Position numbers and translations under genes: made by a program. A stretch of DNA of 64,000 nt from a virus: the IMG/VR virus record IMGVR_UViG_3300005077_000004, positions 1 through 64,000 of that record. One strand, written 5' to 3'. The notes under the pieces are model-generated. The model saw nothing but the letters and a program-made list of their open reading frames with translations. It did no database searches and was not told where the DNA came from. Positions 1 through 64,000 of the stretch are shown piece by piece (within the stretch, counting starts at the first letter, position 1; each line of letters opens with the position of its first letter).

Positions 1-46
1 GTACAGAAAAAGGTCAAAGAACATCTCAATAAAAGAAAGTAGAGAC

Positions 47-811
47 TTGCAACTCGATAAGAAGAAACTCCTATCCTTTCTTTATAAACCAGACAGCAAA
101 GACAAGATCATCCCCGGCTTCTGGAAAGATTCCCTGTTCGACGTTTACGCTTGCCTGGACTCGTATCAGGATGCCAGCGGGATATCCGGTAATCTTTGCG
201 AGATCGGAGTTTATTGCGGTCGATCTTTCCTTCCGCTTGCCAACTTCAAACGCGAGGGTGAGAAGGCTATCGGGATTGATCTCTTCCGTCGCTCACCACG
301 TAGCCGATATCGCAACATCGTCAATAGCTATGCCACATGTTCAACCCTCATTACAAACGCATTGGGGGAGGATCCTGATATTATCATCATGCGGAATAGT
401 TCGAAGAGTATTATCAAAGCGAAGACCCACCAGTCCTTTTCTCCTGTGCGTTTGTTTTCTATAGACGGGGATCATACGGTTCCGGGTACATCTCTGGATC
501 TCCGCATAGCGGTCGAGTCTGTGCATAAGCGGGGGATCATCTTCCTGGACGATTACGATAATCCCCATTTCCGTCCGTTTATCCTTGAGGCGGTTAACCT
601 CTTCTTGAAGCAGCGTAAGCATTGGAGAGTTCTCTGCTGTTCTACGGAGAAGATGTTCCTCTGTCGTCATAGTGAGATGGATGGTTATCTTTCTGGTTTG
701 GCAACTCTTCCTTCGAACTGGAAGTGTGAGGAGTTGGACTTCGGGGATAGGATAGGTAAGGTTCCTGATTTCGAAAACAAATTCGGGAAGAATGTCGGAC
801 TAGTCTCGTAA
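47..811 (+). CDS. class I SAM-dependent methyltransferase (Methyltransf_24/TylF-like)
   Basis: TTG start. Motif I-like CEIGVYCGRSF followed by acidic GIDLF, later FSIDGDH and IIFLDDYD, which is the typical Rossmann methyltransferase layout. Confidence 0.6.
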   Translation: MQLDKKKLLSFLYKPDSKDKIIPGFWKDSLFDVYACLDSYQDASGISGNLCEIGVYCGRSFLPLANFKREGEKAIGIDLFRRSPRSRYRNIVNSYATCSTLITNALGEDPDIIIMRNSSKSIIKAKTHQSFSPVRLFSIDGDHTVPGTSLDLRIAVESVHKRGIIFLDDYDNPHFRPFILEAVNLFLKQRKHWRVLCCSTEKMFLCRHSEMDGYLSGLATLPSNWKCEELDFGDRIGKVPDFENKFGKNVGLVS

Positions 812-830
812 ATACAATAAAGGTAGGAAT

Positions 831-2171
831 ATGGATATCAATGTTGCCATCGATAGATTTCAAAAACTCTTCAAAGAAGAACTGGTCGTTGAAGCATTCT
901 CCAGCTATACCTACACGATTCCCAAAGATAAAGAAGAGATGCTGTTTGATTTCTACATGAGTACATTGCTCAGTGATACAGGTTACGAGAACGCTGATTA
1001 TGCTTTGGAAGAAATGAAGAAGCTTCTTTATTCCACTCTCCGAGAAGAAATGCTTCTTGCTGTTGGATATGCTATTGCTTCGGAAATGGATCACTTTAGA
1101 ATAGATAACTGGGGAAAAATAGAAGCGGCAATACGGACGGAGAAAGATTTCGATTATATTTTCAAAGAGATCAAACAGAAGTATGGATTGAAATTCGCAT
1201 CAGCTATAGGAGATTTCCTAGAGCCGAGAAGATCAATTAAGAAAGCAAAATTATCTCAACCACAACTCAAGATTGTAAGTGGGGGAGGTAAAAGAAGCAG
1301 ACTCCCCTCCTATATCGATGCTATATCCGCTTTCAAACATCACGGTCTTACTTTTGCTGACTTCGTTGATGTCTCTGAATTTGTTTTCAGCTTTGACAAG
1401 AGATGGGAATTTGGATACGGTGGAAAAGCTTGGGAGAATATTGCCAAGGGTTGGAAGCGTTTGAACGAAGCCAAGACTCGTTCAGATACTATTGTTGCTA
1501 TAGATCACATCTATGATCTTCAACACAACAATGATACCGTCTTTGATAAAGTCCGGTCTTATTACAAGAAGGGTGATTTAGAATGGTTACAGAATGCCCT
1601 TGATTACAAAGCCAGGATCAAAGAACCTCATGAATTATACGATCACATCAGCCCCCAACTCAAGTCTCTGGCAGCATACATCATTAGAAAGAATTACGGA
1701 AAGACTCTGGAAGACTTCCTGAACGAAAAAGAAAGAAAATCAATTGAATTCAACCCGATGCCTGGGGATGTAATCCAAATAAACAAACGTGGAATGAAAT
1801 ATCTTGATGTTGAATTTGACGGAGGTATGAATCAAGAATTTGTTGTCTTAGCAAAATTTAATGAGTTAGATCGAGAGTCGTTTTCTGAGAAGCCAAATGA
1901 TACAAGTGAAAAGGAAGAAGGCTATTGGATTTTCCCAATTGAGAGTCTCAAGAAAGCTAAAATTCCACTAGAAGATATGCTTCAAATACCAGAATTTAGA
2001 AATCGTGTAATTATGGAGGTAAGATCAAGAATTCCAATCAAGACGATAATACCAAAACTCTATAAAGATTTCAAAAAACGTCTTATGAATACGATGCAAG
2101 AAAAGATGAAAGTTGACGGAGAAAAATTTAAGAGTATGATGTTTAAACCTTCGAAAGCAAAGAAAAAATAA
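831..2171 (+). CDS. hypothetical protein (446 aa)
   Basis: Long ORF with non-repetitive composition. A GGTAGGAA RBS-like sequence lies upstream. Contains FGYGGKAWENIAKGW and AIDHIYDLQHNND blocks that I cannot assign to a family. Confidence 0.6.
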   Translation: MDINVAIDRFQKLFKEELVVEAFSSYTYTIPKDKEEMLFDFYMSTLLSDTGYENADYALEEMKKLLYSTLREEMLLAVGYAIASEMDHFRIDNWGKIEAAIRTEKDFDYIFKEIKQKYGLKFASAIGDFLEPRRSIKKAKLSQPQLKIVSGGGKRSRLPSYIDAISAFKHHGLTFADFVDVSEFVFSFDKRWEFGYGGKAWENIAKGWKRLNEAKTRSDTIVAIDHIYDLQHNNDTVFDKVRSYYKKGDLEWLQNALDYKARIKEPHELYDHISPQLKSLAAYIIRKNYGKTLEDFLNEKERKSIEFNPMPGDVIQINKRGMKYLDVEFDGGMNQEFVVLAKFNELDRESFSEKPNDTSEKEEGYWIFPIESLKKAKIPLEDMLQIPEFRNRVIMEVRSRIPIKTIIPKLYKDFKKRLMNTMQEKMKVDGEKFKSMMFKPSKAKKK

Positions 2172-2179
2172 CTCCACGT

Positions 2180-2425
2180 TTACGAACGTTCAAACTCTTC
2201 GCAGAACTCCATTGCTTGTGTCAAACTAGACCAAAAGAGGTTTCTTTTTTCTGATGGGAGTAGTTCAGGATCACTCACAATACGAAACGGATGAAACCCA
2301 TGCTCGTGTGGAGTATCTATTTCTACAAGACGATGATAGAAGAAACTTCCGTCATCATGCCACCTACTAGGAGCCACTAGCATAACTTTATCGTTATCGT
2401 CGTATTCTACTTCCCACTTAAGCAT
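2180..2425 (-). CDS. hypothetical protein (81 aa)
   Basis: ORF overlaps the stop of the upstream minus-strand gene by 8 nt, consistent with coupling. Confidence 0.5.
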   Translation of the reverse strand: MLKWEVEYDDNDKVMLVAPSRWHDDGSFFYHRLVEIDTPHEHGFHPFRIVSDPELLPSEKRNLFWSSLTQAMEFCEEFERS

Positions 2426-2804
2426 TTTTCGATCCTTTCTTTTTCGTCTTCGATACCATCTTCAACCCCAAGATACCAAAAATCTTCTCGATTAAATACG
2501 CATTGAAGATAGCCCAATGTTCTTCTTCATAAGGTTCGTGGCTAATGTTGTAATAGGAAAGAATCTTTGTTGTCAAATGGTATATCTCATGGACGATGGT
2601 ATTCAACGATGTATCGGTTTTGAAGAACAATCCAAATGTTCCTTGGTTCCAACTACATATTCCCTCAGCAGAAGTGATTGAATGATTTTCGAAAATGTGA
2701 TTCATCTTTGTTCGGGATAATATAATATCCTCACTGACAATAATCCAAACACAAACATCATAGATAGGAACGGTGAATCTTCTTTTCATCGGTTTCAAAA
2801 TCAA
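2418..2804 (-). CDS. small HExxH zincin-like putative metallopeptidase
   Basis: HEIYH (HExxH) motif with downstream acidic residues (EPYEEEH). Confidence 0.45.
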   Translation of the reverse strand: MILKPMKRRFTVPIYDVCVWIIVSEDIILSRTKMNHIFENHSITSAEGICSWNQGTFGLFFKTDTSLNTIVHEIYHLTTKILSYYNISHEPYEEEHWAIFNAYLIEKIFGILGLKMVSKTKKKGSKNA

Positions 2805-3133
2805 AATCCTACTCCTGATTGATAATCGTGGGGGAAATTTTTTCTACGAGAATTGAATGTTTTACTACGAGAGTTGTTGGATCGACAAAATCCAAAGTTC
2901 CGGTATCCATTTCTTCGGGTTCATTGAATTCGAATAGACTTTCCTTAGAGTAAAGCTTCAAAAATATCTCGTGTCATATTCATAATATTTCCTTTCTCAA
3001 ATCACCTATTCAGAATCACAAGGAGGTTTCAAACACCTTCCGAGAAACATAAAAACAATCAGAGATAGTATTGTCATTACAGAAACAAAAACAATCAAAC
3101 AAATCATTTTCTTTTCCTCATAACCAGGAAGCT

Positions 3134-3328
3134 TTAACCTGAGCTATCTACCCTGTAGGTGTACCCGCACAATCGGCAAGTGTATTGATGCAAGCAGTTG
3201 CCAACCTGTCTATATTCAACCTCATGCTTCAATTCGTCCACACACTTCCTTACAATCTCGGGTGTTCCCTGTGTCCAACCGTTCATGTAACCTAGATCCT
3301 TTACAGGATTGGTATTCTCATTGCCCAT
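3134..3328 (-). CDS. hypothetical Cys-containing small protein
   Basis: Internal ATG (MGNENTN) preceded by AAGGAAAG. C-terminal Cx6CxxC cluster. The longer start at 3367 would overlap the upstream gene by 50 nt. Confidence 0.45.
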   Translation of the reverse strand: MGNENTNPVKDLGYMNGWTQGTPEIVRKCVDELKHEVEYRQVGNCLHQYTCRLCGYTYRVDSSG

Positions 3329-3692
3329 TGTTACTTTCCTTTTCAGCACGTACTTGACCAAGTTCAATCACAGAGATACCACTTGAAGACGATGATCCCT
3401 TTACAACCATGTATCTCTTCCCCGTCTTCTTATCAGTTACAGCATAGACGGAGATACTACTCCATGTATCTGCTTGATCCTTACTTATGACGAAATCCTT
3501 TTCATCTTCGACTTTCGGAGAGACAGTTGCAATCGTCTGTTTTTGCCCCTGTTCTTGTAGAGGTAGATTCGTATCATTATCCCGCATTGCGAGGGCAAAT
3601 ATACCCCATACAATTACAAGCACTAACAGATTGGCTATGATCAATGCCGTCTTAGCCCCAATTACCTCTTCAACAAACTCTAAAAATGTCAT
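3318..3692 (-). CDS. membrane-anchored hypothetical protein
   Basis: N-terminal hydrophobic helix (ALIIANLLVLVIVWGIFALA). Confidence 0.55.
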   Translation of the reverse strand: MTFLEFVEEVIGAKTALIIANLLVLVIVWGIFALAMRDNDTNLPLQEQGQKQTIATVSPKVEDEKDFVISKDQADTWSSISVYAVTDKKTGKRYMVVKGSSSSSGISVIELGQVRAEKESNNGQ

Positions 3693-3771
3693 TTCGTTTT
3701 CTCCTTTTAAGTGAAATTATATCTGAACTTATATGGTTTGTCAATACTAAATAAAAAGATTAGGAGAGAAA

Positions 3772-3948
3772 ATGTCAATCAATAAAATATACAATATCCC
3801 CCAGGAAGATATAAATCGGTTTGTCGAAATAGATTGTCGAGTTCGAGATGTTGCACAGAAGCATAGCAATCCTGTTGTTCATGATATGTTATGGCTTCTG
3901 CACTTCATAAAGAGACTTCTCGACGAAAGAAAGGATAAGAATGTCTAA
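3772..3948 (+). CDS. hypothetical small protein (58 aa, below the ORF-track cutoff)
   Basis: ATG preceded by AGGAGAGAAA. The stop overlaps the next start (ATGTCTAA). Translated by hand. Confidence 0.4.
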   Translation: MSINKIYNIPQEDINRFVEIDCRVRDVAQKHSNPVVHDMLWLLHFIKRLLDERKDKNV

Positions 3949-4219
3949 AGGTGAACTTAAAGTATCTCCAGCATTGGATACGTTTTTAGAAAATATGAAG
4001 GTCATGAAAGAATTCGCGGACGTCGAAGTCAATCGTGATGTACTGGTTGGTTGGGGTATATACATTCCAGAGAAAGAAGCTGTCATTATTCTCGGAGGAC
4101 CAGAGGATGAAGCAAAGGCTCGGAAGCTGGTCAAGATCCGAAATATGAAAGGACGCAAGGATCAATTGATCCCACTCTTCAAACCCCACGCAGGCATTCG
4201 TATACAGAGAGAGATCTAA
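3941..4219 (+). CDS. hypothetical protein (92 aa)
   Basis: Coupled to its neighbours on both sides, with a TAATG junction at 4217-4221. Confidence 0.5.
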   Translation: MSKGELKVSPALDTFLENMKVMKEFADVEVNRDVLVGWGIYIPEKEAVIILGGPEDEAKARKLVKIRNMKGRKDQLIPLFKPHAGIRIQREI

Positions 4220-6231
4220 TGTCATTCAAAAAACGAGGTTTCATCCGTAAACAATTCGTTGAAGAACAAGAGTCTTCTGGTCCTGATTATAATGAAATGA
4301 AAGCTCACTTCCTCAAACGAACCAACAGACATATTCAGATGGTTGGAGAATATCTCGACAAGGCTATCGAAGCATATCCGGAATATGAAGAAGACCTTTC
4401 TCTTCGAAAAGAAAAGCACGATGAAACCAAATTTGCTCCACCGGAATTCAAACCATATATTCATTTGACTTGGGAATACAAATGCAAAGATGATGGTGTC
4501 GATTACAAGATGGATGAAGACATGAAGCATATGTGTCACGATGCAACCTTCCATCACATCAAGAATAATAAACACCATCCGGAGTATTGGGATAACAGTC
4601 TGGATACGAATCCGGTTTCGTTTGAGAACAGGGATAAACCTTCCGGGATCCTGGTCAAAGCGGAGAGAATGGATAAGGTTAGTATTCTGGAGATGGTGTG
4701 TGATTGGTGCGCTATGGGACAAGAGCGAGGAACCTGTCCGATTGAATGGGCAAAAAACAATTTGGGAAATAGATGGAGATTTGATCAAGACCAGGAGAAG
4801 TTCATCTATGCTGCTCTGAATCGATTGCTCGGAAAGGATATTGAAGAATCTATCGAGTGGATCATCGACGAGACGTTTCCCGAAAGATTCCTTATGATAT
4901 GCGAAGAGTCGTTAGAAGATGGATTGGTCAAGCTTCGCCGCATGTTCCATACAGCTAACCCGAACGAGAAAAGAATCATCCAAAAATCAATTGATGCTCT
5001 TGAGAAAAAGATATCTCAACAAGAAAACCCCAAAGCAAACCAATCTGAAAAAATTATAGATGGGGTTCATTATATGCTCAATTATGGAGTCGATCAAAAG
5101 TATCAACCAAAGCGTGTACTCTCTGTGACCGATTCTATAACACCGGATGATTGGTATGAAGTATCAAAAGGTATAAATACATTTTTATATGATTCTAAAA
5201 AGAAAACGCTATATGCCGATAAAGCTTCGGTCAGTCACAGAAAGCTAATACTTCAATTGATTGAGATCGGAGTCTTCCCTCAGAAATGGTCTAAGAATCT
5301 AGAGCATGGTGTCGAGGGGTTTGATTTAGCCCATCCAGAAATGATCAGTGGAAGATCAGGTGTTTTTGAATACGAGAACAATCGAGGAAAGACTCTTTAC
5401 GGTATAGCACTATGGAATAAAGATGTTCCTCTCTCGACACTCCAAGAGCTTTTAGTGAAGTTGAAAGAGAAAACAAAGTTCAGGTTCGATTATGTATTCT
5501 TACCAGACAGAACCTTCTCAGCAATACATGAGGAAATGATGGATGAATCTATACATGACAAATACAAGTTCAAAGCTTTCTTCACCGCTGGAGGTCCAGG
5601 AAATGGAAAGTCTTTCATCGCGAAGCTTCTATTCAACCCTGATAAGATCACCATCATATCTTCCGATACGATTCTAGAATACATTCTGAAGAAGACGGGA
5701 TTATCAAAGAAGCTTGATCCACAACAAAAAGAAACCTTCGAGAAGCAGATGGCACTTCGAAATGTTGCGAAATCGAAATCAGTTCTTCAGATTGAAAATC
5801 TAATCAATGGAATGCTCCCGCTCGTCATTGATGGAACCGGAAAGTCTTATGACCGAATTAAAACGCAAAAGGACTGGTTGGAGAAGCACGGATACGATAC
5901 TCACATGGTTCTGGTCAACACCAACAAAGAGACTGCGGTTCGTCGTAATGAGAAGAGGGAGAGGAGTATCGCTAAAGATGCCGTGTTGAAAATGTGGTCC
6001 CAGGTGCAAGATAACATAGGAAAATTCCAGGAGTTGTTTGGTGATAAGTTTTTGATCATCGACAACAGCACGCAATTAGATAAGCAACAGATGCAGGAGA
6101 AGCAGAATAATCTTCTGAGGAAAGTACGACACATGCTTTCTGCTCCTATCGAGAATCATCTAGGAAAGGAAGCTATTCAGAGCTTGGAGAAGAGTGGTGG
6201 AAATACTCTCAAAGATCTTAAGGAGAACTAA
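4219..6231 (+). CDS. three-module protein: N-terminal His-rich HD-like domain (DUF5662-like), unknown middle region, C-terminal T4 Pnk-like polynucleotide 5'-kinase P-loop domain
   Basis: N-terminus: HDETKF...HDATFHHIKNNKHHPEYW. C-terminus: Walker A GGPGNGKS, SSDT, VIDGTGKS, and lid RRNEKRERSIAKDAVLKMW, which closely parallels T4 Pnk [20 protein letters not shown] (recalled from memory). Confidence 0.6.
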   Translation: MSFKKRGFIRKQFVEEQESSGPDYNEMKAHFLKRTNRHIQMVGEYLDKAIEAYPEYEEDLSLRKEKHDETKFAPPEFKPYIHLTWEYKCKDDGVDYKMDEDMKHMCHDATFHHIKNNKHHPEYWDNSLDTNPVSFENRDKPSGILVKAERMDKVSILEMVCDWCAMGQERGTCPIEWAKNNLGNRWRFDQDQEKFIYAALNRLLGKDIEESIEWIIDETFPERFLMICEESLEDGLVKLRRMFHTANPNEKRIIQKSIDALEKKISQQENPKANQSEKIIDGVHYMLNYGVDQKYQPKRVLSVTDSITPDDWYEVSKGINTFLYDSKKKTLYADKASVSHRKLILQLIEIGVFPQKWSKNLEHGVEGFDLAHPEMISGRSGVFEYENNRGKTLYGIALWNKDVPLSTLQELLVKLKEKTKFRFDYVFLPDRTFSAIHEEMMDESIHDKYKFKAFFTAGGPGNGKSFIAKLLFNPDKITIISSDTILEYILKKTGLSKKLDPQQKETFEKQMALRNVAKSKSVLQIENLINGMLPLVIDGTGKSYDRIKTQKDWLEKHGYDTHMVLVNTNKETAVRRNEKRERSIAKDAVLKMWSQVQDNIGKFQELFGDKFLIIDNSTQLDKQQMQEKQNNLLRKVRHMLSAPIENHLGKEAIQSLEKSGGNTLKDLKEN

Positions 6232-7034
6232 TGGGAAGGAAGAGAGGACGTCCAAGAATCAAACGGGCGGTCATTGTTGGTATTGATCGTTATCAACCAG
6301 AAGAAATAAACCTTAACGGTTGTACTGCTGATGCCCTCGACTTCTACCGGAACATAACCCGATGGTACGGATTCGCTCCCAGGTATTGCACACTTCTTCT
6401 CAACGAAGATGCAACCAAATCAAACATCATGCAAGCTCTCAGCGAAATGGTTTCTAAGACTCAAGCGAAACAGGAAGCCGTTTATTACCAGAGTGGACAT
6501 GGATCACAAATTGAGGATGGAAGTGGAGACGAGGCTGATCATTTGGATGAAGTTGTTATTCCGTATGATTTCAATTTCTCGAATGTCATCAGCGACGATG
6601 AATTGTATTTGTGCTTCAGTGACTTAGCTGAGGGTGGATTCTTGAGTATGATAATGGATACTTGCTTCTCGGGTGGTACGGCAAAAGGTATGGGAACAAA
6701 AACCATACAAACGATGAAAACCGATCCCCTACTTCCTCTGGTTCATTACGGTGTAAAGGATTCGAACCCTTCGACACAAAGACACGTACTCCTATCGGGG
6801 TGTCGAGAAGGTGAATACAGTGAGGAGTTCTATTCGGATAAGTATGGATATCGAGGGGTGTTGACTTTCTTTCTTGGTAAGATCTTGTATAACTATCGAA
6901 AGAGAAATCTGACTTGGCAGCAAACCTTGTCTATCATTTCTAATGGCATATCATCCCACTCTTTTTCCCAACACCCAACCCTATCAGGTAGACAAGATTT
7001 ACTTGTTCGGGGTGTCGTTGGTGGACGAAGGTAA
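6231..7034 (+). CDS. caspase-fold protease (Peptidase C14, orthocaspase/metacaspase-like) with an N-terminal AT-hook-like motif
   Basis: RAVIVGIDRY; catalytic His context YYQSGHGSQ; GDEADHLDEVVIPYD; catalytic Cys context MDTCFSGG. The N-terminus carries KRGRPR. TAATG coupling to the upstream gene. Confidence 0.75.
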   Translation: MGRKRGRPRIKRAVIVGIDRYQPEEINLNGCTADALDFYRNITRWYGFAPRYCTLLLNEDATKSNIMQALSEMVSKTQAKQEAVYYQSGHGSQIEDGSGDEADHLDEVVIPYDFNFSNVISDDELYLCFSDLAEGGFLSMIMDTCFSGGTAKGMGTKTIQTMKTDPLLPLVHYGVKDSNPSTQRHVLLSGCREGEYSEEFYSDKYGYRGVLTFFLGKILYNYRKRNLTWQQTLSIISNGISSHSFSQHPTLSGRQDLLVRGVVGGRR

Positions 7035-7169
7035 TTCACATACTACTGAGTTGTGAGATTCTTTTTGGATAATGCTCAAAGCTGTAGAGTATCCAGCTAT
7101 AAACATGAAGATCGAAAGAAACAAAGAAAACCACATCCACTCCACGGTTATCTTCCAGTGATTATTCAT
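6999..7169 (-). CDS. possible small membrane protein (56 aa, hand-translated)
   Basis: ATG lies within the stop region of the upstream minus-strand gene. One hydrophobic helix (WMWFSLFLSIFMFIAGY). Overlaps the 3' end of the convergent caspase gene by 36 nt. Confidence 0.25.
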   Translation of the reverse strand: MNNHWKITVEWMWFSLFLSIFMFIAGYSTALSIIQKESHNSVVCELPSSTNDTPNK

Positions 7170-7398
7170 TCGAATCCTTTTCTGTATTCTTAGACTCAGC
7201 GGGTTTCAACCATCTAAACTCTGCGCTGGTCTTTCCACGAGGAACATAATACTCCCCAACACAATTTTCGACAGCTTCTTTCCGCACAGAATTTATTCCG
7301 CTTTTTCTACTAAACTCAAATACAACAAGGAGGAACAAAATTATAATCAAAGCTAGACCACCTAGAACACAAGCACCAAAACCGTTTGGGTCAGTCAT
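7162..7398 (-). CDS. small membrane protein
   Basis: Internal start MTDPNGFG overlaps the PRTase stop by 8 nt (AATGACTGA). TM helix GGLALIIILFLLVVF. Confidence 0.5.
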   Translation of the reverse strand: MTDPNGFGACVLGGLALIIILFLLVVFEFSRKSGINSVRKEAVENCVGEYYVPRGKTSAEFRWLKPAESKNTEKDSNE

Positions 7399-7819
7399 TG
7401 CATTTCCTTTCTGATATAGGATCGTTAACATCAAACTCATACGGAAAAACTATCCACTCGTTTTCTTCCACAGTTGCCAATTTACAATTGAACCAATATG
7501 TCGGTCTCGTTTCTATACCTTTTTTAAGACAAATAGAAGCGGTGGCAAAAAGCTTTTGGAATCGCTGCATCGTTTTACCGGAATCAATAATATCGTCTAC
7601 GACGAGAATACTATGGTTTGAAATAGTATCATAATCAAGATGGGTTACAACCGGGATATTCAATCGGTGAGAAAGCATCACCGCAGGAATCAGACCACCC
7701 CTCGGGATCCCATAGATCATATCTATTCTACGCTTAGAATCTAGATCGATAAAGCTTGCGATCTGTTGAACAAGATAATCCAAGTCGTCCCAAGTAAGAC
7801 GACGAATCTTTTTCTCCAT
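7391..7819 (-). CDS. type I purine phosphoribosyltransferase (xanthine-guanine PRTase/Gpt-like)
   Basis: PRPP-binding motif ILVVDDIIDSGKTM. IPRGGLIP loop. N-terminal LTWDDL and C-terminal W-x-x-FPYE resemble E. coli Gpt architecture. Confidence 0.75.
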   Translation of the reverse strand: MEKKIRRLTWDDLDYLVQQIASFIDLDSKRRIDMIYGIPRGGLIPAVMLSHRLNIPVVTHLDYDTISNHSILVVDDIIDSGKTMQRFQKLFATASICLKKGIETRPTYWFNCKLATVEENEWIVFPYEFDVNDPISERKCND

Positions 7820-8160
7820 TACTTTACCTTTCGAAAAACAAAATCATTGATCTCTGAGTTCCACAGCACTTCCATCGAACCATCCTTCACCCCTTCGTTA
7901 CATACCCGCTCTACTAGATGAAGTATAATGTCATTCAAATAATTGAACAGAGTGTGAGCATCGACGATATACTCTCCATTCCACTCTCGTTTGAACTTCT
8001 TTTTAAAAGTCTCTATCTCCTCTTTCCACATCTCCGGTGGGAGATATACCTCACCAACCTCTTTGCCTAGATTCGACATATTGAGAAATCTCTGAACAAA
8101 TTTCTGAATTTCCGATTCGTAAACAAATGCCACATCATCATCATTCTTCATATGATTCAT
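7819..8160 (-). CDS. hypothetical protein
   Basis: Start placed at the internal MNHMK, because the longer ORF would overlap the upstream gene by about 190 nt. TAATG junction with the PRTase. Confidence 0.5.
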   Translation of the reverse strand: MNHMKNDDDVAFVYESEIQKFVQRFLNMSNLGKEVGEVYLPPEMWKEEIETFKKKFKREWNGEYIVDAHTLFNYLNDIILHLVERVCNEGVKDGSMEVLWNSEINDFVFRKVK

Positions 8161-8401
8161 CCTCCTCTTCGGTCTCATATATGTCGTCATCAGCCTCCAG
8201 GTAGAATGACAACCACTCACCAAAATCCTGCAAAAGGTTGGTATCGGGGTAATCATCCGGTCTATCAATATCAGCCCACGACTCCATCCATTGATCGGTG
8301 CTATAAACCTTCCAAATCTTTTCAACCTCATTTTGAGTTAAGTCGTATCCTGACTCTCTGATACTGTTGAAAATGATTTCGACTTGTTCATTGCGAGTCA
8401 T
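8141..8401 (-). CDS. acidic hypothetical protein (86 aa)
   Basis: ORF with a strongly acidic C-terminus (ETEEEDESYEE). Confidence 0.5.
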   Translation of the reverse strand: MTRNEQVEIIFNSIRESGYDLTQNEVEKIWKVYSTDQWMESWADIDRPDDYPDTNLLQDFGEWLSFYLEADDDIYETEEEDESYEE

Positions 8402-8413
8402 AGCTATCTCCTA

Positions 8414-9331
8414 TTAGATAGAATCTAAACGAGAAAAATCTGATTTCAGAATCTCTGATTCCCACAAAATAATTAATCGAAAATTATGTTTTCTGGCTAA
8501 GTCAGCTTTCTTTTTATCGTATTCTATTTTCTTCTTTTGTGTATCATTCAATAATCGTTTATTTGGAACCAATTCTTCCGAAAACAATTTTGGATTTCCA
8601 TGCCAATAATCACCATGAACCTCTATTAAAACTTTCTTATCTCTGATCCCAAAATCAAATTGCTTTCTACAGATAATAACGCTATATTCAAAGTTTAAAT
8701 TTCTTCTAAACAATTCCAACCCAACAAGAGTTTCGATTTTATTCATCTTTTGATATCGTTGGTTTTGATTTATATGTGACGCTCTTCCGGCTTTTTGACG
8801 AAGTTTTGAATATTTTTTGGGATCCTCTCTGAACATTCTTTTTTGTGAAAGAGATATCTTATCTTTTATCATCTCTAATTGTTCTATAGATGCGGATTCC
8901 CACCACTCCTTAGCCTTTTGAGACAGCTTCTCTACGGTTTCTTTTGTGTGCATTTTTTTGAAAAATGGATTCTTTTCTCCAACAAATCTCCCCTTTAACG
9001 AATTTGATATTTTTTTCTTAGTTTTTAAATTATGATTTTTATTATAGAATGGATTTCTATTTCCCATTCTACAACATGATCCGCATAGATACTCTTTTTT
9101 ATACAACTTAGACATCAAATTTGAAGAAAATATCAACTTTATTTTTTTAGAACACCGAGAACATTCAACATAAACTTCTTTATTTAAAATGTCTAATCTT
9201 AAAAGAGTTTGACCGTTATTCAATCTATAAAAAGTTTGTCTTCCTCGACCAATTTTTGGTCCAAATATTATATTTTGAATCCATCTATTTTCATCGATAA
9301 ACACTCTAAATTTAGGAATAAAGTGATCCAT
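8414..9331 (-). mobile_element. free-standing homing endonuclease-like gene (Zn-finger + 2 NUMOD3-like motifs + Vsr/PD-(D/E)XK-type nuclease domain)
   Basis: CSRCS...CGSCC. NKNHNLKTKKKISNSLKG and KKMHTKETVEKLSQKAKE (NUMOD3-like). C-terminal VLIEVHGDYWHGNP...LIILWESE resembles the Vsr/EDxHD nuclease core. Visibly more A/T- and Lys-rich than its neighbours. Confidence 0.6.
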
Positions 9332-9394
9332 AAAATTCTCCTTTATATAAAGTATTTATAGGAGTCGGACCACCTTGATAAGAAAATTCCAACA

Positions 9395-10366
9395 TTAATT
9401 ACAACAAATCATTGGTATACCGAAAATATCATTAATATCATCAACACCCGAATAAGATACAGATGATTTCAAACCTTCTTCTATCTGATCAATGAAAAAC
9501 TTCATATCACCCTTATATGAAATCATATGACATACACCTTCAACGTGATGGTTATTCTTTTTGGTTTTCTCACTCGCATTACCATAATACTCTTTATATG
9601 CTTTTCCATCAACTATTCTTATATCTCCGGCAGATTGTTCAAAACCAGAAAACATATTACCCAACATAACATATTTGGTATTCTCAGATGTGTTTAAAGC
9701 AATTGCTATATGACCAATCTCTTTGATAGAACCGTCTGCTATCATAGGTAAATTAGAAACTTTTCCGCAATCTTGAAGAGTTGTTACCATTCTACGGTTA
9801 AATCCCGTAACATTTTTCGTGCTGCAAACCGAACCGCAAGAGATTCCAACCTTTAACACATCAATACAAGACGACTCTTGAAGATACTCAACAGCTTCGG
9901 GTGTACAAATATTTCCAACAATAATCGTAGCATCGGGAAAAATAGACTTCGATTCCTCAGCCATATTCCTCGCAAATTCAGAGTATGCATTCGCGACATC
10001 AATTGTGATATACGATATCTTCAACCCACATCGTCGCATTTCTAACAAAAGATTTTTGTCGTGACTTTTCACACCAACCGAAATAGATGCAAACAGAGAA
10101 GATCCCATAAATTCTAAGAATTCAAAATATTCTCTCTGATCTAATGAAAATCTATGCATAATATAAAACATTCCGAGATCCGCAAGATAACGACATGTGT
10201 TATAATCAACAACAGATTGCATATTTGCTGGAATCACAGGATTTCTAAACTCTCTCGGACCTATCTTTACAGAAATCTTACACGCGGATCTACTTTCGAC
10301 AATACATCTTTGGGGAACCAAATATACATCTTCATAATTAAATTCTCTACGAATTATATCTTCCAC
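9395..10366 (-). CDS. guaC: GMP reductase (IMPDH/GMPR family, B. subtilis GuaC-like short form)
   Basis: FNYEDVYLVPQRCIVESRS...PVIPANMQSVVD, ITIDVANAYSE, catalytic-loop GISCGSVCSTKNVTGF, IADGSI. About 320 aa with no CBS insert. Confidence 0.8.
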   Translation of the reverse strand: MEDIIRREFNYEDVYLVPQRCIVESRSACKISVKIGPREFRNPVIPANMQSVVDYNTCRYLADLGMFYIMHRFSLDQREYFEFLEFMGSSLFASISVGVKSHDKNLLLEMRRCGLKISYITIDVANAYSEFARNMAEESKSIFPDATIIVGNICTPEAVEYLQESSCIDVLKVGISCGSVCSTKNVTGFNRRMVTTLQDCGKVSNLPMIADGSIKEIGHIAIALNTSENTKYVMLGNMFSGFEQSAGDIRIVDGKAYKEYYGNASEKTKKNNHHVEGVCHMISYKGDMKFFIDQIEEGLKSSVSYSGVDDINDIFGIPMICCN

Positions 10367-10462
10367 GAATATCTCCTTTCAGTAAATATTATACACAAAC
10401 AAAGGATAAAGTCAAGATCGAAGACCTAAATAATATATCAGTCACATCAATAAGGGGAATCA

Positions 10463-10852
10463 ATGTTCGGACGATATAAAAAGAATCAGAGAATTTTCGG
10501 TCACGCATCTCAGATTTACCATGAGATCAAAGGATCTCCCAAAGGAATCTTCATAAGAGAGCTTTGGGAAGACAATAAGAAGAAAGAAGAATCTCCAAAA
10601 AAGAACATGCACGAAGAACAAGCACAGGTAAAATATATTGAAGTCGCTGCCAAAGCGAACCAATCGATCCGAATGAAGTTAGAAAAAGCATTGAATAAAC
10701 TTCGCAAAGGAAGCAAAATCTTATCCTATCGTATTCGACCAACAGTCACGCTTCTAAAGGTTGATCCAAAAAATATCGATGATGTGGTTCAGATTCTAGA
10801 AAAGAATGGGTTCTCTGACTATGGGGTCTACGATAAGCCATTCGAGAAATAA
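10463..10852 (+). CDS. hypothetical protein (129 aa)
   Basis: ORF coupled to the next gene (TAATG at 10850-10854). Confidence 0.5.
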   Translation: MFGRYKKNQRIFGHASQIYHEIKGSPKGIFIRELWEDNKKKEESPKKNMHEEQAQVKYIEVAAKANQSIRMKLEKALNKLRKGSKILSYRIRPTVTLLKVDPKNIDDVVQILEKNGFSDYGVYDKPFEK

Positions 10853-11625
10853 TGTACGCAAAGAAAACCAGAGAAGTAAGACTATCTCAAAAAGAAATAA
10901 AGAAGAAGAGTCAATCCTCTTCGAAGGTTGAATTCCGCTTTATCGGTACACCACGGAGCGGGATGAACACCATTGCAAAGTGGATGTTATCCAACTTCAA
11001 GGGATATTCGTTTTACTCTACAAAACCTCTGGATACGATTCCAACAGATACGGAATTTTATACCAATCTAATCAAGAGAATCGTCACCAACAAAAAGAAT
11101 CTGATTGCACGAAATAAAGGTGATAGTGTCGGAGTCGGATTCTGCTGGGACGGATTCCCGATTCAGAAGTGCATCCGTACACCCTCTGTTCAACCAACCA
11201 GATTCAACGTCTTGGTTCTCCGAGATCCATTCAATCAATTTGCCAGCATTGAGAAGACAACCAACGTTTGGGAGAAGAGAAACTTAACCGCAAGAGAGTA
11301 TATAAAACTCCGAGAGTTGTGGATCTCCCACGCACAAGTATTCAAAAACAAAAACGAGATATGGGATGGAAAAGTCCTTCGCATACTCTTTGATCGTTGG
11401 GTTACAGATCCAGACTACCGAAAGGAAATTCTGAACGTAGCTAGTCCATTCCTCGGACCCATAACTCTAGACATTGATAAAAAGTATTCACCAACTCCGT
11501 TCGATAACATCTCAGTCATGAAACGCTTCGACGATATGATGAAGCACTCTCTAGTATGTCGAGCGATATATCAAGACACAACCATCAAAACATTCTGCAC
11601 CAAAATATTCGGATGGTCAAAATAA
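10852..11625 (+). CDS. sulfotransferase-like protein
   Basis: 5'-PSB-like FIGTPRSGMNTI and 3'-PB-like VLVLRDPFNQFAS motifs. Confidence 0.5.
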   Translation: MYAKKTREVRLSQKEIKKKSQSSSKVEFRFIGTPRSGMNTIAKWMLSNFKGYSFYSTKPLDTIPTDTEFYTNLIKRIVTNKKNLIARNKGDSVGVGFCWDGFPIQKCIRTPSVQPTRFNVLVLRDPFNQFASIEKTTNVWEKRNLTAREYIKLRELWISHAQVFKNKNEIWDGKVLRILFDRWVTDPDYRKEILNVASPFLGPITLDIDKKYSPTPFDNISVMKRFDDMMKHSLVCRAIYQDTTIKTFCTKIFGWSK

Positions 11626-11684
11626 TATCCCTACCACAACCTGGAGGACGAAGATAGAAGAGGATGGAAGTGGTAGGGATTCGT

Positions 11685-12062
11685 TTATCGACCTAGTATA
11701 TCTTTAGCTCTTTGAGTTCCCTTCTCAGTCAGACGATATCGAATCTCTCCGTTTTTATCAACAAGAGGTTCTATCTCACCCGACTTCATCAACGAGTTTA
11801 AGGAAAAGTCGATCAGATCTATTTGACAAGCTTCGACAAAATCCTCGAAATCAGAGATGGTTAACCAGTATTTATTTTCTTCATCACGATGATCTTTGAA
11901 GATCTCTTTCCACCGATTGATTTGGTTTTGAACAAACCGCTCTTCAACATAACCGTATCCTTCTTCAAGTGGTTCCAACAGAACCTCAACCACTTCTCGA
12001 AGGTTCTTTTCTTCTATAACATACATTTCCTTATCTTCATTCATCGGTCTCTCCTGTCTCAC
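11685..12062 (-). CDS. hypothetical protein (125 aa)
   Basis: ORF in the minus-strand gene train. Confidence 0.5.
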   Translation of the reverse strand: MRQERPMNEDKEMYVIEEKNLREVVEVLLEPLEEGYGYVEERFVQNQINRWKEIFKDHRDEENKYWLTISDFEDFVEACQIDLIDFSLNSLMKSGEIEPLVDKNGEIRYRLTEKGTQRAKDILGR

Positions 12063-12324
12063 CCGTCTCTTGCAAAATCCATCGCATCGTCGTCAGACTG
12101 AAAAGACACAACAGAGTTACAAAGTTTATTGTCATGACGATTGGTCCGCAAAAGAGAACAACCAAAAAACATCTCAGATATTTCTTCTTTTGATAGGCAA
12201 GCAAAAAACTGTTTTTGACGTCACTCCAAAGAATGGTCCCGATAATCGTCCACGCAATTAAGACAACATAACCCAAAATAAAATACATCGGACTCATATT
12301 TTCCCTTTCTTCAAACCTTGACAA
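12037..12324 (-). CDS. membrane protein (95 aa)
   Basis: Several hydrophobic helices (YFILGYVVLIAWTIIGTILW, FLVVLFCGPIVMTINFVTLLCLF). Confidence 0.45.
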   Translation of the reverse strand: MSRFEERENMSPMYFILGYVVLIAWTIIGTILWSDVKNSFLLAYQKKKYLRCFLVVLFCGPIVMTINFVTLLCLFSLTTMRWILQETGETGETDE

Positions 12325-13109
12325 TACTCAAAAATCTTTGTAGTTTCCCATTCCATAATTGGAATTTTATACCCATGAACTTTCTGCGTGTTGATGTGAA
12401 ATACTCCGAGATCCACATCGTCAAAATCTCCATACCCTTCGGTCTTTAGAATCCATCGATAAATATTCAGTTGTAGTGCGAAATGCCAGTAATTACAATT
12501 ATCCAAATGGTTTAAGAAGAGTAGACCCTTCTTTCCATAAGAATCAACTTTGCTGATTTCTTTGGAGGTTTTCCAATCAAAGACAGCAAAACAATCTCTT
12601 TCTTTATGCTTCATGATCAAGTCCACAGTTCCTGCGAGTAGGATCTTAGGGCTGAAAATAATCTTCTCCGCTTCAACAAAAGTGTAGTGCTTCTCTAACT
12701 CAAGAAGAAACGAATCCAGAACCTTTGACATCTTCTCCTGTCTAGATTCGGTAAATTGCATATCGAATGGAACACCTGACAGTTTGCATTCTGCGTATCG
12801 ATGTATCTGTGTTCCTAAATCACCAGCTTTGTTTTTATTGTCTTCCCACTCTTGGAGAACAATCATTTTCATCTTCATACATTTATTGACTGGTGCGTCT
12901 TCTGTGTTCGAAATACCTTCCTCTTTCATGACCCGCCGACGAGCAACCAGATAAGCCATTTTATCTTTTTCAAATTCGGGGAACAGACTGTGAATAATGT
13001 CTGTAGTAGATCTGTATACATTCCCTTTAGAGTCGAAGTATTTGTGGTTTTCTTCGGAAAACGATATTGATCTACCTTTTGGATTTTTAACTGTTATGAG
13101 GTTCGACAT
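12294..13109 (-). CDS. PD-(D/E)XK (RecB/Cas4-like) exonuclease
   Basis: GTQIHRYAE, GTVDLIM...FAVFDWKTSK (D...DxK) and QLNIYRWIL (QhxxY) motifs in the canonical order. No Cas4-type Cys cluster. Confidence 0.65.
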   Translation of the reverse strand: MSNLITVKNPKGRSISFSEENHKYFDSKGNVYRSTTDIIHSLFPEFEKDKMAYLVARRRVMKEEGISNTEDAPVNKCMKMKMIVLQEWEDNKNKAGDLGTQIHRYAECKLSGVPFDMQFTESRQEKMSKVLDSFLLELEKHYTFVEAEKIIFSPKILLAGTVDLIMKHKERDCFAVFDWKTSKEISKVDSYGKKGLLFLNHLDNCNYWHFALQLNIYRWILKTEGYGDFDDVDLGVFHINTQKVHGYKIPIMEWETTKIFEYCQGLKKGKI

Positions 13110-13407
13110 TTGAAATGTTTTTATCCTTCCACATCCTATACCGTGTTACGATTTGTGTTGCAATAGTTGGAGTCCAAAGAGGAATTATGATCATTAGACC
13201 AATCCAGAAATCAGCTAACATAATCACTATAGGGAAAACGACAATCATCCCAAAAACCAATAGACCGAATACTAGAGAAAGTAACCAATCGTGTACATCA
13301 TTCCTAGCTACACGTTCATAATCCTCAAAATCACCAACACCTTTGGCAATCCTCTCTTCCGACATTCTCAAACTTTGAGCTTTTATTCTTGCCGTATATG
13401 CATCCAT
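13087..13407 (-). CDS. membrane protein (106 aa)
   Basis: Two adjacent hydrophobic helices. Confidence 0.5.
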   Translation of the reverse strand: MDAYTARIKAQSLRMSEERIAKGVGDFEDYERVARNDVHDWLLSLVFGLLVFGMIVVFPIVIMLADFWIGLMIIIPLWTPTIATQIVTRYRMWKDKNISNVEPHNS

Positions 13408-13459
13408 TCTAATTCTCCTGTAGATCGTATTTTAACAGATAGAAATCATTTGTCAAGTG

Positions 13460-13807
13460 TTATCGCTTCTTTGGGAAGAAAGGAATCGGCTTCAATCCCC
13501 GAGACATTCGAAATTGATTTCCGGGATCCGAATAATAATATGGCAGCGAATTATAGTAACGGGTTACTGTCGGTGTCTGGTAAACCCTCGGAGGAAGAGG
13601 AGTCACCAGATATCGTCGCGGCTCATGATGCTTAGGGGGGATATAGACCGGAGGATAGTATCGATACGGCTGAGGACACGGCTTCACAATGGGTCGTGTT
13701 GGATGATAAATCGGACGATGGTGACAGGAATCATCACGCATAATCAAGACACTATCACAACCAGAAAGAACCAAGACTGAAACCAGAACCAGCAAAAACT
13801 TCTTCAT
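13460..13807 (-). CDS. Pro/Tyr-rich lipoprotein
   Basis: Signal peptide MKKFLLVLVSVLVLSGC with lipobox LSGC. Confidence 0.6.
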   Translation of the reverse strand: MKKFLLVLVSVLVLSGCDSVLIMRDDSCHHRPIYHPTRPIVKPCPQPYRYYPPVYIPPKHHEPRRYLVTPLPPRVYQTPTVTRYYNSLPYYYSDPGNQFRMSRGLKPIPFFPKKR

Positions 13808-13816
13808 CGTGTTCTC

Positions 13817-14473
13817 CTAAAGTTCAATCACAATTGGATTGTTCAACGGTTCATACTCTTCTGTACAAATAGAAGCATTGACGTACTGAACATTATTTCC
13901 ATTTTGAGATTCTGACTGACTCACCCCATAAGAATAATGAATATGACCGAAAATATGAACCTTCAATTGATGAAGATTCGAAATTCTTTCTCGGAGATCT
14001 TCACATCCAATTTTCTCCACTTCCTCAGTTCGATCCAGAATTCCCATCGGTGGACAATGGGTTATGAGAACATCTGTATCATTCGGGATCAAAGACCAAA
14101 CCCTTTGAAGTTCAGTTCCACGAGGAAGATTGAATGCCCAACTACAGAAAAATGGTTGCCATGGGGAACCATAAAACTTAATACCGTCGATCACAGATAC
14201 TTCATCTTGAAGATAAACTATATCAGTCATCAACTCCTCTCGACAATAAAAAGAATCTTGGTTTTGTAGACACCGATCATGGTTGCCTGCAACAAAAATC
14301 TTATGCTTGTGGGGAAGATTCTTAAACCATGCATAGAACGCTTCCAACTCTAAGAGATGTCCATACCCACAAGCATCTCCTGCGAAGATCAGGACGTCAC
14401 CCGAAGGGATATCAATCTTAGAGTGATTACCGTGAGTATCAGATAGACAGACGATTCGCATTCCATCCTCCAC
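13817..14473 (-). CDS. calcineurin-like metallophosphoesterase (MPPED/239FB-like)
   Basis: LSDTHGNH, FAGDA, AGNHD, ITHCPP, FGHIH motifs in order. Confidence 0.75.
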   Translation of the reverse strand: MEDGMRIVCLSDTHGNHSKIDIPSGDVLIFAGDACGYGHLLELEAFYAWFKNLPHKHKIFVAGNHDRCLQNQDSFYCREELMTDIVYLQDEVSVIDGIKFYGSPWQPFFCSWAFNLPRGTELQRVWSLIPNDTDVLITHCPPMGILDRTEEVEKIGCEDLRERISNLHQLKVHIFGHIHYSYGVSQSESQNGNNVQYVNASICTEEYEPLNNPIVIEL

Positions 14474-14477
14474 AAAA

Positions 14478-14630
14478 TTAATACTTAATAACCCAATAGA
14501 TCACATAGAACCAGGAACAGATGGCATGGAGAATCGCCCAACCAACACTATGATTGACCGACCAGCTACAAATAACAGCAATCACAGATCCAAGACCAAC
14601 TCCACTACTCGTTTGCGAAGAATTACTCAT
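14478..14630 (-). CDS. small membrane protein (50 aa, hand-translated, below the ORF-track cutoff)
   Basis: ATG preceded by AAGGGGA. Sequence MSNSSQTSSGVGLGSVIAVICSWSVNHSVGWAILHAICSWFYVIYWVIKY. Fills an otherwise empty gap. Confidence 0.45.
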   Translation of the reverse strand: MSNSSQTSSGVGLGSVIAVICSWSVNHSVGWAILHAICSWFYVIYWVIKY

Positions 14631-14651
14631 TTCTAGTTCCCCTTATTTTTA

Positions 14652-14834
14652 TTAAGAAGGTCTCTGACAAACACCATTCTCGATCAGAGCGGAAGCGTTT
14701 CGACCATACCATCCCTGAAGCTTCCAACACATTCCGGTATCGATCAGATACTGCCACGCGGCAATGATTTCCTCTTCCGTATGCTCCTCACCGTCGAACC
14801 CTTCCACAATCGCGCACGCATCATACAGTGTCAT
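14652..14834 (-). CDS. hypothetical protein (60 aa)
   Basis: ORF overlapping the upstream stop by 4 nt. Confidence 0.45.
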   Translation of the reverse strand: MTLYDACAIVEGFDGEEHTEEEIIAAWQYLIDTGMCWKLQGWYGRNASALIENGVCQRPS

Positions 14835-15067
14835 ACGATCTCCTTTGCCTTTTCAATGTGACTGCAACTCTTGCGATATTGAAACCCAGGACATTCACAC
14901 TCCCAACTCCCATCCGTATACTGAAATACTTTGTACGTTTTATTTGGATCTTTTCCGCTTGGGATGTTGAAAACTCTAGTCGATAGACGTTTGGGTTCGG
15001 ACATTCGTAAACTCCTTATCGACTGGAAGATCCCCTCTCTGTATGAGAGTCTTTCTTCGATCTTCAA
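14831..15067 (-). CDS. SWIM zinc-finger protein
   Basis: CECPGFQYRKSCSHI matches CxCx(n)CxH. Confidence 0.6.
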   Translation of the reverse strand: MKIEERLSYREGIFQSIRSLRMSEPKRLSTRVFNIPSGKDPNKTYKVFQYTDGSWECECPGFQYRKSCSHIEKAKEIV

Positions 15068-15127
15068 GAACGAGCTTCAAAGAAAGAGGTCTACGCTTCG
15101 CAACTTCTGCTTTGTCGAAATTCATCT

Positions 15128-15379
15128 TTACTCCTCCAGGAGTTCCGACATCATGGAATCCAGAGCGGTGTAGTCGAGATCCTCTTCCATCCACGGCACC
15201 CCGTCCGGAGTCTCGCCATCGTTCAACTCTAGAGACTGGATGAAGCTTCTGTACGCATCAGTCTCCTCGTCATAGTTCTGCATGAATTCGACTGCCGCAG
15301 TGTACAGTTCGTAATCGTTTCCGATCCACAGAGCACAGTTCCAGGTTTCGTAGTTCTTCCATCCGTTGTACATGATCAT
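15128..15379 (-). CDS. hypothetical acidic protein (83 aa)
   Basis: The NYETWNCALWIGND block has the feel of a recurrent phage small-protein family, but I cannot name the family. Confidence 0.5.
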   Translation of the reverse strand: MIMYNGWKNYETWNCALWIGNDYELYTAAVEFMQNYDEETDAYRSFIQSLELNDGETPDGVPWMEEDLDYTALDSMMSELLEE

Positions 15380-15573
15380 CCTTTCAAATTACGGGAACAA
15401 TCTCAACATCAACCCGACCAGGGACATTCGCGACAACAACTACTCGCTTTCCGAAGATTGCATCCAGGTTTCAAACAGACTTTATCAATGATCTCTTTCA
15501 CGATTTTGTCTTTCCTGCTTTATACAGAGAGATCACCTTCGCATCTCCACCCCGAGGTCCATCAATGATGTCT

Positions 15574-15915
15574 CTATTTGGGTTTGCCAGCAGCGGGGGC
15601 GAGGTCGAGGACATACCGACCCCGATACGGACAGTCCTTTGTATGTATCGCTGTCGGGTTCACCCTTGTTGGATGCACATAGATTCCACACGAACAGGTA
15701 TAGTCCTCCGGCATAGGAGTGCCTTTGTTCCATACAGGGTCAGGACCGGGGCTAAAAAAGGTATTCATTGGTTTTCCTTTTCCGAAGATTGCATCCAGGT
15801 TATCCAGAGCCGACTTCCGAGACTTGTAGTTCTGAAACAAGCGTCCATCAGAGAAGAGATTCCAGGGGCGAGAGGGGAACATCGGTCGAACTTCTTTTCG
15901 GATTGAGATCAGCAT
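15574..15915 (-). CDS. hypothetical protein (113 aa)
   Basis: Chosen over the equally long plus-strand ORF because of strand context and more protein-like composition. Confidence 0.45.
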   Translation of the reverse strand: MLISIRKEVRPMFPSRPWNLFSDGRLFQNYKSRKSALDNLDAIFGKGKPMNTFFSPGPDPVWNKGTPMPEDYTCSCGIYVHPTRVNPTAIHTKDCPYRGRYVLDLAPAAGKPK

Positions 15916-16217
15916 CTTTTCCCCTTTCGATCTTCATCCTCACAATTTAAGTATACATCATAAAACCCCTATGTCAAATCCTAAATTTTATTTTTATCAG
16001 GATATCAAATAAAGACTTATAAGAATTAAGGAGAATTTTCTTCCATCATCTCCGGTTCGTTCTGAGGAGTCAGATTGTTATATTCTCCAAATCCTCTACC
16101 CTCTGTTGTGGCAATATGAGCTAACGTAACTAACGTTAGAAATATGCCCCCAAGCAATAACAATCAAAACTTTGAGCATGAAATTTGACCCATTCTTCTG
16201 AGACATAGGATTCCTTT

Positions 16218-16364
16218 CTATTCAGTATCATCTTCTGTGTCTTCGCCCTGCCAATACTCTTGAGCATAAAAATTGTACTCTGGAAGAACCATGTCCTCTT
16301 CGTAAATCCAATCTTCAACATTTTGGAAGATCATATTCTCGGGAGGAAATTCGTCCTCATTCAT
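16218..16364 (-). CDS. small acidic protein (48 aa)
   Basis: Internal start MNEDEF overlaps the upstream stop by 8 nt. Confidence 0.35.
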   Translation of the reverse strand: MNEDEFPPENMIFQNVEDWIYEEDMVLPEYNFYAQEYWQGEDTEDDTE

Positions 16365-17001
16365 CTCGGTCTTCCTTATGATGATCAACAGGTTTGAAAG
16401 TCTTCTTCGACATTTCTTCTTTAACTTGGGAAAATGATATCGGAGTAAAGTTCCAGGCATCAACACCAACATCGAATGACCTGGAATGCGTTAGAAGTTC
16501 TCCCACCAATCCGCTGTACGAATGTAGGTCTTCGTTTTTTCCCAACGTGTTATGACTGTGACCGAACAAGTGAAACGAACCATGGTGCGATTTATGCCAT
16601 ACGACGAGGGCATAATGACACAAGATGATTGTCTGGTCTTGAAAACATTTTACGTTCAGAATATCATACACACCTTGCCAACCCAACGCTTTTGTTGTTC
16701 CACTGGAATCATGATTTCCAACAATCAAATACTTCATCCCATTCAACCTACTCAGCATCTGCTCGGTCTCTTTGATTTGTCTTCCGGTGTTCTTTTCTTG
16801 ATGAAACATGAAGTCACCGAGATGAAAGATAATATCCTTCGGTCGAACCACACGATTCCAATTGGATATAATCGTCTCGTTCATTTCAGTAATATCTTTG
16901 AATGGACGAAAACAATATCGGATGATGTTATGATGTGAGAAATGGGAATCAGATGTGAAGAACACATTCTGAGTTTCATTTCCAACTCTAATCTTCTGCA
17001 T
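16357..17001 (-). CDS. metallophosphoesterase (phage phosphatase family)
   Basis: FFTSDSHFSHHN, HLGDF, VGNHD, FGHSHN. Start placed at MQKIRV. Confidence 0.7.
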   Translation of the reverse strand: MQKIRVGNETQNVFFTSDSHFSHHNIIRYCFRPFKDITEMNETIISNWNRVVRPKDIIFHLGDFMFHQEKNTGRQIKETEQMLSRLNGMKYLIVGNHDSSGTTKALGWQGVYDILNVKCFQDQTIILCHYALVVWHKSHHGSFHLFGHSHNTLGKNEDLHSYSGLVGELLTHSRSFDVGVDAWNFTPISFSQVKEEMSKKTFKPVDHHKEDRDE

Positions 17002-17176
17002 TGCTACCGTATCTCCTAATCCATATCTGTGCAAACTTGGATGCTTCAATAAACTTACCAGCATCCATACACTCGTTAATCTTGTTATTCAATTCCTGTT
17101 TTGACATTTTGGATGCTTGTCTGAGAGTTTCGAGAAACAACATCTGATCATTCATCACCTGGGGAGATTCAACCAT
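16988..17176 (-). CDS. hypothetical protein (62 aa)
   Basis: ORF in the gene train. Confidence 0.45.
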   Translation of the reverse strand: MVESPQVMNDQMLFLETLRQASKMSKQELNNKINECMDAGKFIEASKFAQIWIRRYGSNAED

Positions 17177-17179
17177 GAC

Positions 17180-17401
17180 TTACCCTTTCATCTGCATAGG
17201 TTCCATCTTCGTATTCAAAAGCTCAACAATTCGCTTCTGCTCTTCTTCACTGTATCGTCCGTCGATTAACATCAAACACTGCGACTCTTCCGACTGAATC
17301 AGTGTCTTCTTTTCATCCTTGGTCATGTAGATAAGGATGGGAGTATCCGGTGTTGCAACTTGGAGACACCGACCTTTCTTATCTAGAAAGCGAACAATCA
17401 T
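17180..17401 (-). CDS. hypothetical protein (73 aa)
   Basis: ORF with a 4-nt overlap with the upstream gene. Confidence 0.5.
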   Translation of the reverse strand: MIVRFLDKKGRCLQVATPDTPILIYMTKDEKKTLIQSEESQCLMLIDGRYSEEEQKRIVELLNTKMEPMQMKG

Positions 17402-17796
17402 GCATCTCTCCTCTGGTCTCGATCAAGATAGATTTCCATACCCTTGAAGGTTCCAGAAGGAATGATGATCTTTCTCTCCATCTCTTCACGTTCCGTTTGT
17501 GGAGGAGGAACCTCTCCGTCTAACTCAATCATCTTATATTCGACGGGAACCTTCGCTTTGTAAGCATCTCTTCGCAGACGGTTGAGAGTTCTGATACATT
17601 CGTCTTCCTTCTCTTTGGGTGCTTGAAATAGAAGTGTAAAGGTTGATTCCCCCTCCCACTTCTGTAGAATGGCTAGATGCATATCACTTCTCCTTGTCTT
17701 TCCTTTTGGAATAGCATTGAGGACATACCGGACGATCCTTAATCCAGTCAATCTCTTTTGTGTTCCACATATTCTTTTTGCATTTATGACAGACAA
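17398..17796 (-). CDS. hypothetical protein (132 aa; start uncertain, alternative at 17682)
   Basis: ORF in the gene train. Confidence 0.45.
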   Translation of the reverse strand: MSVINAKRICGTQKRLTGLRIVRYVLNAIPKGKTRRSDMHLAILQKWEGESTFTLLFQAPKEKEDECIRTLNRLRRDAYKAKVPVEYKMIELDGEVPPPQTEREEMERKIIIPSGTFKGMEIYLDRDQRRDA

Positions 17797-18305
17797 CGAG
17801 GGTCATCTTTATAACTCCCAAAAGCTTTATCTAGAATCTTTCGATACACCCATCGGTTGGGCATATAGCGACCGTCTTGGAATATCCATTGATCGGACCC
17901 TCGACCATCTGCAACAACTTGCAGGGCAGCAGCAACTCCAGAACTTCTAGAGATCCCAGCGTTACAGTGAATAGCAAAGAAATCTACACAATGTCTGTAC
18001 TCGTTAAAAAACTCCAGAATCTCTTCCGCTTGCTCCCCGGTAAAAAGACCCGATTGACTATCCCGAACGGGCTTCCCGTTGACATAATAAAATGTCTCAC
18101 CGAAGTATTTACCACGTTGAATCGGATCAATGTCCCAAAAGAACAGAGGGAGAACAGCAAGACAGTTCCCCATCAAACTCTTATCCCTTATTTCTAGGAA
18201 TGGTTCGCGGACGGCAGTAGCATCAGAAATACTGATAAATGCATATGGATTGTTATTGTAAAACAGATCCGCTTGCGACCGACTCATAATTTTAAACTGC
18301 ATCAT
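17784..18305 (-). CDS. cysteine-based (CX5R) dual-specificity/tyrosine phosphatase superfamily protein
   Basis: Signature AIHCNAGISRSSG (HCX5R-S), with an upstream FWDIDP acid-loop candidate. Confidence 0.7.
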   Translation of the reverse strand: MMQFKIMSRSQADLFYNNNPYAFISISDATAVREPFLEIRDKSLMGNCLAVLPLFFWDIDPIQRGKYFGETFYYVNGKPVRDSQSGLFTGEQAEEILEFFNEYRHCVDFFAIHCNAGISRSSGVAAALQVVADGRGSDQWIFQDGRYMPNRWVYRKILDKAFGSYKDDPRCLS

Positions 18306-18531
18306 TTGTCACCCTTCTGTCATTCGGAATGAATCGTTTCCCATGAAGAAAATCGAACAGATCATCTTCATCAACATCCAGCATATCCGCAAGCAATTCG
18401 AATGCTTCCAAACCTGTTACCTCACTCGGGTTGTTCATAAGTGCGCTACCAACCTTGTCCAGTCGCGACGGAGTTTCCTCAAAACTAAACAGGTTATTCA
18501 TCGTTCGTCCCTTTCCCACTTCACTTTCCAT
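18292..18531 (-). CDS. hypothetical protein (79 aa)
   Basis: ORF in the gene train. Confidence 0.45.
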   Translation of the reverse strand: MESEVGKGRTMNNLFSFEETPSRLDKVGSALMNNPSEVTGLEAFELLADMLDVDEDDLFDFLHGKRFIPNDRRVTNDAV

Positions 18532-18562
18532 CTCAATTCTCCAATGTCAAATGTGTATCTTC

Positions 18563-18889
18563 TTATCCGACAATCTTTCCAGATTCCGTATCCCAATATC
18601 CGATAGGAACAATCATGTCATGGATGAATCGTCGAATATCAGGATACGACCAGAGCTTATCCGATTCGTTTCGGGCAGTAGCAATCGCCGAAGAGACATC
18701 TCCCTTCTTGAGATACGTGGCAATAGCCCGAACACAAGAAACACCCTGACCACCGTTCTTCGATTCCTGAAGCTTCATCAGGATCTTCGCGAGTGCCTTC
18801 AACTCACCCCTCTTCAAATTCGATTCGTCAAGCATGGTTCTCTTCTCCGCAATCATCATCATTATATCCTCCGGAAGGATCCTTGTCAA
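18563..18889 (-). CDS. hypothetical protein (108 aa)
   Basis: ORF in the gene train. Confidence 0.5.
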   Translation of the reverse strand: MTRILPEDIMMMIAEKRTMLDESNLKRGELKALAKILMKLQESKNGGQGVSCVRAIATYLKKGDVSSAIATARNESDKLWSYPDIRRFIHDMIVPIGYWDTESGKIVG

Positions 18890-18897
18890 GTTTTAAT

Positions 18898-19158
18898 TTA
18901 GATAAACGGACACTTGTAAAGATCAATCTTCTCCACAATCTCCGCAGACTTCTTGCAAGAATACTCATTTCGAAGATCGAAATCCCCTCGTTGGTGACGT
19001 TCAGCGCAATTACGGATCCAGGAAAAACAGAGATCGGTAAAGGTTTGCTGAAGAGTTCGATGCTCACGATTCATCTGAGAAATAAATTCATCCATGGGGC
19101 AAGTCATGTTGTTGACGAAATCAGACATTGCCAGAGCCATTTCCTTCGCATCCTTCAT
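18898..19158 (-). CDS. hypothetical protein (86 aa)
   Basis: ORF in the gene train. Confidence 0.5.
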   Translation of the reverse strand: MKDAKEMALAMSDFVNNMTCPMDEFISQMNREHRTLQQTFTDLCFSWIRNCAERHQRGDFDLRNEYSCKKSAEIVEKIDLYKCPFI

Positions 19159-19167
19159 TTGGTTCTC

Positions 19168-20460
19168 CTATTTGGTTGCCCGAACCCGAGTCAGTACAGT
19201 CTGCTTCCCGTATCCACGATCCTGCTGATTCTTGATCGTGGCATCCACAACCATCTCGCCGATAAGCTCGTTATCCTTGGTGTACAGCCAATCCGTATTT
19301 CCACTCATGAAGGTGACAAACTGGTTGTTGGTTCCCTTGAAGTAGCCGGAGACCATGAGGCTGTCACCCCACTGACCTTCGATAAGCTTGGTCTTGGTGA
19401 TTTCAAGTTCGACCTTCTTGATCTTCTCCCCCACCTTGCCGACATACTCGGAGAGCTTCGGATTCTTCTTTGCCTCACTCTCCCTCTTCTCTGCCATGGA
19501 GCGATGGATCTTATACCCGAAAGTTCCCAGGAAGAGCCGTGTGCGCTTGTGATCGATAAACCCGGAATTGATCAGGAGAGCGAAGCTATACTCAAAAGAA
19601 TCGTCAATCGTCTCAAGAGATTCAATCGGATACTTTGCACGATACTCCGCAATCCATTCAGAAGTATATTTCGCAATCGTCTCGTCAGATTCAATCGCCT
19701 TCCGCTTGTTCTTCAGTGCGATATCATCTCGGCTGTTTGCGTACAGGAGAATCGAAACTTTGTGCGTAGTCGGAGACCAATTGCAAAATTCATCCCAATA
19801 TTTCGCAGAGCGATAGGTCCAGTTATCTTCCATCATCACAGCAACAAGATACTTGGTGACGGTCTCGATATCCTTTCCGAATTCCCGGTGGGATCCCTTC
19901 TCCACCCATTCACCAATCTCGTCTTCACCCATAGCTTTTCCGAGATTGTAAGCGATATCGCAAAGAAACTGGAAGTGTGTCACATCGATTCCAAGGTATT
20001 CCTTGACACAGGTTCGACCAACAACCTTCCGCTCTCCATGGTCGTTTTCGACCACAACCACCATGCGGCGATAGCGGCGAACGTTGCAATGATCGCAGCG
20101 ACGAAGGTCAAGCTTCTTGTATTCTTCGATATCACGGATACCACCGTTGATGACGTTGTATCCACAATCGTATGCTTCGATGGTGGCAACTGGCTTCCAA
20201 CCACCAGAGAGCTTGACGATAGGATACGTGACCACAACCGTAACCGCAGGGAGCTTCAGAGTTTCAACCTTCCCATCCCGAAGACCTGGGAGAGGACGCT
20301 TGGTGTCATAGAGAAATTCCTTCCCCACCGTCATAGTGATAGCGGGAAGACCGTAGCGAACTGCCTTCTTGGAAATCTTCTGGACATGTTCCGAGATCTT
20401 TTCGACCACATCGACATGCACATCAACTTCAAGGGTTCTGAGTTCGGTTTCCATCTTCAT
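19168..20460 (-). CDS. hypothetical protein (430 aa) with a CxxC...C cluster
   Basis: Balanced composition. Contains RRCDHCNVRRY...GRTCVKEY. Preferred over the antisense 559-aa ORF. Confidence 0.6.
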   Translation of the reverse strand: MKMETELRTLEVDVHVDVVEKISEHVQKISKKAVRYGLPAITMTVGKEFLYDTKRPLPGLRDGKVETLKLPAVTVVVTYPIVKLSGGWKPVATIEAYDCGYNVINGGIRDIEEYKKLDLRRCDHCNVRRYRRMVVVVENDHGERKVVGRTCVKEYLGIDVTHFQFLCDIAYNLGKAMGEDEIGEWVEKGSHREFGKDIETVTKYLVAVMMEDNWTYRSAKYWDEFCNWSPTTHKVSILLYANSRDDIALKNKRKAIESDETIAKYTSEWIAEYRAKYPIESLETIDDSFEYSFALLINSGFIDHKRTRLFLGTFGYKIHRSMAEKRESEAKKNPKLSEYVGKVGEKIKKVELEITKTKLIEGQWGDSLMVSGYFKGTNNQFVTFMSGNTDWLYTKDNELIGEMVVDATIKNQQDRGYGKQTVLTRVRATK

Positions 20461-20575
20461 CCTCCACAGTAACTATACACCAGGGAATTCGTTTGTCAAA
20501 TCAGAAAGACGATTTTTTAAAAAATATAACCCCATAAAGAATATGGGGTTGAAAGGAGTGTAACATTATTTTACT

Positions 20576-21031
20576 CTAATAATCTCGTTGTTCTTCCCTC
20601 TGCCAGTGTTTTATCATGGTATCAATGATACATTGAATGTTATTCCCTTTGGCAATGGTAACAAGTTCTCCGTCCTCGCATTCATTTCCATCTTCGTCAT
20701 AAAAACCATTCATGAAGTCCAGAGTGAACTTATATCCCATCTTACAACGTTTAAATTTTGGATTGTAGATCAGACTGTAATACTTTTCTCTTCGGTTGAA
20801 TTTCTTCGGAGTGAAGTGAGCAGCGAGGTATCCGCTATTCTCAGAGACGATCCATGTCTTCGATTCGACTTCGGGTGATAGACTATAATTGAATTTTTTA
20901 TAGAACTCTTCCATCATGAGAGTTGTTTCGTCAAGAATAGCCGTTGGGTCTACATCAATCAAACAACTCTCCAAGTCTTGCATATATTCTTCCTCACTGT
21001 CAGACTCGTCATAATCCTCTTCCCAACCCAT
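20576..21031 (-). CDS. hypothetical protein (151 aa), acidic N-terminus
   Basis: ORF in the gene train. Confidence 0.5.
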   Translation of the reverse strand: MGWEEDYDESDSEEEYMQDLESCLIDVDPTAILDETTLMMEEFYKKFNYSLSPEVESKTWIVSENSGYLAAHFTPKKFNRREKYYSLIYNPKFKRCKMGYKFTLDFMNGFYDEDGNECEDGELVTIAKGNNIQCIIDTMIKHWQREEQRDY

Positions 21032-21040
21032 AAGATTCTC

Positions 21041-21247
21041 CTAGACGACTTTTGCTAAGATGTTAATTGCTTTCCCATTCGCAACCTCTTCGGCTGTTCC
21101 CCACCCGCTTTGTCTTGCTTCCTCAAGCGACAACTTCCTCACCGAGACTTTATTCGGGGAACGAATCACCGTCCCGTTTCTTTTCATGTTGGAGTGCTTC
21201 TTCAATTCTTTTTCGCGTTTCTTTTTCTTATCTTTTCTTCTAGACAT
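21041..21247 (-). CDS. small basic protein (68 aa)
   Basis: Internal start MSRRKDKKKKREKELKK. The longer form has a hydrophobic, unlikely-looking leader. Confidence 0.4.
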   Translation of the reverse strand: MSRRKDKKKKREKELKKHSNMKRNGTVIRSPNKVSVRKLSLEEARQSGWGTAEEVANGKAINILAKVV

Positions 21248-21334
21248 ATTTATCTCCTTGAAAGAAATAATTATACAGAAGAAAGGGGATTCTGTCAAGA
21301 GAATCCCCTTCGAACAAAGGAGGGATGTTTGCAC

Positions 21335-21850
21335 CTAGAACTGTGCGGCGGTATAGTCGAAGTATACTGAGTACGGCATGTCTTGAAGAAATTGAGAATC
21401 AGGTATTCTCACCATGTTGAAATCTTTTAGACCTTGGAACGGATCGACTACTCGATTGAATACGATAATGATCCAAAACAAACTTTCATCTCCATAGAAA
21501 TTTCTAGCTATCGTATGCCACTTTTCAAATTGGCGAACCGGATGATAGACCCACTTTCGTTCAAAAATATAATCATCAATGAGTTGATTTACCTTTTTAT
21601 CGTTGAGGATGTTAATAAAGATATTACAAACATCTTCGTTTGGGCTTCCAAAGCTTCTATCTGATACGGGATATTTGGTTGACCGGAAACGTTGGAGGAA
21701 TGAATCAGTCTTTCGGTTGTCGTATGGTCTATCGAAGATTGCTCGGTTTTTCAGATACCCTCGAATCGATAATGGATATTGTCTCAGATCATCATAGGCT
21801 CGGGATGTTTCTGTCGAAGAGCGAAGAGATGATAAAGATATGTTTGCCAT
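21335..21850 (-). CDS. putative virion/baseplate-associated protein (possible LysM-like segment)
   Basis: The segment EKWHTIARNFYGDESLFWIIIVFN resembles LysM-like tail protein X/gp53-type segments. This is a weak call. Confidence 0.35.
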   Translation of the reverse strand: MANISLSSLRSSTETSRAYDDLRQYPLSIRGYLKNRAIFDRPYDNRKTDSFLQRFRSTKYPVSDRSFGSPNEDVCNIFINILNDKKVNQLIDDYIFERKWVYHPVRQFEKWHTIARNFYGDESLFWIIIVFNRVVDPFQGLKDFNMVRIPDSQFLQDMPYSVYFDYTAAQF

Positions 21851-22701
21851 TATAATGATCCTCCAAATTGCATAGAAGACCTCAACCCTCTAAAGCCGTG
21901 TTTGAAGCTTAGATCAAGTTCTATGAGAGAAGGTTCACCATTATAAAACGGCGCGAAAAACGTGACATTTAATCCGGTGCAAACCATATCTTCCATCGTC
22001 GCAAGAACAGTATATCCTTCCTTATAAAACGTGACCACCTGAACCTTCCACCATTCCGGGTGATCGACCAATCCCGCTTGTACAGCCTTCGAACCATTTC
22101 CCAATCCATTGACGGCGTTTTGTGCGATATTGAGCATATTATTTCCGAGATCAAGTGCCGTATCAGATACTCGACTATTCGCTCCGACCGCACTACCACC
22201 GATCTTCTTCTGAAGATCAATAGCCAGAGATTTTACATTTGCAGCCATAGCAGATGCTCTTGCGGATCCAGGTGGTATCAAACCAGCATGAGTATCCATA
22301 CGAAACTTCTCAATGAGAGAAAGAAGCTCTCCAGATCCATTTGAAGAGAATAGCTTTGTCTTTACGTTGATTGTTGGTGGTGCTGAGTCCATGTATACAG
22401 CGCAAGCAGAGACGTGGACGCTACCACCTATTTTTCGCAAAGCAACTCTCGAAGTAGCATCAGCCAAAGAACTTGTTTGTGACAATGAGTTAATAACTCC
22501 CTTTGCGTAATTATCTGCTTCGTTCCATTCGTGAGAAAATACCCAATTAACCGTATCCTCGACAGGAAGAAAGATTTTTCGGTTGACTGGAAAAATGTGA
22601 CCCTGTTGTGTTCCTATCGGTGTTAAACAATAATAAGTTCCGTATTGAACAATCTGAGATGGATCGCTTGCACCATACGAAAAACTATGTGGAAGTGTCA
22701 T
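21850..22701 (-). CDS. putative virion structural protein (283 aa)
   Basis: Ser/Gly/Ala/Asn-rich composition. Overlaps the start of the downstream 171-aa gene by 1 nt (coupled). Confidence 0.45.
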   Translation of the reverse strand: MTLPHSFSYGASDPSQIVQYGTYYCLTPIGTQQGHIFPVNRKIFLPVEDTVNWVFSHEWNEADNYAKGVINSLSQTSSLADATSRVALRKIGGSVHVSACAVYMDSAPPTINVKTKLFSSNGSGELLSLIEKFRMDTHAGLIPPGSARASAMAANVKSLAIDLQKKIGGSAVGANSRVSDTALDLGNNMLNIAQNAVNGLGNGSKAVQAGLVDHPEWWKVQVVTFYKEGYTVLATMEDMVCTGLNVTFFAPFYNGEPSLIELDLSFKHGFRGLRSSMQFGGSL

Positions 22702-22711
22702 ACCGCTTCTC

Positions 22712-23617
22712 CTAAGATCTTATCGTTTCTGTTTGTGCAGATGCTTGTGGAGCACGAGACATAGTTGAATCTGGAACATTCATCGGTCCTGATGCCGCGA
22801 GTCTCGACAAACGTACACTTTGTTGAACGTCTTGCATTTTGTTGATCTCTTTGAATTGACCTGTTGATAGACTGATTAATGTTTTCTTCAAGTCTCTGAG
22901 TTCAACAAGAAGAGGATTATCTTGTGCAACAATGATTGGTTTTTCTGAAACCTTTTCGATTCTTTCGATAATGGTTTCTTTTGCTCCATCGGTTGGTTTA
23001 TTATCCTTTTCGATTCTTTCGATAATGGTTTCTTTTTCGCGATTGTCAGGTTTAGCATTCTCGATCAGAACTTTGACTTCTTGTTCTTTGTTTGTTTGCT
23101 CTTTGAGTTGTTGTTGAAGAGTCTTTAGTTTTTGTTCATCTTCTTTATCAAACCCTTTCACCAATCCTAAGCTCTCACCTAAATATCGAGATGCTCCTCC
23201 ACGTTCACTTGCTCTTTTTCGGAGATTGATTTGCGTAATCTCTGTTTCTAATCTGGATTTTTCTCTTTCGATAGAGAAGAGATCACGTTGATTTTTGTCG
23301 GCAATATCTTCCATGCTTTTTGCATATACTTGTGCCGATCTCATTTTTTCTTTAACAGCATCATGATCTTGTTTGTTTAGTTGAACAGTGGTATCATATG
23401 ATTCTTTAAGTGTCCAAATTGATGCCCCTAACGCACCAGCGGCACCGGCTAATCCTATTGCCCCCGTTAACACTCCCCCACCAAGAGCCGCACCGACACC
23501 AGCCAACGCTGAAGTGATTCCGGTGATGATCGGGGTTAGTTTAGAAAACAGTCCCATGAAAAGATCGAGAAGACCACCCTTACTTTCTTTTTTAGGTTCA
23601 ACCATCCCGAGATTCAA
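22712..23617 (-). CDS. Gly-rich membrane-like N-terminus + coiled-coil protein with an in-frame 18-aa duplication
   Basis: GITSALAGVGAALGGGVLTGAIGLAGAAGALG, then charged heptad-like sequence. KETIIERIEK occurs twice. Confidence 0.5.
   Translation of the reverse strand: MNLGMVEPKKESKGGLLDLFMGLFSKLTPIITGITSALAGVGAALGGGVLTGAIGLAGAAGALGASIWTLKESYDTTVQLNKQDHDAVKEKMRSAQVYAKSMEDIADKNQRDLFSIEREKSRLETEITQINLRKRASERGGASRYLGESLGLVKGFDKEDEQKLKTLQQQLKEQTNKEQEVKVLIENAKPDNREKETIIERIEKDNKPTDGAKETIIERIEKVSEKPIIVAQDNPLLVELRDLKKTLISLSTGQFKEINKMQDVQQSVRLSRLAASGPMNVPDSTMSRAPQASAQTETIRS
22951..23036. repeat. 32-nt exact direct repeat with a 54-nt period
   Basis: ccttttcgattctttcgataatggtttctttt occurs at 22951-22982 and 23005-23036. 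Confidence 0.9.
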
Positions 23618-23624
23618 TCCGGTC

Positions 23625-24515
23625 TTAATATCGGCAATTCTGACATTTCTCGGTATACGTATCTTCCGCTTCAGTCGGTTTTGTCGAACGGCTTTCTTTA
23701 GAAGAAAGAAGTCGAATCAAATCTTTTATACTTGACTCTTTGTCTCTCGAAGAGTCTCGACTAATAAACGATCTCTCCCATTTCGAAAATACACTTTCAA
23801 AGGTTTTCGACCACGTATCTTCAAACTGAGATAAAGCTTTCTCTTTATTCTCGGATGATTTGTTCTTCAATGAATCTTGAAGTTTTATTTGCTCTATACC
23901 TTTCATCTTCTTAAAGATTTGTTCCCTTTCTCTCGTTCGAGATTCAAGATCAGCAGTTAATTTTTTGTTCAAATCTCCTTGTAAATTACCGAAAAGTTGG
24001 AACGGGAGTCCTACTGTTTCGCGTAAACCACCCTTGATTTTATCTATAATCTTTCCGGTAAACGCTAGGGGGAACCCAACTGTTAGTGCTGCTAATAAAC
24101 CGTGACGGTTTTTTATATCAAAGACTCTCTGAACAATACTTCTTTTCTCTTCCTGCACATTTAAATTGTGTGCTAATTTCTGTAGGTCAATGGTTCGGTT
24201 TTCTAAATTTTCTTTGTGTCGTTTTTCTTCAATTGCTTTGTTTTCGTCTCTAAACTTTTTGGAATCATCAACTGATTTTATTTGTCGAATTTCTTCTCTG
24301 CGTTTAAAGTTTTTATCTCGATGATTTATTTCTTCTTGCCTGGACGAAATGTTTCGAATAAGCTTTATGAATTCTTTTGGATTTCCCTTTTCATCCGATA
24401 TCACGACTGGAAGCGGAACCCGAATGTTTAGATTCGCTCCCTGTTGATTCCCCTGGTTTGGGATTCGATGTACGTTTCCGGCTATGGTTTCTCTGTTGAT
24501 ATTATCTTCGGGCAT
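23625..24515 (-). CDS. coiled-coil hypothetical protein (296 aa)
   Basis: Highly charged K/E/R-rich ORF. First gene of the leftward arm of the divergent junction. Confidence 0.5.
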   Translation of the reverse strand: MPEDNINRETIAGNVHRIPNQGNQQGANLNIRVPLPVVISDEKGNPKEFIKLIRNISSRQEEINHRDKNFKRREEIRQIKSVDDSKKFRDENKAIEEKRHKENLENRTIDLQKLAHNLNVQEEKRSIVQRVFDIKNRHGLLAALTVGFPLAFTGKIIDKIKGGLRETVGLPFQLFGNLQGDLNKKLTADLESRTREREQIFKKMKGIEQIKLQDSLKNKSSENKEKALSQFEDTWSKTFESVFSKWERSFISRDSSRDKESSIKDLIRLLSSKESRSTKPTEAEDTYTEKCQNCRY

Positions 24516-24637
24516 CTATACTCCACGGAATACTTCGGAAGGGTGTTCATTATTATTTAGTATCGTCTCAAGTATTTATGTGGATTTTTCACATGAGATA
24601 TATAAATAAGATAAAGTTGCTTCGAGAAAGGAAAAGA

Positions 24638-25528
24638 ATGTCAAAATATTATTCTGAAGATATCAAGTTCAAAGCTCTTAAAATTCTTCAAGAAAGAGCG
24701 GGAGATGGGACTGGACCCGAAGGTAAAGGTCCGCGAACTGGAAGAGGTCTAGGGAATTGCAAGATCGAAGAAGCAGACGATGATGTTCCAGAGATCAAGA
24801 ATAAATCCAAGGATATGCAGATCATAAACGCTCTTTCTCCTGCGTTAAAGAAAGAGGCATATAGTGTTGCAGAAGGAAAGATGGATCTGTCCGAGGATCT
24901 GTACGCTGCCTTGTTCTATACAGATTTCATCGAGGGTATGCCCTACGGAACCATGAAAGCTAGATCCGGGGATCCGATGGAGTGGATTACCTACAAACTT
25001 CAGAAGCTACTCGCTAACGTCGAAAATACCGAAGATGTTGTGGATGATGACGAAGGAATCGGTGGTGGGGAATCCGGTGAAGGTGGTCAAACCGAGGAAG
25101 CAGATGAAGAAGAAGAAGTAGAGGCTGATGATGAAAATATTGAGGAGGGGGATGACGAAGATGAAAAGGATGCCGAAGATGAAGTCGAAAAACCTATGAA
25201 CGAGGTTGTAGGTGTGGCGGCTCTTGGAGCGGTTGGATTGAAAATCTGGCAGAATAGAAACAAACTTCTTCCTCTGATTGATAAGTTCCAACAGAAGGGA
25301 AAGCGTCTCGAAGCTCTTGGAGATCTCAAAAATATCATCATCACCAAAGATATTGACGCGGCAGCAAATGCATATCAGCGATATCTCAAAGATCAATTTG
25401 GAATCGATAAAGATGTGGAATTTGTTAAAACATTCCTCGTCAAAGCAGCAGTGTCTACCATCGAGAAAAAGATCAAAGCAATGGAGACGAAGGGGGAAGA
25501 ACCTCAGAGCGAAACGCCTAAGAAGTAG
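24638..25528 (+). CDS. acidic protein with a DUF5320-like Gly-rich motif
   Basis: Start MSKYY preceded by AAGGAAAAG. GDGTGPEGKGPRTGRGLGNC motif. EEADEEEEVEADDE tract. Confidence 0.5.
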   Translation: MSKYYSEDIKFKALKILQERAGDGTGPEGKGPRTGRGLGNCKIEEADDDVPEIKNKSKDMQIINALSPALKKEAYSVAEGKMDLSEDLYAALFYTDFIEGMPYGTMKARSGDPMEWITYKLQKLLANVENTEDVVDDDEGIGGGESGEGGQTEEADEEEEVEADDENIEEGDDEDEKDAEDEVEKPMNEVVGVAALGAVGLKIWQNRNKLLPLIDKFQQKGKRLEALGDLKNIIITKDIDAAANAYQRYLKDQFGIDKDVEFVKTFLVKAAVSTIEKKIKAMETKGEEPQSETPKK

Positions 25529-25556
25529 AACAAACAACATCAATAATCAATTTCAC

Positions 25557-25580
25557 CGGGGTCGTCATTGGGCGACCCCG
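25557..25580 (+). terminator. possible intrinsic terminator hairpin
   Basis: cggggtcg / cgaccccg 8-bp GC-rich stem with an 8-nt loop, followed only by a weak T run (aatcgttt). Confidence 0.35.
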
Positions 25581-25692
25581 AATCGTTTCCAATTAGAAAA
25601 GTCTAGGAAATTCTTTATCGATCCATCTAACAACCTAAATAATAAGAGATTAACTTATTTTCACATTTACCATTTTTTAACGGAGAATATCA

Positions 25693-25995
25693 ATGACACC
25701 AGAAGGAAAGTTTCTAAGCGAAGTTATCAGACCGATTGCAGAGAAGATGCGAGCATTGGATTATGAAATCCAGGCAGCACTTACAGAGTGGTGGGGTTCG
25801 AAGATGAACGAAGCAATCAAGAACGATGCGACAGCCTATGATGATGGAAGAGTTGATCAAGGTGTTGCCGCAGTCAGGGGTTCTGAAATCTCAAACATCA
25901 TAACTCAAATGGCAGAGTACAAAGCTCTTATGGACAGGGCTGGAGTCCGAGACACCATTCAAAAACCTTGTGTGAGACCTTTGAGGGTTGAGTAG
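25693..25995 (+). CDS. hypothetical protein (100 aa)
   Basis: ORF whose stop overlaps the GTG start of the next gene. Confidence 0.5.
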   Translation: MTPEGKFLSEVIRPIAEKMRALDYEIQAALTEWWGSKMNEAIKNDATAYDDGRVDQGVAAVRGSEISNIITQMAEYKALMDRAGVRDTIQKPCVRPLRVE

Positions 25996-27041
25996 TGGCT
26001 TTAACCGAACGCTATGTTTCATCCCTAGCTGTTGGTGGTGGTGATGGGTCTATTGGTAGTCCATGGACTCTCGCCGAAGCCGATGCCTCTGCGGTTGCTG
26101 GGGATCGGGTGAATATAAAAGCCGATGGGGTATACACACTGACCGAGGTATTTCAACCAGGATCATGCTCAAATACCGCACCCATTATTTTCCGGGGGTA
26201 TAAAAATGAGATCGGTGACGGGTATCTCGGTTGGACTCCGACCGGAAGTTTAATCACAACAAATATGCCGTCGATCAATTGTGGGACTGATTATTATCTA
26301 TATCTTTTGAGTAATGGAAATTTGATCGAAAGTCTGAATATCTATGGTAATCGAGTCGGTAGTTATCTAGTTGTTGGTGAGGGATATGGAACGGGGGTAT
26401 ATTGCTGCAAAATCGATAACTCTGGAGCGGGAACAATCAATTACAGCGGAGGTTCTCAGAGCGGGAACGTTTCATTTTGTGAATTACTAGGAGGAACATC
26501 TCTCGCAAAAGGAATCATAACAACAGTCTATGGTTGTAAATTTATAGGATCTGGTTCAGGAACTGCTATATTATCATCCGGATCGGTTTTTGTCTCTCAT
26601 TGTTTGATGTATGGTTGGGGTATGGGTGTCGCTCCAAGTCGCGGAATTGTTTCGTTTTGTACTATAGCGAATTGTGTCAATTATGGAGTGAGAATCACAA
26701 CCAATCGATACGGAAGTGTTATTGTTGGAAACATGATAACTGGATGTAATGTGGGAATTGGTGCAACAGGAGCAAACGTTGCATCGGTCATGTATGGAAA
26801 TCGATTCCGAGACAATAATACAGATATCGACGCAAATATGGGAATTTGTCCAGATTTCGAATCGATAACCCTTGATCTTGGTGACGACTCGACGGATTAT
26901 TTCAATTCCGTTATAAATGATTATAGGATGGTCAAAACGTCCCAAGGAAGATTACCAGACGCTTTTATGTGGAATGATGTTGGTGCAATGAGGGCTGATG
27001 ATGCGTTATCCTCTGGAACCGGAATAATCGGATTAAGTTAG
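25995..27041 (+). CDS. right-handed beta-helix protein, paralog 1 (tailspike/depolymerase-like)
   Basis: GTG start. N-terminus RYVSSLAVGGGDGSIGSPWTLAEA is typical of PbH1/pectate-lyase-fold proteins. Repetitive N/G/I/V-rich rungs. Conserved C-terminal FRDNNTD...DDY...GAMRA. Confidence 0.65.
   Translation: MALTERYVSSLAVGGGDGSIGSPWTLAEADASAVAGDRVNIKADGVYTLTEVFQPGSCSNTAPIIFRGYKNEIGDGYLGWTPTGSLITTNMPSINCGTDYYLYLLSNGNLIESLNIYGNRVGSYLVVGEGYGTGVYCCKIDNSGAGTINYSGGSQSGNVSFCELLGGTSLAKGIITTVYGCKFIGSGSGTAILSSGSVFVSHCLMYGWGMGVAPSRGIVSFCTIANCVNYGVRITTNRYGSVIVGNMITGCNVGIGATGANVASVMYGNRFRDNNTDIDANMGICPDFESITLDLGDDSTDYFNSVINDYRMVKTSQGRLPDAFMWNDVGAMRADDALSSGTGIIGLS
26019..26072. repeat. 54-nt block, 51/54 identical to 27072-27125
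   Basis: Hand alignment of the 5' ends of paralogs 1 and 2. Confidence 0.9.
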
Positions 27042-27047
27042 GAACCC

Positions 27048-28121
27048 ATGGCAGTATTTAACGAAAAATACGTTTCATCCTTAGCTGTTGGTGGTGGTGA
27101 TGGGTCTATTGGTAATCCGTGGACTTTCCAAGAAGCTTTTGGTGGTGGTGTGGTGAATGCGTATGATCGTGTTAACGTCAAAGCAGACGGAACTTATACT
27201 CTATTAGCGAGTCTTGTTCTTAGCGTTCTTGGTCGCCCATTTATATTCCGAGGATATAAGGACGTAATAGGAGATGGATTTCAGGGGTGGAGACCTAATG
27301 GAAGTTTGATTACAAGTCACATGCCAGTTATCAACACTGATACTTTTCAATTACGCATCACGGCAAATGGAATACGACATTTTTTTCAATCCTTGAATAT
27401 TACCGGGAATGTCTCGGCTGGAGTTTCTCGACCATCTCTTTTAGAAATTGGAACCAATATCAATAGTCAGGGTGGCATTGTACAATGCAAATTTTACAAC
27501 AGTGCAGCGGGTGGACAATGTATTAGTATAGACACCACCACAGGATATTATACCACAGTCGTTTGTTGTGAATGTTTGTCTGATGGAATAAACATTTTTA
27601 CCGATGGTCAATGGCCATGCGTTATAGGATGTTCACTACAATCGATATCGTCCAATGCAATCTATGCGGGGTTACATGTTGGAAATCTGATACATGACTG
27701 CGGAGCGAACGCAGTAGATTATCAATTCCATTCCGTAGCAAATTCAATTGTCAATTGCGCGGGAGGATATTTTATCGGATCAGCCAGAACCCACGCAGCA
27801 ATTATAGGAAACATTATAACCGGAACAGGAAGAGCGTTAAATCGCGGCGATGCAAGAGTTGGAACGAACCTATTCAGAAATAGAAAACGAGATAATACCT
27901 CCGCTGATAACATGTACGATTATCCTGACGTTCTGGAAGTGACGAAAGATTTGGGTGGTGACGAACAAGATTATGTTGATGCGACAAACGACGACTATCG
28001 ACCTATCCCAGGATCTCCAGCGGCAAGATCGGGTCCGTTCGATTGGTCTGATCTTGGTGCCTTGAGGTCTATGGATCTTTCAAACTCAGCCAAAGCATCT
28101 GCTGCTCCTGGAAAAGCATAA
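27048..28121 (+). CDS. right-handed beta-helix protein, paralog 2
   Basis: N-terminus KYVSSLAVGGGDGSIGNPWTFQEA. C-terminal NRKRDNTSAD...GGDEQDYVDATNDDYRP...DLGALRS. Confidence 0.65.
   Translation: MAVFNEKYVSSLAVGGGDGSIGNPWTFQEAFGGGVVNAYDRVNVKADGTYTLLASLVLSVLGRPFIFRGYKDVIGDGFQGWRPNGSLITSHMPVINTDTFQLRITANGIRHFFQSLNITGNVSAGVSRPSLLEIGTNINSQGGIVQCKFYNSAAGGQCISIDTTTGYYTTVVCCECLSDGINIFTDGQWPCVIGCSLQSISSNAIYAGLHVGNLIHDCGANAVDYQFHSVANSIVNCAGGYFIGSARTHAAIIGNIITGTGRALNRGDARVGTNLFRNRKRDNTSADNMYDYPDVLEVTKDLGGDEQDYVDATNDDYRPIPGSPAARSGPFDWSDLGALRSMDLSNSAKASAAPGKA
27072..27125. repeat. 54-nt block, 51/54 identical to 26019-26072
   Basis: Hand alignment. Confidence 0.9.
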
Positions 28122-28133
28122 AGGAAATAATCA

Positions 28134-30020
28134 ATGGCAATGACGACCAGATATGTTTCTCCAACTGGTGCTGGGCTTCATGACGGGTCCAGCGAAGCTA
28201 ATGCTTGGTCAGTCAACGAAATGATGGCTAATGCGGTTGCAGGAGATCATTGCTATTACAAAGGTTCGTACTCAAAGAATACTCACGGAGCAATCAACAG
28301 TCCAACTAATGCTGGATCTAGTTCTCAATTTATTATTTGGGAAGGTTACAATACTGTTCCTGGTGATGGCTTCCAAGGGTTTAAAGAAAATGGAGGTCTA
28401 GTAACAACAAACTTCCCAACAGTTAATCTCCAGAACTCTCAAATCAATATGGGAGCGGGAGACAACTATTGGGAATTCCGTTCTTTATATATCACAGGAA
28501 CAGGTTCAGCGAGTTATGAATTACTAGATCTGTCTGGAAATAATTATACCATTCTTAGATGGCTACGTATAGAAGCAACTGGATCAAACGCAAGGGGTGT
28601 TGGTATATACAATAGTTCAGCAATTATCGAATGTGAGATTTCTGCCGAGAATAGTGGGGCAGTTTATCTAACCTACGACGACTCTATAATTATTAATAGT
28701 CGTGTTACCGCTCCAAATGCGATAGGGATTTATATTTCAAGAAACAGTTTTGCGGTAAATTGCATAGTCGAAAATTGTAATTATGGGATTGTGTGTGCGG
28801 GAACACAATTGGTTATATTATTGAATAATACAATTGCGAATATAAACAATTCAGGAATCGGATATAATCAAGCCGCCGCATGTCCGATATGTATTGGAAA
28901 CTCGATAACAGGTTGTGGAGGACCAGCCTTTGATGGATATAATGCAACACCTGTAGGAGCAATTAAACATCGGAACAGAACCAGAGACAATGTAGCAGCA
29001 GATGTCGGGCAAGGTGATTACGAATATATCGAGCATGTAACAACCGACACCGGAGGAGACGAACAAGACTTCTCTGATGCTCTCAATGGAATATACAAAC
29101 CCATATTTACATCTCCACTCACAGGTAACGGTGGATTTGAATACAACGACATTGGAGCGTTGAAGGCTATCGTTCCAACACCGGCAAGCGGATCGATGGA
29201 TGTTGGAGAAACGGATCCAGCCTTGTCGCTTGGAGATACATCAACCCTCTTAGGTGGAATCTCCTGCGGTATATCTGAAACCATAGGTTTGAGTGTGGTA
29301 GTTCAGAAGTATGTTGCAGCGGTATGGACTACGCAATCAACAATCTATTCGAGTTCATTTGCTGTTGTTGCAAGTACGGAGTACACCTTTACTGCAATCA
29401 ATGGTGCTGTAGATATGACGTATACAGCGGGAAGCACAGGACAATATCGCTGGTTGATTACTATGACACACGAGAATGGAAATACAGAAACATGGTCCGC
29501 GTACTTTGAAATTCAAGCTCTTGCCGTATTTCCACTCGAAGATGAAGTGTTGCATCCGATTGAATACGGACCAAACGGAGATGATTATCTAGGAACAATA
29601 ACCCTACCAACCGAAGTTAACGTTCTTTACGATGTGGATTATGGTGCGAACGGGGTCGAGTTTACAGGAAGGTATGTACCTGTTGGTGGACCAGACGATG
29701 TGTGGGAAGGAACTTCGTATGGGGTGGATGGTGGAACCATGGGAAATATACACCTTCCCGATGCAGACGAACTTCTCCTCGGAGTCGTTGTCGGACCAGC
29801 CGGTACTGGTGGTGACTTGATTGTTGGAACAGCAATTGAAGAACAACATACGGATGATGAAGTTATCGATACGGCTTCTGTACCTGGAAATTTTGTTGTA
29901 TCCACATTATCAAACGATGTTATTCTCGTAAGCGTAACCAATTGGGGTCTCGGTGGAGCAGGAACGGTAGAACCTGGGGGTGGAAACCCTCTCAAGATAC
30001 ATTTAAAACCAGGAAAATAA
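28134..30020 (+). CDS. right-handed beta-helix protein, paralog 3, with a C-terminal extension
   Basis: RYVSPTGAGLHDGSSEANAWS. Clear PbH1-like rungs (GVGIYNSSAIIECEI / NAIGIYISRNSFAVNCIVENCNYGIV). NRTRDNVAAD...GGDEQDF...DIGALKA, followed by about 280 extra residues. Confidence 0.65.
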   Translation: MAMTTRYVSPTGAGLHDGSSEANAWSVNEMMANAVAGDHCYYKGSYSKNTHGAINSPTNAGSSSQFIIWEGYNTVPGDGFQGFKENGGLVTTNFPTVNLQNSQINMGAGDNYWEFRSLYITGTGSASYELLDLSGNNYTILRWLRIEATGSNARGVGIYNSSAIIECEISAENSGAVYLTYDDSIIINSRVTAPNAIGIYISRNSFAVNCIVENCNYGIVCAGTQLVILLNNTIANINNSGIGYNQAAACPICIGNSITGCGGPAFDGYNATPVGAIKHRNRTRDNVAADVGQGDYEYIEHVTTDTGGDEQDFSDALNGIYKPIFTSPLTGNGGFEYNDIGALKAIVPTPASGSMDVGETDPALSLGDTSTLLGGISCGISETIGLSVVVQKYVAAVWTTQSTIYSSSFAVVASTEYTFTAINGAVDMTYTAGSTGQYRWLITMTHENGNTETWSAYFEIQALAVFPLEDEVLHPIEYGPNGDDYLGTITLPTEVNVLYDVDYGANGVEFTGRYVPVGGPDDVWEGTSYGVDGGTMGNIHLPDADELLLGVVVGPAGTGGDLIVGTAIEEQHTDDEVIDTASVPGNFVVSTLSNDVILVSVTNWGLGGAGTVEPGGGNPLKIHLKPGK

Positions 30021-30021
30021 T

Positions 30022-31308
30022 ATGGCATTAGACGTCGATGTGAATATTGAGATTGGTGAAGTATCCGTCCTCAACGGAACTCTTGTTCTAGGATTAACTG
30101 CTGAGGTTGATATCTCAGCGGTTGTTCAGAGATATGAATCCTCGACTTGGGTTACTAAGTATAGTTTCGGTCCATTCACTGAAACACTGACGGGTACGAT
30201 TGTGACAGAGCTATCCGACATTGGAGACTTCAGTTTTACTCCCAGCGAGACCGGAGTATACCGCTGGGTTCTAACGGTTGATGTTCATGATGACGACGAT
30301 AATATCACATCAGAAGATTCATATGCTTACTTCGAAGTTGTCTCTGCGACAGGTCTAGCGCAACCTCTCCTCTCCGCTTCCGTATACACAGATGGAACAA
30401 GAAGAGTTAGTCTAATCATCACGGAGAGCGATTCCGAAGCAACCAACAGAATTTATATCCGAAGATCTGACGAAGAGTTCTCTGATACTCCAGACTTTAG
30501 TATTACCGGGGATGGATCCAAAATAGTTACCTTGGGAACCGGAAGTTATTTTGCCAAGGTTATTTCCGTCAAGGGTGCTATGTATGTGAACGGTAGAAAA
30601 GATCCGGTGGCGTTTACGATCTATTCGACTGTTACTGAGGAAGAGTCAGAGTCGTCTAGTGGCGAAACCAAAAACATTCAAAACGTCGAACTCCAGGGAA
30701 TAACCAATCCGTATTACGGAAACCAATTCATAGGTTACTTTATCAAGATTCCTCAAGTTGGATACTACCAAGATCCTGAAACTCGTGCTTTGAAATCATA
30801 TGTCGCGGATCGAATCAACGAAACGATTAGAAACATTTCCCTACCCGAAACAGCCATCCCGATGATTCCTATATCTTATTACGCACATCAGAACGAACAA
30901 TATATGGGTGTTGGTGATGGAGAACTCGGACAGATAACCATACGATTCGTGTTAGATAGATATCTTCACAACTACACATCGCTTCTCAATTGGAGTTATC
31001 TGAAGTACGACTGGACGTTTGGTGGAAAAAATCCAGACAACCAATTGTTAGACCGTAATCTTTTGGGAACGTTTGTCGTGGAGTTTCTTGATGCTGATGA
31101 AAAAAGATCAAGGAAGTTAGGATATAAAGTTATCATCGATTCTCTTCCGGGGATTTCTTTGGGTGTCGATACTCCGGATCAAATAGAATATGAAGCATTG
31201 TTCCGAGTTGTTGACATTGATACATCTCAATTTGTCATGGGGTCTCCTCTTCATGATAGAGTGGTTATTCATCAAAGTAATTCGGCGATAGTATCTCAAA
31301 TTACATAG
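30022..31308 (+). CDS. virion protein: N-terminal Ig-like module shared with paralog 3, C-terminal domain weakly reminiscent of T4 gp19/gp54 tube-family proteins
   Basis: The N-terminal about 110 aa align by eye with 29286-29519. The C-terminal SLPETAIPMIPISY...GQITIRFVLD pattern resembles the gp19-family LP..I..IP...T+.F..D layout (recalled from memory, weak). Confidence 0.5.
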   Translation: MALDVDVNIEIGEVSVLNGTLVLGLTAEVDISAVVQRYESSTWVTKYSFGPFTETLTGTIVTELSDIGDFSFTPSETGVYRWVLTVDVHDDDDNITSEDSYAYFEVVSATGLAQPLLSASVYTDGTRRVSLIITESDSEATNRIYIRRSDEEFSDTPDFSITGDGSKIVTLGTGSYFAKVISVKGAMYVNGRKDPVAFTIYSTVTEEESESSSGETKNIQNVELQGITNPYYGNQFIGYFIKIPQVGYYQDPETRALKSYVADRINETIRNISLPETAIPMIPISYYAHQNEQYMGVGDGELGQITIRFVLDRYLHNYTSLLNWSYLKYDWTFGGKNPDNQLLDRNLLGTFVVEFLDADEKRSRKLGYKVIIDSLPGISLGVDTPDQIEYEALFRVVDIDTSQFVMGSPLHDRVVIHQSNSAIVSQIT

Positions 31309-31316
31309 GAACACCA

Positions 31317-32093
31317 ATGAAAGAAAACGACACACAAAAACTACGCATCACCCAATCTATGGATGAATTGCTGGTCAAAACGATTGGAATCATGGAAACA
31401 CTTCCAGATCGTTTGACGAATCTAGAGAATCAATTACGATCTCTGGAAACCAAGTTTGCAAAACATGAGGGTGAACAAAAAGAAGGTATCGCCAAAACTG
31501 TTGAAGAACTCAAGAAGTCTTTTGAAGAGTGCAAGAAAACCAAGGTATCATCCAGCCTAAGCAAACAAATTGAAGACCTGGATACTCGTATAGCTGAGTT
31601 AGAAGAAAGTGTCAAACCTCTGATCGATGTATATCAAGAACGAGAAGAGACGAAAAAGACTATCACTCAGTACATCAAAGATGCTTTCAAAGCTGGTCTT
31701 GGTTATGCCATGCTTCCAATCACTATCATTATTCTCCTCTTCTTCGGATTGGATCCAAAGTATATTCCTTGGTATAAAGAACCAGAGCCGGTTGTTGTAA
31801 CACGAGCGGTTGATGCCATAAATGATTTCTGGCAGTGTGTCTACGAAAACGAAATCCAGGAGGATGATCTCAGGGATCTCATTTCAAAATACAAGGAATG
31901 TTTTATCGTTTCTTATTCTGACTCTTCGAATAAGCTCGACATAGAATATCAAGAGCGATTGTCTCGAACCAATCTCAAAAATCAAGAGCATATGTTTGTG
32001 TGGTTGCCGAAGCAATCACAGGATGGATTCGTTCAAGTCTATGATAAGAACGGAAGATGCGTTGGAGTCCGAATACGGGTTAGTAGGGGATAA
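31317..32093 (+). CDS. coiled-coil + single-TM protein (258 aa)
   Basis: Heptad-like N-terminus, then LGYAMLPITIIILLFFGL. Confidence 0.5.
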   Translation: MKENDTQKLRITQSMDELLVKTIGIMETLPDRLTNLENQLRSLETKFAKHEGEQKEGIAKTVEELKKSFEECKKTKVSSSLSKQIEDLDTRIAELEESVKPLIDVYQEREETKKTITQYIKDAFKAGLGYAMLPITIIILLFFGLDPKYIPWYKEPEPVVVTRAVDAINDFWQCVYENEIQEDDLRDLISKYKECFIVSYSDSSNKLDIEYQERLSRTNLKNQEHMFVWLPKQSQDGFVQVYDKNGRCVGVRIRVSRG

Positions 32094-32094
32094 T

Positions 32095-32697
32095 ATGTCA
32101 GATCTAAAAACAGAGAAGATTCATGATGCCACAACCAAGATATGGAAAATAATTGACGAGGATTCTTCCATAAAACATTGTCGCATAAATATTATCAATG
32201 GATTACAAGAAGTCTTTCATAAATACAAAGAGACTTTGGTTCATATAGAAAATGATAAATTAACCGTCAGGTTCTATAAAGACCATACACTTCTCTGTGC
32301 GGACCTGTTTGAAAAGAATGGATTCATGTCCACCGATTGGTTCAACTTTTATGTCTTCAATATCGGAAAGAATGGAAAATCTCTAGGTGAAGAAATAAAA
32401 GGTGTGGAACACGTAACTCGTGCTCTGACAAAGCGTTTTGATTCAAAGTATTATTCCACTCTGATCGTTTCAGCATTAGAGAAAAAAGACTTAGCGAAAG
32501 CTTTCGAAGAAGAAGTGGGGGAAGAGTGTCCGGTTGATAACTATAGATATCTTGGATACGATTTCGACGGTCTTATTATTCTAGATTACCTACAAAAAAT
32601 TCTACACACTCATAGCGCACAATTCTTATCAAGATGGCAATCAGCTATCATTCGGCTGGAAGAGTCTGAAAGAAAACTTTTAGCGTCAGCACAATAG
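32095..32697 (+). CDS. hypothetical protein (200 aa)
   Basis: Start MSDLKTEK lies 1 nt after the upstream stop. The longer annotated ORF overlaps the upstream gene by about 100 nt. Confidence 0.5.
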   Translation: MSDLKTEKIHDATTKIWKIIDEDSSIKHCRINIINGLQEVFHKYKETLVHIENDKLTVRFYKDHTLLCADLFEKNGFMSTDWFNFYVFNIGKNGKSLGEEIKGVEHVTRALTKRFDSKYYSTLIVSALEKKDLAKAFEEEVGEECPVDNYRYLGYDFDGLIILDYLQKILHTHSAQFLSRWQSAIIRLEESERKLLASAQ

Positions 32698-32707
32698 GGA
32701 GAATCGG

Positions 32708-34375
32708 ATGGGAATAACTTGGAGAGAGCTTTGGAATCGATACAACTTCTTTTCGGTGTCAGCACGACACTACGATCAAGAAGTAAAATCGATTACTCAG
32801 CCGATCAGTCAAGACGATCAAGCTGAATATGATATCAACTTCCAACAAGCCCTGGCAAAACTAGGATCAGATGAATCTATCGGAGGACCGGACTTCGGTT
32901 CCCTGAATTATATGAACTGGTTGTCGATGGCAGAAACCAGCAAAGAAACTCGAACACAGCAATATCGAGAAATGGAAAACAATGGATTCGTCAGTGCGGG
33001 AGTAGACGAGATTGTCTATAGCTCTCTGAATGCTGACGAGAAGGGTGAACAACTCTATCTGAAAATTAAGAACGAGGGATTTTCCGAAAACGAAAACATC
33101 AGAGAAAATCTTGTCAAAGAATTCAATTACATTCGTGACGATGTGATTGGTTATGCTAAGAATTTTGCTACCATGTTTCATGAATTCATTATGATGGGTG
33201 AATGTTGTCTGGAATTTCTCATACCACAAACAGACGTTCAACTTAGATCTCTCGGAATACTTGGAACCAAACTTCTTCTTTCTGAGCAGTACATGCCTTT
33301 CTACAACCCCGAGGGAAAGGTTCATGGGTTTGTTATTCGAAATCCGTGGGATGCGAACGTAAGAGTGTTGGGAGACCGAACCCAATTTGCATATGTTGAT
33401 TCTGGTAAATACGATTTCGTTGATGGTATCGGACCAGCCTGGGCGAAACAATATCTACCAAACCCGAGTCAAGGAAAGGTTCTAAGACTTGTACGGTCGT
33501 TCTTAGAGGAAGCACGTAAACCATATAAACAACTTGATGCTATCGAAGACAGCATTGTTATCTATCGATTCAGTAGAGCACCAGGACGATTGATTTTCAA
33601 TGTGGCAACTGGAAATCTACCTAAGAATAGAGCCGAACAATATTTACAGAAGATCATCAACAAGTATCGAAAAAAGGTAACATACAATTCAACAACAGGC
33701 GATATCGATCAAGCACAAAATACAAAAAACATCATGGAAGATTACTGGTTTGTGAAAGATGCAACCGGAAAAGGAACTGAGGTAACTACCCTTGAAAGCG
33801 GTGGAAACTTTGGAGACATCGAAGATCTAAACTACTTCCTCGCTAAACTCTACAGATCGATGAAGATTCCTATGACTCGAATGACTGGAGAAGCAGGATT
33901 CGATCAATCCCCACAAAAGAACACTGAACAAATCAAGTTTGAAAAATATATCTATGGTATCGTATGTCGGTTTGTGGATCTGATCAAACAAACATACATG
34001 CAACATCTTAAGATGAAAGGGGTTTGGGATCATTATAACATGAAACCAGAAGATATTGAAGTCGAAGCTGTGCCGCCAAGCTTCTTCACCTATATGAAGA
34101 ATGCAGAAGTTCTTGATGCACAATTCACAAGATTTGCAAACTTCTCGAATAATATCAACACCGAGACCCCTATCTTTGCAAAGCGAACTGCGTTGAAAGA
34201 AGGTATGGGTTGGTCTGATGAAAAGATTGCTCTCAACCAGAAGTGGCTCAAAGAGGAAGCGGCTGAGGGACAAGAGGAGGGTGGAGAATCTGAGGGTGGT
34301 GGAGAAACTCCGGAACCAAGTGGTGGTGAAGAAGAAGGGGAAGAAGCGGGTGGTGGTGGGGGCATTGAATTATAA
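32708..34375 (+). CDS. portal protein (T4 gp20-like)
   Basis: IEDSIVIYRFSRAPGRLIFNVATGNLPKNRAEQYLQKII...EDYWF...LESGGNFGDIEDLNYF matches the conserved portal core as I recall it. Size 555 aa. Gly/Glu-rich C-terminal tail. Confidence 0.7.
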   Translation: MGITWRELWNRYNFFSVSARHYDQEVKSITQPISQDDQAEYDINFQQALAKLGSDESIGGPDFGSLNYMNWLSMAETSKETRTQQYREMENNGFVSAGVDEIVYSSLNADEKGEQLYLKIKNEGFSENENIRENLVKEFNYIRDDVIGYAKNFATMFHEFIMMGECCLEFLIPQTDVQLRSLGILGTKLLLSEQYMPFYNPEGKVHGFVIRNPWDANVRVLGDRTQFAYVDSGKYDFVDGIGPAWAKQYLPNPSQGKVLRLVRSFLEEARKPYKQLDAIEDSIVIYRFSRAPGRLIFNVATGNLPKNRAEQYLQKIINKYRKKVTYNSTTGDIDQAQNTKNIMEDYWFVKDATGKGTEVTTLESGGNFGDIEDLNYFLAKLYRSMKIPMTRMTGEAGFDQSPQKNTEQIKFEKYIYGIVCRFVDLIKQTYMQHLKMKGVWDHYNMKPEDIEVEAVPPSFFTYMKNAEVLDAQFTRFANFSNNINTETPIFAKRTALKEGMGWSDEKIALNQKWLKEEAAEGQEEGGESEGGGETPEPSGGEEEGEEAGGGGGIEL

Positions 34376-34454
34376 TCCACAAATAAATTCTCTTTCTTAT
34401 ATACCCAAACACTAAATATGACAGATCCCTTTATTTTATCAAAGGATAGAAGAA

Positions 34455-35081
34455 ATGCCTAAACTGTTTTCGAAGGTGTTAAAAAAGATAGATTCGTTCC
34501 AAGAAGACTGTGCTGATTTGATTCTCGGGATGGAAATCCTTCTCGGTGAAAATGTTAGCATAGCCGACATCTCTGTCAACGCAACACCAAAAAAGAAGCT
34601 CAAAGAATCTGTTCTGATGGCAAAGGGTCGGGATGTAAAACGAATTGATTCTGAGGGGAACGTATCTACTGTCACACCGAAAGAAGTTAGAACAATTGAA
34701 ACGATGAAAAAGAAAGGTTATCAAACAAATGATTCGGATGGTGAAGAGAAAGACGATGAAGATTCAGAAGAGATCACTACTTCTGAGAAGGACAAAACCG
34801 GGGCATTGCGAGGAAAGATCATCAAGACAGAAAAAGAACTAGAGATAAACGATTCTCTTCGTGATTGGGTAAAAAACTACTTCCTCGCTCGACGACAGGG
34901 AAATTTCTCAGAAGCCGATATTTTGCGAGAAAGAATAGAATCGACGATATTCGAAAAGAATCTCGACAAAGAAACAGTTTATTATCGTGGTGAAGATGTG
35001 ATGAAAGACAAAGAAGAAAGAGAAAAGAAAGCTAGGGGTGATGAAGACGAAGAACCAGAAGATTTGGAATCAGAGGAATAA
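34455..35081 (+). CDS. acidic hypothetical protein (208 aa)
   Basis: ORF immediately after the portal gene, with D/E-rich tracts. Confidence 0.5.
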   Translation: MPKLFSKVLKKIDSFQEDCADLILGMEILLGENVSIADISVNATPKKKLKESVLMAKGRDVKRIDSEGNVSTVTPKEVRTIETMKKKGYQTNDSDGEEKDDEDSEEITTSEKDKTGALRGKIIKTEKELEINDSLRDWVKNYFLARRQGNFSEADILRERIESTIFEKNLDKETVYYRGEDVMKDKEEREKKARGDEDEEPEDLESEE

Positions 35082-35102
35082 CTTTATAGAGAGGAATTAC
35101 TC

Positions 35103-36263
35103 ATGTTGCACAACGTTCTAAAAAGACTCAAGAAACTCCAAGAAGAAGTTGAAGATATCCGAAAGGCACTCACTGAAACCATTCAAGAAGCCTTCGATCT
35201 CGAATCCATTAATGTCGAAGATCTTCTTAAGGAAGACGATGATGAAGAAGAGGATGGAGAGAAAGAGTCTAAAAAGAAAGATAAGAAAGTTCTCGATGAC
35301 GGATCGGTTGAGGGTGAAGCCGAGGGTGACGAGGAAGCCGGTGACGAGGAAGACGAGGTAGAAGAGGCAATGGAAACCGGAGAACCCGAACCCGAAGAGA
35401 AAGATGACGAAGAAGTCGAAGACGAACCCGAAGCAGAAATCGAAGCTGATGATGCTGAAGATGAAGACGTAAAAGCAGATTCTGAAAAGGAATCTGACGA
35501 AGAAGACGTTGAAGCTGAGGAAGAGGAAGATGGAGAGGAAGAAGGGGAAGAGGGGGATGAAGAGGAAGATAATGGTGAGATCGAAGAAGCCGATGGAGAT
35601 GAAGAGGGTGATGCTGCTCCTGAAGACGAAGAAGGATCTGGTGTAACTTCATTTGAATCTCTAGAGGTTGGTGATAAGTTCACCTTCGGATCTGAGTCTG
35701 GTGTGGATGGTGAGTTTGAGAAGATCAGCCCATCAGAATATACAGACGAAAACGGAAAGAAGTTCGCTGTTATCAATCCTCAAGGTCCGGTAGAGAAGGT
35801 TGAAGAACCAGAAGCTTCCGAAGCCGAACCAGAGGGAGAACCAGAAGAGGGTGGAGAGGAAGTCGCTGAACCTTCCGAAGGTGGAGAAGAGTCACCCGAA
35901 GCCGATGCTGGTGAAGTAGAGTCTGAACCAGAAGGAGAGGAAGAGGGTGGTGAGGCAGAACCAGAAGAAGAGCCGGAAGAAGAACCCGAAGAAAAGACAG
36001 AAGAGGATGAAGAGAACGAGGATGAAGCCGAAGACGAAGATGAAGTAGAAGAGGAAGAAAAGAAAACGAAGAAGGGTTCCGAGGATGAAGAAGAAATCGA
36101 GGAAGATAAGAGTCTTGACGATCTTATCGGAAAAATGATTTCCGAAGCTATTGGGGAAGAACCAAAACCAAAGAAGAACGGACAGAAAAAAGACAAGGTT
36201 TTGAAGGAAGATAAGAAAGAAAAAACAAAGAAGAAATCTAAGAAATCTTCCAAGAAGGCATAA
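35103..36263 (+). CDS. hyper-acidic low-complexity protein (scaffold-like or internal protein?) with a basic C-terminal tail
   Basis: Most of the 386 aa is E/D/G/A/P low complexity. The last about 40 aa are K-rich. The antisense Ser-rich ORFs are shadows of the GAA/GAG repeats. Confidence 0.55.
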   Translation: MLHNVLKRLKKLQEEVEDIRKALTETIQEAFDLESINVEDLLKEDDDEEEDGEKESKKKDKKVLDDGSVEGEAEGDEEAGDEEDEVEEAMETGEPEPEEKDDEEVEDEPEAEIEADDAEDEDVKADSEKESDEEDVEAEEEEDGEEEGEEGDEEEDNGEIEEADGDEEGDAAPEDEEGSGVTSFESLEVGDKFTFGSESGVDGEFEKISPSEYTDENGKKFAVINPQGPVEKVEEPEASEAEPEGEPEEGGEEVAEPSEGGEESPEADAGEVESEPEGEEEGGEAEPEEEPEEEPEEKTEEDEENEDEAEDEDEVEEEEKKTKKGSEDEEEIEEDKSLDDLIGKMISEAIGEEPKPKKNGQKKDKVLKEDKKEKTKKKSKKSSKKA

Positions 36264-36283
36264 TACAAACAAAAGGATGTCGT

Positions 36284-38767
36284 ATGTCCGAACTTAAGAA
36301 TAGCTCATATCAAGAATCGGTATCGAAAAAAGTCATCGAACCCCTCAATGATTTTTTGGGAGGGGTTCAACGTTCTAAAGGATTCAAGAAGCCCTTCGAT
36401 CCATATTTCCGAACCAGAGAGATCAGAACAACATCTCTATCAACTTCATTGAGAAATATTCAAGAAGAAAGAGGGGATGATCTTTTTGACGGTGAAGGGG
36501 GTGACGATGATGAATCTGGTGATGATACAGAAAAAACTCCAGAACAGGTGGCATCGTCCGGAGATTCTTCTGAAGGTGGAATCGATGTGGTAGATGGATT
36601 GTATCTTGGTCCAAACCAAAGATACTTTATGGGTGCATCGACAGAGCCTCCAATGGTTATTACAACCAAAGTCACACCCGAAAAAGTTCACTACTTCCTA
36701 TTTCCATACCGTCGCGAACAGATCTTGAAGAAGGAAATCGCAGCAGATCTCTTCAAAACAGGAAGTCAGACTTGGATGAAGGATCCGAAGAGTCGTCGTG
36801 ATGAAGACTTACGATCATCGATAAAAGCTGTTCTTTCGGGTGAACCAGGAGAGAAGGTTTCTCTAGACGATTACCAATACTCGAATATCCAGGTTCGCTA
36901 TACTGGTTCTAAAGAGGGAGACTTGGAACCCTGGAAAGATCTTGAATCCTCATTCGACGTAAAGGTTGATAGCGTTCTCACAAATAAACAAATCTATAAT
37001 CTACGTCTCAACAATAAAGATCTAGAAAAATTCACATCTGATATCAAGAGTGGTGAAGGTGATTTTAAGATCACTAAAGTCATTCGTGAAGAACGAGAAT
37101 ATATGATTGAGGCAGCAAAGAACCCCAGGTTGAAGGTGATTGAACAAGCAGTCGCCCCTTCTGAAAAACATGCTTGGGGTGAAATTATGAACTCTAACAT
37201 GTCGATGAATTACGCTGCCGACAACTATCAATCGGGTGAAGCGGTGTCATGGAAGAAGCAGGATTGGTTGATTGTTGATTTTGTTCCATCCGGTGAGGAT
37301 ATGACAGTTATTCTATTGTCACCAAACTTTGAAAAGATTGCTCAGTTTGTTCCGACAAAAGATCTCAAGAAGAGGGATCCTTTGGAAATGGGTCCGGATG
37401 ATGATCAAGTACCACACGAGTCAGAATCCAAGAACAAAAAGAAATCTGAAAAGCCTACAGGATTCTGCGGAAAGAAGGTCGAGGGTCTTCCGGTTGATAA
37501 GACACCCAAAGACAAAAAGCTAGACTTCCCGAAGTCTGGAGAAGATGGAGTCACTCAAGAACAAAAAGCTCTGAAGCAACCGAAAGAAATGAAAGAAGAG
37601 GATATCCCTGTTATCTCCGGAAAGGTTAAGCAATTAATCAACAGCATCAACAACGATCCGACACTCGGAGCAAAGGATGGAAGATTCAAAGTTATCGTTG
37701 AAAATCTTCTCCGAAAACAAAAAGAAGGTGTTTATGATAGCAAGCTTGCTGAAAAAGCATTTGAGGCTCTGGCTGATATGGGAGCAAAGAAATGCTCCAA
37801 GAATCCTGACGCAGAGTTCCCGAAATCGGTTCGACAAAAAACAGCAGCGGCTTTGAGAGACCAGTTTGAAAACAATGTCAAGTTGGGAAACTTCAAAGAG
37901 GACAAGTCGAGAGAAACGATTGTTGTCGAGCACATTGAGAAGCTAATCTCTGAAACGCAAGATATGGTTAACGAAGCGGTCGAGAAAGAAGCGGTTCCTT
38001 TCACTGAGAGAGAAAAAGAAGTTCTCAACAGGTTCGAAGGTGTAGACGTCTCTCTGAATAATGTTGCCACGTTTACTTGGAATTCTAGCGGAAAGAACTA
38101 CAAGCTAGAGATTACCAAGAAACCACGACCTCAGACGAATGATATCGTTTATGCAGCAACAACCACGTTCAATAATAACCAGCTTGATCGACAACGAACT
38201 CAGGATAGCGATCCGTTCAAAACCGAAGACGATCCAACCATTCTTGAAGCTTTCCTCACAAATCTTCAGATCAACGAGATGATCAAAGAAGAAAAGAAAA
38301 AGAAGCAGGGTGGGTGTCCCGATCTTACTGGCAAGGCAGATGAAAAAGGATTGAACGTAAAGGATGTTAATCCCGAAGAGCTTGCTATGGGAATCCGGGT
38401 TGAGAGGGAGCATACAAAAGACATCAAGGTCGCTAAACAGATTGCTCTCGATCATATAGCAGAAAACCCACGCTATTACTCTAAGCTTCTCATTCCAGCA
38501 GAAAAAGCCGCTGGTGTTAAGGAAGAGGACGCAGATAAAATTGTCCAAACAGATATCACTGCAATCGAAGAAGACAAGAAGAAATCCAAGTCGGATGAAA
38601 AGAGGACGAAGACGAAGTGGGTTAACGCTCTCCCAATAAAGGACGGTCGAAAAGTAAGAACAGAGATTACAGGTGATACCAAAATCGTTTATCGAACTTT
38701 CGAAGAGAAACGAAAGAAAGAAGAAAAACAAAAGAAAGAAAAGAAGACTAAGAAGAAGGGAGATTAG
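36284..38767 (+). CDS. large virion-module protein (827 aa) with a DUF5661-like helical motif
   Basis: EELAMGIRVEREHTKDIKVAKQIALDHIAENPRYYSKL near the C-terminus (family recalled from memory). Acidic N-terminal tract and K-rich C-terminus. Confidence 0.55.
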   Translation: MSELKNSSYQESVSKKVIEPLNDFLGGVQRSKGFKKPFDPYFRTREIRTTSLSTSLRNIQEERGDDLFDGEGGDDDESGDDTEKTPEQVASSGDSSEGGIDVVDGLYLGPNQRYFMGASTEPPMVITTKVTPEKVHYFLFPYRREQILKKEIAADLFKTGSQTWMKDPKSRRDEDLRSSIKAVLSGEPGEKVSLDDYQYSNIQVRYTGSKEGDLEPWKDLESSFDVKVDSVLTNKQIYNLRLNNKDLEKFTSDIKSGEGDFKITKVIREEREYMIEAAKNPRLKVIEQAVAPSEKHAWGEIMNSNMSMNYAADNYQSGEAVSWKKQDWLIVDFVPSGEDMTVILLSPNFEKIAQFVPTKDLKKRDPLEMGPDDDQVPHESESKNKKKSEKPTGFCGKKVEGLPVDKTPKDKKLDFPKSGEDGVTQEQKALKQPKEMKEEDIPVISGKVKQLINSINNDPTLGAKDGRFKVIVENLLRKQKEGVYDSKLAEKAFEALADMGAKKCSKNPDAEFPKSVRQKTAAALRDQFENNVKLGNFKEDKSRETIVVEHIEKLISETQDMVNEAVEKEAVPFTEREKEVLNRFEGVDVSLNNVATFTWNSSGKNYKLEITKKPRPQTNDIVYAATTTFNNNQLDRQRTQDSDPFKTEDDPTILEAFLTNLQINEMIKEEKKKKQGGCPDLTGKADEKGLNVKDVNPEELAMGIRVEREHTKDIKVAKQIALDHIAENPRYYSKLLIPAEKAAGVKEEDADKIVQTDITAIEEDKKKSKSDEKRTKTKWVNALPIKDGRKVRTEITGDTKIVYRTFEEKRKKEEKQKKEKKTKKKGD

Positions 38768-38769
38768 TT

Positions 38770-39408
38770 ATGGTCGTGTCTTTGCGTTATGTTGGAACCT
38801 ATCGTCGTCGAATCACATGGAATAGCATGGGGCAATGCTTCTGCTATGTTGTAAACCCAGGAGATATCATTGACGTTCCGGCAAGTCAAGCAAACAATGC
38901 GAAGGGTGCTGCCCCGCTCGTAGAAGCCAAACTACATGCAACAAAAGCCAAAAGAATCAAAAAGATTTTTGAAGCTGAATCCACTGAAGTAATCACTCCT
39001 TCAGATGAAGAGGTTTTCGAAAAGCAGGATAAGCTGGATCCCTTTGCGGGTTGCAAGAGTGATGGTCAGGAAGTTGTTATCGAAGAGGAAACCGAGGTAG
39101 TAGAGGATAAAAAGGAAGTGGTAGAAGCGGGAGAAGTTGTGGCTGAACAAGAACCAGAAATCACGGAGGATGTTCAAAAAGAGGTTGAGAACGAATTCGA
39201 AAATCTCGACAAAGCATTCCCCCAAGAATTTCTGGATAAGCTAGATAAGGATATTGTTCCAGACACAGATTTTGCCTCCAAGAACAAATCCGATCTAGCA
39301 GATTACATTATTGCCCACAGTCAAGAAGAACTCAAGAAATATGTTCTCCTCAAGGAAAAGAGAGACACCCTCATTAAGATGTGTGTGGACCTTGAATCGT
39401 CCCTTTAA
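38770..39408 (+). CDS. hypothetical protein (212 aa), acidic centre
   Basis: ATG preceded by AAGGGAGA. Followed by a strong terminator. Confidence 0.5.
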   Translation: MVVSLRYVGTYRRRITWNSMGQCFCYVVNPGDIIDVPASQANNAKGAAPLVEAKLHATKAKRIKKIFEAESTEVITPSDEEVFEKQDKLDPFAGCKSDGQEVVIEEETEVVEDKKEVVEAGEVVAEQEPEITEDVQKEVENEFENLDKAFPQEFLDKLDKDIVPDTDFASKNKSDLADYIIAHSQEELKKYVLLKEKRDTLIKMCVDLESSL

Positions 39409-39432
39409 GAACGTTGTGTTGTCTTGGAGTCG

Positions 39433-39465
39433 GATGGGTCTTTCGAAGAAAGACCCATCTTTGTT
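39433..39465 (+). terminator. rho-independent terminator
   Basis: gatgggtctttc-gaa-gaaagacccatc perfect 12-bp inverted repeat followed by tttgtt. Confidence 0.7.
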
Positions 39466-39517
39466 AGATAAAAATAAACACTCCTTCATAAATAATGATA
39501 GATAGTAGGAGATCTTA

Positions 39518-40255
39518 ATGTCTAAAATAACAAACCGAAACGAGCTAAAGCTTTACATTCATAAGAGGTTGGGTGCTCCATGCATCGCAACCAATGATCT
39601 CCACGAAGATCAACTCGACGATATTATCGATTATGCTATTGATCGATTCTACGAACACGCTATGGACTTCGCTCAAGAAGAAAGAATTCTTTATCTTCCC
39701 GTATCTGCGGGAGTCGGGTACGTGGACATAAGTAACGTCTCTCCACAACCAACAGCGGTCAATACTGTTCTAGGTGATTATGATTCGGACGTTTGGAGCA
39801 ATCTCAACACCCTCTTCACGGTAGAGAATATGATGTTGCACAGGTGGGGTTTTAATATCTATCAACCAGACGTTCTGACTTTCCAACTCATGTATGATTG
39901 GTTGGATTTCTTTAAAACACTGTATGGTCGTCAATACAGAGTTGAAATAAACGAGCACGGTAAGTTAGCTAAGATTCTTCCATTCCCCAATCATAGCGGT
40001 GGAATTTTCACCTGTGTTTGGGTGAAGAGACCGGAAGAAGAGCTTTATCGATTCTCTTGGATTCGAGATTATGTATTCGCCAAATGCCTAGTACAAATAG
40101 GAATGAACCGAGGAAAGTTCTCTGGTATCACTCTCCCAGGAGGAGGAACCCTAAACTCGGACATGTATCTCAATAAGGGTGAACAGATGATCGAGAAATT
40201 AGAAGAAGCTCTACTAACCGAATGGTCAACCCCACCAGATTTCTTTGTTGGATAG
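39518..40255 (+). CDS. neck/head-completion protein (T4 gp13-like)
   Basis: N-terminus NELKLYIHKRLGAPCIATNDLHEDQLDDIIDYAIDRFYEH and C-terminus LPGGGTLN...PPDFFVG parallel T4 gp13 ([32 protein letters not shown] ... LPGGVTIDG...DPPFGILVG, recalled from memory). Confidence 0.6.
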   Translation: MSKITNRNELKLYIHKRLGAPCIATNDLHEDQLDDIIDYAIDRFYEHAMDFAQEERILYLPVSAGVGYVDISNVSPQPTAVNTVLGDYDSDVWSNLNTLFTVENMMLHRWGFNIYQPDVLTFQLMYDWLDFFKTLYGRQYRVEINEHGKLAKILPFPNHSGGIFTCVWVKRPEEELYRFSWIRDYVFAKCLVQIGMNRGKFSGITLPGGGTLNSDMYLNKGEQMIEKLEEALLTEWSTPPDFFVG

Positions 40256-40263
40256 GAAACCGA

Positions 40264-41238
40264 ATGGCATTTATCTATCGTGACAAAAACATAAAAGATC
40301 GTCGTGTCAAAACTGCTATTGATACGATGTACAAAGCTATCACAAATCTATTAATTCTTGAAGATCAAGCGCAAGCATTGATAGACGAGACAGCCGAGAC
40401 TGCATGGATAGCAACCCACGCAACCAATCCTGGAGAATCTCTTCCTCTACTTCCGCTCGGGACGGAGAAGGTTTTGAATTGGAAGACATTGAATTTTGAT
40501 CTGACTTCTGAATCCAAGTTCATTCAGATGGTATTCAACAATCTTACAGCGGGTTATACTCGAAATCGTCTTGATGTTCTAGAACCAGACTATCAAACAA
40601 CCGGAGAAGTTCTACCGACAGGAACAAGTGCATTGACGACATCGAAGTTGAAAATTCGAGACGGAAAGATTATCCTAAAGAATCTCGAAGCATACGACTT
40701 TGATTTCGAAAGCTACGAACTTTTAAACGAAGTTGCGAGAGCATTGGTTATTTTCCTCGATTCCGTAGAAGCTTTTTATGCACAATTCTATCAACAGAGC
40801 GTATTCGATTTCATCGATCTTCCGTATAACACCTATGATGATTCGGCGGCAGATGATCGAGTCATCCTCGTCTATGACACAAGAGAAATGGATTATGAAA
40901 TATTCAACGTGGTAGATCCACTTGCCGATCAAATCATAGATCCTGTCAACAGAGAAGCGGTCAAAATGAAGTATCGAGAACTTAGGGATCGAATTAAATA
41001 CTTTGCTATGGAAGATGTGGTTCCTCGATTGGAATCTAGCATCAACGACCTCTTAATGGTAGTTAACGGAACTAAGACATATCGCATCAACCAACACATC
41101 GAACTACGTGAATTGGTTCTCATTCAAGATTCTTACGGATATACTCGTCGAACGCAGAAGGGGGAAGAAGTCTGGTTCCCATTTCATAATAAAGCAATTC
41201 TAGACTCATTCACTCAAGGTCTATCATCTATCTGGTAG
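40264..41238 (+). CDS. hypothetical virion protein (possible second neck protein)
   Basis: Start MAFIYRDKN lies 9 nt after the gp13-like stop. Function is suggested by position only. Confidence 0.4.
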   Translation: MAFIYRDKNIKDRRVKTAIDTMYKAITNLLILEDQAQALIDETAETAWIATHATNPGESLPLLPLGTEKVLNWKTLNFDLTSESKFIQMVFNNLTAGYTRNRLDVLEPDYQTTGEVLPTGTSALTTSKLKIRDGKIILKNLEAYDFDFESYELLNEVARALVIFLDSVEAFYAQFYQQSVFDFIDLPYNTYDDSAADDRVILVYDTREMDYEIFNVVDPLADQIIDPVNREAVKMKYRELRDRIKYFAMEDVVPRLESSINDLLMVVNGTKTYRINQHIELRELVLIQDSYGYTRRTQKGEEVWFPFHNKAILDSFTQGLSSIW

Positions 41239-41247
41239 GAGATACAT

Positions 41248-41949
41248 ATGGGTTGTTCTGGATGTGGAAAACGAAAGAATATCAATCTAAAGAAATTCGA
41301 TGCACCAATGATTGATGCAAGCGGAAAGGTTATATCCAATTCATTTCTTTCTTGGTCGGAAAAGAATCGAAAAGAGAGGAAGGGTGTTGGAAAGTCGGCA
41401 TCGAAGACAATGCTCGGCGGGATGGTTGACATAAACAAACCGAAAAACATTCAAACACTTCCTCGGGTTCCTGGACGAATCAACATCATGGAAAATTCCA
41501 AGAACGAGAAGGGTGTTTATATCATTGGTCATTTCAAAGGATGCAGTGCTTGCAAATACATGCACAGACTGATCGATAGAGCAATTACCCCAATGATGAA
41601 GCTAGATATCTCTTTCTACAGTATCGAAAAGAACGATGTGCAACCCAACGGTTTCGAATTCCGAAATAATCCGACAATTGTTTTTGTGGATCAAGGGAAG
41701 GTAGTCAAACAGATTTCTGGAATGAATCCGCAAATCGACCAGATCTTGGATCAATTCTACAATAACAAAAAAGAAAAGGCGACTAGCAAAAAGAAGCTTG
41801 AATACCGTCTATCTCCGGAACCAACACATATGGCAGCATATGAAAAGCTTTTCCGTGAGTTAGAACCCAAGCTGAAAGAAATCAAAAATATATCAACATC
41901 TCTAGATCAAAAGAACAATCTCTTAGTAGTTACCGTGATCTTCAAATAA
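41248..41949 (+). CDS. thioredoxin-fold protein
   Basis: GHFKGCSACKYM (CxxC) and, about 60 aa later, NNPTIVFVDQGKVV (cis-Pro loop + beta strand), the classic Trx layout. Confidence 0.5.
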   Translation: MGCSGCGKRKNINLKKFDAPMIDASGKVISNSFLSWSEKNRKERKGVGKSASKTMLGGMVDINKPKNIQTLPRVPGRINIMENSKNEKGVYIIGHFKGCSACKYMHRLIDRAITPMMKLDISFYSIEKNDVQPNGFEFRNNPTIVFVDQGKVVKQISGMNPQIDQILDQFYNNKKEKATSKKKLEYRLSPEPTHMAAYEKLFRELEPKLKEIKNISTSLDQKNNLLVVTVIFK

Positions 41950-41994
41950 ACCCCCACCAGACGCACAGAACTCGCTCAGGACGAATTCTTAATT

Positions 41995-42026
41995 AAGATG
42001 TAACGAAAGTTACATCTTGATTTTTT
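41995..42026 (+). terminator. rho-independent terminator between convergent genes
   Basis: aagatgtaac-gaaa-gttacatctt 10-bp stem with a GAAA tetraloop, then gatttttt. Confidence 0.65.
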
Positions 42027-42041
42027 GATTCATTTTAACTC

Positions 42042-42704
42042 TCAACATAACATATACTTAAGAATATATTTACTTCTTCGGTTTATTATAGACCACTGCT
42101 TATTCGTTTTTATTCCTAACACGTTTGCGTAGTTGGTGTTAGGAGGACCATACGCTCGATTCTGAATGTAAGCAAGTGAATGATCCCAAACGTTAATCCC
42201 TGAGAGAAAAGATATAATCAAAGAAGTGATTTCGACTGTAATCTCTTCTTCATCGGGTTTGTTGAATTCGATCTTAGCTCGATACTTTCCGAGAGCGGCA
42301 TGAGTCAATTCGTGTAGAAATGTTTTGTAGAAGTATTTGTTGATGTGAAATCGAGAAGGTTTCGGAACATGAACAAAATCTATCTCACCTTTAGATTTTG
42401 AGTGATAGACATATTCAGGTCCAACTCTTTCCGTGAACACGATGCTAACTGGAAAGATTTGATTAAGACGATCTGATATCCGAGTGATTGTTTTTTCAAG
42501 ACGAGGGATGGGTTTGAATCTAATCTTTTCAACACCCCATGGTATCCAAAACTCTTTTGCTTTTCGTTTGATAACAATATCTTGAATAGAGTCTACCGCA
42601 GCATCCACAATCGAATCAAGTTGATATGTTTCAACCGAAAAGGGATCCACACCCCTAACGATGCTTTTCTTCTTGACCCTAGTTATAAGATCAGATGTCC
42701 GCAT
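42042..42704 (-). CDS. ArdC-like zincin metallopeptidase-domain protein
   Basis: FYKTFLHELTHAALG...DEEEITVEITSLIISFLSG parallels the ArdC C-terminal pattern (LHELxHxTGH...EELVAELGAAFL, recalled from memory). Confidence 0.45.
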   Translation of the reverse strand: MRTSDLITRVKKKSIVRGVDPFSVETYQLDSIVDAAVDSIQDIVIKRKAKEFWIPWGVEKIRFKPIPRLEKTITRISDRLNQIFPVSIVFTERVGPEYVYHSKSKGEIDFVHVPKPSRFHINKYFYKTFLHELTHAALGKYRAKIEFNKPDEEEITVEITSLIISFLSGINVWDHSLAYIQNRAYGPPNTNYANVLGIKTNKQWSIINRRSKYILKYMLC

Positions 42705-42761
42705 AGAAGCCCTCGAAAAACAAGGGGAGACCGAAGTCCCCCCAAAGCACGATACGACTGT

Positions 42762-43208
42762 TTAGGACTTCTCCGGTTCTTTCTTTTCTTCCTTTACTTC
42801 CTTCACTTCTTTCTCAGCATCTTTCATAAGCTGATCAACGTTGATCCCGGCAAGCTTCGCTATTTCTTCCTCAATGAAAGCCTCCATAGACAAACGAATC
42901 CGAGAAGTATCCAGACTCGCCTTTTGTTGTCTCTTGGTCGAAGTCGGATTGCTCTGTCTAAATTCCTTGATGACTGTTGCCGGATACTGAGAAAAGATAA
43001 CCGTCAGAAGCTTCATTACGTCCGGACGTTTTTGGAATTCGGCAAGCAATCTCTTTTGATATGGATTCAGAGAAGCTTGAGAAACAGGAGTTGGGGAAGG
43101 TGCCATCTGCCGTTGTGGTTGATTACCGGATAGATTTACTTGATCCTCAAGACCACCAACCTCGCTCTTGAGTGGAAGTGTAACATTGTCTCGCATTGGT
43201 TCTCGCAT
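42762..43208 (-). CDS. hypothetical protein (148 aa)
   Basis: ORF with a K/E-rich C-terminus. Confidence 0.5.
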   Translation of the reverse strand: MREPMRDNVTLPLKSEVGGLEDQVNLSGNQPQRQMAPSPTPVSQASLNPYQKRLLAEFQKRPDVMKLLTVIFSQYPATVIKEFRQSNPTSTKRQQKASLDTSRIRLSMEAFIEEEIAKLAGINVDQLMKDAEKEVKEVKEEKKEPEKS

Positions 43209-43271
43209 GATATTCTCCTTTTAAAGATGTAAATAATTATAACAAAAAGATAAAAAATGTCAAGATATATT

Positions 43272-44231
43272 TTAAAGACCTAATTGTTTCTTAGCATCGT
43301 TTTTGAGATTGGATATCATACTATGGAATGATGATACAAAACCTTTTTGGTCTGTCTTATATTCTCCTTTCCAAGCATGATAATGAAGACTTTTGTTTTC
43401 TTGAAACGAGATATCCCCATTTAACATAGTATAACCTTTATACTTCCCCGTACTTAACATTTCATAATCATCAAACAATTGTATTTTGAGAGATGTTTTC
43501 AGATGCGGAAACCTCTCAAAAACACTTCCAATCCAGTACACATCACCCCGAGGAAGGTTCCAATAATATTGACATAGGTGTGGTTTATAAATCGTATTGT
43601 ACAATTCCATATTGAATGTGACCAACCCAACGTTCATTTGCTTCTTCATTTCGTTGTAAAGGATAGTCCAACAAAATGAATCAGGATTACGAGAAACATT
43701 GTTCATAATATACTGACAACACGGTTGAATTGATATTGTATCCGTGTCTACGATAATTCCATATTTTGTCGTAACATAATCCAAACCATGATACTTGGTT
43801 CTGTAACCTATACCCAAATTGAATGGATGGGAATTAACGGAATGAAAATGTCGAATCAAATTTACATATTGTGATTCGAGATAGAATAGCTTAGTATAAT
43901 CAGATTCGAAAATCTCTTTATCAGATAAACCAAACAATCTCATAATCAAAATTGGATAATTCTCTTCCCGCTCAGGTTTCTCCCTTTCTAACGAAAAAGG
44001 AAGCGGAGAATCCCACCCAATAACTATCTTAGGAATTACTGGTTCCGTAATGATAACGCTAGAAGCCATCAATATAGCATGAATTTGAAGATCCAAAAAC
44101 CCATGACCTTTTCCTCGCATGAACCCGCAAGTCCAAGTCAGATCTGAGTGAATGGGTTTATTTGTGATCTTTGAGGCTAAGGACCATAACTCGAAAGCTT
44201 CCGAAGCAAACTCGTCATATATTAATCCCAT
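43272..44231 (-). CDS. hypothetical protein, possible glycosyltransferase (start uncertain: 44231 or 44288)
   Basis: IIVDTDTISI DxD-like motif. The assignment rests mainly on location in the glycan island. Confidence 0.35.
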   Translation of the reverse strand: MGLIYDEFASEAFELWSLASKITNKPIHSDLTWTCGFMRGKGHGFLDLQIHAILMASSVIITEPVIPKIVIGWDSPLPFSLEREKPEREENYPILIMRLFGLSDKEIFESDYTKLFYLESQYVNLIRHFHSVNSHPFNLGIGYRTKYHGLDYVTTKYGIIVDTDTISIQPCCQYIMNNVSRNPDSFCWTILYNEMKKQMNVGLVTFNMELYNTIYKPHLCQYYWNLPRGDVYWIGSVFERFPHLKTSLKIQLFDDYEMLSTGKYKGYTMLNGDISFQENKSLHYHAWKGEYKTDQKGFVSSFHSMISNLKNDAKKQLGL

Positions 44232-44907
44232 AATTTTCCTTTGTGTGCGAACAAAAAAACTTTTTAAACTCGTTTTTAGGGTTTTCAATAATGTCTTTAT
44301 TAATTCTCTTCGAAAAAATATTCAAATCTTCGTGACTAGGAGAATGAATTTCACAATGATAGTAACGAAGTCGATCCCACATTTGAAATTCAGAAAAGAC
44401 TCTATACTCAGATCCCTCAATGTCAATCTTAATTATATCAACATTTAATATCTGATTTAGATCAAAAAAACTATCCAACGTCATCGCTTGAACCGGAATG
44501 TTTCCATCTGTTTCGGACACACGAGATGCTCCTGAATTTCTCCTAATCGTTCGATCCATCAAATACCTATATCCACTTCCAATACACAAGCGGAACGAAT
44601 GAATGGTGTTTTGTAATTCATACAACTCAATATTCTTTTGAAGACACTCGAAAACACTTGGATGTGGTTCGATTGAATAAATTCTTAGATTTTCGCTTTT
44701 CAGAAGAAGAGACAACAAAATAGAAACAACACCAATGTTTGCTCCTAAATCGATAACCGTAGAAATACCTATTCTACGTTTTTGAACAAAATCGATAATC
44801 TGTCTGGACGTTCTTAGTCCCGTTCGAAGACAAACATCTCGTTCGCATTGTTGAGGAACGAAGAAAGTATAAAATTGATCGTTGAGTTTGATTTCTTTTT
44901 TATGCAT
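44215..44907 (-). CDS. FkbM-family SAM-dependent methyltransferase
   Basis: VIDLGANIGVVS and IKIDIEGSEYRVF signatures. Confidence 0.7.
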   Translation of the reverse strand: MHKKEIKLNDQFYTFFVPQQCERDVCLRTGLRTSRQIIDFVQKRRIGISTVIDLGANIGVVSILLSLLLKSENLRIYSIEPHPSVFECLQKNIELYELQNTIHSFRLCIGSGYRYLMDRTIRRNSGASRVSETDGNIPVQAMTLDSFFDLNQILNVDIIKIDIEGSEYRVFSEFQMWDRLRYYHCEIHSPSHEDLNIFSKRINKDIIENPKNEFKKFFCSHTKENYGINI

Positions 44908-46391
44908 TAGTAAAGTCTCAATATTGGTTTATTATCCAAATATCTCTGATAAGCCTCCGACCAAGATTTCGATATGACCGCTTCGTTTGTTCTCTCTTGA
45001 CAATCGGTAGGGCTATGACCGCAATACTTACAGAGAACCTTTATCTGCTCGAAGAGTGACCGGTAATCGACCAGATTAAGTTTCTTTATACCAATATCGA
45101 ATCCGAAAACTCTTGCCAACGAAGCACCAGCACCACAAGGAAAATATCCATAACGAGAGAGACCGATTCCACATCTCCATGGAATATCACAGAAGGGAGT
45201 TATTAGATGTCCAAAATCGCACGGTGCTTTGTTATAGGAAGTAAATACCAAAGACTCTTTCTTGTCCTTAGATGAATTTCTAATCTTTACCCATTTCGGA
45301 ATTCGATTGATTACTTCATTGGTAAGCTTTCCAACCCCATTTGTTGAAAAGCGAATTCGACATTCCGAAACAACATCTTTGTATTCTTTTATGATTTCAA
45401 AGATAGAATCGATCTCAGGGTGCAATGTAGGTTCCCCACCAATAAGATCGATGCGAACCCACTTTCGATTCTCTGACAAAGATTCATCAACGAATTGATG
45501 GATCTGTTGAACCGACATATGTTCTTGAGAACGGGCATTCCCACATGATCTATCACAGTTCTTACATCTCATATTACAGTCGGTTGTCAATTCGAGTTGA
45601 ACTTTGTTTAACAGATTTTGTTTGTACCCATACCCATGTTTACGAGATAAATAAATTTGCTTCTTGGTGTTAAGGAATGATCCGTCGAATGCAAAAATCG
45701 GAGTAACTGATTGAATGAGTCTTCGATATTTCGATCCGATACACACACCCTTCTTTTTCAGATTAGAGGATGCCCAAGTGCGGTGGGGAAGACGCTCTGC
45801 CATATACCAAAGAAAGGTATCGTGACTAGGTATCGGAAGTCGTTGACCGGCAAGATACGCGCACTCGTCAACAAAGTCTTTGTTATGAAGACACATAAAC
45901 GATATTATACGCTTGCATCCTATAGCTGGTTTATTCCAATCGAAATCAGGTCTATACGGTTCACCAGAAAGATTCTTCAAATCAGACCACTCGTTCAATT
46001 CTCTTATCCACGTTGCCGGTTTAGTATACCCCCAGCGATGCGAAAATAAGTCATATTTGAAATCATCTTCAGAGAAAACATTTTCTTCAGAAATGAAATG
46101 ACATTCTGAGTCCAATTTAACCCAATGAGGGGTCTCGACATATTTTCCAGTTCCAAGAACAAATGCCGAGAATATCTGTTCTCTCTTTGGTATATCCGCA
46201 TTCATATTCCAATCAATCACTCTAACATTTTTTCCAAGATCTTTGAAATGCTTTTCTGGTCTTTTGTATCCATGTGTAAACAGAAGTATCGGGGAAATCC
46301 GAAACTGTTCTTTCAATCTCCAGGTTGGAAGACAAAGACGAAGTTTCTTTTCGTAGTCAGGTGTGGTTGCAGTGACTATAGTAAATTCCAT
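44907..46391 (-). CDS. fusion protein: N-terminal GT-A-like domain + C-terminal radical SAM domain with an extra Cys cluster (SPASM-like)
   Basis: N-terminus: FTIVTATTPDY...KLDSECHF. C-terminus: LELTTDCNMRCKNCDRSCG (CX3CX2C), IDLIGGEPTLHPE, then CDF...CDIPWRCG...FPCGAG...CKYCGHSPTDC. Confidence 0.7.
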   Translation of the reverse strand: MEFTIVTATTPDYEKKLRLCLPTWRLKEQFRISPILLFTHGYKRPEKHFKDLGKNVRVIDWNMNADIPKREQIFSAFVLGTGKYVETPHWVKLDSECHFISEENVFSEDDFKYDLFSHRWGYTKPATWIRELNEWSDLKNLSGEPYRPDFDWNKPAIGCKRIISFMCLHNKDFVDECAYLAGQRLPIPSHDTFLWYMAERLPHRTWASSNLKKKGVCIGSKYRRLIQSVTPIFAFDGSFLNTKKQIYLSRKHGYGYKQNLLNKVQLELTTDCNMRCKNCDRSCGNARSQEHMSVQQIHQFVDESLSENRKWVRIDLIGGEPTLHPEIDSIFEIIKEYKDVVSECRIRFSTNGVGKLTNEVINRIPKWVKIRNSSKDKKESLVFTSYNKAPCDFGHLITPFCDIPWRCGIGLSRYGYFPCGAGASLARVFGFDIGIKKLNLVDYRSLFEQIKVLCKYCGHSPTDCQERTNEAVISKSWSEAYQRYLDNKPILRLY

Positions 46392-46398
46392 CTATCCA

Positions 46399-47145
46399 CT
46401 AATTTAATCCCATCTTGGATGCGGTATCGAAAAAGAATCTCTTGGACCTCGAACCTCCATAATGAATAGCCATCCCAGGTATTCGGACTTTTCTTGTTTG
46501 GATATATCTAACCCCAAGAACCGAAGCACGATTTTCGTAGAATCGTAATACGTTCAAAAGAATCGGTTGATCAATGTATTTTCTCTGTGTCCTCAAGATC
46601 AAATTCGGTTTAACCTCTGATATGAAAAAATCAGATAGTTTCGGAGTGTAGGCTACGAATCCCGCACACATCTGATCATTCGAATCGAGACAAGCTAAGG
46701 GAGTTGTTTCTAGAGGGTCTCGACGTCCGCTCGAAATCAAAATACGATTCCCGATTTCTTTTCCGATATACTCAAACAATTCGTTTCCTCTAGTAAAAAT
46801 TATGTCACTATCAGCCCAACATACAACGTTATAGTTGAAATAGTCTTTATATTCGGGGAGAATGTATTTGGTGTACCGACCGTAAAATCTATCATTACCT
46901 CCGGATATTGTAAACATCGAATGACTTTTTGGAAGAATCCATTGCTTAACTCTCGGATTCTTCGTTAGGATATTTGTTTTTTGATCACGTATCACTAAAC
47001 AATCAACATCACAACCAGTTAAACTATTCATCATAATACTCGTCCACTTGTTATATCGAAGTCCGGTTTTCGGATCCCTAATTAAACCAGTAGATTCATC
47101 TGCTGTATTTCCAAAACATGATGTGTAAACGAGGATACGTTTCAT
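46399..47145 (-). CDS. putative glycosyltransferase (DUF616-like N-terminus, DxD)
   Basis: ILVYTSCFGN and VVCWADSDIIF. Confidence 0.4.
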   Translation of the reverse strand: MKRILVYTSCFGNTADESTGLIRDPKTGLRYNKWTSIMMNSLTGCDVDCLVIRDQKTNILTKNPRVKQWILPKSHSMFTISGGNDRFYGRYTKYILPEYKDYFNYNVVCWADSDIIFTRGNELFEYIGKEIGNRILISSGRRDPLETTPLACLDSNDQMCAGFVAYTPKLSDFFISEVKPNLILRTQRKYIDQPILLNVLRFYENRASVLGVRYIQTRKVRIPGMAIHYGGSRSKRFFFDTASKMGLN

Positions 47146-48032
47146 GATTTAGTTTTGACTATATCGAAAATATTGTTCTTATGTTTTCTATACATCTTAT
47201 CATCGTAATCATTCTCCAGGACATTCATCCCCACTTTATCAAAGACCCCCTGGATTAGACACTGTTCGAAATAATACAACCATATAAGGGAGTGATGGAG
47301 CGGAAACCCTTCATCTGAGAACCGACAATGTTTTTTTCCGTGGAAATGAACTACTACCGGATAAGCGGGATCATCGATCTTATCATCGTACTTACATGAA
47401 CAGTTGAATGCGGACTCTAGAAGTTTATGTGGATATTTCGGAAGGAGAAGCTGCATACACGTTTCGTCAGCTATAAACGATTCTCTCCCCACCACAGCAC
47501 GATCATACCACACCTTCATTATCTGAGAATCTTTGCGGAAGCCGAAGCATCCACAATTAATTGCGCTTCCGTAGTCGAGAGCAGGACCAACAAGATTTGG
47601 ATGATGTTGATTCCAATACTTAATTCTTTTCGAAACAACCCCACCCTGCGTTCCCCAATTAGCGAAGTGAGCGATACTGAATTCGTGTTCCTTTGCTGTA
47701 GCTATGAACTCAATTATTCGTGGAGACAAAACAACGGTATCAGAATCCAATGAGACTGAGACGTCGAACGGAGTAACAGTATGATATTTCGTTCGTTCTA
47801 GAAACACAAGATTCTTTCCAGGAGGAACGTCAAGATCTAAAACTTGAATACCGCAATCAAAATGCTCTGCTATTCTTTCGCAAGTTTTGATAGCAAACGT
47901 CTGAACATTAACATCTCGCTTCGGATAATACAATAGAATATCTCCGTCATATACTTGACGAAGAGAAAACATCGACACCACCATTCGAATTAAACAAGAC
48001 ATTCCTGAGTTGTAGTAAACGATCCCGTTCAT
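47142..48032 (-). CDS. putative GT8-like glycosyltransferase
   Basis: GIVYYNSG...SLRQ, SLDSDTVVL (DxD), AINCGCFGFRKD. Confidence 0.5.
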   Translation of the reverse strand: MNGIVYYNSGMSCLIRMVVSMFSLRQVYDGDILLYYPKRDVNVQTFAIKTCERIAEHFDCGIQVLDLDVPPGKNLVFLERTKYHTVTPFDVSVSLDSDTVVLSPRIIEFIATAKEHEFSIAHFANWGTQGGVVSKRIKYWNQHHPNLVGPALDYGSAINCGCFGFRKDSQIMKVWYDRAVVGRESFIADETCMQLLLPKYPHKLLESAFNCSCKYDDKIDDPAYPVVVHFHGKKHCRFSDEGFPLHHSLIWLYYFEQCLIQGVFDKVGMNVLENDYDDKMYRKHKNNIFDIVKTKS

Positions 48033-49180
48033 TTCTTCTTTCCCTTCTTCTCCTTGTCCTCTCTATCATAGAGACCTTCTGTTCTTTCATTCTCAGTATC
48101 AGGCATGAGAGCGGTCGCTGCTTCTATTGCTTCATTGAAAGCTACCTTTGGAAATACCTCTAGGTGTGAATTCCGATTGCAATTGAAAATGTGATAATGA
48201 TATTTTTCAAATATAGGTTTCAGTTCCTCAAATCTCTTGGTTAACATCTTATAGGTTGAATTGTTTCCATTGACAGATCCTTCAGATCTATCCTGTTCGA
48301 AGTTGTAGTTTTGTTTGCCATATTCCATCTTGAAGTCGCAACCGAGAAGGAAAACATTTCTTACTCCCAAATAAAATAAAATGCGGAGTGCGGCAAGAAG
48401 TACACTTCTCGATCCAAATTCTCTGCTCCCACACTTCGGACAGACCTTGATATCAATTCCGTCCTTTTTCTTATCCGGTCTCCAATAACCACAATGGCAG
48501 AGATTACTATGGTTCCCCCAATTGATGGTATCTTCAAAAAGGAACTGGCTGGCAACAAAATGTTCGTTCCGTCGATAATAGAAAACACTTGGAGCATCAC
48601 CAACAACCATGCTCATTTCTTTCCATGCTTCATTATCGAAGATATTCTTCTCTGCCGCAGATGTTGGGGCAAATTTGATTATGGTGGGATCTAACCAAAT
48701 TGATTTGATGAAGTGAGCGGGTTTATCAACACAAACCCAAAGATTCGGACGAAATGTTTTGGCAGAGTTATTCACACCCATCGTTAGAATTCCGGGTGTG
48801 CGAAGGGCATCTAAATTAAGCTCAAGTAAGCTCGGACCACCGAGAATTAGAAATGCTGCCGCCCCTCGGTACATATCACCTATAAAAACACTATGCCCAT
48901 CTCTGGTAAACAAGAGAGGAGGAGTTTGAATATAGTGACCTATACGAAAACCTTCATATCGATCCCGACCGTCCCACAAAAGACCTCGGTCGTTCTTATC
49001 CTCCACGGTTGATCTACTTCTTGGAGGAGTCTGAACCTTCTCGGTAGGTGATCTCTTTTCAGGTTCAACCTCTTCTGGTTCCTCGTTTTTGGTTATTTCT
49101 TTCTCAACATTTTGAACGATTGCTTGTTCTTTTATTCTCTTCCATTCATCCAGCGTCCACTTTTTGACGCTTTCGGACAT
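48029..49180 (-). CDS. DUF115/Maf-like (MptE-like fold) putative glycosyltransferase with an inserted Zn ribbon
   Basis: AAFLILGGPSL...ILTMGVNN...VCVDKP...YLGVRNVFLLGCDF. Insert CHCGYW...VCPKCGS. Confidence 0.5.
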   Translation of the reverse strand: MSESVKKWTLDEWKRIKEQAIVQNVEKEITKNEEPEEVEPEKRSPTEKVQTPPRSRSTVEDKNDRGLLWDGRDRYEGFRIGHYIQTPPLLFTRDGHSVFIGDMYRGAAAFLILGGPSLLELNLDALRTPGILTMGVNNSAKTFRPNLWVCVDKPAHFIKSIWLDPTIIKFAPTSAAEKNIFDNEAWKEMSMVVGDAPSVFYYRRNEHFVASQFLFEDTINWGNHSNLCHCGYWRPDKKKDGIDIKVCPKCGSREFGSRSVLLAALRILFYLGVRNVFLLGCDFKMEYGKQNYNFEQDRSEGSVNGNNSTYKMLTKRFEELKPIFEKYHYHIFNCNRNSHLEVFPKVAFNEAIEAATALMPDTENERTEGLYDREDKEKKGKKK

Positions 49181-49192
49181 TCTTGACTCCTA

Positions 49193-50326
49193 TTATTCGT
49201 AATCTCGTACAATCAAACCAACCGGAAACCGAGGAATCCCATCATCCGTCAATTCGAAATATCTAACTGTCATCATTTTTCCGATGTACTGGTTCCCATT
49301 CTCAAACCAGTCTTTTCGTTCCCCTTCGGTTCCCCTCGGTCGAACACTGAATTCTTTTCCACTTTTAGTCTTACATTTCCAAATCACAGTACCCTTAGCT
49401 CTACCCTCACCTTCGGTAAATCCGACAATTTCAAACTCGTCATCTTTGAAGTTCTTATACTTCTGGAGATCTTTTGATCTCTTATTGACAGAATAAACCC
49501 CATCCATATTTCGGAGTATCAGCCCTTCATAACCTTCTGAAACAAAGAAGTCGTGATACTTCTTAATATCGTCCTCATTTTTAATCAGAACGTTTTCGGT
49601 AAGTTTGATCGACTTACAATTGACACTTTCAAGAAGACCACGAAGATGTTGATAACGGGTTATAAAAGGAACCTTTGGATTGTCTGGAAAAATAGAATCA
49701 TACAAACGATAGCATATCTTTCGCATATCGTTTGTATCTTCTTCTGCGAGAGTTTCTTTCTTGACCAACCCAACTGTTCTTTGAAATGTGAGGTCGTCTG
49801 AATAAAGTTCACCATCAAAGATTATTTGACCGCTACAAAGCTTTTTGAGTTGGAGGATAGGTTCGAACAAATGTTCCAGATGCGGAAAAATCTTTCCTTT
49901 CCTCGACATAAGAACGACATTGTTATTTCCTAAAACGAACGCAAGGCAACGAACCCCGTCAAACTTTCTTTGCCCTATACAAGGAAACTTCATATCCTTT
50001 CCACGCTTATCGTAAGAATGGGCAAGCATAGGAAGATAAACAACAGTATCTACGTTGTCCAGAGACTCAACATATCCCTTATCTTTTTGCTTCTTCCACT
50101 TCGACTCTGCTTCGCTCCTAGCTTGATCGAACGGGGTGGTTTCGTTTTCTTTCCCGATATTTTTACCCTTCGTTATCTCTTTGACGTCTACTTGCTTTTT
50201 TCCGTCCTGGTATCCATGAACGATAGTAATTATCCCCTTATCAGCACAATCACCATCAACCTTAATCTCCCATTCGGAGATTTTTCCGGTAGACGACTTC
50301 TTATAGAGAATCGGAAAAGATATCAT
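49193..50326 (-). CDS. ATP-dependent DNA ligase
   Basis: Motif I GQRKFDGVRC (KxDG), III IFDGELY, IV YEGLILR, V LQKYKNFKDDEFEIVG, OB-domain tail GIPRFPV. Start MISFPILYKK preceded by AGGGAGAAACA. Confidence 0.85.
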   Translation of the reverse strand: MISFPILYKKSSTGKISEWEIKVDGDCADKGIITIVHGYQDGKKQVDVKEITKGKNIGKENETTPFDQARSEAESKWKKQKDKGYVESLDNVDTVVYLPMLAHSYDKRGKDMKFPCIGQRKFDGVRCLAFVLGNNNVVLMSRKGKIFPHLEHLFEPILQLKKLCSGQIIFDGELYSDDLTFQRTVGLVKKETLAEEDTNDMRKICYRLYDSIFPDNPKVPFITRYQHLRGLLESVNCKSIKLTENVLIKNEDDIKKYHDFFVSEGYEGLILRNMDGVYSVNKRSKDLQKYKNFKDDEFEIVGFTEGEGRAKGTVIWKCKTKSGKEFSVRPRGTEGERKDWFENGNQYIGKMMTVRYFELTDDGIPRFPVGLIVRDYE

Positions 50327-50336
50327 TGTTTCTCCC

Positions 50337-50897
50337 TTAGAGTAGAAGACCAATAGGTTGATCTCGATCAACCTCTTCAACAACCGAAATCAACTCTTTC
50401 AAATTATCCAAAAGATTTTCAAGATCACTAGAATCGCAAACCTGAACCGCTACCTCGTAAACCTCAAGAAGTCGATCATATTCCTCTTCTGAAGCAACGT
50501 AGTTTTTATGATTGTCTGACGAATTCTCGTCGTCCTCTTCGTCTTCTTCGTCGTCCTCTTCGTCTTTGTTTTTTCGGTTAGCGTGGAGAAGTTCATTGAT
50601 CTCGTCAATATAAGCATTAACTTCTCCTGGATTAAGATTACAAGGGTGATATATAGTAACCTTTTTTCCATTATATAACTTTCCTTGGGTCGCTGAATAA
50701 TCCGCATTAACAAACAACCCGTTCGGATTCATTCCATCTTCTTGAATAGCTTCTCGGACCTCATCGACCGAGACCTTTGAATTCGGAAGATACGTCAGGA
50801 TCTTCTTCCAAATTTCATAGGTTGTGAACAATCTCTTCATAACCATCTTCTGTGAAATTTCTTTCTTAACGATATCTTGTAGAATTTCTTTTTCCAT
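50337..50897 (-). CDS. hypothetical protein with an acidic tract (186 aa)
   Basis: ORF between the PARP and ligase genes. Contains DEEDDEEDEEDDE. Confidence 0.5.
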   Translation of the reverse strand: MEKEILQDIVKKEISQKMVMKRLFTTYEIWKKILTYLPNSKVSVDEVREAIQEDGMNPNGLFVNADYSATQGKLYNGKKVTIYHPCNLNPGEVNAYIDEINELLHANRKNKDEEDDEEDEEDDENSSDNHKNYVASEEEYDRLLEVYEVAVQVCDSSDLENLLDNLKELISVVEEVDRDQPIGLLL

Positions 50898-50940
50898 GAT
50901 TTTCTCCTTTTGTTAAATTGTACCAGATTTTGATTCAGAG

Positions 50941-52251
50941 TCAATTAAATTCTATTAGGTATTTTGGATTGCATTGATGAATTTTGTAGACAATCATTTC
51001 GTTGTTTAGTACACCAGAAACCCCGGCTTTAGCGAAGCAGGAATCATATCCATCGGGAAGTTTTCTAAACCCACGATTAGTCGGAGTGTATTCTTTTCCC
51101 ATCGCGACATCAAACAGAAACATGAAGCAATGACTGCTTCTGGATCCTGACCAATATCCATAAGAATAATTAAGACTCTTCGTAGATTGGTCGCTGAAAT
51201 AAGCACCATCACCAAACATTCTTCCGGTACAATAGGATGCCGAAGATGGGGGAATGTACAACCCCTTCGCTAGAATCGAAAGAATGTTTCCTATCCTGGT
51301 TCCATGCCAAAGTTCTCGCACGTTCCCAATCTTAAGACCTTGATGTTTGTATTCCTCATTCATCTTCTTATGGTGAACAGTGTACACTTTTTTCATTGAT
51401 AGGTTACGACACGAATGTCTATCGTTCTTCGTATTCAAAAAGAACTTTAGAAGTCGATCAAACTCTTTCTTGTCTTCGAGAAGACCGACCCGAACACCAA
51501 AATCCAACTCCTCTTTCTTCTCGTCTTTGGAATCTTTTGGAGCATTCAAAACGTCAAGACTCGCTTGAAGTGAATCAAGAATCGAAGAAATCTGATCAAA
51601 CTTATTCAGATCATGGCAGAGAGTTTTCAAGGTTGGTCTTTGACGTCCAATATCTTGAGGGATCAACATCATGAATTCTTCTGCCAATCGGTCTCCGCTT
51701 TTGTTGTTGAATTGATTCTTTTCAACAAAAGGTTTGATATTGCTCAAAACAAGTCTTGCTTGATCGATACTGTTTTGACCGACGACACCTAGAGGGGTCG
51801 AAAACAATCCTGTCGTTTCATCATACTTAAGTGTGGTATTACTTGTAATGTTGTGAATGTTCTCTCGATCAAGAAGGGAGATTAGGTTTTCTACTTCCTT
51901 GTTTCCATCTCCTATCTTTTTCCATACGTCTTTCCCAAGTGACTTCTTCGAAGGCATAGAGACATGATCCACTGTTCCAACGATATCAACTTCCTTGTAG
52001 CAAGAATCCCTCTTACCACCTTTTGCTTTCCCACGTTCTTTTTTCTTAATCAACTTCTCAGCTTCTTTCAACGCTGCATCGGAAGATCCAAAATTCTTAG
52101 TAGTTGATGCTCCGGAATCTCCAACCCGACCATATTCAGTTTCAAGCGTACCATCATCGTACACCTTGATACTCCAAAACTTATTATGACCGGCTGTTCC
52201 GAATTCAGAGTCAGTGCAAATGAATTTCTTGCTCAGAACAAGATTAGACAT
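50941..52251 (-). CDS. poly/mono(ADP-ribose) polymerase, eukaryote-type WGR + helical regulatory + ART catalytic domains
   Basis: WGR: HNKFWSIKVYDDGTLETEYGRVG. Helical domain: FMMLIPQDIGRQRPTLKTL (compare PARP1 FYTLIPHDFGMKKPPLL). ART: LWHGTR (H), GAYFSDQSTKSLNY (Y), NNEMIVYKIHQCNPKYLIEF (E; compare PARP1 [20 protein letters not shown]). Confidence 0.8.
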   Translation of the reverse strand: MSNLVLSKKFICTDSEFGTAGHNKFWSIKVYDDGTLETEYGRVGDSGASTTKNFGSSDAALKEAEKLIKKKERGKAKGGKRDSCYKEVDIVGTVDHVSMPSKKSLGKDVWKKIGDGNKEVENLISLLDRENIHNITSNTTLKYDETTGLFSTPLGVVGQNSIDQARLVLSNIKPFVEKNQFNNKSGDRLAEEFMMLIPQDIGRQRPTLKTLCHDLNKFDQISSILDSLQASLDVLNAPKDSKDEKKEELDFGVRVGLLEDKKEFDRLLKFFLNTKNDRHSCRNLSMKKVYTVHHKKMNEEYKHQGLKIGNVRELWHGTRIGNILSILAKGLYIPPSSASYCTGRMFGDGAYFSDQSTKSLNYSYGYWSGSRSSHCFMFLFDVAMGKEYTPTNRGFRKLPDGYDSCFAKAGVSGVLNNEMIVYKIHQCNPKYLIEFN

Positions 52252-52255
52252 AAGT

Positions 52256-52609
52256 TCATCCTTGGAATGGAGGAGGCATAGCACCTGGAACAATAATCTT
52301 GCTTCGTTCTCTCTCTTGATGTTCTTGTGCTTGCTTCTTCATCTCTTCAATCATTTCTTTGGCAATCTGAGGAACCTTCTCCTGCTTTGTAAGTTCGAAC
52401 TTTTCGAAAGCTTCCTCTATTGTTTCAGCCTCAATGTCAAATCCAACAGGTCTTTCTATCTCTCCCATAGGTGTATGAAACCCTACCACAGCATGACCTT
52501 GAAAATCTATCTTGACACCCTCCGACATTGCTTTCGGAGTCGGAACATAAGCTGTGATTTTTGCTCCACTTTCATCATCGATGTAGTTATAAACGATCCG
52601 TATAGACAT
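52256..52609 (-). CDS. hypothetical protein (117 aa)
   Basis: Start MSIRIVYNY forms a TAATG junction with the upstream SEC-C gene. Confidence 0.5.
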   Translation of the reverse strand: MSIRIVYNYIDDESGAKITAYVPTPKAMSEGVKIDFQGHAVVGFHTPMGEIERPVGFDIEAETIEEAFEKFELTKQEKVPQIAKEMIEEMKKQAQEHQERERSKIIVPGAMPPPFQG

Positions 52610-52980
52610 TACAATCCCCTTCCACAACAACGCTTAAACTTTTTCACCTGTCCCTTCTTCGGACCATCCTCATACTTCGATCCACACGGACACGGTTTAT
52701 TCGGTTTCGGCATCTTGAGAGGTCCAACCGCATGAGGTTTTACACCCCACTCTTTGTATTTCGCCTCACATCTCTTGATATAATCATCTTGTTCTTCGTT
52801 GGATGCTTGTTTTGGAAGATCGTAAACCTTGAATTGACCCCTTCTCGGTTTCTTCCCCATCTTCAAAAACGCTTGATACTCTTGATGGGTTCGAAGACTC
52901 TTAAACGGATCCTTCGTTGGTTCTTTGACTTTCTCAACAACCTCGGGTGGTTGGAATTGATTTTCCTGTTCTTCTTGCAT
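52609..52980 (-). CDS. SEC-C motif protein
   Basis: PCPCGSKYEDGPKKGQVKKFKRCCG, a split CPCGS...KCCG metal-binding motif. Confidence 0.6.
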   Translation of the reverse strand: MQEEQENQFQPPEVVEKVKEPTKDPFKSLRTHQEYQAFLKMGKKPRRGQFKVYDLPKQASNEEQDDYIKRCEAKYKEWGVKPHAVGPLKMPKPNKPCPCGSKYEDGPKKGQVKKFKRCCGRGL

Positions 52981-52992
52981 TTTTACGCTCTC

Positions 52993-54024
52993 CTAAAATG
53001 TTCCATCTATAATATTCAGGAACCGATCTCGAATAAATGTGGATACTACCATATTGATTCTTTTGTTTATCGTCTTGTTCTGACTGACGTCGAACTTTGA
53101 GAATTTTTCTTCGTGGTCTTTCCGTAAATCGCTAATGACGTCCTGTGAAAACATTCCGAGAAGCTTGCCAAACATTTTATCGGTCACTTGACCAACCTTG
53201 GACAAAACGCTTCGAAGTCTATTCTCATTGATATATGAATCAACCAGATCGAGAATCTCTTGCTCTTCGGGTGATAGAGCAGAAGCAACCTTTGTTTGCT
53301 TCAACGATGTTTTATCCTTAGAAAGATTCTCGGAGAACTTTTCATTCTTGTTTTTAAGAATGACTCGCGACCCGCACGGAAAAATTCTATCGATGACAGG
53401 TTTGATCACCACACCTTCACATATATTATTTTCAATTGGAGGAAGACCTAACACGTTTGGAATCGTGGTCGGAAATTCATTCGGATAAGCGATTGAGTCT
53501 TGGAAGAATCCTCGATAGAGAGCTTTCGCATATAAGAAACCAAGTTCTTTCATGCAACCTTCGAAGATATCATAATTGACAAATCGACCTTGAACCTTCA
53601 GATCGAACGCATAAAAATCATTCTTCGGAGAGTAATAAACACCTTTCTGAACGGTCGTAGACTTGGTATCTCTCTCTATTGAAGGGTGGGGATAGTTGCC
53701 ACCAAAAATTTCACCGAAAAGAGCTATTTCATAACTCTCTATTTTTAGATTGAAGACTTCTCCAACCGCTATATAGAGTTGCTTCAGACGATCATAATAA
53801 AGATCGGCAACTCTTTCCCAACCATAGAAGTTATCGTCTTCTCTCAAGAAGGTAGTTCGTTTGGCATATCGAATACCTTCTCGATTCATCCAGAAGGAAA
53901 AATTAGATCCGTGGACCTTTTCGGTCACGACCCATTCCCCATACGACAAACCGTATTGGATTATATCATTGATAGTCTTTATTCGATAAGAATTTTCTAT
54001 CGAAGGATATTCTTTGAATTCCAT
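52993..54024 (-). CDS. RNA ligase, Rnl2 (T4 RnlB)-like
   Basis: Motif I VTEKVHGSNF, III LFGEIFGG, IV CEGVVIKP, V VILKNKNEKF, plus a C-terminal helical domain. About 340 aa. Confidence 0.75.
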   Translation of the reverse strand: MEFKEYPSIENSYRIKTINDIIQYGLSYGEWVVTEKVHGSNFSFWMNREGIRYAKRTTFLREDDNFYGWERVADLYYDRLKQLYIAVGEVFNLKIESYEIALFGEIFGGNYPHPSIERDTKSTTVQKGVYYSPKNDFYAFDLKVQGRFVNYDIFEGCMKELGFLYAKALYRGFFQDSIAYPNEFPTTIPNVLGLPPIENNICEGVVIKPVIDRIFPCGSRVILKNKNEKFSENLSKDKTSLKQTKVASALSPEEQEILDLVDSYINENRLRSVLSKVGQVTDKMFGKLLGMFSQDVISDLRKDHEEKFSKFDVSQNKTINKRINMVVSTFIRDRFLNIIDGTF

Positions 54025-54275
54025 TCTTCTTTCCTTTTGGATAAATCAGAACGACAGAGATCTTCCATAGCTATCCAGTATTGAGAACACACCACAGTCT
54101 TCGGAAAGTCTTCTCGTAGAAGACGGTCAAACCACCCCTCCCGATAACCAGAACATTGTCCGGTTGTATAACCGTAGCGGAACACCAAACCAAACAACAC
54201 GAGAAGCACCATCACAAATAATGGTGTCAATGTTAACCAGAATCGATAACAACGAAATTGCATATAAACCCTCAA
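53997..54275 (-). CDS. possible membrane protein (92 aa)
   Basis: Hydrophobic helix LTLTPLFVMVLLVLFGLVF. Confidence 0.35.
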   Translation of the reverse strand: MRVYMQFRCYRFWLTLTPLFVMVLLVLFGLVFRYGYTTGQCSGYREGWFDRLLREDFPKTVVCSQYWIAMEDLCRSDLSKRKEEWNSKNILR

Positions 54276-54345
54276 TATATGTGAAGGATTATAGCATACT
54301 ACAGAAAAATTGTCAAGTTATTTTTTGTGATTCTGGAATGGTTTT

Positions 54346-54927
54346 CTACTGTCCTTTGAAAAATTCATCCTTCGAACTGTGTCCGGTCAGATTGTAACCC
54401 AACTTATTCAATCTTTTCAAAACCCTATTATGTATTTCTTTGTTCAAAGATTTTACTTTATACCAATGCCACTCGCAGTATATTTTTTTCACGTATCCTG
54501 GCAGGAGATGTGCATCGAGAAGTGCTTCGAAGAGGTCGTATTCTTTTCCCTCAACATCCACTTTCAACGTGATTTCGTCACCTGAAATAAACGTGTTACG
54601 AAAGAAATGTCGAATATCCATACAAGTAACTTCTATTTCTGTTTGGCGGGTCATCTTCTTATCTTTGCAGAGAGAAGATCCCATGGTATTTTTGGGATCG
54701 AAATAAAATGTGGTTTTGATTTGTCGAGTATCGTCTTTCAGTTTATCAAGAGCAAGAGGAATGATTGTGTAGGTTTCTTTACGATCCTTCAGTAGAGCTT
54801 TTATCTTATCAGTCATTTCTGGAATAGGCTCAACCCCAATATACCAATCAAACGGTGGAAGCTCTTCCATAGCTTTAAGAAGAGTCTGCCCACGATGCGC
54901 TCCGATGTCCAAGAAAATCTTACGCAT
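54346..54927 (-). CDS. FkbM-family methyltransferase
   Basis: IFLDIGAHRGQT and LKVDVEGKEYDLF. Confidence 0.65.
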   Translation of the reverse strand: MRKIFLDIGAHRGQTLLKAMEELPPFDWYIGVEPIPEMTDKIKALLKDRKETYTIIPLALDKLKDDTRQIKTTFYFDPKNTMGSSLCKDKKMTRQTEIEVTCMDIRHFFRNTFISGDEITLKVDVEGKEYDLFEALLDAHLLPGYVKKIYCEWHWYKVKSLNKEIHNRVLKRLNKLGYNLTGHSSKDEFFKGQ

Positions 54928-54936
54928 ATTCTCTCC

Positions 54937-55593
54937 CTACAATTCTAATGTGTAATTGAATGCTTTCAAATCTCTACCCCAATGAGTCTCTACCAAACGC
55001 TTCGCTCCCGGATTCTGTCTGTAATGCTCCCGCCAATCTACGCCGCGAGATGCTTGTGATGTATTCTGTTTCAATAGAGTGATTGGTTTCACACCAATAC
55101 ACTCGCAAACAGTATCGAAATCAGATTGAAGATTTTCAAACCTACCAACAAAGTCTACCATCACCTTTCCCTTCGCATTACAAATGAAGGAATGCTGGGA
55201 TCGGATAGGAGAACATTCATCGTACCTTCGTCCTACATCGGTTCGATAATATGAAACAACCTCTTCGAAATTATCCATCGTCATAATTCCATTTGCTGGC
55301 ATTTGACTTCTTTTAACCTTGACCCAAAAGAAAAATGAGGATACCACCCACGAAAACGGATTCCGAACGAACGTGAACTTAAAACATTTATTCCACAGAT
55401 CTGATCCGATAACTCTCTTAATGTGTCGTGCTGGCATATGCTTATCATATAAACGCCAATCACCCTTATTCAACTTCGCGGGTTCAAAGTGCGTCATATC
55501 GGGAATAGTTAATAGTGCTGCTCGAATTGAACCTGTTGCGTTCCTTCCACCAGAAACGTAAACGTATTTGTGACTCTTAGAGACCATTGACAT
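54937..55593 (-). CDS. sulfotransferase (Sulfotransfer_2-like)
   Basis: YVYVSGGRNATGSIR (degenerate 5'-PSB) and FTFVRNPFSWVVS (3'-PB). Start at the internal MSMVSK. Confidence 0.55.
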   Translation of the reverse strand: MSMVSKSHKYVYVSGGRNATGSIRAALLTIPDMTHFEPAKLNKGDWRLYDKHMPARHIKRVIGSDLWNKCFKFTFVRNPFSWVVSSFFFWVKVKRSQMPANGIMTMDNFEEVVSYYRTDVGRRYDECSPIRSQHSFICNAKGKVMVDFVGRFENLQSDFDTVCECIGVKPITLLKQNTSQASRGVDWREHYRQNPGAKRLVETHWGRDLKAFNYTLEL

Positions 55594-56539
55594 TTGTTTT
55601 CTCCACCTGTATTCCAACCTCTGATAAATCAATCTTGGTTACAAGATCCCGTCCTTCTTGATATTTGGCAGCGGTTCCATACTTTCCGTTGTTATGATAA
55701 ACTCTTAACCAATCTCTAGGGTTTCGAGCTATACCTTTATATTTTGGGAAGACTGCAATGCTTTCGTTTTCTAAGATGTATTGGTTGATCTTCTCCGGAT
55801 TTTCTTTCAAGATGCCAACATTAGCATATCTCTCTGCTTTCATTTTTGTGTATGGATCAGAACGATACATTTCCGTTCTCTGGCAAAGCTCTGAGATTAT
55901 GTCGGAGTGCCATCGAATATGTCTGATGGGAATTATTTTCTGAAGAGGTTCAAACTCAACCATATCCCTAATCTTAATATTGTGATAGGATCCTCGTTCA
56001 CGCTTGACGATAAACTTTGAAAGCGGAACCTTTTCTATTTTCACACCCAACAAATCTTGCGAAAGAAGAGTTGGAATCGAAAACTTCTCTATCAGGTTAT
56101 CGCCATCTTCAACCACATCAAAAACACCAGCAGACGAAACCATATCCACTAAGAAAGAAACAACATAATCAACCTTCTTTTCGATTAACGAATCGATGAA
56201 ATCTCTCATAGAAAGATTTTTTGGAGGAACAAAAAATTCGTCCGAATCAACAGTCAGAACCCAATCCTCACTCGTCAATTGATTCCCGATATGATTGTTG
56301 ATTAATCGAATATATGCGTTTCTTTCGTTCGAATGATAAGTTCCTATCCAAGGGTAAAAGAAGAAGTTGACCTGGGATTGCGTTAAGAAATCACAAAAAG
56401 TTTGAATATCCGAATCGGATCCATTGAGAATGAGGTAGAAAAAATCAACACCCAATGCTTTATAATATTCAATAAACTTCTGAGCAAAAAGCTTTACGCG
56501 ATTTTGAACGTTAACTACAGATATCAAACTCAGATTCAT
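55577..56539 (-). CDS. GT-A glycosyltransferase (GT2/GT92-like)
   Basis: ISVVNVQN...YYKALGVD and WVLTVDSDEFF (DxD). Confidence 0.55.
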   Translation of the reverse strand: MNLSLISVVNVQNRVKLFAQKFIEYYKALGVDFFYLILNGSDSDIQTFCDFLTQSQVNFFFYPWIGTYHSNERNAYIRLINNHIGNQLTSEDWVLTVDSDEFFVPPKNLSMRDFIDSLIEKKVDYVVSFLVDMVSSAGVFDVVEDGDNLIEKFSIPTLLSQDLLGVKIEKVPLSKFIVKRERGSYHNIKIRDMVEFEPLQKIIPIRHIRWHSDIISELCQRTEMYRSDPYTKMKAERYANVGILKENPEKINQYILENESIAVFPKYKGIARNPRDWLRVYHNNGKYGTAAKYQEGRDLVTKIDLSEVGIQVEKTNVNGL

Positions 56540-56547
56540 ATCATCCC

Positions 56548-57159
56548 CTAGAATAAATTATCTGTATTTCTCTTATATCGTTCAGAGAATACTATTTCGT
56601 TCTGAGGAATCCCAACAAAATTGTCAAACATCTTGAGAGCAATAAATTCCAATAGCTTTGAATTTCGACGATTAACAATCTGTTTCAGACAGAGATGATA
56701 GCTGTTCATCGAACAAAACGCTTCCGGGAAATTCTCTTTGTAGTGGTAAGGGCAATGTCCAATCCAATAACCGTCTAGAGGAATTGAATGCACCATCACT
56801 CCTGTAGATTTCAACATCTTGTCGATATTACGAAATGCCTCTTTTTGATTTTCCACATGCTCGGTTGTTCCGTAATTCGTCACCATGTCAAACTGCGAGA
56901 CAAATTTCTTTGGGAGGGATTTGCAAAGGTCCAGCTTGACTGCACCGTCTAGAGCATTCAAATCAAAACTCACATGTTTCGCCCCCTTTGATTTGAACCA
57001 TTCTTTGGCAACGCATTTCTTGTATTCCTTTCCGTTCGGTCCAACAGCAAGAATCTTTTGGTTTCCAAGTTCTGCAACAGATAATCCGGATAAGGAATCT
57101 CGTTCCAGAAAAGAAACCGCTTTATCAATCAATTTAAGATTGTTTTGGTTAATGGACAT
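56548..57159 (-). CDS. class I SAM-dependent methyltransferase
   Basis: VAELGNQ (motif I variant) and FDMVTNYGTTEHV. Start MSINQNN preceded by GGAG. Confidence 0.5.
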   Translation of the reverse strand: MSINQNNLKLIDKAVSFLERDSLSGLSVAELGNQKILAVGPNGKEYKKCVAKEWFKSKGAKHVSFDLNALDGAVKLDLCKSLPKKFVSQFDMVTNYGTTEHVENQKEAFRNIDKMLKSTGVMVHSIPLDGYWIGHCPYHYKENFPEAFCSMNSYHLCLKQIVNRRNSKLLEFIALKMFDNFVGIPQNEIVFSERYKRNTDNLF

Positions 57160-57733
57160 TGTAATTGAGTCTCCTAAAATCTTCTTCATACAGTTTAGCA
57201 ACAATCTTTTTCATTTCCGGATCATACGATTTCGTCCACGGTTTGTGGTGAGTCTTTTTCCTCGATGGTAGATTTATCATTGGGAACGAATGTTTTCTGA
57301 GAAATTTTTTCCAATCATGATCAAGCGATTCAAATCGGATTAAATCAGTATACAATCTTTTCTCTCCGTTGAATAGCCAGCGGCAAGCCGGATGGAAAAA
57401 CTGATTGCGTTCGTATATCCGATGTATATCCATACAAAAATCTCGAAATGATGGATAATCAAAAATGTACTTTAAACTCGAATTCTTTTTGTCTTGTTTA
57501 CATTGAATGATATAGTTGTATGCGCTAAAGAGTCTACCGAAAGGGTTACGAACAGATGCTACAATAATAGGATTCTCTGGAAGCTTTCTATAATATTCAT
57601 TTATTATGGCAGTCGTTTTTGCATGACCATGCCGATTCATTTTAATTCTCTTCTTATCTCGTAAGGTTAACAAACCAGTTTCGATTGATGTGGAAGCTGT
57701 CTTTGGAATCCGAATCTGTATCACTCGTTGCAT
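57149..57733 (-). CDS. sulfotransferase (Sulfotransfer_2-like)
   Basis: IRIPKTASTSIE (5'-PSB) and VASVRNPFGRLFSAY (3'-PB). Confidence 0.65.
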   Translation of the reverse strand: MQRVIQIRIPKTASTSIETGLLTLRDKKRIKMNRHGHAKTTAIINEYYRKLPENPIIVASVRNPFGRLFSAYNYIIQCKQDKKNSSLKYIFDYPSFRDFCMDIHRIYERNQFFHPACRWLFNGEKRLYTDLIRFESLDHDWKKFLRKHSFPMINLPSRKKTHHKPWTKSYDPEMKKIVAKLYEEDFRRLNYNVH

Positions 57734-57842
57734 AACTAAGTCCTCGAACGACAAACAATAACAGAACGAATTCTGTTGAGACGAAGAGTTGCTTCGATTT
57801 CATAATCCTTAGAGATTGACGTTATGAGTTGTTTATATTCAT

Positions 57843-58343
57843 CTACGCTTGCCCAAAAATATCTCCCTTCCTCTGATTCAACCCCTTCTCTCCATGACTT
57901 GCATACCAACCCAAAAATAATCTACCTTCTGGTTTTAAACTTTCCATCCACACATAAACAGCTAGTTGTGGGTTATATGAATGATCGAGAGAGTTTGAAT
58001 AAACAAAATCAAAAGAAAATTCCCATTCGGGTTTGAGAATATGAAAATCATGTTTTTCGATTTTTTCAGTAGCAGCGGGGTCTGGATATAAATCGGTTCC
58101 GATAATTCGAACATCGGGAAGATGTTTTTTAAACTCGGTCATCTCCCATCCCGTCCTAACACCGTGACATATTCCAGATGAACACCCTATGATTTTTTTC
58201 TTGATAAACTTGGAGATCGTCTTAATCTCGTTTGCTTTTTCGATTGTTGGTCGTATAAATTTCGTTTGAGTAAGTTTCCCACGAGTGGTTTTGATTTGCG
58301 TGTTCTTATAGCTTTCGTAGGATTGAAACCTAAGCTGTCTCAT
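57843..58343 (-). CDS. putative SAM-dependent methyltransferase
   Basis: ICHGVRTGWE, IIGTDLYP and FDFVYSNSLDHSYNP layout. Confidence 0.45.
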   Translation of the reverse strand: MRQLRFQSYESYKNTQIKTTRGKLTQTKFIRPTIEKANEIKTISKFIKKKIIGCSSGICHGVRTGWEMTEFKKHLPDVRIIGTDLYPDPAATEKIEKHDFHILKPEWEFSFDFVYSNSLDHSYNPQLAVYVWMESLKPEGRLFLGWYASHGEKGLNQRKGDIFGQA

Positions 58344-59153
58344 TTATTGATCTTTCTGTAAAATCGTTCGGGTAACTTTCGTAATATAGCGACCGATAGA
58401 CTCCGGAGAAAAGTAATCTCTCCAGCAAACTTTCATCTTTTCGTGAATCTCAAGAAGCTTTTCATCGGTGATCGAATCGAGGATCCCGCCTAATTCATCC
58501 CAATTATTTACATAGAACGCTGGACAATTTTTAAAAGCTCTTGCTTTCATCGGATGTGGGCAAGCAACGATTGCACTCGCACACTTTACCGCTTCTGAAA
58601 ATCTAAGACACTCACACCGCACCATCCCCTTTGGACTCAAAACAATCTTAGCTTCTTGCATATACTGAGAATACTTTTTGATGTTCATTCCACCCTTAGT
58701 ACCCATGAACCTCTGTCCAGAATCAAAAATAAAACAGTTCTTTGAAGGGTTTCTATCTCTCCATCTCAACGCATTGTCCCACATGTCTTTTCTTTTTGGA
58801 GTTCGACCGATGAATACAACATCGTATTTTCTTTCGAGTATCGGAATCGAATCATCTCCGGTAAACCCACCAACATAAGGAAGAGGAATATGGTAGACGT
58901 TTCCAATGGAGTTATCATTCAAATGATGTTTAAAAACCAACCCCACTTTGTCTTTGTAGACTGGAGGAACCCCTCTCTCGTCGCCTGCGGTCAAAATCGC
59001 GATAACGTTTTTCCCATACTTCGGAAGCTCTTTGTAATTGAACGAAGCAATGACGGTCTTGTCTTTGAAAACCTCTTCATCAAAATATTTGTACATAATG
59101 TTGAAGTATTCGTGTTCAATATAATGATCCGGAAGCAAATTTATCAGTTCCAT
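58344..59153 (-). CDS. GT-B-type glycosyltransferase (exostosin/GT1 C-terminal-like)
   Basis: YDVVFIGR...IVLSPKGMVRCECLRFSEAVKCASAIV resembles the donor-binding half of GT-B enzymes. Confidence 0.5.
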   Translation of the reverse strand: MELINLLPDHYIEHEYFNIMYKYFDEEVFKDKTVIASFNYKELPKYGKNVIAILTAGDERGVPPVYKDKVGLVFKHHLNDNSIGNVYHIPLPYVGGFTGDDSIPILERKYDVVFIGRTPKRKDMWDNALRWRDRNPSKNCFIFDSGQRFMGTKGGMNIKKYSQYMQEAKIVLSPKGMVRCECLRFSEAVKCASAIVACPHPMKARAFKNCPAFYVNNWDELGGILDSITDEKLLEIHEKMKVCWRDYFSPESIGRYITKVTRTILQKDQ

Positions 59154-59162
59154 TTTCTCTCC

Positions 59163-59903
59163 CTACTTATGCTTAATATAGGTTCCAGGTTCCCACTTCT
59201 TGGTTCGGAATGGATTATTGAGAGGGTATCCAGAAAAGACTTTGCAACCCATCTCTTCCACACAAAGGTTGAATACGGGCATGTTGGCATTAAATTTCTC
59301 TGGTATCCGGCTGAACTTATCTATCATGCGCTCAAACAACTCAAGCATCTTTTCTCTCGACCCACCAACAATTCCGGCATTGTATATCGTTTCTCCAGGT
59401 GTATACTTGTTTTTAATGAGGGGTAGCTTCATCTCACGACACTTTCGCACCATCCACTTCGAACTATATTTGCTCATTTTTTCATCACCGATAAACAAAT
59501 CGTATTCCGGTTTTTGCTCTATCAATTGAAATGGATTTCCAAGAAGAATCACATCAAAGAGATCTGTACAAAAAACATGTGAAACCTCTGGATGTTTCAA
59601 AAGATATTTTCTGTAAGCGTAAAATCGTTCATCATTATAAGATGGTCGGTGAGATTTTCCCCATTCACAGAAAGAAATACATGTGTTTGAATGGTCTGTA
59701 ATAAATTTTTGAGAACACTCATTATGAAATATAACAGATCCAAACTCCGGTTCGAGTCTGGAATACTTTAGATTCGTTTCTACCCACCCACTAATCAAAG
59801 GATAGTTGTCGGGTTTGGCTCCACCTTTACCATTGTTTGAACTATCGTGTTGATGGAATCCGATATTCTTGGTGAAGTAGGGTGCGAAGATTAGTTTAGC
59901 CAA
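59163..59903 (-). CDS. possible nucleotide-diphospho-sugar transferase
   Basis: VFCTDLFDVILL and IYNAGIVGGSREKMLELF patterns. Weak call. Confidence 0.35.
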   Translation of the reverse strand: MAKLIFAPYFTKNIGFHQHDSSNNGKGGAKPDNYPLISGWVETNLKYSRLEPEFGSVIFHNECSQKFITDHSNTCISFCEWGKSHRPSYNDERFYAYRKYLLKHPEVSHVFCTDLFDVILLGNPFQLIEQKPEYDLFIGDEKMSKYSSKWMVRKCREMKLPLIKNKYTPGETIYNAGIVGGSREKMLELFERMIDKFSRIPEKFNANMPVFNLCVEEMGCKVFSGYPLNNPFRTKKWEPGTYIKHK

Positions 59904-60565
59904 TTAATTTTTCCTTGCATAATAGCTTTTCGAACTACAACATCGTTATGTTTTCGATTGTTAAAGTTTCTCTGAGGATGATTAATATGCATGAGAGGAA
60001 ACATATTCGAAACAACAAACGGAATCTTTCCATAAATCTTTGCTCTTCTAGCCCAATCGTCATCTTCTCTACTCCAGTTCACACAATTTTCATTAAACCC
60101 TCCAGTGTCATACCAATATTTTGACTGCAAAGAATTCCAACAACCATTGGACGCTTCTTTTGGAAACTTCATCATGAAATCCCAATCCATCAAATTATAT
60201 TCTTCTGGAAGTTTTGGAAAACCAGCAACCTTTTCAATGGTAATTCGTCGATGATTAACGTGAAAACAATGTCGTTCACTCATAGAAATTTCATAAGATT
60301 CGTCTATAATTTTTGGAGGGACAATCAAATCGATATCTGTTTGAATTAAAACCTCATAACCCATATTAACAAGTTTTTTGATACCCTTATTCAGAATTTT
60401 TGATTTGTTGAAATGGTTAATTTTTTGTGTTTTATCTTTTGATCTCAAAATATGGATATCAAAACTCACAGATGGTTTTGATTGCTCGATACATCGAATA
60501 AATCTATCCACAATATTCTGAGGAATAAATTGAGCAACAACCATAATTCCTACATTTTTAGACAT
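59891..60565 (-). CDS. GT-A glycosyltransferase, tandem paralog A (beta4GalT/GT7C-like C-terminal motif)
   Basis: VLIQTDIDLIVPP, CWNSL...WYDTGGFNENCVNWSREDDDWARRAK, MHINHPQR. Confidence 0.55.
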   Translation of the reverse strand: MSKNVGIMVVAQFIPQNIVDRFIRCIEQSKPSVSFDIHILRSKDKTQKINHFNKSKILNKGIKKLVNMGYEVLIQTDIDLIVPPKIIDESYEISMSERHCFHVNHRRITIEKVAGFPKLPEEYNLMDWDFMMKFPKEASNGCWNSLQSKYWYDTGGFNENCVNWSREDDDWARRAKIYGKIPFVVSNMFPLMHINHPQRNFNNRKHNDVVVRKAIMQGKINWLN

Positions 60566-60736
60566 AATAATCTCTCTTTCGAAGATTATCTTCTTTCTAT
60601 AAGGGTTGAAGATTTTTCAGAGACCAACACTTCCTAAACTCTGGATCATCTTCGGTAGTAAACAAAAATAAAGATGAAGATCTTGGAAATAGCGAATATG
60701 GTTTTTCTGTTTTACATTCGCAGCACAGTTTTGTTT

Positions 60737-61441
60737 CTACTGATTGCATGGCGGTTCCTCCAGGTTTGATGTTTCCGGAAGAGGTTCTTTGAGAACGATA
60801 ACTTTTTTCAACCAATCAGTTTTATCGGAATAGAGTCGGCTCACTTCGAAATTTTCTTTTGATCGTTTCTTTTGTCGTCTAGGATGATTGACATGAACAA
60901 GAGCAAACGACCTATCATTTATCCAACGGATACCCTTCCGTCTTGCTCGATTGTAGAATTCGGTGTCTTCGGATCCCCACGCATACATCTCTTCGTTAAA
61001 TCCTCCGGTTTTCTCCCACGTTTGAGAACACATCCCATTCCAACAACCAGAACAGAATGTTGAAGAATAATTTAGCCATTGATGCCATGCGAAATCTTTA
61101 TACTTCTTCCCCTTGACTTCAGAAGCTTCAACATATCTCAAAAAATGATGAAAACAATTATTAGGTTGCTTCATCACCGCTTCAAACGTTCTATCTAGAA
61201 GTCCACGAGGAACTAACAAATCTATATCTGTTTGAATGATGACCTTGTACCGAGGAATCGCGGAACGAAGACATTGATTGATAATTCTCGTCTTATAGAA
61301 TTTCTCGTCTGCCCCACCGCTAACAATCACATCGTAGGAATACTTAGATCCTGAAATTTTGATAGTTGATCGGAATCTCGAAATAATTTTCGGAGAAATC
61401 CCTTGTGCTGCTGCGATGATGCATATATCTTTTTTCTTCAT
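60737..61441 (-). CDS. GT-A glycosyltransferase, tandem paralog B
   Basis: VIIQTDIDLLVPR, GCWNGM...WEKTGGFNEEMYAWGSEDTEFYNRARRKG, VHVNHPRR. Confidence 0.55.
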   Translation of the reverse strand: MKKKDICIIAAAQGISPKIISRFRSTIKISGSKYSYDVIVSGGADEKFYKTRIINQCLRSAIPRYKVIIQTDIDLLVPRGLLDRTFEAVMKQPNNCFHHFLRYVEASEVKGKKYKDFAWHQWLNYSSTFCSGCWNGMCSQTWEKTGGFNEEMYAWGSEDTEFYNRARRKGIRWINDRSFALVHVNHPRRQKKRSKENFEVSRLYSDKTDWLKKVIVLKEPLPETSNLEEPPCNQ

Positions 61442-61442
61442 A

Positions 61443-62186
61443 TTAAGTTCCGTATCTATAGATGTTGGATTTTGTTGGTCCTATTTCTTTATTCCTCTTC
61501 CGCAACCAGTTCGTGTCTGCCGGAAACTTTCTTGCCTCTGATAAATTCTTTTTCCCTTGTTTTGTTATCGCTCGTCTCGGATGATTTATATGAAGAAGCG
61601 GGTATTGATTGCTAATATACCAATGCATCCCATTCTTCTTAGACCTCAAATAAAACTCAGAATCGGGACCACCTAATCGTGTAATTGCTTCGCAGAAACC
61701 GCCAAACTCGTTCCACAAAAAGTTTCTCAACCCATTCCAACTCCCGGATGCATAATTCACGGTTCTGGAAGAAAATGATTTCCATGGGAGATTCTTGTAT
61801 TTCTTCCCATCTACTTCTTTTGGTTCCGCATACCGAAACGTACTATGGAAGCAACCTGGGACTCTTGAACAATGAGAATACGTTGCTCTTATCAAATTTG
61901 GAGGTATAAACATATCGATATCTGTTTGGACTATAACCTCGTACTTCTTAATGTTTTCTCGAATGATATCGTTCAAAATCGTAGTTTTGGAAAACGTCTT
62001 CTCTGGATTTCGATGCCTTCCAAGAATAACATCTACAGGAAATCCACTTCTAGAGCTATCGATACCCCATAAAAATCTTTTGACAATCAATGGATCCACA
62101 TTATCAGCAACAGCGATAATCGCTATTTTACCGATAGAGGTTCCATTTTCCGTATTCCCGGATAACTTGGGTTTGATATTCCCCAT
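61443..62186 (-). CDS. GT-A glycosyltransferase, tandem paralog C
   Basis: VIVQTDIDMFIPP, GSWNGL...WNEFGGFCEAITRLGGPDSEFYLRSKKNG, LHINHPRR. Confidence 0.55.
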   Translation of the reverse strand: MGNIKPKLSGNTENGTSIGKIAIIAVADNVDPLIVKRFLWGIDSSRSGFPVDVILGRHRNPEKTFSKTTILNDIIRENIKKYEVIVQTDIDMFIPPNLIRATYSHCSRVPGCFHSTFRYAEPKEVDGKKYKNLPWKSFSSRTVNYASGSWNGLRNFLWNEFGGFCEAITRLGGPDSEFYLRSKKNGMHWYISNQYPLLHINHPRRAITKQGKKNLSEARKFPADTNWLRKRNKEIGPTKSNIYRYGT

Positions 62187-62832
62187 GCTTTTTATCCCTA
62201 CTCTTTCGGTAAATCGATGTTGTTGTTAGTGCTGTTGGGCTGTCGTTCAACCAGAACGCTTTTCGAGGAATCAAGACAAACGGAATCCTCTGCTTCTGCC
62301 CCTCCAAAGCAAACCAAATGTCTGCCATATTCTTTTCTTTGAACGTCTCTCTTGAGAGTTTGATCGTGCTTGTGTGGAATGCCGCTGTTCCTGTTCCGAT
62401 TACATGTACGCTTCTAGGAGCATCTAATCTTGATCTGTAGTTGGTCAGATTTCTTGCTCGATAGTAGTTCCACATATTCTTCAGATTGAGAACACATCCA
62501 TGAACCCCAACCACGACCTTTTGTTTATACTGATCTATCAGACCAACCATTCTTTGAGTGTAGTCTGGAGGGTAGATAATATCATCATCTACAGTGAAGT
62601 AATAACCGTCTACCTTGTCTACAAAATGAAACTTTCCGATATCTCCACAATGACCGTGATCTTTACCCATAATCACCTTAATTTTCGGATGCTCAAGAAT
62701 CTTTGGAACATCTTCATACTCGTTCAAATATACGAATAGCTTCGTGCATTGCGGGACGATATTAGGAATGACCTCAAGAAGACACTTCTTCCTGGGTGGA
62801 TACGTTGCCATTCCGTAGTATATTTTTGCCAT
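62128..62832 (-). CDS. GT-A glycosyltransferase
   Basis: IYYGMATYPPR... and FTVDDDIIYPPDY (DxD). Confidence 0.5.
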   Translation of the reverse strand: MAKIYYGMATYPPRKKCLLEVIPNIVPQCTKLFVYLNEYEDVPKILEHPKIKVIMGKDHGHCGDIGKFHFVDKVDGYYFTVDDDIIYPPDYTQRMVGLIDQYKQKVVVGVHGCVLNLKNMWNYYRARNLTNYRSRLDAPRSVHVIGTGTAAFHTSTIKLSRETFKEKNMADIWFALEGQKQRIPFVLIPRKAFWLNDSPTALTTTSIYRKSRDKKHGEYQTQVIREYGKWNLYR

Positions 62833-63761
62833 TATCTTTTCAATCCATATCTAGAATCTGTAAGCGGCTTAGTTAACAAAGGATTTCTTTCTCGTTCTCC
62901 GGGATTCATCTTAGAGTCATGCTCGTCGTGAATCACCAATGATTGAGTTGTTAAATAGAGATTGTATCCCGCAGCATGTAATCGTGTGCTAATATCTCTA
63001 CCCACACCACTCGAAGAGAACGGGTTCACAAATCTAGCCTCATGTTGCTTGGAAATCCTGAATCGAAGAGCAGCGAAGAAGTTGATGTTCACAAAAAAAT
63101 CCATATCTACCCATTGGGAAAGATAAAGACTATTTCCACTATACGAGACGAGTTTAGGTTTAACTCCAGTCCAAACTATCTTCCCCTCTCGGCTGTCAAG
63201 ACGAAAGTTCAAACAGATCTTTTTTGGATCTCTGATCGATTCCCACAAATTTACACAACGAGAAAAGAAACCGTCAACCAATCGTCCGTCATCATCTAAT
63301 TTGATATAGTAGTCATAGTTCATATTATTTTTGATTTCGGATATTGCGTAGTTACAAAGTCGCCAGTATCCCTTCTTTCCGTGATTTTTTTCCATCTTGT
63401 GATATTCGATATTCAATTTTCCCGAAAACGATTCTATCATTTTATCATAACTCTTTGGGCTTGCATCATCAATAATCATCAGCTTTAGCGTGAAGCTCTC
63501 TTTATTTTTATAGATATCATTGAGAAGATTTTTGAGATCGGATGGACGATCATACGTATTGATCCAAACCAGAATACTTCTCTTTGGATCAGACTTTGAA
63601 AACACCTTCTCCGGGAGAAGGAGGATTGGTGGTTGCGACGGAGGAGGTTTCGGTCTACCCAACCTTACACGCTCCACTTCTAACGCTCTAGCATATCGAG
63701 AATTGATATGAACATTAACGTCTTTATCTTTGTTTAAACTTCTAATTCTTCTTCGACGCAT
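62832..63761 (-). CDS. GT2-family glycosyltransferase
   Basis: ILVWINTYDRPSDLKNLL, LMIIDDASP, IKLDDDG. Start placed at MRRRRIR. Confidence 0.6.
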   Translation of the reverse strand: MRRRRIRSLNKDKDVNVHINSRYARALEVERVRLGRPKPPPSQPPILLLPEKVFSKSDPKRSILVWINTYDRPSDLKNLLNDIYKNKESFTLKLMIIDDASPKSYDKMIESFSGKLNIEYHKMEKNHGKKGYWRLCNYAISEIKNNMNYDYYIKLDDDGRLVDGFFSRCVNLWESIRDPKKICLNFRLDSREGKIVWTGVKPKLVSYSGNSLYLSQWVDMDFFVNINFFAALRFRISKQHEARFVNPFSSSGVGRDISTRLHAAGYNLYLTTQSLVIHDEHDSKMNPGERERNPLLTKPLTDSRYGLKR

Positions 63762-64000
63762 GATCTTTAACCTTATACTTTCGAGACGCTTGAGTATGCA
63801 ACACCACAGGATCACCATCCAAAGGTTTGATTTTTGGTGCTAACGTTCTCAATGAATCATCAAACACAAAACAATATGAATACGGAAGCGGTTTGACTTT
63901 TATTTTGTGCCTCTCGTAACCACCAGCGGAAATCAATTCCCGCAAACAATGTTGATCCCCGAAACGAAAAACCGAACTTCGACAACCAAGATCCCAATCT
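63742..64000 (-). CDS. hypothetical protein, 5'-truncated by the window edge
   Basis: I checked by hand that the reading frame stays open to nt 64000. The M at 63945 in the ORF track is a TTG inside a longer frame. Confidence 0.4.
   Translation of the reverse strand, partial: DWDLGCRSSVFRFGDQHCLRELISAGGYERHKIKVKPLPYSYCFVFDDSLRTLAPKIKPLDGDPVVLHTQASRKYKVKDHASKKN

Follow-up and report, generated by a model that had tools for sequence, protein, structure and literature searches.

PARP enzymes play a central part in the DNA repair of eukaryotes and are among the major targets for drugs. What is known of their relatives in prokaryotes and viruses comes solely from sequence surveys and two studies in vitro. 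Bacterial PARPs consisting of a WGR domain, a helical regulatory domain, and a catalytic domain are active in vitro, and the enzyme of Herpetosiphon requires DNA and makes poly(ADP-ribose) (PMC4245714, PMC8120803, PMC5966428). In bacterial PARPs, the WGR motif starts with Tyr, Trp, or Phe, mostly with Tyr in place of Trp, and the Gly-Arg pair is invariant; the two core leucines of the helical domain, which govern the DNA-independent activity of PARP2 and PARP3, are kept (PMC5966428). Phage PARPs were discussed in 2014 (PMC4245714), 2021 (PMC7824862), 2022 (PMC9503650), 2023 (PMC10789625), and 2024 (PMC11662467). No phage PARP enzyme with an activity test was found in the literature.

The window analysed here is a stretch of 64,000 nucleotides, positions 1 to 64,000 of the IMG/VR record IMGVR_UViG_3300005077_000004. 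An earlier note on this DNA had placed a PARP gene in a phage, and the window does belong to a tailed phage, since it encodes a portal protein of the T4 gp20 type (Pfam 1e-74, PHROG 1e-77) and a head-tail adaptor. The portal shares only 26% identity with its T4-like counterparts, and a megablast search with the 45–60 kb region revealed no near-identical DNA in deposited phages; the empty search indicates that the phage is uncultivated and distant. The source phage is large, uncultivated, and tailed. Shine-Dalgarno sites occur in the window, as does a consensus promoter of the sigma-70 type, and a tRNA scan found no tRNA genes in it. The PARP gene and its parts are as follows.

50941..52251, minus strand: PARP gene, 436 aa plus stop (open reading frame with Pfam, PDB, PHROG, AF2, and Foldseek evidence)
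51976..52242, minus strand: WGR domain, residues ~4–92 (Pfam core 20–73 at 52033–52194; model pLDDT 84–95)
51544..51939, minus strand: helical regulatory domain (HD, PARP_reg), residues ~105–236 (Pfam and model helices 105–236)
50944..51471, minus strand: ART catalytic domain, residues 261–436 (Pfam PARP 2e-27, PARP1 alignment)
51304–51306, 51199–51201, and 50998–51000, minus strand: verified codons of the triad residues H316, Y351, and E418, respectively

The open reading frame runs on the minus strand, which the earlier note had not given, from an ATG at 52251 to a TGA at 50941. A TTG codon at 52293 is a possible upstream start and was set aside. The ATG at 52251 is preferred because the homologues likewise begin at this MS..V position, and because it follows the stop codon of the preceding ORF by 4 nt and is itself preceded by an AAGGA motif.

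All three domains were recognised by Pfam above the curated cut-offs: WGR at residues 20–73 (PF05406, E 8e-13), PARP_reg at residues 118–245 (PF02877, E 5e-8, 33.5 bits against a cut-off of 26.8), and the PARP catalytic domain at residues 261–405 (E 2e-27). The family profile aligns collinearly with PARP2 (8e-48, profile positions 8–384) and with the WGR-CAT part of PARP1 (1e-46), and sequence matches in the PDB comprise PARP1, PARP2, PARP3, and PARP4. Thus, the WGR-HD-ART architecture first suggested for this protein is borne out. Neither zinc fingers Zn1–Zn3 nor a BRCT domain was found; the WGR domain begins at about residue 4, and Pfam gave no further domain. In a Foldseek search, the AF2 model (pLDDT 85.9) matches two DNA-bound structures, that of PARP1 WGR-CAT at a double-strand break and that of PARP2, over all three domains, with TM scores of ~0.6–0.65.

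In the model, the WGR domain consists of a beta-sheet and a helix. Its motif is Y40-G41-R42, accompanied by a conserved N23-K24-x-W26; in the 43 relatives compared, G41 and K24 are invariant, and R42, N23, and W26 are conserved in at least 90%. PARP WGR structures match the isolated domain only weakly, and its ligand could be RNA or another molecule. The PARP_reg region aligns with the helical domain of PARP1, and L169 and L228 of its core are invariant in the same 43 relatives. Judging by the PARP1 alignment, these residues would be equivalent to the core leucines of PARP2 and PARP3 mentioned above.

In the catalytic domain, the motifs LWHGTR (from residue 314), YFSD (351), and NNEMIVY (416) pair in a phmmer alignment with LWHGSR, IYFAD, and YNEYIVY of human PARP1, whose catalytic residues are H862, Y896, and E988. 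Likewise, KSLNY pairs with KSANY of PARP1 (K903, S904, and Y907), and the pocket glycine G317 aligns with G863. H316, G317, Y351, K358, Y362, and E418 are invariant in the 43 relatives, down to 33% identity; S359 is not. Both the H-Y-E triad, earlier described as intact, and the NAD+ pocket are therefore kept, and the protein is apparently a catalytically competent ADP-ribosyltransferase.

The same conservation bears on the explanation that the gene is vestigial, a horizontally acquired PARP in decay that has no catalytic role. However, the reading frame is intact, the catalytic and pocket residues apart from S359 do not vary across distant relatives, the family is large, the model is confident, and the gene has a conserved operon partner. 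This explanation is barely credible.

Whether the product is a chain or a single unit is a separate matter. The earlier note had called poly(ADP-ribosyl)ation possible, and this is fair as a possibility, although the H-Y-E triad leaves polymer synthesis unproven. PARP3 has the H-Y-E triad and yet carries out only mono-ADP-ribosylation (PMC10789625), which makes the triad necessary but insufficient for polymer formation. In the phage protein, the acceptor loop is short (residues 404–412), with PARP1 being ~26–27 residues longer between the corresponding positions, and N416, conserved in at least 90% of the family, stands where PARP1 has a Tyr (Y986). Both features make chain elongation uncertain.

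Taken as a whole, the protein is, we believe with somewhat more confidence than doubt, a break-activated ADP-ribosyltransferase of the compact bacterial and phage PARP family that acts in a nucleic-acid repair module. By analogy, it would probably work like PARP1, PARP2, PARP3, and the tested bacterial PARPs, whose activity and dependence on DNA are here extrapolated to it. The WGR domain would bind a nucleic-acid break, and this binding would loosen the autoinhibitory helical domain; NAD+ could then enter the H-Y-E pocket, and ADP-ribose would be transferred to nearby acceptors as well as to the enzyme. The conservation of the WGR and helical domains suggests allosteric activation of this kind by DNA breaks. 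In biological terms, the enzyme most likely serves to mark or handle broken nucleic acid of the phage (or the host) while this is being replicated, recombined, and repaired.

A search for homologues of the phage PARP revealed 2017 proteins at E<=1e-10, and 383 representatives of 50% clusters remained at E<=1e-30. The best 120 homologues have the same Pfam architecture, and the length of 436 aa is close to the median of 433 aa among the homologues retrieved. Full-length tblastn matches were found at 68 viral loci (IMG/VR) and 56 cellular loci. Over HD and ART, the nearest members of the family share 47–68% identity with the phage protein and human PARP1 ~30%; many bacterial chromosomal copies are 36–44% identical to it. 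Phage and bacterial copies interleave in a tree, and human PARP1, the single outgroup sequence, is a distant outlier with 22–33% identity; with this one outgroup, the phage PARP appears to lie outside the eukaryotic enzymes.

The description of the enzyme as eukaryote-type can accordingly not be kept: it belongs instead to a large family of compact (~430 aa) phage and bacterial proteins, and its isolated WGR domain is nearer to the bacterial WGR protein 2ra8 (6e-4) than to the WGR domain of PARP3 (0.08). The same holds for the view that reports of such enzymes from tailed phages are very rare. Annotated PARPs exist in GenBank for the XacN1, Xoo-sp13, Klebsiella FBKp34, and Cellulophaga phages, surveys date from 2014 to 2024, IMG/VR alone contributed the 68 loci given above, and a dedicated family, phrog_23333, exists, the profile of which matches the phage PARP at 6e-60 over residues 20–435. 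These counts, together with the interleaved tree, point to compact PARPs being common in large uncultivated phages and exchanged with bacteria. One homologue carries an intein in its active-site motif, which accounts for its being the longest of those retrieved. Inteins usually target conserved, functionally important sites, so this insertion suggests that the PARP gene matters to its carriers.

The genes and sites around the PARP gene, in the order of transcription, are the following.

54288..54316, minus strand: promoter-like site with a perfect sigma-70 consensus (TTGACA, 17 nt spacer, TG, TATAAT; 12/12)
52993..54024, minus strand: T4 Rnl2-type RNA ligase, upstream of PARP (RNA_ligase 1.3e-24, T4_Rnl2_C 3.1e-20)
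52256..52980, minus strand: two small overlapping ORFs (52609–52980 and 52256–52630) between Rnl2 and PARP
50917..50944, minus strand: weaker promoter-like site (TTGACT, 16 nt spacer, TG, TACAAT; 10/12)
50337..50897, minus strand: PARP partner gene (186 aa), starting 44 nt downstream of the PARP stop; Shine-Dalgarno site AAGGAG
49193..50326, minus strand: ATP-dependent DNA ligase (DNA_ligase_A_M 2.7e-21, DNA_ligase_OB_2 2.5e-12), with an AGGGAG Shine-Dalgarno site

Thus, Rnl2, PARP, the partner, and the DNA ligase lie on one strand and have Shine-Dalgarno sites; the intergenic gaps around the last three genes are 4 to 44 nt, and the ligase ATG is located 8 nt past the partner stop. The same order of the four genes was found in two relatives (P0011/L003 and L004), the PARPs of which are 58–67% identical to that of the window. 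Neither of the two small ORFs has a Pfam or PHROG match; the first of them (52609–52980) encodes a SEC-C-like Cys motif at its C-terminus, and relative L003 has a weak SEC-C-annotated ORF at the same place between Rnl2 and PARP. The perfect promoter-like site, with its extended -10 TG, precedes the whole block, and the weaker one, in front of the partner gene, overlaps the stop codon of PARP. Both are consensus matches only, and the promoter-like sites in total are no more numerous than in shuffled sequence. The block is surrounded by a glycan-modification gene cluster, a point against the repair-module reading.

Ligases recur near PARP in other genomes as well. Within 10 kb of PARP, an ATP-dependent DNA ligase is found at 13 loci (9 clades), Rnl1 at 10, and Rnl2 at 5, with median distances between ligase and PARP of ~0.8–1.3 kb; within 3 kb, the DNA ligase occurs in 6 of the 82 clades, Rnl1 in 3, and Rnl2 in 4. 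Once shared ancestry is removed, this linkage is modest, and it could reflect the usual clustering of phage nucleic-acid genes. The context nevertheless lends some support to the idea, put forward in the earlier note, that breaks are marked. All 13 PARP-linked DNA ligases cluster with the ATP-dependent ligase of the window. Isochorismatase (nicotinamidase-like) genes are located within 10 kb of PARP at nine loci and cytidylyltransferase-like genes at two. NADAR (a DNA ADP-ribose hydrolase domain), NUDIX, and Ro60 were each seen beside PARP in single cases. Homing endonucleases and inteins occur around the PARP loci.

No eraser (PARG, macrodomain, or ARH) was found in the ORFs scanned, which cover part of the window, itself 64 kb of a contig of 191,782 bp; this, too, counts against the repair-module reading. 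When Pfam domains were tallied for 148 viral and 127 cellular neighbours, no conserved eraser or NAD+-salvage gene emerged beside PARP. In PADLOC-DB v2, neither PARP nor the partner of the window nor either of two further partners matched any family at E<=1e-3. The reading of the bacterial copies as parts of defence islands was rejected, as there is neither a PADLOC match nor a recurrent defence neighbour.

The ligases also bring to mind a function in end capping, in which the terminal phosphates of DNA or RNA breaks would be ADP-ribosylated, either protecting or marking the ends or blocking host ligation and exonucleases, and the adjacent ligases would belong to the same pathway. In vitro, ADP-ribosylation of terminal phosphates is reported for PARP1–3 with DNA and, with RNA, for TRPT1 and some PARPs. 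The tight placement of the PARP gene between Rnl2 and the DNA ligase agrees with such a function, as do the recurrence of Rnl1, Rnl2, or DNA ligase near PARP in other phages, the occurrence of NADAR and Ro60 among the single neighbours, and the short acceptor loop, which suggests a different acceptor site. Moreover, PARP2 and PARP3 need 5'-phosphorylated ends (PMC10789625). On the other hand, the sequence does not tell whether nucleic acid or protein is the acceptor, the association with ligases is weak once the loci are dereplicated, and the conserved partner is more simply explained as a protein co-factor or substrate. We consider end capping distinctly unlikely.

The type of the ligase is relevant to another possibility, that a burst of NAD+ consumption cripples the host LigA or NAD+-using defences while the phage relies on its own ATP-dependent ligase. 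The uniform clustering of the 13 PARP-linked ligases with the ATP-dependent enzyme of the window would fit this, and the isochorismatase and cytidylyltransferase-like genes hint at local NAD+ recycling in some phages. However, this evidence is purely circumstantial, an autoinhibited, break-triggered enzyme would be a poor bulk NADase, and depletion is contradicted by other PARP-bearing jumbo phages, which have NAD+-dependent ligases and NAD+ synthesis genes (PMC11662467). Manipulation of the NAD+ pool is therefore very improbable.

The perfect promoter-like site upstream of the block fits early expression by the host polymerase, and this would accord with a role of the PARP in host take-over, in which it would modify host proteins such as RNA polymerase, translation factors, or nucleoid proteins. 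It would then be analogous to T4 Alt, ModA, and ModB with ARTD chemistry, possibly producing chains, and its WGR domain would be a mere DNA tether. This role was proposed for the PARPs of jumbo phages (PMC7824862), and the intact active site agrees with it. However, the conserved autoinhibitory helical domain and the WGR domain speak for a triggered rather than a constitutive enzyme, the neighbours of the PARP gene are nucleic-acid ligases and not transcription factors, and such a function would be meaningless on the bacterial chromosomes and megaplasmids where the same family and its partner occur. We regard this role as rather unlikely.

What is new at this locus is the gene downstream of PARP, which belongs to a conserved and previously unannotated family. 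The window partner consists of an N-terminal domain of ~90 aa, an acidic linker, and a helical tail, and has an acidic stretch at residues 111–124; the N-terminal domain is predicted to be helix-strand-helix-helix plus a wing, i.e., winged-helix-like. It has no Pfam, PHROG, PADLOC, or PDB match: a PDB profile match to Teb2 is insignificant (E 0.55), and a match to DUF4132 (E 0.089), seen in only one of 28 members, was taken to be noise. A single-sequence search for relatives returned only the protein itself, whereas a profile search found at least five proteins. A profile built only from the downstream genes of other loci detected the window partner at E 5.7e-7, and after iteration at 7.6e-18. 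The AF2 model, based on a five-sequence alignment, has a pLDDT of 45.5 and is only fair for residues 1–56.

Members of this family are located no more than 1.5 kb downstream of PARP, and on its strand, at 39 loci, corresponding to 32 of the 82 PARP clades, and they occur at both viral and bacterial loci; the next commonest neighbour is found at 13 loci. Altogether, PARP and a partner are linked at roughly 47 loci. When the partners themselves were taken as the starting point, all three look-ups led to a gene beside PARP or on the same contig, as did all seven matches of an IMG/VR scan with a partner sub-alignment, the contigs of which were all already known to carry PARP. No fusion of PARP and partner was found among the 265 PARP homologues. 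Isolated PARP-bearing phages do without the partner, and 44 of the 52 bacterial loci have no detectable one. PARP and the partner, a small protein predicted to bind DNA, form a conserved two-gene unit, in which the partner may be a co-factor, a regulator, or the main substrate of PARP.

Most members of the partner family appear to have a C-terminus of the MazE/AbrB type; matches to this domain, the SpoVT/AbrB (MazE) swapped hairpin, were found in 4 of the 28 members, including L064 (1.5e-5, above the Pfam cut-off) and L051 (6e-4). This raises the question of whether the pair is a toxin-antitoxin-like or conflict module, in which the PARP would be a potentially lethal NAD+-consuming or DNA-damage-triggered effector and the partner would restrain or regulate it, with abortive infection as the purpose in bacteria and co-option by phages, e.g., for superinfection exclusion or counter-defence. 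Besides the domain itself, for which L064 gives the strongest match and three other partners weaker ones, the tight linkage of the two genes and their joint travel across phages, chromosomes, and megaplasmids can be cited for it, as can the bacterial loci devoid of other conserved context, as expected of a mobile two-gene cassette, and the homing endonucleases and inteins around the locus. However, the partner of the window does not have the AbrB-type domain and aligns with the family over the N-terminal domain only, neither gene has a PADLOC match, and most bacterial loci (the 44 of 52 given above) show no partner. In addition, the PARP already has an autoinhibitory domain of its own, and the enzyme-first gene order is atypical of MazEF-type pairs. 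A conflict module is thus improbable.

A further reading, possible but on the whole doubtful, gives the partner a greater part than the break-activated repair enzyme that we prefer requires. According to it, large phages and some bacteria would possess a dedicated ADP-ribosylation system with PARP and the partner as its two components. The winged-helix-like partner, with or without the AbrB-type domain, would direct or complete the activity of PARP at breaks, or be its principal acceptor, and the phage would in this way manage broken DNA or RNA ends or counter host defence. If true, this would be a prokaryotic counterpart of the relationship of PARP with HPF1 and histones, the first demonstrated PARP-type signalling in phage infection, and a new family of accessory proteins. 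HPF1 is not known from prokaryotes.

The window adds a clean, apparently functional example of a PARP in a tailed phage and not a new kind of enzyme. The conserved, previously unannotated partner gene and the ligase-rich context offer an experimental handle; the pair could reveal the role of PARP-type ADP-ribosylation outside eukaryotes and whether the regulation of PARP by accessory proteins predates them.

Among the known systems with which the locus was compared, T4 Alt, ModA, and ModB are also NAD+-dependent ADP-ribosyltransferases of a phage. They belong to the ARTC type with an R-S-E motif (PMC8120803) and have no WGR or helical domain, whereas the PARP of the window has H-Y-E, shows neither the R-S-E motif nor the ARTC fold, and gives matches to ARTD/PARP families only. 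Tankyrases share only the ART domain, which is of similar overall length, with a much weaker similarity: residues 285–435 of the phage protein align with residues 61–212 of the TNKS2 chain (8e-9), and they do so unbroken, which indicates a short loop ahead of the catalytic Glu. Tankyrases have ankyrin and SAM domains and no WGR or helical domain.

The catalytic fragment of human PARP1 is the best single-sequence match in the PDB (1.6e-24); its D-loop is of equal length, and all its NAD+-contacting residues are identical. PARP1 alone has three zinc fingers, a BRCT domain, and the ~26–27 extra residues, which lie between the beta-strands ahead of the catalytic Glu. Human PARP2 and PARP3 agree with the phage PARP in collinear domain order, fold, helical domain, and H-Y-E triad at ~20–30% identity; the phage protein has no N-terminal tail and a shorter acceptor-loop region, and its WGR domain resembles bacterial WGR proteins more than that of PARP3.

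Among the annotated phage PARPs, those of XacN1 (ORF414, BBA65562.1), Xoo-sp13, FBKp34 (gp111), and Stenotrophomonas RAS14/CM1 are homologous over 98–100% of the length, with the same three domains and 32–35% identity, and the proteins of Cellulophaga phi4:1 and phi17:2 match the catalytic half only. Unlike the window, these phages have no downstream partner; the neighbours of their PARP genes encode a vWA protein and ribonucleotide reductase. The PARPs of Herpetosiphon aurantiacus and Clostridioides difficile CD160 are alike in being compact WGR–PARP_reg–PARP_cat proteins, a likeness taken from the published descriptions (PMC4245714, PMC5966428, PMC8120803). The papers on these two enzymes do not describe a downstream partner, and their genomes have PARGs that reverse the modification, whereas no PARG was seen near the phage PARP. 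What they have in common with it is the architecture free of zinc fingers and BRCT, the H-Y-E triad, and the helical-domain leucines, and the Y40-G41-R42 motif of the phage protein, with its invariant Gly and nearly invariant Arg (at least 90%), fits the bacterial pattern.

The PARP gene is located in a block of co-directional, tightly packed genes with the following features:

54288-54316, minus strand: perfect sigma-70 consensus (TTGACA, 17 nt spacer, extended -10 TG, TATAAT), a match to consensus only
52993-54024, minus strand: Rnl2-type RNA ligase
52256-52980, minus strand: two small ORFs between Rnl2 and PARP
50941-52251, minus strand: PARP gene (ATG at 52251, TGA at 50941-50943; 436 aa)
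50337-50897, minus strand: 186-aa ORF, here called the partner
49193-50326, minus strand: ATP-dependent DNA ligase

The gaps between the PARP, partner, and DNA ligase genes are 4-44 nt, and Shine-Dalgarno sites are present. A TTG at 52293 is an unlikely alternative start of PARP because the relatives share an 'MS..V' beginning with the ATG at 52251, which lies 4 nt past the stop of the upstream ORF and is preceded by an AAGGA motif. The WGR domain (residues 20-73, 8e-13), the helical regulatory domain (HD; PARP_reg, residues 118-245, 5e-8), and the catalytic ADP-ribosyltransferase domain (ART; residues 261-405, 2e-27) all exceed the curated Pfam cut-offs. An AlphaFold2 model of the protein with 43 relatives has a mean pLDDT of 85.9. 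Its top Foldseek matches in the PDB are PARP1 WGR-CAT on a DNA double-strand break (4opx_C, 4dqy_C; TM ~0.65, all three domains), and PARP2 on DNA is also among the best. The family profile aligns in a single collinear stretch with PARP2 (8e-48) and PARP1 WGR-CAT (1.2e-46). Thus, the three modules recognized in the earlier note are borne out by Pfam, the model, and the profile.

The motifs LWHGTR (residue 314), YFSD (351), NNEMIVY (416), and KSLNY are aligned by phmmer with LWHGSR, IYFAD, YNEYIVY, and KSANY of human PARP1, respectively. Therefore, H316, G317, Y351, K358, S359, Y362, and E418 match catalytic and pocket positions of PARP1, which we take to be H862, G863, Y896, K903, S904, Y907, and E988. 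Loss of the triad or of the NAD+ pocket was looked for in this alignment, and all seven residues were found to be kept. Over 43 relatives with identity down to 33%, no variation was observed at H316, G317, Y351, K358, Y362, and E418, so the H-Y-E triad (H316, Y351, E418) is intact, as had been claimed. In the WGR domain, K24 and G41 do not vary, and N23, W26, and R42 are conserved to at least 90%; the HD residues L169 and L228 are invariant. From the alignment, we equate the latter two with the core leucines at which mutation relieves the repression of PARP2/3 (PMC5966428). Judged by sequence, this conservation pattern fits an enzyme that would be both active and regulated. The reading that the protein is an inactive relic has to be weighed against the unvarying catalytic positions; we consider it highly probable that the protein is an active, regulated PARP-type enzyme. 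One 678-aa PARP homologue, P0242, carries an intein with a LAGLIDADG-type block directly after the KSLNY motif of the ART domain. Inteins usually occupy conserved sites of important proteins.

The phage origin of the gene, also claimed earlier, is confirmed by a portal gene, a head-tail adaptor gene, and the Shine-Dalgarno sites preceding the window genes. The portal and head-tail adaptor genes lie in a plus-strand block at 24.5-42 kb. Features outside the PARP block include:

4219-6231, plus strand: 670-aa protein with DUF5662 (5.5e-26) and a P-loop kinase
28134-30020, plus strand: beta-helix protein (Pfam)
32708-34375, plus strand: T4 gp20-type portal (Pfam 1e-74, PHROG 1e-77)
36284-38767, plus strand: 827-aa protein with DUF5661 (Pfam)
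42042-42704, minus strand: 220-aa protein with a zincin-like MPTase-PolyVal metallopeptidase domain (8.9e-8)

The portal is only ~26% identical to T4-like portals, and no DNA similarity to deposited phages was found for the tested 45-60 kb stretch; accordingly, the source is an uncultivated and distant phage of myovirus-like type. A 191,782-bp JGI metagenome contig on record encodes an identical PARP protein. Several large ORFs of the 24.5-42 kb block, including 28134-30020 and 36284-38767, have no PHROG match, which underlines the divergence of the phage; the beta-helix and DUF5661 proteins are the only Pfam hits among them. The kinase at 4219-6231, 46 kb away from PARP, matches AAA_33, zeta toxin, and a polynucleotide-kinase PHROG, with a weak PADLOC match to VakA (1.2e-4). 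By analogy with T4 Pnk/Rnl, it may work together with Rnl2 in healing and sealing RNA ends.

Around the ligase-PARP block there is a long series of genes for sulfotransferases, FkbM methyltransferases, glycosyltransferases, and radical-SAM enzymes. This cluster of enzymes that modify sugars and small molecules, all encoded in the same direction, extends from 42042 to 63818 and includes:

44215-44907 and 54346-54927, minus strand: two FkbM methyltransferases
44907-46391, minus strand: radical-SAM enzyme
48029-49180, minus strand: sialyltransferase-like protein
54937-55593 and 57149-57733, minus strand: two Sulfotransfer_2 proteins
55577-56539, minus strand: GT2/GT92 glycosyltransferase
56548-57189, minus strand: another methyltransferase
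58344-59153, minus strand: RXYLT1-like protein

So large a sulfated-glycan-type toolkit seems unusual for a tailed phage; the relatives have the same kind of sugar-modifying genes. The sigma-70 site is just upstream of a small ORF (53997-54263) and Rnl2 and may mark a unit transcribed early by the host polymerase. A weaker promoter-like site, again a match to consensus only, overlaps the PARP stop codon. The 123-aa ORF directly between Rnl2 and PARP (52609-52980, minus strand) ends in a Cys-rich, SEC-C-like 'CPCGS...KRCCG', and in the related locus L003 the ORF in the equivalent position is weakly annotated as SEC-C.

When all ORFs of 127 PARP loci were clustered, one family of ~209 aa had a median distance to PARP of 50 bp and was on the same strand and downstream in all cases but one. 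The profile of this cluster, built without the window sequence, matches the 186-aa ORF at 5.7e-7 (7.6e-18 once iterated). The family is present in 47 loci: within 10 kb of PARP in 46 (38 from the viral and metagenome-contig set and eight from cellular genomes), within 1.5 kb in 39, representing 32 of the 82 PARP clades obtained with a 70% identity limit, and immediately downstream, at most 1 kb away, in 37. These loci are scattered across the PARP tree. In the reverse look-up, all three partner homologues from the profile search were directly downstream of PARP, one of them with nothing but a GIY-YIG homing endonuclease in between, and all seven occurrences in an IMG/VR pattern scan were on contigs with PARP. 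The partner was not found in the isolated phages XacN1, FBKp34, and RAS14. In locus L132, a GIY-YIG homing endonuclease gene (3202-3921) lies on the opposite strand between the otherwise adjacent pair; GIY-YIG and NUMOD3 genes recur as PARP neighbours in viral loci.

The partners share an N-terminal domain of ~90 aa (consensus around 'MFTAFDVT..LR...V.H..V'), which has no match in Pfam, PHROG, PADLOC, or PDB, followed by a variable linker. The AlphaFold2 model of the window partner is usable only for residues 1-56 (pLDDT 65-77); their helix-strand-helix-helix arrangement is compatible with a predicted winged helix. Most partners have a C-terminal module, which in several scores as MazE/AbrB (1.5e-5 in L064); in the window lineage (window, L003, L004), an acidic, helical tail replaces it. 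The MazE/AbrB-type partner and the cassette-like mobility suggest a rival reading, in which the pair is a toxin-antitoxin-like conflict cassette. Some partners carry one to three extra N-terminal SH3-like repeats, with a weak match to the Xrn1 SH3-like domain (2.5e-5), and one phage has a second protein composed of these repeats (L014, 11093-12415 and 15519-16151).

The second commonest PARP neighbour is the ATP-dependent DNA ligase (13 loci within 10 kb), with T4 Rnl1-type ligases in ten loci and Rnl2-type in five, mostly within ~1 kb of PARP. After dereplication, the counts within 3 kb are six, three, and four of 82 clades, respectively. The ligase link is real but modest, and could come partly from general clustering of nucleic-acid genes. 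Ligase neighbours bear on two further rival readings: PARP capping DNA or RNA ends, and NAD+ depletion combined with bypass by the ATP-dependent ligase. Isochorismatase-family genes were found within 10 kb of PARP in nine loci. Some viral loci, L054, L041, and L132 among them, have scattered genes related to ADP-ribose, NAD, or RNA quality control (isochorismatase/nicotinamidase-like and cytidylyltransferase-like proteins, a NUDIX protein, and one case each of a NADAR and a Ro60/TROVE+vWA protein); the family as a whole shows no consistent association with any of them. When Pfam domains were tallied for the nearest neighbours, 148 viral and 127 cellular, no eraser (PARG, macrodomain, ARH) recurred, and the bacterial PARP loci had no context in common.

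We lean slightly towards a composite model, a break-sensing NAD+-dependent ADP-ribosyltransferase with its partner and ligases. The WGR domain would bind a nucleic-acid break, the helical domain would be displaced upon this binding, and ADP-ribose would be transferred from NAD+ to the enzyme itself and nearby acceptors. The enzyme would act with the conserved, predicted DNA-binding partner, in one expression unit with the RNA and DNA ligases. The gene pair, which was not found described in the literature or libraries searched, offers a direct way to study by experiment what prokaryotic and phage PARPs do.

A search of a large protein collection at E<=1e-10 gave 2017 homologues; the top 120 are all ~430 aa with the same architecture. 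After 50% clustering, 383 representatives remain at E<=1e-30. Searches gave 68 PARP loci in IMG/VR, many on 300-550 kb contigs, and 56 in GTDB genomes (Armatimonadota, Acidobacteriota, Planctomycetota, Cyanobacteria, and Pseudomonas and Paracoccus megaplasmids), including chromosomes of 5.7 and 6.1 Mb. Cellular and viral sequences interleave in a neighbour-joining tree made from the HD+ART region, with a single outgroup and without support values. In this region, the nearest relatives of the window protein are 47-68% identical to it, and human PARP1 is 29.6% identical (22-33% to family members). The isolated WGR domain matches the bacterial WGR protein 2ra8 (6e-4) better than that of PARP3 (0.08). 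The protein is not a stray eukaryotic gene: the label 'eukaryote-type' holds for the architecture and, given the size and spread of the family, the tree, and the WGR matches, misleads as to ancestry.

Two features of the acceptor side set the protein apart from PARP1: it is ~26-27 residues shorter between residues 404 and 412, which gives the ART domain a tankyrase-like length, and it has Asn (N416, at least 90% conserved) where PARP1 has Y986. The triad alone does not reveal whether chains are made, because PARP3 has H-Y-E and yet performs only mono-ADP-ribosylation (PMC10789625). A further rival, drawn by analogy, is that the enzyme might modify host proteins in the manner of T4 Alt/Mod. Two bacterial enzymes of WGR-HD-ART architecture are active in vitro, and the Herpetosiphon PARP is DNA-dependent and makes PAR (PMC8120803, PMC5966428); no experimental study of a phage PARP was found in the literature searched. 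Such PARPs had been called very rarely reported in tailed phages, which does not hold. In Xanthomonas phages XacN1 and Xoo-sp13 and Klebsiella phage FBKp34, poly(ADP-ribose) polymerase is the annotation given to full-length homologues, and Cellulophaga phages have annotated homologues of the catalytic domain; PHROG family 23333 matches at 6e-60. PARPs were listed in Aeromonas phage Aeh1 and Cellulophaga phi4:1 by Perina et al. in 2014 (PMC4245714), reported in jumbo phages by Iyer et al., who placed the family among the commonest viral ARTs (PMC7824862, PMC9503650), and noted by a 2024 survey in gut jumbo phages encoding NAD+ synthesis (PMC11662467). The observation of a phage PARP is thus confirmed and its earlier interpretation partly supported; the window PARP is a new, divergent member of a catalogued and largely known kind.
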